Shown here: piece by piece, positions 1 to 48,765 of the stretch
Layout: each line of letters starts with the position of its first letter
Position numbering within the stretch: the first letter of the stretch is position 1
Source of the DNA: Chloroflexota bacterium
GTDB taxonomy: Bacteria > Chloroflexota > Dehalococcoidia > Lucifugimonadales > G022566795
DNA: 48,765 bases
NCBI GenBank assembly: GCA_022566795.1
Contig: JADFIF010000005.1
Coordinates: 1-48,765, forward strand
Direction: 5' to 3'
Program-made: the position numbers and the translations under genes
Notes under the pieces: model-generated
What the model was told of the DNA's origin: nothing
Database searches by the model: none
The model's input: only the letters and a program-made list of their open reading frames with translations

Positions 1-363
1 GCGGTGGCCGTCCAGGTCGTCGGCGTTGACCTCGGGGACGACCAGGGGGACATCGGGGTCCATGCGAAAGGCGGAGCTGTCGTCGATGACCAGCGCGCCC
101 TGTGCCTTCGCAACCGGCGCAAGCTCCAGGCTGACCGCGCCGCTGGCGGAGATGAAGGCGAAGTCGACCTCGCTCAGGAGCTTTGGCGTGGCCTCTTCTA
201 CGACGAGCTCCTGGCCGTTGACCGACAGCCGCTTGCCTACCGAGCGCTCGGAGGCGCACACACGTATCTCGCTGGCCGGGAACTTCCGCTCCTCCAGCAT
301 CCGAAGAAATACCCGGCCAACGGCGCCCGTCGCGCCCACCACGGCGATTCTGCAGGAGTTCAA
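1..363 (-). CDS. asd: Aspartate-semialdehyde dehydrogenase, N-terminal part (runs off the window edge)
   Basis: Manual minus-strand translation from TTG at 363 (GAGGGG RBS): MNSCRIAVVGATGAVGRVFLRMLEERKFP...VIDDSSAFRMDPDVPLVVPEVN, which carries the Asd motifs; next to dapB. Confidence 0.93.
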   Translation of the reverse strand, partial: MNSCRIAVVGATGAVGRVFLRMLEERKFPASEIRVCASERSVGKRLSVNGQELVVEEATPKLLSEVDFAFISASGAVSLELAPVAKAQGALVIDDSSAFRMDPDVPLVVPEVNADDLDGHR

Positions 364-444
364 TTTCCCCTCCAGTGGGCTATGCGCCCTGAGCTCAATG
401 ATAGCGCCTGCGCTGGACAGACACCACTCTGGGGCGACCGGTCT

Positions 445-561
445 AGGGCCTTTTCAAACTGCGTCGCGCGGGACATATCATGCTCGAGTGAAGCGAAGCA
501 TCTCTTCCCGGCTGGCGCTGAGACCCTTCGCTTCGCTCAAGGGTGACAATTAAGAGGCCCT
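445..561. repeat. Inverted pair of REP-like palindromes (477-503 and 521-548) inside short imperfect terminal inverted repeats
   Basis: atcatgctcgagtgaagcgaagcatct ... agacccttcgcttcgctcaagggtgaca; outer IR agggccttttcaa / ttaagaggccct; CTAG at 443-446. Confidence 0.55.
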
Positions 562-743
562 GCGACGGGTCGAGCCTAAGCGAAGCGAGCGGGTTGGCGC
601 TCTGTCGCCGAATAGGGGTTTTGCAGACCCCCGCCGTGCTGAAAGCCAATCGAAGAATCAACAACGTATTGGGCGACTTGACTCAACTCGGCTGGCATGC
701 TTTAGAGCGGTCGACCGCACGTTGCCGGACTGCTCGTGACCCT

Positions 744-1535
744 CTACAGCCCCATGATCTTGTCGAGGCCGACGGTCAGGCCGGGGCCCTTCACGGCCTC
801 GTGGATGGCCATGACCACGCCGGGCATGAAGCTCTCGCGGTTGATGGAGTCGTGGCGGATGGTCAGCGTCTGGCCCAGCGTGCCGAAGACGAGCTCGTGG
901 TGCGCCACGCGGCCGGGCATGCGCCCGCTGTGAATGGATATGCCTTCCAGCACGCCACCCCTGGTGCCGGGCAAGACCTCCTTCTCGGCCTTGGGCGCGG
1001 TGAACTTGCCGCCCTTGCCCGCAACCGCCGCGCGGGCGATGGCCAGGGCCGTGCCCGACGGAGCGTCGATCTTCGCCTCGTGGTGTACCTCGGTCAGCTC
1101 GGCGTAGTCGAAGAAGCGCGCCGCTACCTCTGCCAGGTGGATCATCAGGACCGCGCCGAGGGCGAAGTTGGGTGCGATGACGATGCCCACCTGATGCTCC
1201 TGCGCCAGGTTCTCGGCTTCCGCGATGTGTGTATCGGTCAGGCCGGTGGAGCCTATCACGACGTTCACCTTGCGGGCCGAGGCGACGCGCATGACGCTGG
1301 AGGCTCCCTCGGCGTTGGTGAAGTCGACAACGACCTGAGCGCCGTCGAGCACCTCCTCCAGGGTATTCGAGAGGGGGACCGCTCCCGAACCGTCTGGGAG
1401 CGGAAGGGAGCCTGGCTCCGCGGCCGCGTCGGCCCCGCCCGCGGGCTGTAAGTCTGCCTCGCCGCACACCGTGGCCAGCACCTGCTGTCCCATCCTCCCC
1501 AGGACGCCGTGGACAACGACTCTGATGGGCTCCAT
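744..1535 (-). CDS. dapB: 4-hydroxy-tetrahydrodipicolinate reductase
   Basis: GVLGRMG Rossmann motif, VVDFT, APNFALG, EVHHEAKIDAPSGTA signature; start reassigned to ATG 1535 (GAGGTG RBS). Confidence 0.96.
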   Translation of the reverse strand: MEPIRVVVHGVLGRMGQQVLATVCGEADLQPAGGADAAAEPGSLPLPDGSGAVPLSNTLEEVLDGAQVVVDFTNAEGASSVMRVASARKVNVVIGSTGLTDTHIAEAENLAQEHQVGIVIAPNFALGAVLMIHLAEVAARFFDYAELTEVHHEAKIDAPSGTALAIARAAVAGKGGKFTAPKAEKEVLPGTRGGVLEGISIHSGRMPGRVAHHELVFGTLGQTLTIRHDSINRESFMPGVVMAIHEAVKGPGLTVGLDKIMGL

Positions 1536-1612
1536 GAGGTCACCTCTGCGAAACTCGTGAGAGGCGCGTTCCGTGCGCCGATCAGACCCTGAACCTCGGT
1601 CTGAGGGCAACC

Positions 1613-1618
1613 ATTATA
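1613..1618 (-). promoter_or_regulatory. Putative -10 element (TATAAT) for dapB
   Basis: Perfect TATAAT about 80 nt upstream of the dapB start; no clear -35. Confidence 0.45.
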
Positions 1619-1737
1619 GCGCAGATGTGCCGTCCATGGCCGCGGGATGGCACGTGGGGGGAGACGTCCCGGGTCGCGCCGGGGTTTGGCATCTGGGACG
1701 CCTAGCGAAGGGCATATCGGCTGACTCATCTCCAAAT

Positions 1738-1850
1738 CCTCCCTCCCCTAGCGGGAGTCCTGGCGGGAGGGCGCTAGAGGGAGGGGGAAACGCTGAATGC
1801 AGCCAGCGCTCTCACCCTCACCCTAGCCCTCTCCCGTCCGAGGGAGAGGA
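1738..1850. repeat. Inverted pair of purine/pyrimidine-rich palindromic repeats (ccctcaccctagccctctccc...gggagagg type)
   Basis: cctccctcccctagcgggag...gggagggcgctagagggaggggg (1738-1787) and caccctcaccctagccctctcccgtccgagggagagga (1813-1850). Confidence 0.6.
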
Positions 1851-1938
1851 GCTTATGCCAGGGGAGCCGAAGACATCAGGCGAAGAGTGGGGCAGATATG
1901 CACCGACCCGCCGGCACTGGGTAGTGACCTTAGGGGCA

Positions 1939-4227
1939 CTAGGGCCGAGGGCCTTGTTGCTCAGGCCTTGGACCGCCTGAACCGCCGCGTCTCGGGCCTC
2001 GCGATCGGTAGCCGCCGCGGTCTCCGCCGGGCCGGTCGCGAGACTGGGGAGGCCTGCCGTCGGTCGGACGGCCTCCACCCCGGTACCCGCCCTGCTGGCT
2101 TGAGGACTCGGTGGGCGGCCCGGAGGCGCCATCGCCGGGGGCAGAGTCGCCGTCTCCTTGAAGCAGCGCGCGGCGCGACAGCTTGACCCGCCCGGTAGGG
2201 TCGACATCTATGACGATGACCGTAATGTCCTCGCCCAGCTGAACGACGTCCTCAACGGTGGGGACGCGGTAGTCGGCGAGCTCGCTGATGTGGACCATCC
2301 CGTCCTTGCCTGGCCGAAGCTGAACGAAGGCGCCGAATGGCGCGATCTTCACCACTTTACCCGTGTAGATTTCACCGACCTTAATGTCTTTGGTTAGGTC
2401 CTCGATCATGGTGACGGCTCTGGCCGCGGCCACCGAATCCGACGAGCCTATGGTCACTGTGCCATCGTCGGCGACATCCACGGTGGCTTTGGTCTCCTCG
2501 ACGATGGCTCGAATGGTCTTGCCGCCCGGGCCTATGACTATTCCAATCTTGTCGACCGGTATCTTGATGCGCGTCATACGTGGCGCGTAGGGGCTGAGGT
2601 CCGCGCGGGCCTCGCTGATCGTCTCCTCGATGCGGTCCAGAAGGAACAGCCTGGCCTCCTTGGCCTGTTCCAGAGCATCGCGGATGACGTCGAAGCCGAT
2701 GTTCTTGACCTTCATGTCGAGCTGGATGGCGGTGATGCCGTCTCTGGAACCGGCCACCTTGAAGTCCATGTCGCCGATGTGGTCTTCCAGGCCCTGGATG
2801 TCCGTCAGAGTGGCGTATTGCCCGTTCTCGCCCACCACGAGGCCGACCGAGATGCCGGCGATGGGCTTCTTGATGGGCACGCCGGCGTCCATCAGCGCCA
2901 GGGTTCCGGCGCACACCGTGGCCATCGACGTGCTGCCATTGGAGCCGAGGACCTCGGAGACGAGACGAATGGTGTACGGAAAATCCTCCTCAGAGGGCAG
3001 TACGGCGGTTAGCGCACGCTCGGCCAGCGCGCCGTGCCCGATCTCTCTTCGTCCCGGCGAGCCGACTCGCCGCACCTCGCCGACGGAGTAGGGCGGGAAG
3101 TTGTAGTGGAGCAGGAACCGCTTGGAGTCTTGGGGACTCAGATTGTCGAGCCTTTGAGCGTCCCCCACGGAGCCCAGGGTGACGACCCCGAGCACCTGGG
3201 TCTCGCCTCGGTTGAACAGACCGGTGCCGTGGGTGCGCGGAAGGAGCGACACCTCGCAGGAGATGGGTCTGATGTCGCGCAAGCCTCGGCCGTCGGGCCG
3301 CGGGCCCCCGCTCAGGACCTTAGTGCGGAACTCCTTTTCGAGAAGGCTGTCGAAGGCATCCGCTATCTGCGCCGGCTCGAACTCATCTTTGACCGCCTCG
3401 GCAAGCTCAGCCTTGAGAGAGCTCATGCGGTCCGCCTGCTCGGTCTTGCTTAGCGACGCATCGAACGTGGAGGCGATTCTCGCGCCGAGGACGGACGCGG
3501 TACGCCGTTCCAGCTCCTCCGAATGGGCCACGGGCGTGAAGCCGATCTTTGGCCTTCCGGCCGACCGGATGAGGTCGTCCTGGAGCTCGATAACGCGCTG
3601 GTTCACGTCCTGAGCTCTCCGAATCCCCTCGAGGACCAGGTCTTCCGAGAGCTCGTTGGCCCCGGCCTCCATCATCAGGACGCCGTCTCGGGTGCCCGCC
3701 ACCACGAGGTCGAGGTCGCTCTCGTCCATCTGCGCGAAGGTCGGGTTCACGACGAACTCGCCGTCTACGTAGCCCATTCGCGTGGCCCCGATGGGCCCCT
3801 CGAAAGGAATGTCCGAGACGGAGAGCGCCGCCGATGCCCCGATGACGGCCAGCACGTCCAGGGTGTTTTCAAGGTCGACGGAGAGGGGAGTGATGATCAC
3901 CTGGACTTCGTTCTTGAAGCCCTTGGGAAACAGCGGCCGGACCGGACGGTCGGTGAGCCGGTCCACCAGAATGGCCTCGGTGCTGGGGCGGCCCTCGCGC
4001 CGGAAGAAGCTTCCCGGTATCTTGCCCCTGGCGTAGAGACGCTCTTCAAACTCGATGGTCAGCGGGAAGAAGTCGATGCCCTCGCGGGGCTTGCTCATCG
4101 TCGCGGTGATCAACAAGACGCAGTCACCGTACCGCAACACGACGGACCCGTTGGCCTGCAACGCCAGCTTGCCGCTTTCCAGCGACAGTGAGCGGGTGCC
4201 AACCTCGCGACTAAACGTAGACAACAT
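1939..4227 (-). CDS. pnp: Polyribonucleotide nucleotidyltransferase (PNPase)
   Basis: FFPLTIEFEE, FFRREGRP, RREIGHG, GDMDFKVAG motifs; KH and S1 domains; downstream of rpsO. Confidence 0.98.
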   Translation of the reverse strand: MLSTFSREVGTRSLSLESGKLALQANGSVVLRYGDCVLLITATMSKPREGIDFFPLTIEFEERLYARGKIPGSFFRREGRPSTEAILVDRLTDRPVRPLFPKGFKNEVQVIITPLSVDLENTLDVLAVIGASAALSVSDIPFEGPIGATRMGYVDGEFVVNPTFAQMDESDLDLVVAGTRDGVLMMEAGANELSEDLVLEGIRRAQDVNQRVIELQDDLIRSAGRPKIGFTPVAHSEELERRTASVLGARIASTFDASLSKTEQADRMSSLKAELAEAVKDEFEPAQIADAFDSLLEKEFRTKVLSGGPRPDGRGLRDIRPISCEVSLLPRTHGTGLFNRGETQVLGVVTLGSVGDAQRLDNLSPQDSKRFLLHYNFPPYSVGEVRRVGSPGRREIGHGALAERALTAVLPSEEDFPYTIRLVSEVLGSNGSTSMATVCAGTLALMDAGVPIKKPIAGISVGLVVGENGQYATLTDIQGLEDHIGDMDFKVAGSRDGITAIQLDMKVKNIGFDVIRDALEQAKEARLFLLDRIEETISEARADLSPYAPRMTRIKIPVDKIGIVIGPGGKTIRAIVEETKATVDVADDGTVTIGSSDSVAAARAVTMIEDLTKDIKVGEIYTGKVVKIAPFGAFVQLRPGKDGMVHISELADYRVPTVEDVVQLGEDITVIVIDVDPTGRVKLSRRALLQGDGDSAPGDGASGPPTESSSQQGGYRGGGRPTDGRPPQSRDRPGGDRGGYRSRGPRRGGSGGPRPEQQGPRP

Positions 4228-4286
4228 GTGACCTGATACCTCCTAAGGGGAACCCAATAGAAAAACGATAGCCCGAGCCTTCGGGA

Positions 4287-4550
4287 CTATCTTCTCAGCC
4301 CAAGCTTTGCGATGAGAGACCTGTAGCGTCCCACATCTTCCCCGTTGAGGTATCGGAGCAGCCGCCGCCGGCGGCCCACCATACTGAGGAGGCCACGACG
4401 TGTCGATTCGTCGTGCTTGTGGACTCTGAGGTGCTGGGTCAACTGGGTGATCCGGGCCGTCAATACCGCGACCTGGAGCCCCGTCGAGCCTGTGTCTTTC
4501 TCGTGCGTGCGATATTCGCTGATCAGGGCGTCCTTCTCAGCTTTCTCCAA
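4287..4550 (-). CDS. rpsO: 30S ribosomal protein S15
   Basis: [34 protein letters not shown]; TTG start with AGGAG RBS. Confidence 0.98.
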
Positions 4551-4600
4551 CCGAGTCTCCTGGGGTCCCTACTTTTTCCATACGCTCTTTCTTAGCCCCG

Positions 4601-4609
4601 ATTGTAGCA
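4601..4609 (-). promoter_or_regulatory. Extended -10 promoter (TGcTACAAT) for rpsO-pnp
   Basis: Minus strand reads atgctacaat about 50 nt upstream of rpsO. Confidence 0.5.
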
Positions 4610-4653
4610 TGCGGCTCAGGCCTGCCGCAATGAGAGCGCGACGTTTCGCTGGA

Positions 4654-5745
4654 CTAATCGATGGCGGGCAGCTCCTCCGCCGAGTAGTGCGTGGCACGGA
4701 ACACCGCATTGCTCGGCTCGCCCTCCGGACCCTCCGGGAAGTAAGGGTTGATGTACTCCCACACGACTTTGCCTCCGGGAGTTACCTGAAACATCCGCCC
4801 GAAGTTGCCTTCGGTGATCAGCGTGTTCCCGTTCGGCAACCGGCGCGCCCCGGAAATATAGGGGCTGAAGAAGTTGAACGGCGGGGAGTCGGCGTACTGC
4901 CAAACGATCTCGTCTGTGTGAGGGTCGACCTCGATAACGCGCGAGGCCGGCATGGCCCACTCTTTTCGATGGGCTCCGTTGTCGAAGATCAGCACGTTGC
5001 CGTTGGCGAGGAGGGTCGGGTCGTGCTGCTGAGATAGGGTTTCGTAACCCAGCTTCCACGTAAAGTCGCCGCTCTTCTTGTCGACAATCCCCACCGTGGA
5101 GATGTTGCGGAAGGAGACCATGAACCTATCGCCATCCAACGGGACCACCGTGTTGGCGTGAGTCCACTCGTGGCGAGGGTCGTTGAAGGTAATCCTGTCC
5201 GTCGCGAAGTCAAGGTGGTGAGCGGCGTGCCACTCCCAGACCCGATTGCCTGCGGCATCGACCTCGACGATGACGTCGGCCCACATCACATCTACATCAC
5301 TCTCCGCGATTCCGCCCCGTACCCGGCGCGCCACATCGGCCGATAGGCGCTCCACGGCGAGGTAAATCGCACCGCCGGCGGGCGTCCGCCTGGCGTCGTG
5401 GTGGTGCTCAGGGTCACGGTGCTCCCACAGGATCCGCCCATTCCAGTCGGCCTCGAGCATGACGCCGCCTTTGAAGCGGTTCCACAAGCCGAAGCGGTCC
5501 CAAGTCTCGTCCTTGAGCTTCCCTCCGTAGAACAGATTCCCGTTGGGAAGCAGATAGCCCCACAGCCCAGGAGGGTACGGCATGTCCCAGCGGTGGACCT
5601 CGTTTCCCTGCAGGTCGATCAACAACACCTCGCCGCTTCCGTAAAGCGGAGCGTAAAGCGTATATCCGGGGCACGCTAACTCCTCATCCAGGGCCGTTAA
5701 CCCGGTGCGCACGATACGTCTGCGGGTCTGCTGGTCTACAGCCAT
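4654..5745 (-). CDS. Arylsulfotransferase (ASST)-like beta-propeller protein
   Basis: HHD, W.HAN, QHD...GNVLIFDNG, SGARRLPNGNTLITEG motifs typical of the ASST family; no signal peptide. Confidence 0.8.
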   Translation of the reverse strand: MAVDQQTRRRIVRTGLTALDEELACPGYTLYAPLYGSGEVLLIDLQGNEVHRWDMPYPPGLWGYLLPNGNLFYGGKLKDETWDRFGLWNRFKGGVMLEADWNGRILWEHRDPEHHHDARRTPAGGAIYLAVERLSADVARRVRGGIAESDVDVMWADVIVEVDAAGNRVWEWHAAHHLDFATDRITFNDPRHEWTHANTVVPLDGDRFMVSFRNISTVGIVDKKSGDFTWKLGYETLSQQHDPTLLANGNVLIFDNGAHRKEWAMPASRVIEVDPHTDEIVWQYADSPPFNFFSPYISGARRLPNGNTLITEGNFGRMFQVTPGGKVVWEYINPYFPEGPEGEPSNAVFRATHYSAEELPAID

Positions 5746-5861
5746 AGGAGAGGCTCCTTTGCTTTGTGGGGGAGCTCCAGCGCAAAGAGGACGATTAACT
5801 CCCCTTTTGAAGCGGGACGGCTAGAGACGGCGTGAAACCTGAGCCCACCTAAGCGGGCGCC

Positions 5862-6779
5862 CTAGCGAAGCCCTTCCAGAAACTCCGTGACGGCCCGTTC
5901 GAACCCTGCCGGATTGTCGCCCATCACCAGGTGCCCGGCTCCGGGCACCGTGACCAGGGTCGCATTGGGAATCCGGGTCTGCATCTCTTTGGCGGTGTCC
6001 ATCGCGATGATGTCGCTAATCTCGCCCCTGACCACCAGCGTGGGGCAACGCAGGCTTTCGACGAACCCCCACAGGCGCTCGGTGGTGTCCGGGCCGGACC
6101 CGATGCGTCGGTCGGGGGACCTGAGCCGCTTGTCGTACTTCCAGGTCCACCTGCCGTTGGGCAGCTGCTTCAGGTTGTGGATGATGCTGCCCCTTATCTG
6201 CTCCGGGTCGCGGCGGGGGTTGTACTCGCGCACGCGCTCGACGAACTCCTCGACCGAGTCGAGCTCGTCGCTTTGCTGGACGAACCGCCGGATGTTTTCC
6301 GAGCCGGTCCGCAGGTTCTGTGGCCCGGCGTCTACGATTACCAGCGCCTTGACCCTGTCGGGATTAGCGGCGGCGTAGGTCAAGGAGTTGCGGCCGCCCA
6401 TGGACAGCCCCATGAGCACAAACTGCTTGAGGCCCAGCCCGTCGACGATGGCGCCGATGTCGCCCTGCTGCGTCTCCGGCGCGTAGTCGCCGTCCTCCGC
6501 CCAATCGCTGTCGCCATGTCCCCTCTGGTCGAGCGCGATGACCCGGTATCGATCGCAAAGCGACAGCGCCACGAAGTCCCACGAGTGGCAGGTCTGCGCG
6601 AAGCCGTGCAGCAGCACGATGGGCGGGCTATGCGGGTCTCCCCACTCAAGGTAGTGGAACCTCATGCCGTTGGCGTCGATGAACCTGTCTCGCGGTGCCG
6701 CCTCGCTGGCGAAGGTGACGCCCTTGGCGCGGGCGGCGTCGTAAAGCGAGAGTCCCTGGCCGCTGGTCTTAGATGTCAA
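5862..6779 (-). CDS. Alpha/beta fold hydrolase
   Basis: LLHG, DQRGHGDS, GLSMGG nucleophile elbow, C-terminal AGH; start reassigned to TTG 6779 (GGAG RBS). Confidence 0.9.
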   Translation of the reverse strand: MTSKTSGQGLSLYDAARAKGVTFASEAAPRDRFIDANGMRFHYLEWGDPHSPPIVLLHGFAQTCHSWDFVALSLCDRYRVIALDQRGHGDSDWAEDGDYAPETQQGDIGAIVDGLGLKQFVLMGLSMGGRNSLTYAAANPDRVKALVIVDAGPQNLRTGSENIRRFVQQSDELDSVEEFVERVREYNPRRDPEQIRGSIIHNLKQLPNGRWTWKYDKRLRSPDRRIGSGPDTTERLWGFVESLRCPTLVVRGEISDIIAMDTAKEMQTRIPNATLVTVPGAGHLVMGDNPAGFERAVTEFLEGLR

Positions 6780-6851
6780 TATGCCATCTCCCAAAAATCG
6801 TCTGAAACTCAGCGCGCGGCCCAATCGACTGGACCGTAGTCTCCCTAGCAC

Positions 6852-7166
6852 TCTGAGCGGGCTGTCATCCCCTAGATGTCATTGGTATGACAATGTCATT
6901 TCGAGCCGGGTCGAGAAATCTAAAGCCCCTTGAGCAAAGACCGATTGTCCCTTTGCCAAGAACGTATCCTGGCCAATGCTACGACAGCGGTTGCGAGGGT
7001 ACAGCCAGGCGGCGAAGGAGAGCAGAGCGCCCCAGACCCCTCGGCTTCGCTCGGGGTGACAGCGGCATGGTATTCTCATTCTTTGCTACGGTTGTCGCAA
7101 CCACCACGAGTGATTCTGAGCGGGCTGTCATTCCTTACATCCATTCTGAGCGAAGCCGAAGAATCT
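6852..7166. repeat. Cluster of REP-like palindromes (6894-6921, 7034-7061, 7142-7166) plus a 17-bp direct repeat (6852-6868 / 7115-7131)
   Basis: tgtcatttcgagccgggtcgagaaatct; agacccctcggcttcgctcggggtgaca; cattctgagcgaagccgaagaatct; tctgagcgggctgtcat twice. Confidence 0.7.
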
Positions 7167-7264
7167 AACGGGACAATAGTCAGAACCTTTGAGGTGGCCT
7201 TACCTGGGGGTCCTGTCTAAGCTGCCCGTTCGAATCCTGGCCAGCGAGCCACCACTAACAGCGA

Positions 7265-7639
7265 CTATGCATTCATAGCACGCATCAGCGCATTCCAGTC
7301 TGGATAGACCTCCAACTGCGGCAGCGTGTGGAACAGATGCTCAGCGCTACCAACGATGTAAACCCGCTTTCCAAGCCCAAGGCCGATTCCGAATTCGACA
7401 TGACGAGCGGACCCGCCACCGCTGGTTTCGGTGAAACAGACCAAGGCGTCGGCTCTGCGAATATCGTCTAGGTCCTGCTGCGCCAGCTGCGACCAGTTGG
7501 GATGGGAGAGAGGAGTTCCGGGATCGAACTCAACCTCCAGCCATCTAGATGTTACTGCATGGCCTAACCTCTTCAGGTCTTCAGCGTACGAGCTCATTTC
7601 GTCTTTACGTGCAAACCTAGCGGTGAGGTACACCTTCAT
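7265..7639 (-). CDS. Nucleoside 2-deoxyribosyltransferase-like (NDT/MilB/Rcl fold) small protein
   Basis: MKVYLT, DLDDIRRADALV, G..HVEFGIGLGLGKRVYIV pattern typical of the NDT fold; ATG 7639 with AGGAG RBS. Confidence 0.7.
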   Translation of the reverse strand: MKVYLTARFARKDEMSSYAEDLKRLGHAVTSRWLEVEFDPGTPLSHPNWSQLAQQDLDDIRRADALVCFTETSGGGSARHVEFGIGLGLGKRVYIVGSAEHLFHTLPQLEVYPDWNALMRAMNA

Positions 7640-7662
7640 ATTGCCACTCCTAACGGCACCTG

Positions 7663-7694
7663 AGATTCTTCGTCGCAAGCTCCTCAGAATGACA
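7663..7694. repeat. REP-like palindrome, inverted relative to the 7142-7166 copy
   Basis: agattcttcgtcgcaagctcctcagaatgaca. Confidence 0.7.
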
Positions 7695-7827
7695 CTGCGT
7701 CAATGGCCTGCTCCGCTCATGGCGAGCCTAGTCTGCTCGCGGTAGCCTGCCGGTTCATGGGTAGGCTCTTCGCCGACGTCGGGGCGGGCTGTGCCACAAC
7801 CTGCCCCTCGTTCGCCATCGGCTGTCC

Positions 7828-9240
7828 CTACACCGGCGGCCTGCGGGCATGCCAGTCCGTAGCCTGCTCGTAAGCGTGGGCGACGCGCAGAACCGTCGAC
7901 TCCGCGAATGGCCTTCCGGCCAGCTGGAGCCCGATAGGCATATCCTCCGACGTAAAGCCGCAGGGCACCGAGACCGTCGGCACGCCACAGATGTTGAATG
8001 GTCTGGTCAGCCGCGACAGCAGAGCCAGGGCAGGCTCAGGCCTCCCGTCGATATCGACGCTCGACTGGCCGATTCTGGGCGCGCCGATAGGGCCGCATGG
8101 CGCCAACAGGATGTCAAAGCTCTCGAAGGCTCGGGCGATCTGCGAATTGAATACGGTCCGCGCCCTCTGCGCCTTGATGTAGTCGGTGGCGGGTGTCAGG
8201 ACTCCGGCCTCCAGCCTGCTCCGGACATCCTCGCCTACGTCGTCGGGCCTGGTGCGCAGGTGGTCCAGGTGCACCTCCGCCGCCTCGGCGATGAGAATCG
8301 CGCCAGAGATGGTCAGCGAGTGCTCCAGGACGGGAATCGAGGTCTCTTCCACGGAGGCGCCCAGACCTTCGAGGACTTTGGCCGCCGCATCGACCGCGGC
8401 CCGCACGTCGGCAGCGATGACGTCGTAGAAAAACTCCTTCGGAACACCTACCCTTAGCCCCTTCACTCCGAGCTCGATGTCTTTCGTAAAATCTTCCACC
8501 GGCCGGTTGGCAGAGGACGGGTCGCGAGGGTCGTGGCCGGCGATGGCGTTCAGCATCAGGGCCGCGTCACGCACCGTGCGGGTCATGGGGCCGACGGTGT
8601 CCAGGCTCCAGCTCAGTGGGTAGACCCCATGCCTGCTGACGCGGCCGAAGGTCGGCTTCAGGCCGACGATGCCGCAAAGGCCCGCCGGTATGCGGACCGA
8701 GCCGCCGGTGTCGCTCCCCAGCGCGCCCATCACCTGACCGGCAGCCACCGCCGCTCCAGACCCGCCGCTGGAGCCGCCGGTGACGCAGTCGACGTTCCAC
8801 GGGTTGTGCGCCGGGCCATCGTGTGGATTCTCGCTGGTCGCGCCGAGTGCGAACTCGTGCATCTGCAGCTTGCCCATGAGGATGGCCCCGGCCGACTGGA
8901 AGCGCTCGGTGACCGCGGCGTCGTAGTCTGGGACGAAGTCTCGCAGTATCTTGGACCCGACGGTCGTTCGGATGCCCTTGGTGTAGTAGAGGTCCTTGAG
9001 GCCGATGGGGATGCCGTGCAGCGGCCCTCGGTAGCTGCCGGCCCGGACTTCCTGCTCCGCCTGTCGGGCCGCCGCCTTGGCGTCGTCGGCAAGCAGTGTG
9101 ATGAAGGAGTTCAGCCTGCCGTCGGTCTGGTCGATGCGCTCGAGGTGCGCGTCGACCAGCTCCACGGGGGAGAGCTCGCGCGTCCGGACCTTGTCCGCGG
9201 CGTCGGCGATGGAGGAGAAGCAGAGGTCGGTGGCTTGCAT
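7828..9240 (-). CDS. Amidase-signature family enzyme (GatA/AtzE-like)
   Basis: GPLHGIPIGLKD, GGSSGGS, GSDTGGSVRIPA (Ser-cisSer-Lys triad), GLKPTFGRVS. Confidence 0.92.
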   Translation of the reverse strand: MQATDLCFSSIADAADKVRTRELSPVELVDAHLERIDQTDGRLNSFITLLADDAKAAARQAEQEVRAGSYRGPLHGIPIGLKDLYYTKGIRTTVGSKILRDFVPDYDAAVTERFQSAGAILMGKLQMHEFALGATSENPHDGPAHNPWNVDCVTGGSSGGSGAAVAAGQVMGALGSDTGGSVRIPAGLCGIVGLKPTFGRVSRHGVYPLSWSLDTVGPMTRTVRDAALMLNAIAGHDPRDPSSANRPVEDFTKDIELGVKGLRVGVPKEFFYDVIAADVRAAVDAAAKVLEGLGASVEETSIPVLEHSLTISGAILIAEAAEVHLDHLRTRPDDVGEDVRSRLEAGVLTPATDYIKAQRARTVFNSQIARAFESFDILLAPCGPIGAPRIGQSSVDIDGRPEPALALLSRLTRPFNICGVPTVSVPCGFTSEDMPIGLQLAGRPFAESTVLRVAHAYEQATDWHARRPPV

Positions 9241-9243
9241 CGG

Positions 9244-9453
9244 CTACCGTTGGCCGGCGTCGCCACGGCCGGCTTCAAAGGTTATCGCCGGCTCGACGCC
9301 ATCGAGGTCCAGTACCTCGTCGAGGGCGTTGGTGGCGGCCGAGGTCCTCTGAATCAGAGGCAGCAGCGTCTCCAGCCTCTGGTCGCTTATCTCAAGGCCC
9401 GCGAGCTGCGCCATCGCTCTGAGCGACTGCAGGGTAACCTCGGTGTCTGCCAA
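9244..9453 (-). CDS. Small amidase-associated subunit (GatC/AtzG-like)
   Basis: 69 aa, A.LAGLEI...RL..L...LD..GVEPA.TF; GGAG RBS; ends 3 nt before the amidase start. Confidence 0.65.
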   Translation of the reverse strand: MADTEVTLQSLRAMAQLAGLEISDQRLETLLPLIQRTSAATNALDEVLDLDGVEPAITFEAGRGDAGQR

Positions 9454-9648
9454 AATATAAGCTCCGGTGGAAATGGATCATGCCGCTGTCGACGGCGCCA
9501 ACACTACGATTTATGCGCCTGCCATGTCAACCGGTCTGGGCGTGGACAGGGACCTCTCACCCACGCAGGGAGGTCTTGGGAATGTGCCCCATGTCAACCT
9601 ACGAGGGCGGAAGAGTGGGACGACTGCCCCGGCCCTCTCGAGGCAACT

Positions 9649-10644
9649 CTAGAGGGCCGTTATGGGACGGCTTTGCAGGAGGCTGAGCTCGTCGCCCTCA
9701 AAGGACCACTCGATGTCCTGCGGAGCACCGTAATGCTCTTCGAGCCGGCGGCCCATCTCCGCCAGCCGCCTCACCTGGTCTCCGGAAATCGACGGAGCGT
9801 TCACGCGCTCCGGTGCAACCGGCTCTTCGACCGTCCCGCCTCCGTCCGCCAGGGCGATCATGACGGTCTTGCTCGCCACCTGCAGGGTCTTGAGCTTCAG
9901 GTCCTGCTTGGCCACCACGATGTTGTCGGGGGTGACCATGCCCGACACGACGGCTTCACCCAACCCCCAGCACGCGTTTATGACCATTTCGGAGGCGTCG
10001 CCGGTGACCGGGTTGACGGTAAACATCACTCCCGAGGCCGTGGAGCGGACCATCTGTTGCACGACAACGGCCATCAGCGCATTCATGTGGTCGAAGTGCA
10101 GGCGGTCCCTGTAGTGGATGGCATTGGAGTTCCACAGCGAGGCCCAGCACCGTTGCACGGCCGCGGCAACGGCCTCGTGCCCGACGACGTTGAGGTACGT
10201 ATCGTGCTGGCCTGCGAAGCTGGCGTTGGGCAGGTCCTCGGCGGTCGCCGACGAGCGCACCGAGACCTGCGGCAAGGTGCCAGGCGAGACCGACGCAGCG
10301 GAGACGAGCTGGCTTGTCAGCGCTCCGTAGGCGCTCTCGATCTCCTGGCGGATGTTTCGGGTCATCGGGGCTTCGAGGATTGTCTTCTGTATGCTCCCCG
10401 AGACCTCGCCCATCGCCGCGAAGTCAGTCGGGTCGAAGTCCTTGACCAGATTGACTATCCGGCCCTCCAGCTCATTGTCCTGGAGAAACTGCAGGTAAGC
10501 GTCCGCCGCGACGGTGAACCCCAGGGGCACCGGGAAGCCGGCGGACACCATCCTGGCCAGACTGGCGCCCTTGCCGCCGATTCTGGCCACGTCGGCCGTC
10601 TGCGCCAGTGAAGGAGTCAGGGGCCCGAACTCAAAATTCGCCAC
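9649..10644 (-). CDS. Stand-alone PEP/pyruvate-binding (PPDK_N, ATP-grasp) domain protein
   Basis: GGKGASL, VP.GF, VRSSATAEDL..ASFAGQHDT, SGVMFT.NP, WGLGEAVVSG, PQDIEW, LLQSRPIT then stop. Confidence 0.88.
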   Translation of the reverse strand: MANFEFGPLTPSLAQTADVARIGGKGASLARMVSAGFPVPLGFTVAADAYLQFLQDNELEGRIVNLVKDFDPTDFAAMGEVSGSIQKTILEAPMTRNIRQEIESAYGALTSQLVSAASVSPGTLPQVSVRSSATAEDLPNASFAGQHDTYLNVVGHEAVAAAVQRCWASLWNSNAIHYRDRLHFDHMNALMAVVVQQMVRSTASGVMFTVNPVTGDASEMVINACWGLGEAVVSGMVTPDNIVVAKQDLKLKTLQVASKTVMIALADGGGTVEEPVAPERVNAPSISGDQVRRLAEMGRRLEEHYGAPQDIEWSFEGDELSLLQSRPITAL

Positions 10645-10675
10645 AATGCTCTGTCGCTCCGGAGGACCGCGTGGA

Positions 10676-12004
10676 TCAGTCGTCGCCGGTGGCCGTGGTC
10701 TGGTAGCCGGGGCCGCCCGCCGCGATAGATTGCTCTGTGCGCAGCAGCAGAGAGCCGATGTTGCGTACGCGGCTGTTTACTAGCGCCGGGCCTAAGGCGA
10801 ACACGGACACGACCAGGCCGCCTATGGCGATCGCAACCGGAACGCCAACCGCGCTCGCCATGGCGCCTGCCTGCATCCCGCCAAGGGGCATGATGCTCCA
10901 CGTCATGCCGTAAAAGCCCATTACGCGGCCCCGCATCCTATCGGGCACCATCATCTGCAGCGAGCTCATGATCGAGATCATGTAGGTCGAGCTAGAGATT
11001 CCCATCGCGAACATCAGGAACAGGGCGAGGGCGTACGAGCCCACGTATTTCGAGGTCAGGCCGAAGGCGGCAACGCTCAACCCGAACACGACCGCGCCGC
11101 CGATCAGCAGCAGTCCCTTGCGCCGGAAGTTTCCTATCGAGCCAAGCAGCAGCGTGGTCATGAGCGCGCCCACACCGCCGACGCTTAACAGAATGCCCTG
11201 CCCATCGGCTCCCACTTTCAGAATGTCCACCGCGAAGACCGGCATCATCATGATGTAGGCCATGCCGAAGAAGCTGTTGAAGAATGTCATGCCGATCAGG
11301 AACGAGAAGATCGAGTTCCGCTTGATGAACTTGAGACCCTCCAGCATGTCCTGGGCCGCGCTGCCCGTGGCGCCACGCTCGATGGGCGGGACGCGAAGAC
11401 CCGAGATGACGGCGGCCATGATGACGAAGCCCATCCCCGCCAGGAAGAACGTGACGGCTGTTCCTGTCGCGGCGATGATGAGGCCCGCAGCGGCGGGCGC
11501 GGCGATCCGCGTCCCCTGCCATATCGACGAGTTCATTGCCACGGCGCTCATCATTACCTTGCGGTCGATCAAGTGGGGATAGAGCGCCTGGCGCGCCGGC
11601 TGATCGAAGGCGTTGACCGCCCCCGTCACGAAGGCGATGGCCAGGACGTGCCAGACCTCCACCAGCTCTAAGACCGTGATTGTGGCAAGCAAGAATATGA
11701 GCAGTGCCGACATGGCCTGCGTGACCATTATCAGGCGGCGCTTGTCTAGCCTGTCGGCAAAGACGCCGCCGAACAGGTTCAGGGCGATGGCGGGAAGGGC
11801 GGTGGCCAGCCCGACGTAGCCCAAGAATAGCGGCGACTCCGTAAGCTCGTGGACCAGCCAAAGCTGGCCGAATGTCAGCATCTGGTAGCCGCTGACGGAG
11901 GCCAGAGTTCCGAGCCAGTAGGCGCGGTACGCTGGGTACTTCAGCGCCGGTGGGAACGAGAATATCGACCCACCAGGGGTTTTTGTATCGGTGCGTTCGG
12001 TCAA
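10676..12004 (-). CDS. MFS transporter (EntS/MFS_3-like)
   Basis: About 12 hydrophobic segments, GGVFADRLDKRR motif A, MRGRVMG. Confidence 0.9.
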   Translation of the reverse strand: MTERTDTKTPGGSIFSFPPALKYPAYRAYWLGTLASVSGYQMLTFGQLWLVHELTESPLFLGYVGLATALPAIALNLFGGVFADRLDKRRLIMVTQAMSALLIFLLATITVLELVEVWHVLAIAFVTGAVNAFDQPARQALYPHLIDRKVMMSAVAMNSSIWQGTRIAAPAAAGLIIAATGTAVTFFLAGMGFVIMAAVISGLRVPPIERGATGSAAQDMLEGLKFIKRNSIFSFLIGMTFFNSFFGMAYIMMMPVFAVDILKVGADGQGILLSVGGVGALMTTLLLGSIGNFRRKGLLLIGGAVVFGLSVAAFGLTSKYVGSYALALFLMFAMGISSSTYMISIMSSLQMMVPDRMRGRVMGFYGMTWSIMPLGGMQAGAMASAVGVPVAIAIGGLVVSVFALGPALVNSRVRNIGSLLLRTEQSIAAGGPGYQTTATGDD

Positions 12005-12051
12005 GCTGCTCCGTGAGGGCGTAACCAGTCTCGGCGCTCGTCCAAGCTACG

Positions 12052-12273
12052 CTACTCTTCCCTTAGCGGAATGCGGCCCCAAGTCACGTCGTCGGGGTCC
12101 TCAGCAAGAGACGCTTCCCTGATGACGTCGCGGATCTTCAGAAGGGTAGCATTCACCTCGTCGGTGACGTACACCCAGTCCGGCTCCTCGGGAAACCAGT
12201 AGGGCGACGTGATGCGCACTACTTTCTTGTCGCCGGGGTTGAGGTAGATGCCGAATTTGGACGCGCTGGTCAT
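12052..12273 (-). CDS. Hypothetical protein (73 aa)
   Basis: ATG with AGGAG RBS, protein-like composition, co-oriented with neighbours. Confidence 0.7.
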   Translation of the reverse strand: MTSASKFGIYLNPGDKKVVRITSPYWFPEEPDWVYVTDEVNATLLKIRDVIREASLAEDPDDVTWGRIPLREE

Positions 12274-12408
12274 CGGCGGCTCCTACGCCACCCAACGTTA
12301 GCATACTCGGGAAAGGGCCTTCAACCTCCGAAGGGACGTCGAGCGCTGGCGAGCAGTCCGATTCAAGCCGATGTGCCCGTGGGAATCACCCGCCTTCGGA
12401 GCGGTGCG

Positions 12409-12441
12409 TGGAGGTAGCGGGGATTTGAAACCCGCCCTCCA
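12409..12441. repeat. REP-like hairpin or possible terminator downstream of glmS
   Basis: tggaggtagcggggatttgaaacccgccctcca: tggagg/cctcca and gcggg/cccgc stems. Confidence 0.4.
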
Positions 12442-12482
12442 AAACCTGCTCGACGCACTACGCAGATCGCGGCGAGCAGGGG

Positions 12483-14327
12483 CTACTCGACGGTCACCGA
12501 CTTGGCCAGGTTGCGTGGCTGGTCGACGTCGCATCCACGCCGAACCGCGATGTGGTAGGCGAGAAGCTGAAGAGGAATCGCCATGAGCATCGGAGTGATC
12601 TCGGCTGAGGCCGCCGGGATGTAGATCACGTCGTCGGCCTTCGATGCAATTTCGTCATCGCCTTCCGTCGCGATGGCGATGACGATCCCTCCCCGGGCCT
12701 TGACCTCGTTGATGTTGTTGAACATCTTCTCGTAGAGGCCGTCCCGTGGGATGAGCGCGACAACCGGCATGTTCTCGTCGATGAGCGAGATGGGGCCGTG
12801 CTTCATCTCGCCGGCCGGGTACCCCTCGGCGTGGATGTAGCTGATCTCCTTCAGCTTGAGGGCCCCCTCCATGGCCATGGGGTAGTTGAGCCCTCTCCCC
12901 AAGAAGAGAAAGTCGTGGTGCTTGGAGTATCGGTGCGCCAGGGCCTCGTAGCCCGCTTCGTCGGAGAGCATCGACCCCAGCATATTGGGAAGCTGAGCGA
13001 GCTCGCCCACGAGCTTGTCTGAACGCTCTTTGCTCAGTGCGCCCCGCTTCATTCCAAGGTGGAGTGAAAGCAGGTACAGCGTCGTGAGAGAGCAGAGGAA
13101 GGTCTTGCTCGCGGCGACGCCGATCTCCAGTCCCGCGCGAATGAGCGTGGTGCCCTCGGCTATTCGCGTCGTCTGAGTTCCGGGGTAGTTGCACAGCGTG
13201 TGCTGCCGCGCCCCTTTGCGCGCGGCCTCCTCCATAGCCGCCAGCGTATCGGCCGTCTCGCCCGACTGGCAGACGGAGATCACCAGCGTGCGGTCGTCGA
13301 TGACCGGGTCCCTATATCGAAACTCGGAGGAGTTGTCGGCCTCAGCGGGGATGCGGGCGAGCGACTCCATCCACGTGCGGGCCACCATCGCCGCGTGCAG
13401 GCTCGTGCCCATGCCCAGTAGCACGACCCGCTCGAAGCCCTTTATCTCAGCACCGGAGAATGGGAAGTCGTCCAGGTCGACACTCATGGTATCGAACAAC
13501 GCCCGCCCGCGCAGGGTGTCGATGATCGTCTCGGGCTGCTCGTGGATCTCCTTGAGCATGAAGTGCTTGAACTCGCCCTTGGCGGCCGACAGGGCGTCGT
13601 AGGGCACGTGTGTCGGGGTCTTGGGCAGCGGCGATCCATCGATCGAGGTGTAGTGCGCGCCGGCCTCGGTCACCGTGACGGTCTCGCCTCCGGCGAGGTA
13701 GGCCACCCGCCGGGTATGAGGCAGCAGTGCCGGCAGGTCGCTGGCGACGAGCATCTCGCCCTCCCCGTAGCCCACCACTATCCCGCCCGCGTTGCCGACC
13801 TTGAATCCGACGATCTTCCCCGGGTCCCGCTTCGAGATCACAACGACGGCGTTGGCGCCGCGGATGCGGCCTGCGGTCTTGCGGACAGCCTCTTCAAAGG
13901 AGTACTCGTCTCGCATGAAGGTCTCGATGAGGTGGGGAATACACTCCGCATCCGTCTGAGACGAGAACTCGTGGCCGTTTTCGATCAGCTCTCGCCTCAG
14001 CTCGACGTAGTTCTCCACGATGCCGTTGTGCACGACCATCACGTCATTGCCGCAGTCCACGTGTGGGTGGGCATTGTAGTCGGTCGGACCGCCGTGGGTC
14101 GCCCATCTCGTGTGCCCTATGCCGATCGTCCCCGGGGGCAGGCTGCCGTCGAGAGACTCCTTCAGCCGCGACAGCTTGCCCGAGGTGCGATGAACCTCAG
14201 GTTGCCCCGAGGGTGAGATTACGGCGATTCCGGCGCTATCGTATCCTCGATACTCCAGAGTCGACAGGCCATCGAGGAGGATTGGCGCCGCGGGCCTCTG
14301 TCCCACGTAGCCGATGATTCCACACAT
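12483..14327 (-). CDS. glmS: Glutamine--fructose-6-phosphate transaminase (isomerizing)
   Basis: MCGI N-terminus, EYRGYDSAG, GHTRWATHG, EGALKLKEISYIHAEG, PRNLAKSVTVE. Confidence 0.98.
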   Translation of the reverse strand: MCGIIGYVGQRPAAPILLDGLSTLEYRGYDSAGIAVISPSGQPEVHRTSGKLSRLKESLDGSLPPGTIGIGHTRWATHGGPTDYNAHPHVDCGNDVMVVHNGIVENYVELRRELIENGHEFSSQTDAECIPHLIETFMRDEYSFEEAVRKTAGRIRGANAVVVISKRDPGKIVGFKVGNAGGIVVGYGEGEMLVASDLPALLPHTRRVAYLAGGETVTVTEAGAHYTSIDGSPLPKTPTHVPYDALSAAKGEFKHFMLKEIHEQPETIIDTLRGRALFDTMSVDLDDFPFSGAEIKGFERVVLLGMGTSLHAAMVARTWMESLARIPAEADNSSEFRYRDPVIDDRTLVISVCQSGETADTLAAMEEAARKGARQHTLCNYPGTQTTRIAEGTTLIRAGLEIGVAASKTFLCSLTTLYLLSLHLGMKRGALSKERSDKLVGELAQLPNMLGSMLSDEAGYEALAHRYSKHHDFLFLGRGLNYPMAMEGALKLKEISYIHAEGYPAGEMKHGPISLIDENMPVVALIPRDGLYEKMFNNINEVKARGGIVIAIATEGDDEIASKADDVIYIPAASAEITPMLMAIPLQLLAYHIAVRRGCDVDQPRNLAKSVTVE

Positions 14328-14457
14328 AACCCGCCTCTTCTTGCGAACAGCCGCTATGCCTTGCTACCGGTTCGCCGATTTTCTAGCCAAACGGGCCCGC
14401 CGTAACTGTAGTGTCCAAACGCGCGGAGCTTAAACCTTCACGTCTGTTCAAGCCCGT

Positions 14458-15168
14458 TCACGAAGGAGCAGCATCCGCGTTGCCGACCTTTGCCGGATCC
14501 GGCTCGAGAGATGCCCGCCCCGATGTGGTACGGGCGTAGACGCCTCGATGACTCTCTGGCAGCAGATCGGCGATGCGACCCATGACCATCTCGGTGAGGG
14601 AGTCGAGCTCTTCATCCTTCGGCTTACCCTCCGGCGCCGGAAGGGTAAACGGCTCGCCTATCCTCACGCGCAGCTTCGCCGTTGGGTTAAAGACTCGCCC
14701 AACGTTGTTGAGGTGCTCGGTCCCGGTTATTCCGATAGGAATGAGGGGGGCTCGCGTCCGCAGAGCCACTTGCACGACGCCTGGCTTGGCCCTGCGCATA
14801 GCGCCGGGGTTGCGAGTCCCTTCAGGGAACAGGACCACAGCCTCGCCGCTTTCGAGCTTGCGCAATATCCATCGCAGGGCGCGGATATCACCTTCCTGGC
14901 GGCGCAGTGGGAAGGCGCCCCAAGAGCCCAGGAACCATCGGATAATCGGTCCCTTGAAGATGCCGGCCTTTGCCAGGAACCAGGTGTGCCTTTTCAGGAC
15001 GGCGGCCAGCAGGGGTGGGTCGATGTTGCTCTGGTGATTGGCCACGATGATCAGCGGCCCTGTCGTGGGCAAGTTCCCCTCGCCCGATACCTCGAGGTCG
15101 GCAAAGAGCCGGAGACTCAGCCTTTGCACGGCGGTGCATATAGGCCGGACGATGGGGGTTATCATCAA
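14458..15168 (-). CDS. plsC: 1-acyl-sn-glycerol-3-phosphate acyltransferase
   Basis: NHQSNID (HX4D), FLAK, FPEGTR; overlaps the cmk stop codon. Confidence 0.88.
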   Translation of the reverse strand: MMITPIVRPICTAVQRLSLRLFADLEVSGEGNLPTTGPLIIVANHQSNIDPPLLAAVLKRHTWFLAKAGIFKGPIIRWFLGSWGAFPLRRQEGDIRALRWILRKLESGEAVVLFPEGTRNPGAMRRAKPGVVQVALRTRAPLIPIGITGTEHLNNVGRVFNPTAKLRVRIGEPFTLPAPEGKPKDEELDSLTEMVMGRIADLLPESHRGVYARTTSGRASLEPDPAKVGNADAAPS

Positions 15169-15833
15169 CCGGACTCGACTTTGGAGACGATAATCTCAAC
15201 TACCTCACCGATGCCAAGGCGATCGGTTTCTATGGTCGTGGCGTCGTCGTCGGGCTTCAACGGCGAGTCATCGCGCCCTGCATCTATTTTATCACGGTGG
15301 CTCAACGCGGCCATGACCTCGTCGCGGTCTGCGGGTTGCCCTCTCTCTTCTAGCTCACGGTGACGGCGCTGCGCGCGAACCTCGGCCGACGCCGTCAAGA
15401 AGATCTTGGCCTTCGCCTCTGGAAGAACCACCGTGCCGATGTCGCGGCCCACCATGACGATCGACGCTTCCCTGGCTATCGCACGCTGTTGTTGCACCAT
15501 GACGGACCGTACGGCGGGCACCGCGGAGACCTCGGAAACGCTGCCGTCAACCAGAGGGCTGCGTAGCTCGTCCGTGATGTCCCGGCCGTCTACGAGGAGC
15601 CTGTCGCCTGCGTCTCCCCAGACTACGGTAATCTCCAGGCTCGACACGAGTCTCGCGATAGCGTCCTCGTCTCGGATATCGACTCCGGCGCGTATCGCCG
15701 CTAGGGTCGCGGCCCGATACATCATACCGGTGTCCAGAAACCGCACCCCGAGCCTTTCGGCGAGCCGCCGACCAACGGCGGACTTGCCTGAGGCAACGGG
15801 CCCATCGATTGCTATGGAAATTGGGCTAGTCAC
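15165..15833 (-). CDS. cmk: Cytidylate kinase
   Basis: IAIDGPVASGKS, LDTG.MYRA, GRDIGTVV.P.A..K.FLTAS..RA.RR. Confidence 0.96.
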   Translation of the reverse strand: MTSPISIAIDGPVASGKSAVGRRLAERLGVRFLDTGMMYRAATLAAIRAGVDIRDEDAIARLVSSLEITVVWGDAGDRLLVDGRDITDELRSPLVDGSVSEVSAVPAVRSVMVQQQRAIAREASIVMVGRDIGTVVLPEAKAKIFLTASAEVRAQRRHRELEERGQPADRDEVMAALSHRDKIDAGRDDSPLKPDDDATTIETDRLGIGEVVEIIVSKVESG

Positions 15834-15895
15834 TATTCGTCGGCCTATGATGAACGTCTGCGACTGCAGCCAAACGTCTCACGAGAGATAAAGCG

Positions 15896-15925
15896 ATTAT
15901 AGGAGGGTCTTCGCGCCGCTAGCAA
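15896..15925 (-). promoter_or_regulatory. Putative sigma70 promoter for cmk-plsC
   Basis: TTGCTA-N18-TATAAT on the minus strand. Confidence 0.55.
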
Positions 15926-15962
15926 GGAGATAACGTTGGCCCTCCGCTTCGATTCAATCCTG

Positions 15963-17297
15963 CTACGGCAAAACTCCCTGGCGAAAGTCGGCGTCGTAAT
16001 CGAGGATGCGGCCCAGGCTCTTCTGGGCCTCAAGCGACACTACCGATGGGGCGCTGTGCCTGACCGGCGCATATCCGATGACCCCGTCCTGCTCCAACGA
16101 TTCGATCTCCCGCTCTGTCCGGCCGAGCATGCCGGACAACACGAGCCGGTTATGCTCGCCCATCGTTGGCGCTGGGGTGCGAGCGACGCCGGGAGTCTTG
16201 GAGAATCGCCAGGGCCGGCTAGGGTAGGGGAGCGGCGGCATCTGGGTGCTGGAGTGATGGGCCATAGTCTCGAAAAAGCCGCGGTCCCGCAGGTGGGCGT
16301 CCGCCAAGAGCTCTTTGCCGTTAAGGACGGCGCCGGCCGGCACGCCCTTGGCCTGAAGGGCGTGCATGAGCTTGATGTGGTCCCAGGGCCGGGTGGCGTC
16401 GTCGACGAAGGCGTCCAGATCTCGGCTATGCCTCCACCTCGACAGTGTGTCGGCGAACCTAGCGTCCTCGGCCCAAGCGGGCTGATTAAGAACGGCGCAA
16501 AGCGACCGCCACTGGGCGTCAGTCGCCACGGCGATGGCGATCCACTTGTCGCGTCCCGAGCACCTGTAGTTGCCGTGGGGCGCCATCGTCGAATCCGCGT
16601 TCCCGCGGCGAGGCTGTACGCGTCCGTTGACCGTGTAGTCGAGCAGTGCCTCGGGAATCGTCGAGCTCACCGTCTCGGTCTGAGAAACGTCGATTCGCTG
16701 GCCCTTACCGGTGCGTGCCCGGTGGGTCAAGGCCGCCATGATGGCGAAGACCGTGTGCTCCGCCGCGACGTAGTCTGCGTAGGGGATCTCTGGCACCACC
16801 GGTGGACCGTCCTCATAGCCGGTCATGTACGCGAGGCCCGACGCGGCCTCGGTGGCGTACCCGATGGCGCCGAGCTCCGCCCACGGCCCGGTCTGGCCGT
16901 AACCGGTCGACGAGACCATGATGATGTCCGGCCTTATCTTGCGGAGGTCTTCGTAGGTGAGTCGGAAGTTGCGCACGACGCGGGGCGTAAAGTTCTCCGC
17001 GAACACGTCGCTGACGGCGACCAGGTCGCCGAGTACCTGGCGGCCGGCGGGCAGGCTGAGGTCGAGGGTGACCCCGAGCTTGTTTCGATTCTGCTCGTAG
17101 AAGTTGGCGCAGCGATTCCAAAACGCCCCGTCAACCGAGTTCTCGTAGAACGACGACGCCCGATAGTTCTCGAGACGCCCGCACGACTCGATGCGCACGA
17201 CCTCCGCTCCCATGTCCGACAGCAGTTTGATGGCATGGGGAATGGCGATGAGCTGGCCCATCTCCGTGATGCGGACCCCTGAAAGAGGAAGCGTCAT
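15963..17297 (-). CDS. Class III CoA-transferase (CaiB/BaiF), subunit retaining the catalytic Asp
   Basis: PLSGVRI, GAEVVRIE, NRNKLGVTLDL, ENFTP, GYGQTGP, PYADY. Confidence 0.9.
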   Translation of the reverse strand: MTLPLSGVRITEMGQLIAIPHAIKLLSDMGAEVVRIESCGRLENYRASSFYENSVDGAFWNRCANFYEQNRNKLGVTLDLSLPAGRQVLGDLVAVSDVFAENFTPRVVRNFRLTYEDLRKIRPDIIMVSSTGYGQTGPWAELGAIGYATEAASGLAYMTGYEDGPPVVPEIPYADYVAAEHTVFAIMAALTHRARTGKGQRIDVSQTETVSSTIPEALLDYTVNGRVQPRRGNADSTMAPHGNYRCSGRDKWIAIAVATDAQWRSLCAVLNQPAWAEDARFADTLSRWRHSRDLDAFVDDATRPWDHIKLMHALQAKGVPAGAVLNGKELLADAHLRDRGFFETMAHHSSTQMPPLPYPSRPWRFSKTPGVARTPAPTMGEHNRLVLSGMLGRTEREIESLEQDGVIGYAPVRHSAPSVVSLEAQKSLGRILDYDADFRQGVLP

Positions 17298-18500
17298 CTA
17301 GATGACTCCCGACGCGCGCATCCGTGGTAGCTGTGCCGCTGGGTAGCCAAGCCGGTCGCAGAGAATCTCGCGATTGTGCTGGCCGAGGGTGGGGGCGGGC
17401 GACCTGGCGCTCCACGGCGTGCCGCTCATAGCAAAGGGCGCACCCGGGCTCTTCACTGCACCCATCGCGGGATGTTCGATGTCTACAAAGTAGCTTCGCG
17501 CCTGGTACTGGGGGCTCTCGACGAGGTCCTGGGGGCTGTGGACCACCCCATAGATGAAGCCGCGACGCTCGTGCGCCGAGCGGAAGAGATCAGACGAGTC
17601 TTGCCTCTCGAAGGCCGCGCGAGTCACCTCGTCGAGCTCGGAGGCGTTTTGCCGTCGCAGCTCCGGGGTGGCGAACTGAGGCTGCAGCAGCTCTGGGGCC
17701 TGGAGCAGCTCGGCGCTGGCCTCCCAGTCCTCGTCGCCGAAGGACACCGGCACGATGTAGCCGTCCCTGGTCTTGGTAGGGCTGCGAGGGATGTCACCGC
17801 TGAACGCCGGCTGTCTCCGGCGTATCGCACCGGTGTACGTGTAGAGCGACGTCGTGTCCCGAAGGCACGACGCCATGCACTCCTGAATCGACACGTCGAT
17901 GTGCTGCCCTTCGCCGCCGCCGTTCCTGGCGTACAGCCCGATTAGCGCGGCCGACGCCGCGTTGGTCCCGGCCTTGAACTGGGCCTGCCGCAGAGCGTGC
18001 TTCAGCGGCGCTCTGTCGTTGGAGCCGAAGATGTAGCTGAGGCCCCCCAAGGCATACTCGATGAGGTCCGTGGCAAGAAAATCCCGGTACGGCCCGCTCT
18101 GGCCGAAGTTGGATATCGAGACGGCCACAAGCTCGGGATTTGCCTTCTCAAGCTGTTGGTAGCTGAGCCCTAACGAGGGCATGACTCGGGGGCTGAAGTT
18201 CTCGACCAGGATGTCCGCTTCGTGCGCGAGCTGCAGCAGGATTCCTCTGCCATCCTCCGATTTGAGGTTGAGGGTGACGCTCTGCTTGCTGGTGTTCAGG
18301 TAAGCAAAGAGCAGGCTCTTCTCCAGGTCGGGCTCGTCGTGGTAGAACGGGGCCATCCTGCGAGCGGGGTCCCCCGTGAGGGGCCGCTCGATCTTGACGA
18401 CGTCCGCGCCGAAGTCCGCGAGAAGCTTGGTGCAGTAGGGCCCCGCGACGTGGTGCGTGAGGTCCAGGACTTTGACGCCGTCGAGGGCTGACTCGGGCAA
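17298..18500 (-). CDS. Class III CoA-transferase (CaiB/BaiF), partner subunit
   Basis: ALDGVKVLDL...AGPYCTKLLADFGADVVKIE, NTSKQSVTLNL, FGQSGPY; abuts the next gene. Confidence 0.9.
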   Translation of the reverse strand: MPESALDGVKVLDLTHHVAGPYCTKLLADFGADVVKIERPLTGDPARRMAPFYHDEPDLEKSLLFAYLNTSKQSVTLNLKSEDGRGILLQLAHEADILVENFSPRVMPSLGLSYQQLEKANPELVAVSISNFGQSGPYRDFLATDLIEYALGGLSYIFGSNDRAPLKHALRQAQFKAGTNAASAALIGLYARNGGGEGQHIDVSIQECMASCLRDTTSLYTYTGAIRRRQPAFSGDIPRSPTKTRDGYIVPVSFGDEDWEASAELLQAPELLQPQFATPELRRQNASELDEVTRAAFERQDSSDLFRSAHERRGFIYGVVHSPQDLVESPQYQARSYFVDIEHPAMGAVKSPGAPFAMSGTPWSARSPAPTLGQHNREILCDRLGYPAAQLPRMRASGVI

Positions 18501-18700
18501 GGGTTGTCGCTCCTGGCGTTCGCTTCGATGGCCTGCTAGGTCGGGACGCTCCCGTGGGCCGGCGATGGGCCGGATGGCAACCCATTATACAGAGCAAGCC
18601 CGCCCACCAGAAGGCGCGTTGCGAGCAGAGCCCGCCGTCATCGCGAAGACCTCATGAACGCGCGGGATGCCGCGAGGGCAGACCCTGGCGGGTCATCGTC

Positions 18701-18729
18701 TTGTCTCGGCTTGTGCGCCCCCGTATAAT
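18701..18729 (+). promoter_or_regulatory. Sigma70 promoter for the dehydrogenase-VOC pair
   Basis: TTGTCT-N17-TATAAT; a divergent TATAAT at 18584-18589 (minus) may serve the CoA-transferases. Confidence 0.7.
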
Positions 18730-18775
18730 CGTGCTGCCCTGGACGGGCGAACGCAACACGAGCGAGGAGGAGCCT

Positions 18776-19750
18776 ATGAGCGGGACGGTGGTTCTTTATG
18801 CGCCCAGCGACGACGCGCTGGCGGATTTCCAGCGGGTCGCACCAGGGGGCGCCGATATTTCGTGGGTGGACTCTACGCAACCCATCGAGGAACAGGCCAG
18901 TCAGCTTAAGGACGCGGTTGCCGTCATCGTTGGCGGCGGTGGCGGCTTCTCGGTCGAGCTCGCCAAGTCCTGCGCCAAGCTGACGCTGATTCAGACGACC
19001 AGCGCCGGGACAGATCGCCTGGACAAGCAGGCCCTCGGCGAGATGGGGATAAGGGTCGCCAACAACGGCGGAGGCAATGCGGTTGCCGTGGCAGAGCATA
19101 CCATGGCGCTGATCGTAAGCACGTATCGGAAGCTCCAGCTTCAGCTTCAGGCGGTGAAGTCCGGGGAGTGGGCCGGTGACATTAGAGCGTCGTGGTTCTC
19201 ACAGGCACACGAGTTGGCCGGGAGGACCGTCGGGATCATCGGGCTGGGCCGAATCGGCTCTCGCGTTGCCAGACGGCTCCAGGGCTGGGAGTGCGACATC
19301 ATCTACCACGACGTAGTGCAGTTCCCGGACCTCGAGGCCGAGCTGGGCGTGTCGTCGGTGTCGAAAGATGAGCTCTTGCAGAGCTCCGACGTGGTGACGC
19401 TTCACGTCCCGCTGAACAAGCACACCAGGGGCATGATGAGCGACCGCGAGTTCGGCATGATGAAGCCGACGGCGGTACTGATCAACGCCTGCCGCGGTCC
19501 GGTCGTCGACGAGGCGGCGCTTATTAGGGCCCTCAAGGAGGGCAAGATCGCCGCCGCGGGACTCGATGTTCTGGAGGAGGAACCCACGCCGAAGGACAAC
19601 CCACTTCTGGACATGGACAACGTTCTGGTCACGCCTCACATGGCATCCTTTGCCCAGGAGTCGGGCGAGAAGAGCAGGGTGTTCGCCATGCGGAACGTGA
19701 CCAAGGTAGCCGAGGGAGGCGAGCCCGAGTCGATCGTCCTACCCGAGTAG
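18776..19750 (+). CDS. D-isomer-specific 2-hydroxyacid dehydrogenase
   Basis: AVAEH, GLGRIG, LHVPL, LINACRG.VVDE, AGLDVLEEEP, TPHMA; ATG 18776 with GAGGAGG RBS. Confidence 0.93.
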   Translation: MSGTVVLYAPSDDALADFQRVAPGGADISWVDSTQPIEEQASQLKDAVAVIVGGGGGFSVELAKSCAKLTLIQTTSAGTDRLDKQALGEMGIRVANNGGGNAVAVAEHTMALIVSTYRKLQLQLQAVKSGEWAGDIRASWFSQAHELAGRTVGIIGLGRIGSRVARRLQGWECDIIYHDVVQFPDLEAELGVSSVSKDELLQSSDVVTLHVPLNKHTRGMMSDREFGMMKPTAVLINACRGPVVDEAALIRALKEGKIAAAGLDVLEEEPTPKDNPLLDMDNVLVTPHMASFAQESGEKSRVFAMRNVTKVAEGGEPESIVLPE

Positions 19751-19753
19751 CCC

Positions 19754-20170
19754 ATGCAGTTCAGGTACTACGGCATCGCCGAGCTGGCCATCGTGGTCTC
19801 CAATCTGGAGCGAGCGAAGACGTTCTACGTCGGCCTGCTGGGCTTCGAGCTGAGCGAGCACGACGTTGGCGAGCGGGCCTGCATTCTGCGAATCGGCGAG
19901 AACAGGTTCTTGGGCCTGTGGGAGCCAGGAGTCTGGAAGAGCGACTTCCTGGCTCCCGAGCGCAGCGCGGCCTACTTCGGCAATGAGGTGGCGCCGACCC
20001 ACCCGGTCTTCGCGGTTCATCAGGACGACGTAGCTGGCATCGCCCAACGCCTGGCCGATGCGGGATACGAGGTCGACGGTCCGATGCCCCACGGAGACGG
20101 CTCGCTCCACCTTTACGTCTCAGACCCCGATAACCACGCTATCGAGTTTTGGGGCTGGCGGCCGGCTTGA
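19754..20170 (+). CDS. VOC/glyoxalase family protein
   Basis: V.NLERA..FY..LLGF, H..FAV, YVSDPDNH.IEF. Confidence 0.88.
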   Translation: MQFRYYGIAELAIVVSNLERAKTFYVGLLGFELSEHDVGERACILRIGENRFLGLWEPGVWKSDFLAPERSAAYFGNEVAPTHPVFAVHQDDVAGIAQRLADAGYEVDGPMPHGDGSLHLYVSDPDNHAIEFWGWRPA

Positions 20171-20190
20171 CCGCCGGTCCTTAGCCTTAG

Positions 20191-20334
20191 TAGGGCGTTC
20201 AAGAATTCTTTCGACCAATCCCTCTGGCGCCCTTTCGAGTGAGGAAAGGGAAGAAAAGTTTTATCTGAGGGACACCCTCAGACTCCCGGCAGAGGGATTT
20301 AGCCCCTCTGCACTCCCCATTTTTCATGAGCCCG
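20191..20334. mobile_element. MITE family A, copy 1 (divergent)
   Basis: Shares the core tttcgacc...tctgagggacaccctcagactcccggca.aggg...cccctctgcac...tttttcat with three other copies; TTAG direct repeats at 20187-20190 and 20335-20338. Confidence 0.8.
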
Positions 20335-21003
20335 TTAGGCTACGTACTCGAGGCCGATCTTCGAAAGCACGTGGCGCGGGCCGGATTCCAAGAGCGCGTT
20401 GGCCTCGTCGGCGTCGAGCCCCGCTCCCAGCGCCACCTTCAGCGCGAAGTCCCTGGTCAGCAGGTCGTGGTGGGAGTGGGCGTCTGAGTCCAGCACCGTG
20501 AGGGCGCCGGCCTCCCGCGCCGTCTTGACGACATGGCCGTTGGCGAAGCCATGACCCCTGCGGGCTGAGACCTCGAGGATTACGCCGTTGCGCGCGGCGA
20601 TGCGGGCCTCCTCCAGGGTTATCAGCCCTGGGTGGGCCAGGATATCGACGTTGGTGGAGCTGGCGGCCGCCAGGTTCGTTCCGGGCTCCACCGGCTCGAC
20701 GACGGTTTCCCCATGAACGTTCACCACCTTCGCGCCCATGGCCCGCGCCTCTCGCGCGATAAGGTCGATGTCCTCCTTCGGCACATAGGTTATCTCGACG
20801 CCGGGCAGAGGCCGAATATCCCAACGTTTGGCCGCCATCGCGCACTCCTTGACCAGCGTCGTAAGGATGAACTCGAGGTTGCCGGGTCCCACGTGGTCGG
20901 TGATCGCCATCGTCCGGTACCCGATCTGGTACGCCTGGCGGATCAGCTCCATGGGCGAGAGCACCCCGTCGCTGAGAAAGGTGTGGGTGTGAAAGTCGTA
21001 CAA
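20335..21003 (-). CDS. PHP-domain protein (histidinol-phosphatase-like)
   Basis: YDFHTHT..SDG, AITDH, GVEIT, VHGET..EPV, ILAHPG, DSDAH; TTG start at 21003 with GAGGAG RBS. Confidence 0.88.
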   Translation of the reverse strand: MYDFHTHTFLSDGVLSPMELIRQAYQIGYRTMAITDHVGPGNLEFILTTLVKECAMAAKRWDIRPLPGVEITYVPKEDIDLIAREARAMGAKVVNVHGETVVEPVEPGTNLAAASSTNVDILAHPGLITLEEARIAARNGVILEVSARRGHGFANGHVVKTAREAGALTVLDSDAHSHHDLLTRDFALKVALGAGLDADEANALLESGPRHVLSKIGLEYVA

Positions 21004-21145
21004 GCGCTGCTCCTCGTGCTCCGTGAGCCTGTTTTGCGAAACATGATAACAGTGAAGGCGAGGACGAGCCGCCATTGGGACATTTCGAGACGTTAGCGAG
21101 ACCGATTGTCATTGCTATGAGACGGAATCTGAAACTGAGCGGGCG

Positions 21146-21170
21146 CCCCTTCGGCAGGGTCAGGGCAGGC
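21146..21170. repeat. Free-standing cccttcg...cagggcaggc palindrome
   Basis: ccccttcggcagggtcagggcaggc resembles the outer nested element in the family B MITEs. Confidence 0.5.
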
Positions 21171-21318
21171 GTGAGACGGAGCCGGTCAGGCAGCGACGCG
21201 GGTATGGAGGCGCGCTGGCGCTTGGCAATGGGGGTAAGTTTTTCTGTGCCGTATTGTCTCATTCTGCTTCGCGAGTAAGGAAGAAAGGACTGACGGTGCG
21301 GTCAGTCCTCACGAGAAC

Positions 21319-21348
21319 AGAATAGCACGGGTGTTCGTATTGAGTCAA
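21319..21348 (-). promoter_or_regulatory. Sigma70 promoter with an overlapping LexA-like box
   Basis: TTGACT-N18-TATTCT with extended TG; spacer holds GAAC-ACCC-GTGC (one mismatch to GAAC-N4-GTTC). Confidence 0.55.
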
Positions 21349-21480
21349 GGGTGAGCGACGAAACTTGTCATGCGCTGGTTTCGGTGTAGACCGTACGCCG
21401 CACGTCTGTCGGCCTGACACGAGATTCGCGGCGTGGACACTGTCGGGGCGTAGGTGCTCCTGAGGCTTCGGCATTCGTTG

Positions 21481-21520
21481 TATAATGTGATTATCAGATT
21501 ATCTGAGGCGTTTGTCACAT
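21481..21520 (+). promoter_or_regulatory. TA operon -10 element and palindromic operator candidate
   Basis: TATAAT 21481-21486; tcagat-t-atctga palindrome 21494-21506; atgtga...tcacat IR. Confidence 0.55.
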
Positions 21521-21788
21521 GGAAACTACCATCACTGCCACGGAGCTGGCCAGGTCGCTTTCGGACATCCTGAGCCGTGTGCGCTACAAGGGCGAGACGT
21601 TCATCGTCGAGCGCCACGGCGAGCACGTTGCTACGCTTGCTCCGCCGGCCTCAGCCAAGCGTATGACCTGGGGCGAGTTTCTGGAGATGATGAAAGAGCT
21701 CCCCCCAGCGGGCCCTGACTTTGCCGATGACCTGGAGATGATTCAGGCATCGCAGCAACCCGCAGAGATGCCACGTTGGGGCTGCTGA
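21519..21788 (+). CDS. Phd/YefM-family antitoxin
   Basis: ITATEL.R.LSDIL.RV...GE.FIVER.G..VA.L; overlaps the PIN toxin gene. Confidence 0.85.
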   Translation: METTITATELARSLSDILSRVRYKGETFIVERHGEHVATLAPPASAKRMTWGEFLEMMKELPPAGPDFADDLEMIQASQQPAEMPRWGC

Positions 21789-22183
21789 TCGACTCAAGCG
21801 TACTCATCGCGATTGAACGCCGCCGTGAGGTACTCGATACTCTGATCGACGCAGTGGCTGGGGAAGAATTAGGCTTGGCCGCTATCACGGCATCTGAGTT
21901 GCTCGTCGGAGTCCATCGGGCGGTTACCCAGGAGCAACGAAGGCGGCGAACCGCTATCGTGGAAAGCGCCCTGGAGCGCATAGAAATCCTGCCACTGGAT
22001 CTTCAGATTGCTCGAACGCACGCGCGTCTCTTCGTGCAGCTTTCGCGCACCGGCCAAATGATAGGCGCGAACGACCTGCTCATTGCTGCCACGGCGCTCA
22101 CCTACGGCTACGACGTCATGACCCACGACGTCCGGGACTTCGAGAAGGTGCCCGGTCTGGACGTGCGCCGGCCAGATTGGTGA
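21776..22183 (+). CDS. vapC: VapC-family PIN-domain toxin
   Basis: LIDSSVLI, ITASEL..G, IGANDLLIAATAL, T.D..DF..VPGL. Confidence 0.92.
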   Translation: MGLLIDSSVLIAIERRREVLDTLIDAVAGEELGLAAITASELLVGVHRAVTQEQRRRRTAIVESALERIEILPLDLQIARTHARLFVQLSRTGQMIGANDLLIAATALTYGYDVMTHDVRDFEKVPGLDVRRPDW

Positions 22184-22187
22184 GCAG

Positions 22188-22754
22188 TTACTCCCCGCCG
22201 AGCTTCTGCGCCAGGCGCTTCATGGCCGCGCCGGTGTTGCCTATGTAGACCGGCGGCTGCTCGTACGGGTGGTCGACCTTCAGGCAGACGAAGACCGGCC
22301 CCGGCTCCCTCATGATCGACGGCAGCTCGCTGGCGAAGTCCTCCAGATTGTCGAACTCGTGGCTGTGCCTGAAGCCGGCGTCCTTTGCCATGCCCGCCAG
22401 GCTCACGCGGCCGGCGCCGGGGACGGGCTGGCTCCCGGTCGTGAAGTAGACGCCGTCCTCGAACAGGAAGTGCACGAGGTTTTCGGGCTCCTGCCCGGCG
22501 ATGGTCACCAGGCTGCCCAGGTTCATGAGCAGGCCGCCGTCACCGTCGAGGACCAGCACCTTCTTCTCGGGCCGGGCGAGAGCCAGGCCCAGCGCCACCG
22601 ACGACGCCTTGCCCATCGCTCCGAATATGGGCAGGTCGAGGTCTGGGTTCTCCGTAACGGCCTCCCAGTACCTGTTGGGGCTCATCGTGCTGACGACGAT
22701 AGCGTTCTCTCGCTCGCGGCTGATGGCCCTGACGGCCTCCAGGGACGGGATCAT
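22188..22754 (-). CDS. TPP-binding C-terminal domain enzyme (sulfopyruvate/phosphonopyruvate decarboxylase beta subunit, ComE-like)
   Basis: GAMGKASSVALGLALARP...VLDGDGGLLMNLGSL; 188 aa single domain. Confidence 0.82.
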   Translation of the reverse strand: MIPSLEAVRAISRERENAIVVSTMSPNRYWEAVTENPDLDLPIFGAMGKASSVALGLALARPEKKVLVLDGDGGLLMNLGSLVTIAGQEPENLVHFLFEDGVYFTTGSQPVPGAGRVSLAGMAKDAGFRHSHEFDNLEDFASELPSIMREPGPVFVCLKVDHPYEQPPVYIGNTGAAMKRLAQKLGGE

Positions 22755-22801
22755 GTTTCCACTGCTCCTGTAGAGATGTTGCGGCTACCGCAGAATTCTA
22801 G

Positions 22802-23070
22802 TACTTAGTCAGCAAGAAAGCGACATGTGCTTGTTTCCACCCGCCCGCACGTGAGAAACATGGTATGGGGGACACCCCCTCGATGGCTCGACAAACCGTC
22901 GCTGCTCTCGAGGACAGGGCTCAGTGCGGGCTTTGCTCAGGGCAGGCTCCCAGACCCCCGCCAATCCCGACTTGTCGGGACTTGGCCCCCCGGGGAGCGC
23001 GAAGGCTTGCCTCCTGGGGGACTTTTTGGGGGTGGGCGGTTGGCGCTATCAAGTCCTATGCAACGAAGCA
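22802..23070. mobile_element. MITE family B, copy 1 (269 bp, with nested palindromes)
   Basis: Starts tacttagtcagcaagaaa, ends tatcaagtcctatgcaacgaagca; CTAG on both sides (22798-22801, 23071-23074). Confidence 0.8.
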
Positions 23071-23074
23071 CTAG

Positions 23075-23215
23075 CAGGTTGCCTAAAAACCCTTTCGACC
23101 ATCCCCCTAACCCCCTTCCTGGCCAGGAAGGGGGAAGAAATTATGTCTGAGGGATACCCTCAGCCTCCCGGCAAAGGGGCTTCGCCCCTCTGCACACCCA
23201 TTTTTCATCAGCCTG
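23075..23215. mobile_element. MITE family A, copy 2
   Basis: TIR caggttgcctaaaaa / tttttcatcagcctg; flanks CTAG / CTGG. Confidence 0.85.
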
Positions 23216-23219
23216 CTGG

Positions 23220-23441
23220 TACTTGGTCAGCAAGAAAGCGATACGTATTTTTTCCCACCCATCCGCCGGTGAGGATTACCGTCTGGGGGACACCCATTCG
23301 ATGGTTCGACAATCCTTCGCTGCGCTCGAGGACAGGGCTCACCACAGGCTTTGCTCAGGGCAGGCTCCCCGAGGGGATTGGCCCCTCGGAGTCTTTTCGA
23401 GCGTGGGCGGTGGGCTGTATCAAGACTTACGCAGCGAAACA
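23220..23441. mobile_element. MITE family B, copy 2 (222 bp, with nested palindromes)
   Basis: tacttggtcagcaagaaagcgatacg ... gtatcaagacttacgcagcgaaaca; flanks CTGG / CTAT. Confidence 0.8.
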
Positions 23442-23445
23442 CTAT

Positions 23446-23586
23446 CAGGGTGTTGAAAAACCCTTTCGACCATCCCCCTGGCCCCCTTCCTGGCCAGGAA
23501 GGGGGAATATTTTGTATCTGAGGGGCACCCTCAGACTCCCGGCAAAGGGGCTCCGCCCCTCTGCACACCCCTTTTTCATCAGCCTG
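23446..23586. mobile_element. MITE family A, copy 3
   Basis: TIR cagggtgttgaaaaa / tttttcatcagcctg; flanks CTAT / CTAG. Confidence 0.85.
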
Positions 23587-23604
23587 CTAGGGTGTGGCCG
23601 CAAT

Positions 23605-24231
23605 TCAAGCGTGCGACGTGCCGGAGGGATTGCTCGGACCCTCGTACCGCATTTCTGGCGAGAGCTGGCCGATGATGCCCATCGCGGCCAGCACACGCTG
23701 GACCACGAAGTCGACGATGTCGTCGATCGTCTTGAGCGCGAGGTAGAAGGGCGGCTCCGGCGGTAGAATGGTGACGCCGAGCCGGGCCAGCGACGCCATG
23801 TTCTCGAGATGGATGGCGTTCAGCGGCGTTTCGCGCGGCACCAGCACCAGGGGGCGGCGCTCCTTGAGGCAGACGTCTGCGGCGCGGCGCACGAGGTTGT
23901 CCGCCAGCCCGTGCGCTATCGCGGCGACGGTCGCCATGCTGCAGGGCACGATGGCCATTCCCAGCGTCGGAAAGGTGCCGCTGGCGATGGGCGCCCGTAG
24001 GTCCGCGGCGGCGTAGTAGGCGAAGTCTTCGCTGTCGCTCCAGCGCTCCAACGCGGCGCCGAAGGACTCGTCCATCTCCTCCTGCCAGACCATCCGCGCG
24101 GCCGAGGATGCCGTGGCGATGACCGGCACGCCCATGGCCAGGAGGCGGTCGATGGCCGCGCGCGCAAGCACCGAGCCGCTGGCGCCGGTAATCCCGATGA
24201 TAGCGGGGTGACGCTGTCCGTTCTCAGTCAC
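23605..24231 (-). CDS. ubiX: Flavin prenyltransferase UbiX
   Basis: GITGASG, IASG, PCSMAT...IAHG...NL..RAADV.LKERR.LVLVPRETPL..IHLENM. Confidence 0.95.
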   Translation of the reverse strand: MTENGQRHPAIIGITGASGSVLARAAIDRLLAMGVPVIATASSAARMVWQEEMDESFGAALERWSDSEDFAYYAAADLRAPIASGTFPTLGMAIVPCSMATVAAIAHGLADNLVRRAADVCLKERRPLVLVPRETPLNAIHLENMASLARLGVTILPPEPPFYLALKTIDDIVDFVVQRVLAAMGIIGQLSPEMRYEGPSNPSGTSHA

Positions 24232-24305
24232 TGTTTACCTCGTCCCATCCAATTTCGATTCGAGCGGAAGGTTATGCCCTCGCCTAGAGGGCTTCCGAAA
24301 CCTAA

Positions 24306-24447
24306 AAGGTTGCTAAAAACCCTTTCGACCATCCCCCTGACCCCCTTCCTGGCCAGGAAGGGGGAAGAAAATTATGTCTGAGGGACACCCTCAGACTCCC
24401 GACAGAGGGGCTCAGCCCCTCTGCACTCCCCATTTTTCATCAGCTTG
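24306..24447. mobile_element. MITE family A, copy 4, between ubiA and ubiX
   Basis: aaggttgctaaaaaccctttcgacc ... tttttcatcagcttg; near-identical core to copies 2 and 3. Confidence 0.85.
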
Positions 24448-24459
24448 GTAGTACGCTCC

Positions 24460-25356
24460 CTACACGAAAAGCGCGGCCAGCGTCGCCGCCAGCATTGTCG
24501 TCGAGACGTACGCGTTGATTCGACCGAATGACCTGTCGAGCCGCGAGAGGTCGGTAGGGGAGATGAGGCGGTGCTTGTAGACCAACAGCCCGGTGGCGAC
24601 GGCCAGCCCGAGGAAGTAGGGGAAGGCCAGCTCCATCCAGAGGCCGAGGGATAGCATGCATACCATGGCCAGTGCGTCCAGAGCCCGCGCCCACCGGAAC
24701 GCCCCGGCGATGCCGAACCTGCGCGCGACGGAGTGGTACCCCTCGCGCCGGTGAAATTCGTAGTCTTGCGTGTGGTACAGGATATCGAAGCTCCCGGCCC
24801 ACAGGGCGACAGAAAGGGAAAGCAGCACGGGCTGCCACTGGAGCCGGCCGGTGACTCCTATCCAGGCCGCCGAGGGCGATATGGCCAGCGCCCAGCCCAG
24901 GAGGAGGTTGGCGGTCCACGTGAAGCGCTTGGTTAGCGGGTAGAGCACGAGGTAAGCCACAGCCACCGGCGCCAGGGCCAGCGCCAGCGAGTTCAGCTGC
25001 GCCGCGGCGAAGATGAAGATGCCGAGGGATGCCAGCGCAAACGCGGCCAGCTCGCCGACCTTCAGGCGGCCACTGGGCAGGTGCCTGCCGGCGGAGCGAG
25101 GGTTGCGCGCGTCGATGTGCCGGTCGATGATCCGGTTGGCCGACATGCCAACGGTGCGGGCGCTTACCATGGCGACGGTGATCCAGGCGAACTGGTGCCA
25201 CGTGGGCAGTCCGTCCGCCGCGAGCACCATCCCGATGTAGGCGAAGGGCAGCGCGAAGATGCTCTCATGAAAGGTGATGGCCCCCAGGAACATCGCGCTC
25301 TTGTGGACGACCGGGGTCGATGTTCTTGTCGCGGTCAGAGTCCGTACTCCCGCCAC
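24460..25356 (-). CDS. ubiA: UbiA-like polyprenyltransferase (MqnP-type)
   Basis: F..SIFALPFA, AR..GM..NR..D..ID..NPR...R.LP, YP.TKRFT, W...FDILY..QD; start uncertain (GTG 25356). Confidence 0.88.
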   Translation of the reverse strand: MAGVRTLTATRTSTPVVHKSAMFLGAITFHESIFALPFAYIGMVLAADGLPTWHQFAWITVAMVSARTVGMSANRIIDRHIDARNPRSAGRHLPSGRLKVGELAAFALASLGIFIFAAAQLNSLALALAPVAVAYLVLYPLTKRFTWTANLLLGWALAISPSAAWIGVTGRLQWQPVLLSLSVALWAGSFDILYHTQDYEFHRREGYHSVARRFGIAGAFRWARALDALAMVCMLSLGLWMELAFPYFLGLAVATGLLVYKHRLISPTDLSRLDRSFGRINAYVSTTMLAATLAALFV

Positions 25357-26789
25357 CTGCCGTCGACCAGGCGTTTGATCTCGTCGCTCATCACGATGTC
25401 CGGGGGCCACTCACGGAGGCGTCCGTCGGCCCGTCCCTTGGCGGTGGCGTCGATCCCCATCTTGCTGCCGTACTTCGGCACCGCCGTGGCGTGGTCGAGG
25501 TCGTCGATGGGGCCCTGCGCGAAGACGATATCGTTGGCCGGGTCGATATTGTTGGTGACCCTCCAGGCGACCTCCGAGAGGTTCTGTACGTCCACGAAGT
25601 GGTCGACGATCACGATGGTCTTGGCGAGCATCAGCAGCCCCAGGCCCCACATGGCGTGCATGACCTTCTGGGGATGGCCTGGGAACTCCTTCTTGACGGA
25701 GACCAAGACGAGGTTGTGAAAGATGCCCTCCGCGGGCATGTTCATGTCCACGACCTCCGGCAGCGTCATTTGAAGCGCGGGGAGCATCATGCGCTCGACG
25801 GCCTTCCCCATGAAGAAGTCTTCTGTCGGCGGCCTCCCGACGATCGTCGTCGGGTAGATGGGCTGCTGTCTGTGGGTGATGGCCGTCAGGTGAAAGACGG
25901 GATACTCCTCCGGCGGCGAGTAGTAGCCCGTATGATCGCCGAAAGGCCCCTCGGGACGAAGCTCCCCCGGGACCACGTAGCCCTCCAGCACGAACTCGGC
26001 ATGGGCCGGCGCCTCGAGGTCGATGGTCTGGCACCTGACCATCTCGACGGCCTCCTCCCGCACGAATCCGGCCGCCGCGATCTCGTCCATGTCGGGCGGC
26101 AGGGGCAGCGCGCCCGTCCACATCGTCGCCGGGTCGCCGCCAAGCGCCACCGCGACGTCCAGACGCTCGAGCCGCTGCTCCTCTCCCAGCCTGTAGTGGT
26201 GCGCGCCCACTTTGTGGGTCTGCCAGTGCATGCCCGCCGTGTGCGAGTCGTAGATCTGCATGCGGTAGATCCCGACGTTGCGCCTGCCGGAGACCGGGTC
26301 GCGGCTGATAACCAGCGGCAGCGTAATGAACCTCCCGCCGTCCATCGGCCAGCACTTGAGCGCCGGCAGCATGTTGAGGTCCGCGTCCGCGCCCTTGAGT
26401 ACGACATCCTGGCATGGCCCGCGGCCCACCGTCTTTGGCTGCGTTCTGGCCACTCCGACGAGGTCTCCGAGGGTGCGCACCTTGTTTATCAGTCCGGAGG
26501 GCGGAGCCTGTACCAAGCTGAGCAGCTTGCGGACCCTGTCGGCGAGCTCGTCGATGTGCTCGACCCCCAGGGCCCACGCCATCCGCTGATGGGTGCCGAA
26601 GAGGTTGATCGCGATGGGGGTTTCGTAGCCGCTGACGTTCTCGAAGAGTAGCGCGGGTCCGCCTGACTTGACGGTCCGGTCCGCGATCTCGGTGATCTCC
26701 AGATCGCGGCTCACGGACGACTTGATCCGGAGAAGCTGGCCTTTTTCGTCAAGGAAGGCTATGAAGCCGCGGAGGTCTCTGAACTTCAT
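25335..26789 (-). CDS. ubiD: UbiD-family (menaquinone biosynthesis, MqnL-type) decarboxylase
   Basis: DLEITEIADR..K.GGPALLFEN, WP.DGG.FIT, NVGIYR.Q, EGPFGDHTGYY, GSKMGIDAT. Confidence 0.95.
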   Translation of the reverse strand: MKFRDLRGFIAFLDEKGQLLRIKSSVSRDLEITEIADRTVKSGGPALLFENVSGYETPIAINLFGTHQRMAWALGVEHIDELADRVRKLLSLVQAPPSGLINKVRTLGDLVGVARTQPKTVGRGPCQDVVLKGADADLNMLPALKCWPMDGGRFITLPLVISRDPVSGRRNVGIYRMQIYDSHTAGMHWQTHKVGAHHYRLGEEQRLERLDVAVALGGDPATMWTGALPLPPDMDEIAAAGFVREEAVEMVRCQTIDLEAPAHAEFVLEGYVVPGELRPEGPFGDHTGYYSPPEEYPVFHLTAITHRQQPIYPTTIVGRPPTEDFFMGKAVERMMLPALQMTLPEVVDMNMPAEGIFHNLVLVSVKKEFPGHPQKVMHAMWGLGLLMLAKTIVIVDHFVDVQNLSEVAWRVTNNIDPANDIVFAQGPIDDLDHATAVPKYGSKMGIDATAKGRADGRLREWPPDIVMSDEIKRLVDGRWREYGL

Positions 26790-27958
26790 GCTGTTCCCTT
26801 GCTGGCAGAACCGCGCAGCTCGGTCGAGGAGATGTCGTGCCGGAAGGCGCTCTCAGGTATGGAGCGAAACATCCGCCCAAACCCGGCCGGGACCGCGACA
26901 TCGTCGACGGTGTGGAACTGCACTCCGTCCGCGCGGCCGGCGACGAGAAACGAGCATCCCAGACCGCGCATCTCTTCCAGCGCCAAAAGCATCTGCGTGC
27001 TGCTGCCGTGGTAGTACTTGGGGTCCACGAGTCGCGCCATCGTGTCCCACCCTACCACGAATGTGCAGCCTGGAAAGAGCCTGGCCTTCTCGAAGAAGAC
27101 CGGCGCCCGCGTCAGCACCAAACGTTCATTGCCCCTGAGCTGGCTCGCCCTGGCGCGGACCTCGCTTTTGGCCAGGGGTGGCTTGTCGACGTTCGTGACC
27201 GATAGCTCGAAGGTGACATCGACGCCGAGTATCTTCGATGCCGCGTCTGCAAGCTGCCTGTGGCCCTCGTGCAGCGGGTCGAAGGACCCCGCCAGCACGG
27301 CGCCGGGCACGGGCTCATCAGCGGCCACCCTCCCGTCTCCCTCAAGCGTTGCCGTCGAGATGTGGCCCGCGATAAGCGCCTCGACGCCGTCTATGTAGGA
27401 GACGCGACAGACTTCGACGCGCTCGTCGTGCCCTAGCTCGAGCGGCAGGTCGAAGCTAATGCCGCTGGTCTCCGCGAGCGCGCGCATCACCAGCAGGCTG
27501 ACGACGCGGTCCTCGCCGGCGCGGTCTCGCAATCCCTTGGTCAGCGTCAGGCTATACGTCGTCGCCCCGGTCGCGTCCCAGGCGCAAACGTAGCATCTGT
27601 GGTCCCCGCGCTTTGGACGGTCGGAGGCGATGGCCGCGGTGGACGCTACCCCCGCCACGTGCTCGTTGCCGGGCCTCAGCCGCACCGCTCGGCGATAGGC
27701 TAGCCGGGCCATCTGCTCAGCCGTCTCCGCGCTGACGAGCTGCGCGGGCTCGTGTCCCAGATATTCGACGAGCGAGGCCGAGGCATACGGGACGAGGATT
27801 TCCAGGACGGTCCGGGAGGCCCCGGGCACCTGGAGCAGCCACGAGGTCGATTGGGTTCCCGCCCCGGCCACGACTATGACCGCCATCGTGCCGCAGGCGT
27901 GGAGTTTCTCCGTCAGCCTGTTGATTTCCGCGTCCATGAGTACCCTCACCGAATGCAC
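26786..27958 (-). CDS. CinA/PncC-like N-terminal domain fused to an HxGH nucleotidyltransferase domain
   Basis: VPGASRTVLE..VPY, S..TA..MA, KRGDHR; GSFDPLHEGH, N.DKPPL, F.VG.DT..R, DISSTELR; start may be ATG 27937. Confidence 0.78.
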   Translation of the reverse strand: MHSVRVLMDAEINRLTEKLHACGTMAVIVVAGAGTQSTSWLLQVPGASRTVLEILVPYASASLVEYLGHEPAQLVSAETAEQMARLAYRRAVRLRPGNEHVAGVASTAAIASDRPKRGDHRCYVCAWDATGATTYSLTLTKGLRDRAGEDRVVSLLVMRALAETSGISFDLPLELGHDERVEVCRVSYIDGVEALIAGHISTATLEGDGRVAADEPVPGAVLAGSFDPLHEGHRQLADAASKILGVDVTFELSVTNVDKPPLAKSEVRARASQLRGNERLVLTRAPVFFEKARLFPGCTFVVGWDTMARLVDPKYYHGSSTQMLLALEEMRGLGCSFLVAGRADGVQFHTVDDVAVPAGFGRMFRSIPESAFRHDISSTELRGSASKGTA

Positions 27959-28118
27959 GCGACGGCGCGCTCAACTACTATAGTTGTGGGAGAGGATATC
28001 GTGCAACCAACGGCGGGGTCGTGGCGACGGCCGATCCCCGGTTGGCTCCGCTGATGGGCCGCCGCGAGGACGGCGGATCAATATCGAACAGGCGTCGGGA
28101 GTAGTCCCGCAATCGCGC

Positions 28119-29696
28119 ATGGCTTTGTTGAGACTCTGCGTCCTGATGTTTCTTGTGGCTGTGGTGGCGGCCTGCGGCGGCGGTGCACCGAGGGGTGGCC
28201 AACCGGCGGGGGGCGAGGTCGTGCCTTCTCGCCTGCCTCGTATTGCACGGATCTCGCCCGCACAGGCTGACCGCTCGCCTGCACAAGAGGAGACTCCCCG
28301 GGCGATGCCTGTGCAGGCGAGCGGCGAGTCCCTTGAGCTTTCCTCGACGTCGGACGCTCCCCCTGGCGGCGCACTGACGATCGCGTATCGCGCGGGTAGC
28401 TTCCTCCCGAAAAGGCTGGAGGCTCCGGCCGGTCAGACAGTGACCTTTGTCAACGAGTCCGACGCACCGATGTGGCCTGCATCCAACATTCACCCCACCC
28501 ACGAGATACTGCCAGGCTTCGACGCCAAGAGTCCGATTGAGCCGGGGGAGTCCTGGACGTTCGTGTTCGAAGAGGTTGGGTTCTGGAGGTACCACAACCA
28601 CCTTTCGCCCTCTGAGAGCGGCATCGTCGTCGCTACGGGCGAGCCCCGGACCGCGAGGGCTGAGCCGCTGCTGATCGACCCCCGCGAGCTGACCTTCGAG
28701 GACGTCGGCGCTGCGTCAGCGCAGGACGTGATTGATCTGTTCCGGGACGACACGCTGCTCAACGCCTTCGTCAAGAGGTATGGCCCCGCCGCTACGGTGC
28801 GCATCCTCTCGGAGAACGCGCACAGCGTCGGCGTCGACTGCCACCAGAGAGCGCACGTGATGGGCAGGCTGGCGTACGAGCAGTTCGGCGCGATCGCATT
28901 CTCGCTGTCGGGTCACGAGTGCCACTCCGGCGGCTACCACGGCGCCACCGAGGCGTTCTTTCGCGACCGCGGGACGTCGCACCTGCAGTCGGATATCGGC
29001 GTGGTCTGTGGCGCCGGCCTGAACGACTTCTTTCGGCACCAGTGCGTCCACGGCATCGGCCACGGGCTGATGGCGTGGACGAGCTACGAGATCTTCGATG
29101 CGCTGGAGCTGTGCGACCTGCTGGGGGCCGTGTCCGATCAGCAGTCGTGCTTCTCCGGCGTGTTCATGGAGAACGTCGGGGGTGGGCTGTCGGGCTCTAT
29201 GGGCCACTTCTCGGAGTTCCTGTCAGACGACCCGCACTTTCCCTGCAACATCCTCGACGACCGGTACGTGGTGCCGTGCTACTTCTTCCAGAGCTCCCGA
29301 ATGATTCAGGTTTTCGGAGGCGATTTCGAGCGGCTGGCCGCAGCGTGCGCCGAGGCGCCTGCCGTCGCCCATGCCGTCTGCTTCGGTAGCATGGGGCGAG
29401 ACGTCGGTGGGGTCACAAGGGGTGACCCCGAGCGCGCGATTCGGCTCTGCTCCCACGCCGAGGACCCGGCGAACCGACTCGATTGCCTGGACGGCGCCGT
29501 CCAGGACTCCTTTTGGGACCCTGCCGGAGCCGACAACGCGTTGGGTTTCTGTCAGACTTTGGAGGGAGACGAGGAAAAACGGCGGTGCTACTCGACGATC
29601 GTGGAAAGGGCGGGCTTCGTCCTCGACGATACACTGGCCCTCGAGGGGTTTTGCGGCAGGGTAGAGGCGGGCTATCGGGACGGCTGCGGATTATGA
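28119..29696 (+). CDS. Lipoprotein with a cupredoxin-like domain and a Cys/His-rich helical repeat domain
   Basis: Lipobox VVAAC; F.P..L....GQTVTFVN...HPTH...PGESWTFVF...G.WRYHNH; then CH..AH..G, CH.G.YHG, CVHG.GHG, CF.G.FME repeats. Confidence 0.72.
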   Translation: MALLRLCVLMFLVAVVAACGGGAPRGGQPAGGEVVPSRLPRIARISPAQADRSPAQEETPRAMPVQASGESLELSSTSDAPPGGALTIAYRAGSFLPKRLEAPAGQTVTFVNESDAPMWPASNIHPTHEILPGFDAKSPIEPGESWTFVFEEVGFWRYHNHLSPSESGIVVATGEPRTARAEPLLIDPRELTFEDVGAASAQDVIDLFRDDTLLNAFVKRYGPAATVRILSENAHSVGVDCHQRAHVMGRLAYEQFGAIAFSLSGHECHSGGYHGATEAFFRDRGTSHLQSDIGVVCGAGLNDFFRHQCVHGIGHGLMAWTSYEIFDALELCDLLGAVSDQQSCFSGVFMENVGGGLSGSMGHFSEFLSDDPHFPCNILDDRYVVPCYFFQSSRMIQVFGGDFERLAAACAEAPAVAHAVCFGSMGRDVGGVTRGDPERAIRLCSHAEDPANRLDCLDGAVQDSFWDPAGADNALGFCQTLEGDEEKRRCYSTIVERAGFVLDDTLALEGFCGRVEAGYRDGCGL

Positions 29697-29714
29697 CGCG
29701 CCTTGCGAGACATT

Positions 29715-31394
29715 CTACCTGTTCGATCTTCGTAGGAACGTGTACGACAGGCCGCCGATGATTCCGGCTGCCGCGATGAGGGCGATAAGAATGGCTGAGA
29801 TCGTTGGCCCGCCGGAGTCCTCCTCCTCGCCCGCGCCCACATCCCCCGCCTCCGGCGTAGGCTCCCCGATGACAGGTGCGGGCGTTAAGACGGGTGCCGA
29901 CGCCGCGATCATCGCCTCCACGTCGGCGTGCTGACCTGAGGCTACCGAGATCTGCTCGTCCCCTACCATGATTACGATGGTGTCGGCGTTGGTGGCAGGC
30001 GCGTCGAACGTAACCGCCACGGCGTCGAACGTCAGCTCGTTCCCCCGGCCAATGCTGGCCACGGCTTCTGTACCATCCTCCGCGACGAACATCACCTCGA
30101 CGGAGCCTGCGAGCACCTCGATGGTAACGCTTCCGCAGGTGACGATGATGACGTCACCCGCGTCGAGGGTGATAACAGCGGCGCCCTCGCACACGGTGAC
30201 TGTGGCCGGCTTTCGGCCCCTGGAGGTCACGTCGGCGATGATGAGAACGCCGTCTCTCTCGTCTGCCGCGTCGGTGACGATCAGTACCTGATCGCCTTTG
30301 TCTACGACGACGCCTCTCGTTTTGCCATCGCTAAAATCGTTGGAGTTGGGACCTCCGGTGTCGACGATATCCGCGATGCCGTTACCGTCGCGGTCCGGCG
30401 GCATGACCGCTAGAAACGGAGGAGCTGAGCGTGACGGGGCTGGCGTCGTCGTGGGTGTCGCCCGAGGCGGAGATGGCGTGGCCCGAGGCGGAGATGGTGT
30501 CGCCCGAGGCGGAGATGGCGTGGCCCGAGGCGGCTCCGGAGTCGGCGTCGCGCTTGCTGTCGCTGTGGCGGTGGCGGTCGCGGTTGCCGCCGCGGTGGCG
30601 GTCGGAGTCGGCGTGTTCGTCGGCGTCGGCGTGGGCGTTGGAGTCGGAGTTGGCGTGCTCGTCGGCGTCGGCGTGGGCGTGGCGAAGGAGAAACTTACGA
30701 CCGGGCTTCGAGATTCAGCGCACCCATTGGCATCCACAGCAATAACCACGAGCTGTCCCTGATAGGACCCAGCCGTAGTGGGCGTCCAGTCTACTGTGTA
30801 CGTTATCCTGCCGCCGACTCCGGTGGCCTTGAACTGCCCGCTACCGGTCACTCCCAACCCGGGCAGTGTGCCGCCGCTCAGGAACCCTTGACTGAGCGTG
30901 CCCCCGGGGAGAGTCGATGGGAGCGTATCCCCCGGCAGCGTGCCGGATGGAAGGGCGCCTGAACAGGTCGAGGATGGGAGCGTTCCAGCCGGGAGGGTGC
31001 CCGAGGGAAGAGTTCCTCCTCCAGGCAGTGTGCCGCCGGGAGCTGTCAGATTCACCCACACCACGGTGGCCGATAGCGAGGTGCCGCTGGCGCCCACCGC
31101 CGATATCAGGTTGAAGGTGCCCTGCTCTAGCGGTAGCGCCACGTCGAGGTCTTGAGTGCTAGGCCCCGCCACCACCAGCGCGACCTGGTGGATGAAAACC
31201 TCTTCTCCTTCCGAGAAGTCGACTGTGCCTGTAAACCTCGTGGTCCCTCCGACTGTGTAGGAGCTGGCGTTGGTCGACAGTGCGATGTCGGTGTTGCGGA
31301 CGACCCCCTGTACGACTCCACGGTTCACGAGGATTCCCACGGCGATGAGCACGAGCAGCAGCGCACCGAAGTACAGAAGAGGATTTTTGATCAT
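29715..31394 (-). CDS. Exported, membrane-anchored surface protein with GTLP and Pro/Thr-rich repeats
   Basis: N-terminal hydrophobic segment, beta-rich domain, (PT)n/(TA)n linker, DRDGNGIAD motif, C-terminal TM helix followed by RR. Confidence 0.75.
   Translation of the reverse strand: MIKNPLLYFGALLLVLIAVGILVNRGVVQGVVRNTDIALSTNASSYTVGGTTRFTGTVDFSEGEEVFIHQVALVVAGPSTQDLDVALPLEQGTFNLISAVGASGTSLSATVVWVNLTAPGGTLPGGGTLPSGTLPAGTLPSSTCSGALPSGTLPGDTLPSTLPGGTLSQGFLSGGTLPGLGVTGSGQFKATGVGGRITYTVDWTPTTAGSYQGQLVVIAVDANGCAESRSPVVSFSFATPTPTPTSTPTPTPTPTPTPTNTPTPTATAAATATATATATASATPTPEPPRATPSPPRATPSPPRATPSPPRATPTTTPAPSRSAPPFLAVMPPDRDGNGIADIVDTGGPNSNDFSDGKTRGVVVDKGDQVLIVTDAADERDGVLIIADVTSRGRKPATVTVCEGAAVITLDAGDVIIVTCGSVTIEVLAGSVEVMFVAEDGTEAVASIGRGNELTFDAVAVTFDAPATNADTIVIMVGDEQISVASGQHADVEAMIAASAPVLTPAPVIGEPTPEAGDVGAGEEEDSGGPTISAILIALIAAAGIIGGLSYTFLRRSNR
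30457..30533. repeat. In-frame 21-bp tandem repeat (PPRATPS), about 3.7 copies
   Basis: gt(c/g)gcccgaggcggagatgg(c/t) units alternating between two variants. Confidence 0.9.
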
Positions 31395-31633
31395 CTGATA
31401 AGAACCACGCTACGTTCGCGCCGTTGCTACGCTCTACTTCGGCGCTTGAGTTCTTATCAACCAAGCGAGAGCCACCGAAACCACACATTTCGGGTAGTCG
31501 GGGGCGGCTGTGCACGGCTAGGGTGAGCCGGAGGCGCTCGGTTCGTGACAAGTACCGGGGTTACGGCGAGAGTTCAGGGAGTGCCGGTGAGCCCGCAGGG
31601 AGCGGTGTGCCATCCAGCGGTGACGGGGGGCGT

Positions 31634-32560
31634 CTACCCTTGCCGGAGTCTAATGTGGGCTACGACCTGGTCCACGCCGTCGCTGAAAGTGGTCTGCGGA
31701 GTCCAGCCGAGGACCTGCTCTGCCCTGGAGCAATCGAGGCTGGAGCGGTCGGGCTCTCCGGGGCGCTTGTCGGAGTAGAGGGGTTCTACCGTTGTGCCGA
31801 TGGCGCGTCGTACCGCGTCGAACACTTCGAAGTCCGACACCTCGACGCCTCGGGCGAGGTTGAGGGTGTCGTTGCCGCTCGACCCGATAGTGGCCATCAG
31901 ATTGGCGCGGGCAATGTCTTCCACGAAGACGTAGTCTCGAGTCTTCGTGCCGTCGCCAAAGATGGTCGGTTGAATCTCGTTCAGGAGCTGCTCGGCGAAG
32001 ATCGCCACCACTCCAGCTTCGCCCCCCGGGTCTTGCCTTGGGCCGAAGACATTGCCGTACCTGAAAACCGTGTGCCTGAGGCCGTAAGCGTCTGCATACA
32101 GGCGGATGTAGCCCTCCGCCGTGTACTTGGAGAGGCCGTAGGCAGACTTGGGCGCGATAGGATGGTCCTCGTCCATCGGGATGTACTGGGGCTCAGAGTA
32201 GACGGCGCCGCTCGACGCGAAGACGAGCCTCTTGACGCCGTGAGCGACGCAGTTTTGCAGGACGTTGATGGTCCCGATGATGTTCACGCGCGCATCGATC
32301 TCCGGTCCAGACATCGAGTGCCGAACGCTGGTCTGGGCAGCGTGGTGGTTGACGACGTCCGGCTTCTCGCGGTCGAAGACGTCCCTCAGCCCATCCGAGT
32401 CGGCGATATCGACCTGGTGCACCCTGGCTTGAGGGTTCACGCGATCGGACCGGCCGTTGGACAAGTCGTCGACGACCGTCACCTCGTGGCCGTCCTCGAC
32501 GAGGGTGTCGACAATGTGGGAGGCGATGAATCCGGCGCCTCCGGTTACGAGGATCCTCAT
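31634..32560 (-). CDS. NAD-dependent epimerase/dehydratase (UDP-glucose 4-epimerase-like)
   Basis: TGGAGFIASH, HHAAQ, SSGAVY, YGLSK, RYGNVFGPRQ, TRDYVFVED. Confidence 0.92.
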   Translation of the reverse strand: MRILVTGGAGFIASHIVDTLVEDGHEVTVVDDLSNGRSDRVNPQARVHQVDIADSDGLRDVFDREKPDVVNHHAAQTSVRHSMSGPEIDARVNIIGTINVLQNCVAHGVKRLVFASSGAVYSEPQYIPMDEDHPIAPKSAYGLSKYTAEGYIRLYADAYGLRHTVFRYGNVFGPRQDPGGEAGVVAIFAEQLLNEIQPTIFGDGTKTRDYVFVEDIARANLMATIGSSGNDTLNLARGVEVSDFEVFDAVRRAIGTTVEPLYSDKRPGEPDRSSLDCSRAEQVLGWTPQTTFSDGVDQVVAHIRLRQG

Positions 32561-32697
32561 GCGAGTTGGGCGGCCTCCCTAAATCTTGTCTGCGACTCGC
32601 GGGTCGGCTCGGGAGTGGTTATGCCCGCGGCCCGGGCCTCCGGCGCTGGCCAAGAGTAGCGAACGTGCGGTCGGACGTCAACCAGCGACTCCGGAAG

Positions 32698-33268
32698 CTA
32701 CAGCAAATTGATCAGGCGTCGCCTGAGTACCAGACGAATCAGCGAGAGGATGACGGCGCTGCTCATGATAAACAGGACGGCGGACCAGCTCCAGCCTACT
32801 ATCACCAGGCCGAGCGCGGTTCCCGCCGCCGGAGGGTGCTCTGTGTTGGTGACGGCCATTGCCAGCATGCCCACTCCGACGGATAGGGCTGCCATCAGGT
32901 CCACCGGCAGCCGAGAGGTTTCGGCCGCGGACTCGACGATGGGTATGAAAAGGATCGATGAGAATATCGCGCCGGCGACCCCGGCAACGGCGTGGCCTCC
33001 GATGACCCTGCGAGGCGATGAGGCAATGCTGTTGGGGACTATGAAGATTGTGAAGGCGGACGAGGCCACGGCGACTACGATTGCTGCCCTGAGGACCACG
33101 TCTTCTACGAGCAGGATGCCGATGAGCGAGAGAGTTGCCATGCCGCTTTGGAAGAGGTAGTTGGGCGTCCTGGGCGGATAAGTGCAGGGTACGCCAGATG
33201 TCCCGTTGGGCTTTGGACTGTGAGGACCCTGGGGACTCTGATTGCGGCGCCGGCGTGTTGCTATCCAT
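32698..33268 (-). CDS. HPP-family membrane protein, possibly frameshifted near 33172 (alternative start ATG 33141)
   Basis: ASSAFTIF..P, PRRVIGGH, TNTEHPPAAGTAL motifs in one frame; a plausible ATG/N-terminus (MDSNTPAP...) lies in another frame. Confidence 0.75.
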
Positions 33269-33383
33269 GTACGGCGGGACTCTCCATTCGACGATTGGCC
33301 TGCACAATGGAAGTTAATACAAACCCCATCCGAGCCGCAAGTTCGCAGCCCCCCGAATCGCGCCCAAGTGCGTACGCCGCAAA

Positions 33384-33412
33384 TTGACATCGGCAACCCC
33401 GCGACCTAGAAT
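33384..33412 (+). promoter_or_regulatory. Near-consensus sigma70 promoter for the trk/ktr operon
   Basis: TTGACA-N17-TAGAAT. Confidence 0.8.
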
Positions 33413-33487
33413 CGCTGGCACGACGGACTCATCGTTGTGCCTTTTGCGCAGACGCCGGCGCCGAATCCGATGGTGGCGTAACCTTCT

Positions 33488-34948
33488 GTGGGGCCCGTTT
33501 ATCGGCCGGGAGAAGCAGTGCCGGATATCTGGAAACCCAAACCCGGAGACCGCGTCGTTCGCCATCCGCGGCAGGAAGAGATTGGGCCCGTCCGCCTGAC
33601 GGTCACGGCGCGCAAGGCTCAGCCCAGGGCGTTCGCTTCGCCCCTGATCCTGATCTACGCCTTTGCCGGCCTCATCACCATCGGCACGCTGCTTCTTCTT
33701 CTCCCGGTGTCCAGCGAGGGGCGCGGCGCGGCGCCCTTTGTGGACACGCTGTTCACGGCGACCTCCGCGGTGACCGTCACCGGACTGGTAGTCCACGACA
33801 CGGCAACGTACTGGACGCGCTTCGGGCAGGTCGTGATCCTCGGGCTGATGTTCGTCGGCGGGCTTGGATTCATGACCATCGCCACCTTCTTGCTCATACT
33901 CATCGGTCACCGTGTGACGCTGGCCCAACGTCTGCTGGTGAAAGAGAGCCTGGGTGTGGACCAGCTAGGCGGGCTCGTGCGACTGACGGTCATTATCGTC
34001 CTCGTCGCAGCCGCGATACAGGTCGCGGGCTTTATGGTGTTGTTTATCCGGTTCTCGTTTCTCTACTCACCGCCGGAGGCCATCTGGCAGGCGGTGTTCC
34101 ACGCCGTCTCGGGCTTCAATAATGCCGGTTTCATCGCGCTGAAGGAGCCTGGTGGGTTCGCCGCCCTCCGAAACGAGGAGGCGATTATCGGAACCATCGC
34201 GGTGCTGGTGGCCCTGGGGAGCATCAGCTTCTACGTCATGGTAGACGTCGTCAGGTTCAGGAGGTTCTCGCTCTTCAGCCTGAATACGAAGCTGGTTGTG
34301 GTGGCGACATCCGGGCTGTTCCTCCTGGGAACTCTGGTGTTTCTAGCCTCCGAGTACCAAAACCCGGAAACTATCGGTGCGTTGCCGGTGGAGGAGAAGG
34401 TAGCGGTGTCCGTCTTCGAATCCATTAGCGGGAGGACCGCCGGTTTCACTACCGTGGACTTCGGGGCGACCCGTGCCCAAACGAATTTTTTCTTCACGGG
34501 CCTGATGTTCATCGGAGGCGCCTCAGCGTCAGTGGCCGGCGGCGTGAAGGTCAACACCGTAGCCGTCATCCTGGTGGCGCTGGTGGCGATGTTCAAGGGA
34601 CGAACCCACGCATCTGCCTTCAGCCGAGAGATCCCTCAGGCGCAGATCCAACGAGCGATGACCATCGTCGCGGTAGCCATCGCATTCGTCTTCCTGGAGA
34701 TCGCGCTTCTCGCCTCTGTCGAGTCGGGATTCGACTTCGGAGACCTCTTCTTCGAGGGGGTCTCGGCCTTTGGAACTGTAGGCCTCAGCTCGGGCATCAC
34801 CCCTCTGCTCTCTGGCTGGGGCCATGCGATACTGATGGTGGCGATGTTCGTCGGAAGACTTGGCCCGCTGACCATCGGCCTCGCAATGGCGCAAAGCTCC
34901 GGCACGGATCCCTATCGGTACGCTTCTGAACGAGTTACAATAGGCTAG
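33488..34948 (+). CDS. TrkH/KtrB potassium uptake membrane subunit
   Basis: FTATSAVTVTGL, GGLGFMT, FHAVSGFNNAGF, RTAGF, SAFGTVGLS pore loops; start uncertain. Confidence 0.93.
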   Translation: MGPVYRPGEAVPDIWKPKPGDRVVRHPRQEEIGPVRLTVTARKAQPRAFASPLILIYAFAGLITIGTLLLLLPVSSEGRGAAPFVDTLFTATSAVTVTGLVVHDTATYWTRFGQVVILGLMFVGGLGFMTIATFLLILIGHRVTLAQRLLVKESLGVDQLGGLVRLTVIIVLVAAAIQVAGFMVLFIRFSFLYSPPEAIWQAVFHAVSGFNNAGFIALKEPGGFAALRNEEAIIGTIAVLVALGSISFYVMVDVVRFRRFSLFSLNTKLVVVATSGLFLLGTLVFLASEYQNPETIGALPVEEKVAVSVFESISGRTAGFTTVDFGATRAQTNFFFTGLMFIGGASASVAGGVKVNTVAVILVALVAMFKGRTHASAFSREIPQAQIQRAMTIVAVAIAFVFLEIALLASVESGFDFGDLFFEGVSAFGTVGLSSGITPLLSGWGHAILMVAMFVGRLGPLTIGLAMAQSSGTDPYRYASERVTIG

Positions 34949-35019
34949 GTGCACAGTTTCGACTGCGTTCAGGTCGTCGCGGGATACACACGGTTTCGGC
35001 CTTTTCGGGCGGTGCAGAC

Positions 35020-35700
35020 ATGAAAAAGCAGGTCGCGGTCATAGGTTTGGGGCGTTTCGGCTCCAGCGTAGCGAGGTCTCTCTACAATCTGGGACATGAC
35101 GTCCTCGCCATCGACACCGACGAGAGTCGGGTCCAGGACATCATGGGCCAGGCCACCTACGCGCTTAGCGGCGATGCCACCAACGAGGCTGTTCTCAGGG
35201 AGCTGGGAATCGCTGACTACGATGCGGCAGTGGTGGCCATTGGCTCCAACATAGTGTCGAGCATTATGGCCTCGGTCTTGCTAAAAACGATGGGCGTGCC
35301 GTACGTGGTGTCGCGTGCCCAAAATGAGCTGCACGGGAACAGCTTGGAGCGCATTGGCGTCGATAAGGTCGTCCATGCGGAGTCTGAGATGGGAATACGC
35401 CTCGGGCACAGCCTCTTCAATCCCAACGTGCAGGAGTACCTGGAGCTGACGCCGAACTTCGGGATCAGCAAGATGAGGGTCTCCAAGCGGTTCGTCAATA
35501 TGAGCCTCAAAGAGCTCGGATTCTCCAATGCCCGAGACAAGTATGGACTGGTCGTGCTGGCAATTCGGAGAGGGAAAGACATCACGTTGAATCCCGACAC
35601 CGACGACAAGCTTCAGGCTGGCGACCTCCTCGTGCTGGCCGGTCGAGACGAGCTGCTGGATCGACTGGAGCTCGCCCACGACGGGGTCGATGGCCTCTAG
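35020..35700 (+). CDS. TrkA/KtrA RCK regulatory subunit
   Basis: VIGLGRFG, GDAT, VVAIG, E.EMG.R, plus RCK_C domain. Confidence 0.94.
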   Translation: MKKQVAVIGLGRFGSSVARSLYNLGHDVLAIDTDESRVQDIMGQATYALSGDATNEAVLRELGIADYDAAVVAIGSNIVSSIMASVLLKTMGVPYVVSRAQNELHGNSLERIGVDKVVHAESEMGIRLGHSLFNPNVQEYLELTPNFGISKMRVSKRFVNMSLKELGFSNARDKYGLVVLAIRRGKDITLNPDTDDKLQAGDLLVLAGRDELLDRLELAHDGVDGL

Positions 35701-35840
35701 TACTTGGTCAGCAAGAAAACGATACGTACTTTTTCCCACCACCGGCCCGTGAGATTTATGGTCTGGGGGGAGCCCGAGGGGCTTGTCCCCTCGGACCCTC
35801 GGGGGCGGGCGCGATGTATCAAGACTTATGCCACCAAGCA
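35701..35840. mobile_element. MITE family B, copy 3 (140 bp, minimal form)
   Basis: tacttggtcagcaagaaa ... cttatgccaccaagca; perfect CTAG duplication (35697-35700, 35841-35844); the left CTAG contains the trkA stop. Confidence 0.85.
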
Positions 35841-35967
35841 CTAGCCTCGACCACCTCCACGCAGTCCCGTGGCCCGCGTCTCCGCGGAGCCCCTTGCAAT
35901 TGCGATGAGCAAACCTTAGTATTTTCTGGGACACGCAGACGGCTTGGATAAGGGTGTGTAAAGTACT

Positions 35968-36423
35968 ATGACATTGTCTTCGGCACTGGTTGCCGTGCGA
36001 GGCGTCAAGTGCGACGATGACGTGGTTCGATTAGCTTGCGAGCTACTTAGCGCCAAGAAGGGCAAGCTCTATATTCTCCATGTGATAGAGGTGGAGCGAG
36101 GGCTGCCGGTGGACGCCGAGATAGATCTTGCCACGGCGCGAGGTGAGGAGGTTCTGAGCCATCTCGAGGAGGTAGCCGCGCATTACAAGTGCGAGATAGA
36201 CGCAGAGCTCATACAGGCGAGACACGCCGGCTCGGGTGTGGTTCAGGAGGCGGTCGAAAAAGCGGTCGACTCCATCGTTCTCGGGCTGCCGTATAGAGAG
36301 CGATACGGCTCGTTTTCGATGGGCAACACGATTCCCTATGTGCTGAAGAACGCCCCCTGTAGGGTGATCCTGTGGAGGGACCCAATGTGGGACCCCTCCA
36401 GCAACGGGCAGCTGAGTCGGTAG
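35968..36423 (+). CDS. Universal stress protein
   Basis: LV.V.G, LHVIEV, V..A......IVLG, G.T..YVLKNAPCRV. Confidence 0.88.
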   Translation: MTLSSALVAVRGVKCDDDVVRLACELLSAKKGKLYILHVIEVERGLPVDAEIDLATARGEEVLSHLEEVAAHYKCEIDAELIQARHAGSGVVQEAVEKAVDSIVLGLPYRERYGSFSMGNTIPYVLKNAPCRVILWRDPMWDPSSNGQLSR

Positions 36424-36460
36424 GCTCGGGGCCCGCTAAGGCGTACGACCTACTCCCAAC

Positions 36461-36907
36461 ATGCGCGCTTCAACCAACGAGACCGACGCCCGGACGAAGC
36501 TCGTGGTCATCATGGGGGCAGGACGGGTTGGCCTGTCCGCGGCGGTCTCGCTCTCGGACGAGGGGCATACGGTCCACCTGTTGGACTTGTCCGAAGGCGC
36601 GTTCGAGCTGGTGCCGCAGGGCAAAGTTGAAGACGGGCAGATCGTGCCTATGGTTGGCGACGGCACTCTCGAGAAGGACCTGCGGAGGGCGATGACCCAG
36701 GATGCCGACGTCTTCATAGCGGTGTCACGCAAGGACGCGAGCAATGCGATGGCCGCCCAGATGGCGAAGCACGTATTTCGGGTGTCCACCGTCATTTGCA
36801 GGATAAACGACCCAACTCGTAAGGAGATGTACAGTCAGCTGGGCCTGGTTACAATCAGCGCGACGAGAATGGTCACCGACATGGTGCTGGACGCCTCACG
36901 CGCCTAG
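36461..36907 (+). CDS. Stand-alone TrkA_N (RCK_N) protein
   Basis: VIMGAGRVG, GDGT...L..A....AD.FIAV...D..N.M.AQ.AK; no RCK_C. Confidence 0.85.
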   Translation: MRASTNETDARTKLVVIMGAGRVGLSAAVSLSDEGHTVHLLDLSEGAFELVPQGKVEDGQIVPMVGDGTLEKDLRRAMTQDADVFIAVSRKDASNAMAAQMAKHVFRVSTVICRINDPTRKEMYSQLGLVTISATRMVTDMVLDASRA

Positions 36908-36913
36908 CAGCGA

Positions 36914-37333
36914 ATGTACTTCGTCATAGTCGGGACAGGACGCGTCGGCGGCTCGCTGGCCAGGTGGTTGGTCGCGGCGGGTCACGAGGTGTCCACCGTC
37001 GACATCTGCCCTGCCAGATGCGCGGAGCTCGACGACGAGTTGGGCAGCGTCTCGGTCTTGGGCGACGGCACCGAAGCCGGGATTCTTGCCCGGGCGGGAG
37101 CCAACAGGGCCGACGTCTTTGTGGCCGCGACCGGGAGCGACGAGGACAACCTGGCGGCGTGTCAGCTTGCCCGCCACCGGTTCGGGGCTACTCGCACTGC
37201 GGCACTAGTCCACATCCCCGAGCACGAGCGGCTGTTCAATCTCCTGGGGATCGATATCTGCATCAACACGACGGCGCTTGTCGTGGTGAAGATCGAGGAT
37301 ATCCTCAGTGGACTATTCGTCGATGAAGGGTAA
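36914..37333 (+). CDS. Stand-alone TrkA_N (RCK_N) protein
   Basis: IVGTGRVG, GDGTE...L..AG..RADVFVA.TG.DEDNL.ACQLA. Confidence 0.87.
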   Translation: MYFVIVGTGRVGGSLARWLVAAGHEVSTVDICPARCAELDDELGSVSVLGDGTEAGILARAGANRADVFVAATGSDEDNLAACQLARHRFGATRTAALVHIPEHERLFNLLGIDICINTTALVVVKIEDILSGLFVDEG

Positions 37334-37340
37334 GTCGGGC

Positions 37341-38177
37341 ATGACCAAGCGCCTTGCCTATCTGGGTCCCCCGGGCACCTACTCTGAGCAGGCGGCCCTT
37401 GCCCATGACGCAGAGGCCGAGCTGTTGCCGTTCCCCTCCTTCGCCTCCGCCGCCGCGGCCGTCGACTCCGGAGGGGCCGATCAGGCCGTCCTTCCGATCG
37501 AAAACAGCCTCGAAGGGGCCGTCACCGATACCCTCGACGTGCTGATCCACCAGTCGCACCTCTTCATTCGAAACGAGATCGTTGTCCCGATACACCACTG
37601 CCTGGTGATCGAGGCCGACGCCGACGCCGATCAGATAGAGGTCATCTACTCGCACCCGCAGTCGCTGGCCCAGTGCCGCCGATTCCTCGAGAAGCGCTTC
37701 CCCGGTATAGGGCAGGTCGCGTCGCTGAGCAACTCGGCGGCGGTGGAGGACATGCAGAAGAGCACACTACGCGCCGCGGCTATCGCTCCGGAGCGGGCCG
37801 CAGAAATCTACGGCGCCAGGGTCGTGGAGCGCGGCGTGCAGGACGACCCCAACAACCTCACGCGGTTTGTGGTGCTGGCGACGTCCGATCACCCTAGGAC
37901 AGGGGCCGACAAGACTTCGATCTGCTTTGACTTTGGTGACGACGCGCCGGGTATCCTACACGCGGTCCTCGGTGAATTCTCAAGCCGCGGCATCAACCTG
38001 TCGAAGATCGAGAGCCGCCCCACCAGGCGGACCCTGGGCCGCTACATCTTCCTCGTTGACGTGGAGGGTCATCGCGAAGACCCGCTCATGGCAGAGGCGT
38101 TGGCGAGCGTCGAGGCCCAGGTATCGACGTTCAAGGTCTTTGGCTCTTACCCGATGCACGTATCTTCGGCGGTCTGA
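37341..38177 (+). CDS. pheA: Prephenate dehydratase
   Basis: AYLGPPGTYSEQAA, PIENS.EG, SHPQ.LAQC, N.TRF, INLSKIESRP; ATG 37341. Confidence 0.96.
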   Translation: MTKRLAYLGPPGTYSEQAALAHDAEAELLPFPSFASAAAAVDSGGADQAVLPIENSLEGAVTDTLDVLIHQSHLFIRNEIVVPIHHCLVIEADADADQIEVIYSHPQSLAQCRRFLEKRFPGIGQVASLSNSAAVEDMQKSTLRAAAIAPERAAEIYGARVVERGVQDDPNNLTRFVVLATSDHPRTGADKTSICFDFGDDAPGILHAVLGEFSSRGINLSKIESRPTRRTLGRYIFLVDVEGHREDPLMAEALASVEAQVSTFKVFGSYPMHVSSAV

Positions 38178-38285
38178 AACGGGCGAGAGCGATTCAGAGC
38201 CGCTATCAGGGCTCGAATTCGTGCGCGCAGGCACACCTGCGTGCGCGTGCGGTCTTCAGATGACCACCCAAGGACCGAGCGAGGT

Positions 38286-38789
38286 TTAGGCCTGCTTATC
38301 CTCTGGGTTCTGCTGCGGGGTTTCGCTGCCGTCCACCCCATCGGTGGTGCCATCAGTGGCGCCGTCGATGCTGTCAGGCTCCAGGATGTCCCGACCACCA
38401 CCACCTATCCGAGAGGCGACCTGCTCCATTACTGGGCCGACGCGCTCCCGCATCGACTCGACCGCCGGATTAACCCTCTGGCGCACAGACGCCACGGCTG
38501 GGTTCACGCGCTCACGGATGGTCTCCACCGCCGGGTTGATCCGCTCTCGAACACTGTCGACCGTCGGCCGAACGCGCTCCCGCACATTCTCGACGGTCGG
38601 CGACATGCGCTGGCGCATCACCGCTGCCATCTCCTCGGCGCGCGACCGCCATGCCTCGCTCCGGTCGCTCAGGTCGGCGCGCATCTCAGCGCCGGCGCGT
38701 GGCGCGAGCATAATCCCAATCACCGCTCCAACCATACCGCCGACCAGGAAGCCCAATGCGAAGGAGCCCCCGCCATCGTCGTTAGCCAT
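38286..38789 (-). CDS. YtxH-domain protein with 11-residue amphipathic repeats
   Basis: F..GF..GG..GA..G..LAP..G.E.R..L N-terminus; six R[VIM].P.VE..RE-like units. Confidence 0.82.
   Translation of the reverse strand: MANDDGGGSFALGFLVGGMVGAVIGIMLAPRAGAEMRADLSDRSEAWRSRAEEMAAVMRQRMSPTVENVRERVRPTVDSVRERINPAVETIRERVNPAVASVRQRVNPAVESMRERVGPVMEQVASRIGGGGRDILEPDSIDGATDGTTDGVDGSETPQQNPEDKQA
38412..38609. repeat. 33-bp (11-aa) degenerate tandem repeat, 6 units
   Basis: RMSPTVENVRE RVRPTVDSVRE RINPAVETIRE RVNPAVASVRQ RVNPAVESMRE RVGPVMEQVAS. Confidence 0.85.
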
Positions 38790-39075
38790 TGTTGCCCCCT
38801 TGTTTCTTCTTTCGCCTGCTCAATCCCGAGATGAACGCCAGAATCTTTCCGGCCCCAAAAGCTACCCCCGAGCCAGCCGTAGCCGGCTTTACCAGACTGC
38901 CTGAGACGGTCGACATCATGTCCTCTACGCCCTTGGCGGTTCGCTTCGCAGAGTTCAGAACAGCCGACACCTTGCGGACGAGAACAACGCCCATCACCAG
39001 CGTCACTAGCAGCAGCACGATGAACGCGATGTCCCTGATCACCGCGATAATTTCCGCAGCGTCAGTGAAGGTCAA
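38782..39075 (-). CDS. Small membrane protein (YtxG/DUF948-like)
   Basis: N-terminal TM helix plus coiled coil and basic tail; overlaps the ytxH-like start. Confidence 0.65.
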   Translation of the reverse strand: MTFTDAAEIIAVIRDIAFIVLLLVTLVMGVVLVRKVSAVLNSAKRTAKGVEDMMSTVSGSLVKPATAGSGVAFGAGKILAFISGLSRRKKKQGGNNG

Positions 39076-39273
39076 GCGAGCTCCCGTCCGATAACACTAT
39101 CGTATCATGTTGATTTTCGAAGTCGCAAGCTGCACTCGTCCGCGTTCGACAACCTGCCTGCGACAGCACGAAAGCCGTGGTATGTAGCATGCGGGCTTCC
39201 GCAGGATAGACGCTACGACCCGCAATGCATAGATCTAGCTGAGGGGAAGACTCCTGCCCTATCTGGGTTAAGG

Positions 39274-40278
39274 TTAGGGGCGAATCAGTATCCTCACAGA
39301 CCCGCTGGGATCTTTGCGCTGCGTCAAGACGCTGTGATTGCCCTTCTCGGCCCATACGATGACGTCGTAGGTGTTGAGGACATCGGGGATAATCACTTCA
39401 ATGAAGGCCTCGCGGTCCTTTTCTACCTGGCCACTGAGGGCGGCTATGATTCCGGCGCACGTCTTGCCAGTTCCATCGATGACGACCCAGCCATTGCTGG
39501 ACTCACCGGACCCGCTGGTGGCCTCGGCCCCGTTGCCGGGGGCGAGGGTTGAGGCGTACACGTCGATCGCCCCGGTCTGCCGCATCTCGAGCTGCCGCTT
39601 GAACTCGGCCACTGCGTCGCGGTGCACGCCGGACGTGCGGTCCCCCTTCTGGCAGACGGCGCCACGGACCCCGACGATGTCAGGATTGATCCTCGCCAGC
39701 TCGTCGAGGTCACTTATCCGTAGATGGCCAGACAGGGCCGTGCTCATGCCCAGCTCTTTGCCCTCGAAAACCATGTCTCGAAGCTCGGGCTCGGTCAGGA
39801 AGTCGAACAGGTTCCGTCCGTCCTTCGTTAGCGTGTCGATAAGATAGCCGTCGCATTGGCCTTCATGAGCCAGCTTAACCGTGAGGTGAGGGTCCAGACC
39901 GTCGTAGAGCGGATTGTCGGCGAACAACGAGCCGATGAGCTTCGTTTCGAATCCATCGAGCGCCTGCTTGGCCGCCAGCAGCGTCTCGACAGCGTAATCG
40001 TACTCCGTGTTCATGAATCCGACTTTGACCGACGTCGCCTTGAGGACGCCGGCGGTATAGGCGGCCATGGCCACTGTCCCGATCTGGTTCGGTACTACTC
40101 CCAGCGTCACACTGGTATGTCGGTCCAGCGGGATCGCTTCTCGAACGTCTCGCACGATATGGGGATGCGCAGAGCCCACCAGGGCCTCCTGGAGGTTCTT
40201 CACGTCGACGATGTCCGCTCCGCCCTCAAGAGCCTCGATAGACTCCGGCAGATTCTGGACACTTACCATCAAAATCAT
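39274..40278 (-). CDS. mfnB: (5-formylfuran-3-yl)methyl phosphate synthase-like protein (MfnB/DUF556) with a C-terminal TusA/SirA-like domain
   Basis: L.VSV....E..EA..GGADIVDVKN..E, VKVG, IDT..KDG..LFDF, AL.G.L, PDIVGVRGAVC; extra 71-aa domain VIDGTGKTC. Confidence 0.8.
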   Translation of the reverse strand: MILMVSVQNLPESIEALEGGADIVDVKNLQEALVGSAHPHIVRDVREAIPLDRHTSVTLGVVPNQIGTVAMAAYTAGVLKATSVKVGFMNTEYDYAVETLLAAKQALDGFETKLIGSLFADNPLYDGLDPHLTVKLAHEGQCDGYLIDTLTKDGRNLFDFLTEPELRDMVFEGKELGMSTALSGHLRISDLDELARINPDIVGVRGAVCQKGDRTSGVHRDAVAEFKRQLEMRQTGAIDVYASTLAPGNGAEATSGSGESSNGWVVIDGTGKTCAGIIAALSGQVEKDREAFIEVIIPDVLNTYDVIVWAEKGNHSVLTQRKDPSGSVRILIRP

Positions 40279-40302
40279 CGCAGATCACCCATAAAGAGTA
40301 GA

Positions 40303-41268
40303 CTAGGCCCGGACGGCCTCGATGTCCTTCTTCAACTCGCGCTTCTCGTCGTCGGTCAGGTCCGAGAGCGGAGGCCTCACGTGACCTCCGGCCATGCCCA
40401 TCAGCTCGCCCCAGTACTTGCAAAGAGGCGCCGGCAGGGCGCCCTTCTGCTTCTGCACGATGCGGGTCCACCACTTGTCAGACACCTGTTTGATGGGCTT
40501 GATCTTTTCGTCGTAAAAATCGTCGTCCAGGTCTCCGCGCATGGCCTTGTCGATGAACTGGACGTAGTAGTTCTCGTCGGGCGTGTCGAACCGCCAGTCC
40601 GACGTGTTGGCGAACATCACCTGCTGCTCGAAGCCGAGCTCTCGACCCTTGAACAGTATCCACTCGTCCGGCGTGCTGATGATCGAATCCCGGCCGATGA
40701 GTTGGTGGGTCTCTATCGACAGCTCCTGATTGAAGCTGGCCTCTTTCACGCCTACGACACTGGGTATCCGGCAGATCTGCGCGAGGCCTTGAGCGCTCAT
40801 GACGATGCCAAACTGCGGCGAGTTGTAGAACATGATGGCCAGCGGCGTGCCTTCGGCGAGCATCCTCACCCAGTCTACCACCTGTTGCTCGGTCTTGGTG
40901 ACGATGTATGGCGCGGCCACGATGAGCAGGTCGAAGCCGACCTCGTTGGCGTGCTCGGCCAGCGCGAGCATCGACTTGGCGGATGTGTGGGTCACGTGGG
41001 CCGCGATAGGCCACTCGCCGTTCGCCTCCTCGGAGACCAAATCGTACACGCGGGTGCGCTCCTCGTGGGTTAGGCTCCAGAACTCGCCCATGCCCCAGGT
41101 GCAGCCGCCGCCCTGTGTGCCGAGCGATCGGATGTGGCGGACATTTCCGCGAAGTCCATCCTCGTCCAACTCGTCGTCCGGCGTGAACGGCGTCATGATT
41201 GTGGTCCACTGGCCGCGTAGGTTTTCCCGCGCCCAGTCCATGGCTTCGCTTTTCGAGTATTCGGCCAC
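40303..41268 (-). CDS. Dihydrodipicolinate synthase-family aldolase (non-canonical)
   Basis: TPF..D.ELDEDGLR.N, GEFWSLT.EER, APY, MFYN, VGVKE (Schiff-base Lys), VRPPL. Confidence 0.85.
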   Translation of the reverse strand: MAEYSKSEAMDWARENLRGQWTTIMTPFTPDDELDEDGLRGNVRHIRSLGTQGGGCTWGMGEFWSLTHEERTRVYDLVSEEANGEWPIAAHVTHTSAKSMLALAEHANEVGFDLLIVAAPYIVTKTEQQVVDWVRMLAEGTPLAIMFYNSPQFGIVMSAQGLAQICRIPSVVGVKEASFNQELSIETHQLIGRDSIISTPDEWILFKGRELGFEQQVMFANTSDWRFDTPDENYYVQFIDKAMRGDLDDDFYDEKIKPIKQVSDKWWTRIVQKQKGALPAPLCKYWGELMGMAGGHVRPPLSDLTDDEKRELKKDIEAVRA

Positions 41269-41304
41269 TTCGTATCTCCTGTAGGGGCCTGTTCAGCGAA
41301 AAAT

Positions 41305-41332
41305 ATCATACCATGGTGGGGGTGCGTGTCAA
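41305..41332 (-). promoter_or_regulatory. Sigma70 promoter for the aldolase-mfnB pair
   Basis: TTGACA-N16-TATGAT with extended TG. Confidence 0.7.
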
Positions 41333-41454
41333 CCGAAATGGCGGGTCGCAAAGAGAGGTTTCGGGCGCAGGGAAACCGGAGACAGCGGCTCGCCGCGAGG
41401 CTGCTCCCAGGCTACTCAAGGGTGGACGCCCCAGACCGACGAGGCCCCCAGGGG

Positions 41455-42699
41455 CTACCTGTCGTCCCCCATCCTGAACAGCTCTTCGAGCGCCTGAAGC
41501 TGCGACTTGTCGGCATCCTGTCGCAGGTACTTGGTGGGCTGGTGGAGGAGCTTCTTGACGATGGATCTTGTCAGGGCCTCGACCACCTCGCGGTCGTTGG
41601 CTGAGATATCGGTCAGCCTGCGTAACGCGCGCTCCAGCTCTCGCTTCCGAATCTGCTCGGCCTGCTGCTGGAGGGTTTTTATGACGGGCACGGCGTCCAG
41701 GCCATCCCACCACTTGAGGAATCGCGCGACCTCTTCATCGACGATGGCTTCGGCGTCGGTCGCTGCCCGGTGCCGCTCCTCGAGGTTCTCCTCGGCTATC
41801 GACGCTAGGCCGTCGATATTGAAGAGGGTCGTTCCCTTGAGCTCCTCGACTCGAGGGTCGACGTCCCGCGGCATCGCAAGGTCGAAGAAGAACTGCGGTT
41901 GGACTCTGCCCGAGTTGGACACCATGTCCGGCGTAACGATGAAGCCGGGGGAGTCGGTTGCCGCAATGACGATATCCGCGTCCGCGAGCGCGGCGGGTAT
42001 CTCCGAGAACAGGGCTACTCTGGCTCCGAGGGACTCGGAGAGCTCGTAGGCCCGTTCCTTGGTACGGTTGGATACGACGAGGTCGCTGACTCCCACGGTT
42101 CTGAGGGCGCTCGCCACCAGCCTGCCCGCTTCCCCGGCGCCGATGAGCAGCACCTTCAGGGGTCTCAGGTCTCCCAGGACCCTCTGCGCCAGACGCACTC
42201 CCGCGTAGCTTACCGATAGCGCATTGCGACCGACGTCTGTCTCCTCGCGCACGCGGCGCCCTGCCCGAACACCGGCGTGGAACAGGCCCACCAGCGGTAA
42301 CTCCGCGGACTCGTGCTCCGTCGCCGCCGCCAGCGAATCGCGGACCTGCCCAAGAATCTGCGATTCGCCTACGATCATCGAGTCGAGTCCACCCGCCACC
42401 CTGAACAGGTGGCGCACGGCCTCGCCATCGATGTAGTCGTAGAGATGGGGGGCAAGATCTTCGGTCCGCAAGCCGTGGAACTCGGCCAGGAAGACCTTGA
42501 CCTGCTGGAGCGCGGCCGCAGGCTCGTCGGAAACCGAGTACACCTCGGTGCGGTTGCACGTAGAGAGGATGACTCCCTCACCGACCCGGCTCTTCAGAGC
42601 CGGCAGCGCCTCGGCGAGGTGTTCTTTGGGGAAGGCAACGCTCTCCCGGACCTGGAGCGGCGCGGTCTTGTGGTTCAGCCCAACTAGCAGGATGTGCAT
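41455..42699 (-). CDS. hemA: Glutamyl-tRNA reductase
   Basis: GLNHKTAP..VRE, LSTCNRTE, GLDSMIVGESQILGQV, IGAGE, DLAMPRD; ATG 42699. Confidence 0.97.
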   Translation of the reverse strand: MHILLVGLNHKTAPLQVRESVAFPKEHLAEALPALKSRVGEGVILSTCNRTEVYSVSDEPAAALQQVKVFLAEFHGLRTEDLAPHLYDYIDGEAVRHLFRVAGGLDSMIVGESQILGQVRDSLAAATEHESAELPLVGLFHAGVRAGRRVREETDVGRNALSVSYAGVRLAQRVLGDLRPLKVLLIGAGEAGRLVASALRTVGVSDLVVSNRTKERAYELSESLGARVALFSEIPAALADADIVIAATDSPGFIVTPDMVSNSGRVQPQFFFDLAMPRDVDPRVEELKGTTLFNIDGLASIAEENLEERHRAATDAEAIVDEEVARFLKWWDGLDAVPVIKTLQQQAEQIRKRELERALRRLTDISANDREVVEALTRSIVKKLLHQPTKYLRQDADKSQLQALEELFRMGDDR

Positions 42700-42992
42700 C
42701 GAGAGGTCGCGACCCTCTGGCTGCAATGCAGCCGACCCGGGTGTGGTTGCAGGCCGGAAAAACTCTGGTCTTCGTTCACAATCTTACTACGTCGCGCTCA
42801 TTGACAACAGTGCCTCCGCTACTGAGCACCGGAGCTGGACTGGACATCGCGGAATAGGCTATCCGAGCCTCCGCGATCAAGCTCTTCTGCTCGGTCTGCG
42901 GACGAAGGGCACGATTGGACCGATGTAGAGCCGGGGGAGTAACGGAGTGGGGCGACGCCACTATGCGGTGAGCCTGACGGGGTCCCTGGAAC

Positions 42993-43025
42993 AAAAGTGT
43001 GCCCCTCTCCCGGTAAGAAAGGGGC
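42993..43025 (-). terminator. Possible terminator downstream of rpmB
   Basis: gcccctttc-ttaccgg-gagaggggc stem followed by acactttt on the minus strand. Confidence 0.35.
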
Positions 43026-43102
43026 GAGGCGGATGCTCGGAAGCGTCTTCGGCACTCTGCTGGAGGCGCGCGCTTGCGGACCTGAGTCGCCCTGGCGGCA
43101 TG

Positions 43103-43294
43103 CTAGCCCTTGACGGCGGTTTTGTACTGGGTGCGGAGACAACGCGTGCATATCTTCACTCGCCGCGGTGCTCCGCCAAGGTTTATGGTGGCCCTATGAA
43201 CGTTCGCAAACCAACGCGTCCTCGTTCGGCGCTTCGAGTGGCTCACGTTGTTCCCGGACTGGCCCGCCTTCAAACAGATCTCACATCTGGCCAT
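43103..43294 (-). CDS. rpmB: 50S ribosomal protein L28
   Basis: C.IC.K....GNNVSHS..RT...W..N, C..CLR. Confidence 0.96.
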   Translation of the reverse strand: MARCEICLKAGQSGNNVSHSKRRTRTRWFANVHRATINLGGAPRRVKICTRCLRTQYKTAVKG

Positions 43295-43436
43295 GTCTTA
43301 CCTTTGACTGCCCCTAGCCGGTTCAGTAGAATCCATTGCAGAGGCCCTAACCCGCCAGGCGGGTGCCGGACGGCTCCCTAGGCCGTCTTGTTAACGTAGC
43401 ATAGGGCGCTGGATTCGGCAACGGTGAACCGGGCCA

Positions 43437-45110
43437 ATGATGAGTGCTCCGAGCGATATGACCAGGCTCGATGGCAATGACCTCCGAGAGATGTTCTCGG
43501 CGGCGCTTGGCCTGCTGGAGCACAACGCCCAGACTCTGAACGCGCTCAACGTCTTCCCTGTGCCCGACGGGGACACCGGGACCAATATGGTGCTGACGAT
43601 GCGGGAAGTCGTGGCCGCGGCGGAAGAGGTACAGGGCGCGAGTGCGGGACGGATGGCGGCGGCCATGTCGCGCGGGGCGTTGATGGGGGCGAGAGGCAAC
43701 AGCGGAGTTATTCTGAGCCAATTTTTCAAGGGCATTTCCCTTGGGCTCGACGGCGCGGATGACTTCGGTACTGCGGAGCTTGCGGCAGCTCTCGAGCTCG
43801 CCAGAGAGCACGCCTACAACGCCGTCGGCAAGCCTGTGGAGGGCACGCTGCTCACCGCGATCAGCAGCGTGGCGCGCGCGGCCGATGAGAGTGCGTCGGG
43901 CGGAAGCTCGGTCCACCAGATGTTCGACGCCATCTGCGAGGCCGCCGTCAAGGCGGTGGCTCTCACCCCCACGATGTTGCCCGTCCTTCGCGAGGCCGGG
44001 GTCGTCGATGCGGGCGCTCAAGGGCTCTCCGTCATCCTCGAGGGAGCCAGGCGCCACATTCATGGAGAGGACGTCTCCTCCGCGGAAGTGCCGCTGCCAG
44101 GGGCAGTCGGGCCGGACGCCCTGGGAGAGCTCGGCCCTGCGGCTGTCGTCGCGGAAGAGTTTCTCGAGGCGACCGAGGACGAGCTATATGGGTACTGCAC
44201 GCAATTCCTCGTCGAGGGGCACGACCTCGACCCAGACGCGGTCCGAGAGACGCTGAGGTCGATGGCGTTGTCCACTGTAGTCGTCGGAGACGCGGCCATG
44301 GTCAAGATCCATGCCCACGCCCACGATCCGGGCCCGCTCATCAGCCTGGGCGCTTCCCTCGGCTCGCTGAGCCAGGTGAAGATCGAGAGCATGGACGAGC
44401 AGCACCGCGAGTACTCGGTTGCCAGGAGACAGGAGTCTATCGCCGGCGAGGTTGCGCCGATCGCTGTCATCGCAGTCGCGTGGGGGGATGGGTTGGAGGC
44501 GGTCTTCACCGACCTGGGCGTATCGCAGGTGCTTAAGGCCGGAGATACGATGAATCCCAGCGTGCGAGACATCGTCGCGGCGGCGGAGTCAGCGCGGTCG
44601 GACAGCGTCATTTTTCTGCCGAACAACGGCAACATCGTCCCGGCGGCCGAGCAGGCCGCTGAGGTGTGCGACAAGCCGCTCATGGTCGTTCCCAGCGCCA
44701 CGATACCCCAGGGCATCGCCGCGATGATGGCCTTTAACGTCGAGAGCGACCTGGACCGCAACGTGGCCGAAATGGCGGAAATCTTGTCGACTGTCCAGAC
44801 AGGCGAGATCTGTAAGGCCGTCCGAGAGGTCCAGCTTAACGGGGTTGCCGTTCGCAAGGGTCAGATTATCGGCCTCCTCGACCGCGAGCTGAAGGCCGCG
44901 GGCGACGAGCCGAATGCCGTGCTCATGTCACTGCTCGAGGCCGCGGAGATCTCGCGTGGCGGCCTGGTAACGCTGTATTCAGGCAGCCCGTTGCCCGAGA
45001 CCGCCGCCGCCGCCGCTCGGAGCGCGGTCGAGGCCGCGTATCCCGAGATAGAGGTCGAGCTCGTCAGCGGCGGCCAGCCGCACTACCACTACATAGTGTC
45101 TATCGAGTAG
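43437..45110 (+). CDS. fakA: DAK2-domain fatty acid kinase catalytic subunit (FakA/YloV)
   Basis: LNALNVFPVPDGDTGTNM, GARGNSGVILSQ, GVVDAG, YGYCT, TMNPS, GGQPHY. Confidence 0.93.
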   Translation: MMSAPSDMTRLDGNDLREMFSAALGLLEHNAQTLNALNVFPVPDGDTGTNMVLTMREVVAAAEEVQGASAGRMAAAMSRGALMGARGNSGVILSQFFKGISLGLDGADDFGTAELAAALELAREHAYNAVGKPVEGTLLTAISSVARAADESASGGSSVHQMFDAICEAAVKAVALTPTMLPVLREAGVVDAGAQGLSVILEGARRHIHGEDVSSAEVPLPGAVGPDALGELGPAAVVAEEFLEATEDELYGYCTQFLVEGHDLDPDAVRETLRSMALSTVVVGDAAMVKIHAHAHDPGPLISLGASLGSLSQVKIESMDEQHREYSVARRQESIAGEVAPIAVIAVAWGDGLEAVFTDLGVSQVLKAGDTMNPSVRDIVAAAESARSDSVIFLPNNGNIVPAAEQAAEVCDKPLMVVPSATIPQGIAAMMAFNVESDLDRNVAEMAEILSTVQTGEICKAVREVQLNGVAVRKGQIIGLLDRELKAAGDEPNAVLMSLLEAAEISRGGLVTLYSGSPLPETAAAAARSAVEAAYPEIEVELVSGGQPHYHYIVSIE

Positions 45111-45120
45111 TATCTAGACC

Positions 45121-45966
45121 ATGACCGTCAGAATCGTCACGGACAGCACCTCGGACCTTCCAGAGGATATCGTCCAGCGCCTTGGCATCACCGTGGTGCC
45201 GCTGAACGTTCACTTTGGCACGGACAGCTTCAAGGACGGTGTCGACCTCTCCGCTGACGAGTTCTACGACCGGCTGCTCAACGGGCCGGTCCTGCCAACC
45301 ACGTCGCAGCCGTCCATCGGCGAGTTCGCTCAGACCTACGAGGAGGTGGCCGACGCCGACGGCATCCTGTCGATCCACATATCCTCCAAGGTCAGCGGCA
45401 CCTACAACTCCGCGGTGCAGGCAACCTCCGAGGCCAAGCTCTCCTGCCCGGTCGAGGTTGTCGATACGCAGCAGATGTCGATGGGCTTGGGTATGACTGT
45501 CATGGCGGCCGCCGCTGCCGTCCAGAAAGGATGCGATCTGGAGGAAGCGACGGCGGTAGCCAAGCGCGCATCCGAGCTGGCGCAGTGTATCGCGCTCTTT
45601 GAGACCCTGGAGTACCTCCAGAAGGGAGGCCGCGTGGGCAAAGCTGGGGCCCTGATCGGGTCACTCTTGAGGATTCGGCCGATGATCATCGTTCGCAACG
45701 GCGAGGTGCACGAGCTGGCCAAAGAAAGGTCGCGTCCCCGCGGCATCGCGAGGCTTCAGCGAACGGCCCGCGACTTCGCTCCGGTGGACGAGCTGGCCGT
45801 CATTTACAGCACGACGCCCGACGACGCTCGCGCCGTTGCCGACAACCTGAGCGACCTGCTCCCAGACTCAAAGGAGCCCATCATCGCCAGGTACGGACCG
45901 GTCATCGGGACGTACGCCGGGCCCGGCGCTCTCGGCCTTGGCCTCCTTCGCTCCGGTCCGGCGTAG
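45121..45966 (+). CDS. degV: DegV-family fatty acid-binding protein (FakB)
   Basis: IVTDSTSDLP, PTTSQPS, SS..SGTYNSA, LEYLQKGGR, GPGALG. Confidence 0.93.
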   Translation: MTVRIVTDSTSDLPEDIVQRLGITVVPLNVHFGTDSFKDGVDLSADEFYDRLLNGPVLPTTSQPSIGEFAQTYEEVADADGILSIHISSKVSGTYNSAVQATSEAKLSCPVEVVDTQQMSMGLGMTVMAAAAAVQKGCDLEEATAVAKRASELAQCIALFETLEYLQKGGRVGKAGALIGSLLRIRPMIIVRNGEVHELAKERSRPRGIARLQRTARDFAPVDELAVIYSTTPDDARAVADNLSDLLPDSKEPIIARYGPVIGTYAGPGALGLGLLRSGPA

Positions 45967-46045
45967 AAGGTATACCAATTCCCCTGATCAGCGCCGTATA
46001 TTTGTATCCCGATTCCCGATGCGGGACTGTGGTTGCCCAAGGTCA

Positions 46046-46072
46046 GGGCAGGCACAGGGGCCTGCCCCTACA
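46046..46072 (-). repeat. GTAG-type REP-like palindrome
   Basis: Minus strand tGTAGgggcaggcccctgtgcctgccc: GTAG tetramer followed by a gggcaggc/gcctgccc hairpin. Confidence 0.6.
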
Positions 46073-46142
46073 AGACGCGATGTTGTCCAGGGCGTGAGAA
46101 CAGCTCGCAATCTACAACGTTTTCAAACAGAATTGGTATTAG

Positions 46143-46219
46143 GCCTCTAACAGAACCCGCACTATGCGCGCTAGATTCTTCACTCGTTCAGGATGACGAC
46201 CAGAGTTCTGTTAGCCGTT
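46143..46219. mobile_element. Short MITE-like element enclosing a REP-like palindrome
   Basis: IR ctaacagaac (46147-46156) / gttctgttag (46205-46214); flanks TTAG / CTAA; internal agattcttcactcgttcaggatgac (46173-46197). Confidence 0.5.
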
Positions 46220-46284
46220 CTAAGTACTAGCCTCGGAATCACGGGCGCGGTCCCATATCTCGAGCCATTCTATCGCGTGCGCGC

Positions 46285-48702
46285 ATGCCACCTGCCTCCG
46301 ACTCTAAGCTAGAGGCTCTCCGAAAAATCCTCGAGCAGGAGGAGGCCGCCGGCTTTCCCGATACCACGGTCATCGGCGGCCTGGACCGATTCTTGAGTCG
46401 TTGGACCAGCGAGCTCGCCCCGGCGGTCGACGGCTTGGCGTCCTACTCCGTCCTGACTCCTCCTCAGCGAGAGAAGTGGGCCGGCGGCGCTCGGGCGAAG
46501 ATGGCGAGTGCTGGGCTAGGCTCTGACCAACCTCCGGCGCCAAAACAGGGCAAGGCGTCACGCCGCACGGCCCGTCCACCCGCCGACATCGGCCTCGATG
46601 ACGACGTGACGCGCCTGAGAGGCGTGTCTACCCAGCACCTGGCCAGACTCAAGAAGATCGGAGTAAGCAAGGTCTCCGACCTCGTTCACCTCTTTCCAAA
46701 CCGCCACAACGACTTCGCCCACATGCGGAAGGTCTCCGAGCTCGAGCCCGGCCAGGAGCAGACGGTGGTCGTGACGGTGTGGGAGGCGAGCATATCCCGC
46801 TCGGGCCCAAGGCGAAGGTCTACTCAGGCCGTGCTGGGTGACGACACGGGCAACATCCGCGCCATCTGGTTCAACAACCCCTACATGGCCCGAACTCTGC
46901 GCCCCGGCGCTCAGGTTGTCATCAGCGGCAGAGTCAACGTCTTTCGGGGGCAGCCCGTATTCGAGTCCCCGGAGTACGAGCTTCTCCAGGGTCAAGAAGA
47001 GCTGATCCACACGGGGCGCCTCGTGCCGGTCTATCCCTCGACGGAAGGTCTGCCTCAAAGGACCCTGCGACGGTTTGTCAAGCAGGCGCTGGACCGCTGC
47101 ATCTCACAGGTCGCGGAGTTCTTGCCCGAGGAGCTGATGCACCGAACGGGTTTGATGGGCCTGCAGAGTGCGATCGCCCAGGCGCACTATCCCGATTCGG
47201 AGCGCGATTGGGCGACGGCCCGGTGGCGATTGGCCTTCGACGAGCTTCTCCTCCTGCAGCTAGCCGTTCTCAGCCGCAAGCTACGCTGGCAAGAGTCCGC
47301 TGGCGGTATACCTCTGGAGTCTCGGTCTGCCGGGGTCGAGGCGTTCGTGGGCGCGCTGCCGTTTGCGCTGACGGACGCGCAGTCTCGCGCCCTCGACGAC
47401 ATTCTCAATGACATCGGCCAAAAGGCGCCGATGAGCCGGCTACTCCAGGGAGACGTGGGCAGCGGCAAGACAGTGGTGGCCGTCGCGGCCCTGCTGGCAG
47501 CAGCGTTCAGCGGCTACCAAGGCGCGCTGATGGCCCCCACGGAGATCCTGGCCGAGCAGCACTTCATGACCGTGTGGAGGCTGCTCACCGGCGGGTCGGC
47601 GGCGTTCGAGGGTGGCCCCATACTGACGGCGGAGGCGGACTGGCTTCCCAGGCCGATCACCGTGGGCCTCGCGCTGGGCAGCGCGTCTCAGCGGCAGAAG
47701 GATGAGATCCATCGCCGCCTGGCAGATGGCGAGATCGACCTCGCCATTGGGACGCACGCGCTGATACAGCCGTCTGTGGAGATCCCGAGGCTCGCGCTCG
47801 TCGTCGTTGACGAGCAGCATCGCTTCGGAGTGATGCAGCGGGCATCGCTCAGGGAGAAGGGTAGCCGCCCCCATCTGCTGGTCATGTCGGCGACGCCCAT
47901 ACCCCGGTCCCTGGCCCTGACGCTCTATGGCGACCTGGATGTCTCCAGCATCGACGAGCTCCCGCCCGGCCGTCAGCAGATTCGGACCCGTTGGGTGGAG
48001 CCGGAGCGCCGGCAGGCGGCCTACGGCTTCTTGCGCAAGGAGGTGGACCAGGGCCGGCAGGCGTTCATCGTGTGTCCTCTCATCGAGGAGTCTGAGGCGA
48101 TACAGTCCAGAGCGGCCACGGAAGAGCACGCCAGGCTTTCGACCGATGTATTTCCGGACCTGTCGCTCGGCCTTCTGCACGGCCGCATGCCCCTTCGCGA
48201 GAAACAAGAGGTGATGGACGGATTTCAGCGGGGGAAGCTGAACATTCTCGTGTCGACCCCGGTTGTGGAGGTAGGGATCGACGTGCCAAACGCCTCCGTC
48301 ATGCTGATCGACGGCGCCGACCGCTTCGGCCTCGCGCAGCTACATCAGTTCAGGGGTCGCGTCGGGCGTGGGGAGCACCAGAGCTACTGTCTTCTGCTGG
48401 CCGATTCGCCGGGCGAGGAGGCGAGAGAGCGCCTCCGTATCCTCGAGCGCGTCCACGACGGGTTTGAGCTCGCGGAGGAGGACCTGCGCATCCGCGGGCC
48501 GGGCGACTACCTTGGAACCCGACAGAGCGGGCTGCCCGAGTTTCGCGTCGCACGCATCACCGACCACGACGTGCTCGCGCTCGCCCGCCGAGAGGCTACC
48601 AGGCTGCTGGTCGCGGACCCAGAGCTCGCGGCCCCAGAGAACGCAAGGCTCTCGGAGCATTTCAAAAGGTACGCCGCGGACCTCCCCCAGGAGATGAGCT
48701 GA
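46285..48702 (+). CDS. recG: ATP-dependent DNA helicase RecG
   Basis: RLAFDELL.LQ, MSRLLQGDVGSGKT, DEQHRFGV.QR, MSATPIPR, QLHQFRGRVGRG, DLRIRGPG. Confidence 0.98.
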   Translation: MPPASDSKLEALRKILEQEEAAGFPDTTVIGGLDRFLSRWTSELAPAVDGLASYSVLTPPQREKWAGGARAKMASAGLGSDQPPAPKQGKASRRTARPPADIGLDDDVTRLRGVSTQHLARLKKIGVSKVSDLVHLFPNRHNDFAHMRKVSELEPGQEQTVVVTVWEASISRSGPRRRSTQAVLGDDTGNIRAIWFNNPYMARTLRPGAQVVISGRVNVFRGQPVFESPEYELLQGQEELIHTGRLVPVYPSTEGLPQRTLRRFVKQALDRCISQVAEFLPEELMHRTGLMGLQSAIAQAHYPDSERDWATARWRLAFDELLLLQLAVLSRKLRWQESAGGIPLESRSAGVEAFVGALPFALTDAQSRALDDILNDIGQKAPMSRLLQGDVGSGKTVVAVAALLAAAFSGYQGALMAPTEILAEQHFMTVWRLLTGGSAAFEGGPILTAEADWLPRPITVGLALGSASQRQKDEIHRRLADGEIDLAIGTHALIQPSVEIPRLALVVVDEQHRFGVMQRASLREKGSRPHLLVMSATPIPRSLALTLYGDLDVSSIDELPPGRQQIRTRWVEPERRQAAYGFLRKEVDQGRQAFIVCPLIEESEAIQSRAATEEHARLSTDVFPDLSLGLLHGRMPLREKQEVMDGFQRGKLNILVSTPVVEVGIDVPNASVMLIDGADRFGLAQLHQFRGRVGRGEHQSYCLLLADSPGEEARERLRILERVHDGFELAEEDLRIRGPGDYLGTRQSGLPEFRVARITDHDVLALARREATRLLVADPELAAPENARLSEHFKRYAADLPQEMS

Positions 48703-48765
48703 CAAAGAGGTCAGACGGCCGAAGGGTTTTCCGGCCAGAGCGCGCTCGGCGGGGCCGACTGCGGA

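Follow-up and report, generated by a model that had tools for sequence, protein, structure and literature searches.

Two adjacent genes on the minus strand of a Chloroflexota contig are best explained as encoding one putative three-part enzyme system, in which a divergent aldolase of the DHDPS family is paired with an MfnB-like barrel bearing a tethered, predicted TusA-fold domain. We propose, with a probability of roughly 0.5, that this system makes a menaquinone head-group precursor, replacing the early Men and futalosine (Mqn) steps in SAR202; the menaquinone link, the product and the use of triose phosphates and pyruvate as substrates are our inference. In most bacteria and many archaea the respiratory quinone is menaquinone, and we know of only two ways in which its ring system is made. 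SAR202, from which isolates have reportedly been obtained, ranks among the most abundant groups of bacteria in the dark ocean. The broader reading, that of a third menaquinone pathway which is not homologous to Men or futalosine, uses neither chorismate nor radical-SAM chemistry, and is found in SAR202 and in archaea with the three parts as separate genes, is put forward more tentatively. The link between an MfnB-like unit and menaquinone is new here. A search of a literature library found nothing connecting MfnB-like proteins with TusA, DHDPS or menaquinone, and nothing treating quinone synthesis in SAR202. The one mention of DUF556 returned, in PMC10364804, is actually of DUF5565.

The pair lies in a 48,765-nt stretch of DNA that was analysed as a whole (the window). 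The upstream gene (40303..41268, minus strand) encodes a 321-residue, divergent DHDPS/KdgD-family class I aldolase, and is followed after a 24-nt intergenic spacer (40279..40302, minus strand), gone in lineages with fused genes, by the MfnB-like gene, whose 334-residue product has the C-terminal TusA-fold domain (39274-40278, minus strand); the reading frames thus agree with an earlier note on this DNA, which had placed the two genes 24 nt apart. The TTGACA-N16-TATGAT promoter read there is present ahead of the DHDPS-family gene (41305..41332, minus strand) as a sigma-70-type match at 11 of 12 positions with a TG-extended -10 element. The 2.7-kb region holds two promoter-like sites, compared with 0.7 ± 0.8 in shuffled sequences, and AGGAG precedes the GTG start. 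No riboswitch, of the TPP class or any other, was found ahead of the operon: an Rfam search of the window gave no match above the gathering score. In four runs of one study, RNA-library contigs with 90-99% likeness cover 20-29 of the 30 bins; since contigs of this kind are proof neither of transcription nor of a common transcript, they are not taken as evidence of expression. A single 457-nt contig of this kind, which by its nature cannot prove one transcript, spans the gene junction.

The first gene product matches the Pfam DHDPS family (PF00701; E 1.1e-27, 96.9 bits), and when aligned with DapA (PDB 3si9) its K175 in 'GVKEAS' (codon 40744-40746, minus strand, within 'VVGVKEAS') and the Tyr in 'FYNSP' fall on the Schiff-base Lys and the active-site Tyr. 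The protein belongs to the same fold family as the DHDPS/NAL superfamily (DapA, NanA, KdgD), which also includes NahE-type hydratase-aldolases, and shares with it a Schiff-base Lys within G-V-K-E-A and a Tyr within Y-N-x-P. It departs from DapA in that the DapA-specific residues (Thr44/Thr45 in GTTGE, Tyr107 and Arg138) are replaced: 'TWGMGEF' stands where DapA has 'GTTGES' ('WGMGE' for 'GTTGE'), 'PYI' stands for 'PYY', the Arg after YN.P is missing ('YNSPQFG'), and the final 120 residues align with no solved DapA. The DapA equivalog TIGR00674 scored 79 against a cut-off of 206, and all NCBIfam equivalogs remained below their cut-offs, the best being the KdgD-type PRK03620. The replacement of GTTGE by WGMGEF, which the earlier note took as the mark of a non-canonical enzyme, is therefore real, but the protein is closer to the KdgD-type subfamily, with its motif 'GGTGEF', than was implied. 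Conservation was assessed in 77 sequences.

The second gene begins with a TIM-barrel domain of the MfnB type (4-HFC-P synthase family; residues 1-235, 39574..40278, minus strand), which matches PF04476 (4HFCP_synth) over residues 3-226 (E 3.5e-54; 184.4 bits, cut-off 22.4), aligns with MJ1099 of M. jannaschii (PDB 4rc1) over residues 1-228 (E 4.4e-40), and was modelled with a pLDDT above 90. Its residues D25, K27 (codon 40198-40200, minus strand), K85, D148 and K152 align with MJ1099 D25, K27, K85, D151 and K155 and are invariant in sets of 81 and 52 sequences; the Lys motifs DVKN, VKVG and DT..KDG, noted previously, were all found. Roles for the remaining MJ1099 active-site residues were reportedly assigned by Wang et al. 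in 2015. PMC11365854 names Lys155 of MJ1099 as catalytic. Both the window protein and MfnB (PF04476; PDB 4rc1/4u9p) can thus be described as TIM-barrel class I aldolases with the same Asp/Lys set, but the window protein bears a tethered TusA-fold domain and its clade is always partnered or fused with the DHDPS-like barrel. Together with archaeal-named relatives (57-61% identity) these MfnB-like proteins form a tight, separate clade, other aligned MfnB-like proteins being 33-43% identical.

Barrel and C-terminal domain are joined by a Gly/Ser/Ala-rich linker (residues 236-263, 39490..39573, minus strand) that varies in sequence with no detectable conservation and is predicted to be disordered (pLDDT below 50 for residues 245-261). 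For the 71-residue domain beyond it (residues 264-334, 39277..39489, minus strand; beta-alpha-beta-alpha-beta-beta), previously likened to TusA on spacing, the structural model (pLDDT 88) supports a TusA/SirA fold, with VIA Z scores of 10.9 to 3hz7, 10.3 to TusA in the TusA-IscS structures 3lvk_B/3lvj_C and 10.2 to YeeD (8k1r_B), a range of Z 9.4-10.9 once 1dcj is included (rmsd 1.7-2.2 Å over 70-73 residues), and Foldseek TM scores of 0.71-0.73; Alba-fold proteins score almost as high (Z up to 9.7, within about 1 Z of the TusA matches). By sequence the match to Pfam TusA (PF01206) is weak, at residues 267-333 with E 0.029 and 14.6 bits (cut-off 28.6), and a PDB profile search with the domain returned no TusA at E values up to 10; the C-terminal domains of relatives reach 20-26 bits, and a stand-alone orthologue (L154:10762-11031) passes at 38.3 bits. 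Cys274 (codon 39457-39459, minus strand), in 'DGTGKTCAG' at the N-terminus of helix 1, is invariant in sets of 81 and 49 sequences, and alignment of model residues 10-82 with TusA 7-79 makes it (model residue C22) the counterpart of TusA residue 19, the persulfide site Cys19. The fold, the Cys at the start of helix 1 and the D-x5-C spacing are thus shared with TusA, SirA and YeeD (PDB 1dcj, 3lvj/3lvk, 3hz7, 8k1r), whereas the window domain has Cys-Ala-Gly in place of the TusA motif Cys-Pro-x-Pro and is fused to an aldolase.

Of 80 related Dehalococcoidia/SAR202 loci, 79 have the DHDPS-like gene immediately upstream of the MfnB-like gene; in other lineages the two are fused. DHDPS, 4HFCP_synth and TusA occur together in one protein of 699 residues (P0123); open frames of 706-766 residues were found in all eight other genomes of the class sample with a match, fused frames span 627-766 residues across the samples, and the order sample holds both split and fused forms. 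Such natural fusions show that the three predicted parts belong together. On metagenome contigs (L151-L167) with relatives that bear archaeal names (Marsarchaeota, Thermoplasmata), the MfnB-like, small TusA and DHDPS-like proteins are encoded, in this order, by three separate genes; the flanks of these contigs contain no UbiD, UbiA or UbiX, which counts against a link with menaquinone. Scanning metagenomes with P0134 gave no match and scanning with alignment A2 gave matches, while the ESM Atlas yielded the protein's own clusters alone plus a lead to archaeal clusters. At loci with differing neighbourhoods (L063, L089, L090, L154, L163), no recurrent partner was found in the flanks.

About 13 kb from the pair, the window carries a late menaquinone module on the same strand (23605..26789, minus): a UbiD/MqnL gene (25335-26789) that passes the equivalog TIGR03701, 'menaquinone biosynthesis decarboxylase', at 605 bits (cut-off 495.9), a Pfam-identified UbiA/MqnP-like gene (24460-25410) whose best matches are the MqnP models yet fall below their cut-offs (287 vs 430), and a UbiX/MqnM-like gene (23605-24231) that passes TIGR00421. 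In two genomes of different families (G167 and G178; loci L088 and L089), UbiD, UbiA, UbiX and the fusion form a cluster on one strand. Of 63 genomes, 42 have the fusion and UbiD on one contig; 31 of the 42 place them no more than 30 kb apart, and 21 no more than 10 kb. In most genomes, the window's included, the pair lies 7-20 kb from UbiD amid unrelated housekeeping genes, and this closeness could be inherited synteny. Early menaquinone genes were sought in five genomes: MqnA/D (PF02621) was found in none, and neither MenD (TIGR00173) nor MenB (TIGR01929; best 237 vs 342.7) exceeded its cut-off in any. For MqnE (TIGR03700), G000, G001 and G002 gave no match, whereas two relatives that bear Mqn, G205 and G172, scored above the cut-off. 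The genomes searched carry the late menaquinone steps alone, and the three-part enzyme, if our proposal is true, would close the gap.

The distribution of the unit across genomes is consistent with such a role. In an order sample of 101 genomes at least 80% complete, PF04476 is present in 63, every one of which has UbiD, and is absent from all 19 genomes without UbiD and from all 13 with full-strength PF02621 matches; in a class sample of 151 genomes, PF04476 (nine genomes, all with UbiD) and PF02621 (ten) do not overlap. Both states occur in family f30, in different genera. Counting against strict exclusion, two genomes of family f80 (G183 and G230) carry the fusion plus one weaker PF02621 protein (118-132 bits). 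In gene distribution the unit thus takes the position of the early futalosine pathway, in which MqnA-MqnE turn chorismate into 1,4-dihydroxy-6-naphthoate: it and full MqnA/D are mutually exclusive, and in two genomes the fusion adjoins MqnL/MqnP/MqnM-type genes, an arrangement that Mqn genes show in relatives. The two are not homologous; the unit lacks radical-SAM enzymes as well as a PF02621 domain, and would probably draw on triose phosphates and pyruvate where the futalosine route uses chorismate.

The same data bear on the alternative that survives best, namely that the unit makes an undescribed furan-derived, possibly sulfur-containing cofactor or metabolite unrelated to quinones, its co-distribution with UbiD and exclusion of Mqn reflecting shared ancestry and lifestyle. 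Intact MfnB catalytic residues and an invariant TusA-fold Cys would suit such a product, as would the position of the pair amid housekeeping genes in most genomes and the three-gene metagenome contigs without UbiD nearby. Moreover, UbiD occurs with neither fusion nor Mqn in six order-sample genomes (G163, G215, G249, G204, G238 and G111), and nine UbiD genomes without fusion or Mqn across both samples (four of them among those six) also lack MenD; thus, UbiD can exist without a known or proposed early route. Family f60 is among the groups whose genomes hold an MqnL-type UbiD but no early route. Independent contrasts are few: corrected for kinship, five independent pairs on supported branches remain, with Mqn opposite in about 2.6 and unchanged in about 2.4 (sign test, p 0.25). 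Against this alternative stand the one-strand UbiD-UbiA-UbiX-fusion clusters in two families, the co-occurrence with UbiD in 63 of 63 genomes set beside none of 13 with full Mqn, and the UbiD tree, on which Mqn and fusion labels interleave with at least six changes. The window's UbiD is 64-71% identical to those of the ten retrieved same-order Mqn-bearing genomes that fall in its UbiD clade, compared with 59-77% to fusion-bearing genomes of that clade, and no column of the UbiD alignment separates the two groups. ThiC served as a control: it is found in six of 101 genomes, three of them fusion-bearing, with no such complementarity, which shows that a gap running through the lineage need not produce this distribution. 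On balance, we regard an unrelated cofactor as rather unlikely.

Under the menaquinone proposal, the DHDPS/KdgD-type Schiff-base lysine aldolase would be the first of three parts, the MfnB-type lysine aldolase would condense triose phosphates, and the flexibly tethered TusA-fold domain, with its invariant Cys, would serve to shuttle an intermediate or to activate it. Starting from triose phosphates and pyruvate, the two Schiff-base aldolases would put together an aromatic carboxylate; made in this way from small central metabolites, the product would be 1,4-dihydroxy-6-naphthoate or a close equivalent. Prenylation, decarboxylation and methylation of this precursor would fall to the MqnP/MqnL/MqnM-type late enzymes, whose genes lie 13 kb away. 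Our guess is that the Cys may ferry sulfur or an intermediate from one barrel to the other, and known menaquinone chemistry has no place for the role of a TusA domain, a point against the proposal. Worked out by hand, 2 GA3P + 2 pyruvate = 1,4-dihydroxy-6-naphthoate + CO2 + 2 Pi + 4 H2O is balanced with no net redox change. No simple connectivity from 4-HFC-P plus pyruvate to 1,4-dihydroxy-6-naphthoate could be drawn by hand, a further point against the proposal, and the atoms of 4-HFC-P and two pyruvates could not be placed on the naphthoate without rearrangement, so the balanced equation is not counted as evidence. If the proposal is true, it describes a new way of building an aromatic ring from C3 units, corrects the public names of hundreds of genes now called methanofuran synthase, and offers a marker by which quinone-based respiration could be recognised in lineages that are uncultured.

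A pair of aldolases with a catabolic role, acting for example on sugar acids or furanic compounds, would fit a lineage known for broad degradation of organic matter, and the DHDPS family includes numerous aldolases and dehydratases of catabolism; models of the KdgD, NanA and HpaI types give the highest NCBIfam scores, none of which reaches its cut-off. This reading appears improbable, as the pair is single copy, has a fused TusA-fold domain, is 67-81% identical between genomes (above the neighbouring hemA, 52-61%, and recG, 50-68%), and has no conserved transporter or regulator beside it. In addition, MfnB chemistry is described as biosynthetic in PMC11365854.

A conventional MfnB for methanofuran or methylofuran is what public names suggest, relatives being called '(5-formylfuran-3-yl)methyl phosphate synthase' at NCBI, and the 184-bit match to PF04476 agrees with them. 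We consider this very improbable, since the domain falls far below the cut-offs of all four NCBIfam MfnB models (185 vs 341; 173 vs 304), is at most 44% identical to typical-length family members (about 225-270 residues) outside its own clade in the 50%-identity library, and always comes with the DHDPS-like and TusA parts. The earlier note saw no H4MPT genes in the window, and there are none among the window's reading frames scanned with Pfam. The formylmethanofuran:H4MPT formyltransferase FTR (PF01913), the sole methanofuran-use family searched genome-wide, was found in none of five genomes, while the control responded in both methanogens. Use of methanofuran is thus not supported by gene content, leaving the MfnB homologue without its conventional explanation. 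With the fold, the Cys, the synteny and the absence of FTR all falling in its favour, the note's suggestion of an undescribed metabolite or cofactor stands, and is narrowed here to the menaquinone head group.

Least probable of all is an alternative thiamin pyrimidine (HMP-P) synthase filling the SAR202 ThiC gap: ThiC was found in none of the five genomes, in which ThiG and ThiE are present, and one MfnB-ThiD2-ThiE fusion is known (P0220), but that protein is a one-member cluster, ThiC is missing from fusion-lacking relatives too and present in three fusion-bearing genomes, and the candidate was rejected on this distribution together with PMC12236431, which reads the gap as pyrimidine auxotrophy, and PMC10470507, which reports TenA salvage genes in SAR202. 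An archaeal-type aromatic amino-acid route (AroA'/AroB'-like) was also considered and ruled out, DAHP synthase being present in all five genomes and DHQ synthase in four.

The best explanation for the gene pair, to which we assign a probability of roughly one half, is that its DHDPS-like, MfnB-like and TusA-like parts provide the menaquinone head group by a third route, besides the futalosine (Mqn) and Men routes. An earlier note's observation of a promoter, a DHDPS-family gene and an MfnB-like gene with a C-terminal domain is confirmed. On the minus strand, TTGACA-16-TATGAT (41332-41305; 11 of 12 positions, TG-extended −10) lies upstream of gene 1 (40303-41268; 321 aa, GTG start with AGGAG before it), and gene 2 (39274-40278; 334 aa) follows in the same direction after the claimed 24 nt. 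Gene 1 encodes a DHDPS-family protein (Pfam PF00701, E 1.1e-27) that scores below the cut-off of every NCBIfam equivalog, including the top one, the KdgD-type PRK03620 (90 bits versus 278), and DapA (79 versus 206). Aligned with DapA structures, it retains the Schiff-base lysine (K175, in VVGVKEAS) and the Tyr of YNSP, but has TWGMGEF for GTTGES, the replacement already proposed, and PYI for PYY, and lacks the Arg after the YN.P motif; no solved DapA aligns to its last 120 residues. One RNA-library contig of a relative (run X3) has an extra base at the gene 1 stop codon (window 40303), the site that forms the junction of the two genes in fused lineages.

The MfnB-like identity claimed for gene 2 holds for residues 1-235, a PF04476 barrel (184 bits; E 4.4e-40 to MJ1099/4rc1) in which D25, K27, K85, D148 and K152 are invariant in alignments of relatives; the claimed Lys motifs are present. 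A variable linker, predicted to be disordered (pLDDT < 50 at residues 245-261), leads to a 71-residue domain of β-α-β-α-β-β order (pLDDT 88 when modelled alone). By sequence alone its Pfam TusA match is weak (E 0.029), and a PDB profile search with the domain found no TusA; a stand-alone orthologue on metagenome contigs exceeds the Pfam cut-off (38.3 bits versus 28.6). The predicted model matches the TusA/SirA fold, as had been suspected: SirA-like 3hz7 ranks first (Z 10.9), with TusA from the IscS complex at Z 10.3, YeeD at Z 10.2 and Alba-fold proteins next (Z ≤ 9.7), and Foldseek gives TM 0.71-0.73 to 1dcj, 3hz7 and 8k1r_B. Cys274, which never varies in two alignments (of 81 and 49 sequences), begins helix 1 of the model and corresponds to TusA residue 19 by aligned ranges (model 10-82 on TusA 7-79).

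The three parts are one conserved unit. Relatives are encoded in 548 stretches of species-representative genomes, and the titles of the best 80 all name Dehalococcoidia or SAR202. In 79 of these 80 loci the gene immediately upstream is DHDPS-like; the count includes L016, where it is divided between two frames, and L030 and L054, where a contig end truncates it. The exception is L037, which has none. In other lineages the three parts are joined in a single protein: P0123 (699 aa) has all of them, and in the class sample each of the eight other genomes with a match has an open frame of 706-766 aa. Both split and fused forms occur in the order sample. At 67-81% identity, the two genes exceed neighbours such as hemA (52-61%) and recG (50-68%) in conservation, and the pair is kept where flanking genes differ. 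The fused clade is reduced to a few clusters in a library built at 50% identity; leaving aside fragments and a single 256-aa form (60% identical), the nearest family member of typical length there is 44% identical. In metagenome loci L151-L167 the parts are separate genes: first the MfnB-like one (58-64% identical to the window's), then a small TusA, then the DHDPS-like one (51-59%). Names within their protein clade include Marsarchaeota and Thermoplasmata archaeon.

The window's minus strand also encodes late menaquinone genes: UbiD (25335-26789), which exceeds the menaquinone decarboxylase equivalog TIGR03701 (605 bits versus 495.9); UbiA (24460-25410), whose best scores are MqnP models, below their cut-offs; and UbiX (23605-24231), by family match. 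Ahead of this UbiD-UbiA-UbiX operon (23605-27958 with the ORF) stands a 390-aa ORF (26786-27958) whose end shares 4 nt with the beginning of UbiD and which has a family match in its C-terminal half only (cytidylyltransferase-like, E 2e-7); this ORF in turn is preceded by a 207-aa ORF (27978-28601) without a family match. The known early steps are missing in the genomes searched. In the window's own genome (85% completeness) and four chromosome-level relatives, MqnA/D (PF02621) was not found, nor did MenD (TIGR00173) or MenB (TIGR01929; best 237 versus 342.7) exceed its cut-off; MqnE (TIGR03700) had no match in G000, G001 and G002, and exceeds its cut-off in the Mqn-bearing G205 and G172.

Among 101 genomes of the window's order, each at least 80% complete, UbiD is present in 82, including all 63 with the fusion marker PF04476, and the 19 without UbiD all lack PF04476. 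Full-strength PF02621 occurs in 13 (12 with two copies, plus G225), all with UbiD and none with PF04476; two genomes of family f80 (G183, G230) combine PF04476 with one weaker PF02621 match, and six have UbiD with neither. Both f80 genomes carry the triple fusion, and the weaker PF02621 protein of G183 lies 11 kb from it. Of 151 genomes sampled across the class, nine have PF04476, all with UbiD, and ten have PF02621, with no overlap; in family f30, outside the order, fusion-bearing and Mqn-bearing genera stand side by side. Since kin are not independent, supported branches yield only five independent contrasts (sign test p 0.25). Nine Dehalococcoidia genomes (G163, G215, G249, G204, G032, G110, G031, G064, G043) have an MqnL-type UbiD, 44-68% identical to the window's, without fusion, MqnA/D or MenD; they may possess a different early route again, or import a precursor.

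To judge by sequence, fusion-bearing and Mqn-bearing genomes seem to share a single kind of UbiD enzyme. UbiD was fetched from 17 Mqn-bearing genomes, ten of them of the same order and in the window's UbiD clade; identity to the window's UbiD is 64-71% in these ten and 59-77% in fusion-bearing genomes of the clade. In a 61-row tree the two labels interleave, requiring at least six changes; 169 alignment columns are conserved alike in both groups, and no column separates them. Gene position adds support to the menaquinone link. UbiD, UbiA, UbiX and the fusion follow on one strand in G167 (L088) and G178 (L089), where 180 and 379 nt, respectively, separate the fusion from the gene before it, and in G197 (L087) UbiD-UbiA-UbiX plus one further ORF converge on the pair. 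Of the 63 fusion-bearing genomes of the order sample, 42 have the fusion on the same contig as UbiD (≤ 30 kb apart in 31, ≤ 10 kb in 21, ≤ 5 kb in 4), and Mqn genes often lie beside UbiD in Mqn-bearing relatives. In the window, 13 kb separate the pair from UbiD, and the genes around the pair are unrelated to it (glutamyl-tRNA reductase, L28, FakA/DegV, RecG, YtxH, prephenate dehydratase, TrkA); the metagenome contigs with three separate genes have no UbiD nearby.

The simplest account is non-orthologous displacement of MqnA-E by the three-part system, which would supply the hydroxy-aromatic carboxylate that MqnA-E produce elsewhere, for prenylation by MqnP and decarboxylation by MqnL/MqnM. In DHDPS-type enzymes a pyruvate enamine attacks an aldehyde, and the product of gene 1, by family, would act likewise. 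The barrel of gene 2 would condense triose phosphates via a lysine Schiff base, as PMC11365854 describes for MfnB, and the tethered Cys domain may ferry sulfur or an intermediate from one barrel to the other. The earlier note's interpretation, an undescribed metabolite or cofactor, is supported in part and narrowed to the menaquinone head group. No paper on a DHDPS-MfnB-TusA three-part system was found in the literature library searched.

The main rival, that the system makes an unrelated, undescribed metabolite, seems to us less likely than the menaquinone reading. By hand chemistry we found no simple atom mapping from the MfnB product 4-HFC-P plus pyruvate to 1,4-dihydroxy-6-naphthoate, a weakness of the menaquinone reading; the few contrasts, the nine exception genomes and the f80 overlap also count against it, as do the distance in the window and the metagenome contigs. 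A role in thiamin pyrimidine synthesis was rejected: ThiC is missing from nearly all of the order (present in 6 of 101) and occurs in three fusion-bearing genomes. ThiC was not found in the five genomes searched for early steps, where ThiG and two ThiE copies were; its rarity alongside these agrees with the pyrimidine auxotrophy read from the ThiC gap in PMC12236431, and PMC10470507 records TenA salvage genes in SAR202. G183 and G230 have ThiC, unlike most of the order. A role in aromatic amino-acid synthesis was rejected, since DAHP synthase is found in all five of these genomes and DHQ synthase in four, and the conventional methanofuran explanation of the MfnB-like gene is not supported by FTR (PF01913), found in none of the five.

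Several minor observations accompany these results. P0220 (602 aa) fuses an MfnB-like domain to ThiD2 and ThiE (TMP-TENI), but, as the only member of its cluster and known from one contig, it may have arisen through misassembly or faulty gene calling. After the triple fusion of L088, on the same strand, lies a luciferase-like (F420/FMN-type) oxidoreductase (9304-10176, plus) that might catalyse an additional step of this pathway. At L063, a relative with different flanks, a PLP-dependent decarboxylase (14800-16098, minus), of the family that includes MfnA, and a rhodanese (4371-5693, minus) are less than 5 kb away from the pair; other loci showed neither. Finally, the window carries two adjoining family III CoA-transferase paralogues (444 and 400 aa; 15963-18500, minus) beside a D-2-hydroxyacid dehydrogenase (18554-19750, plus).
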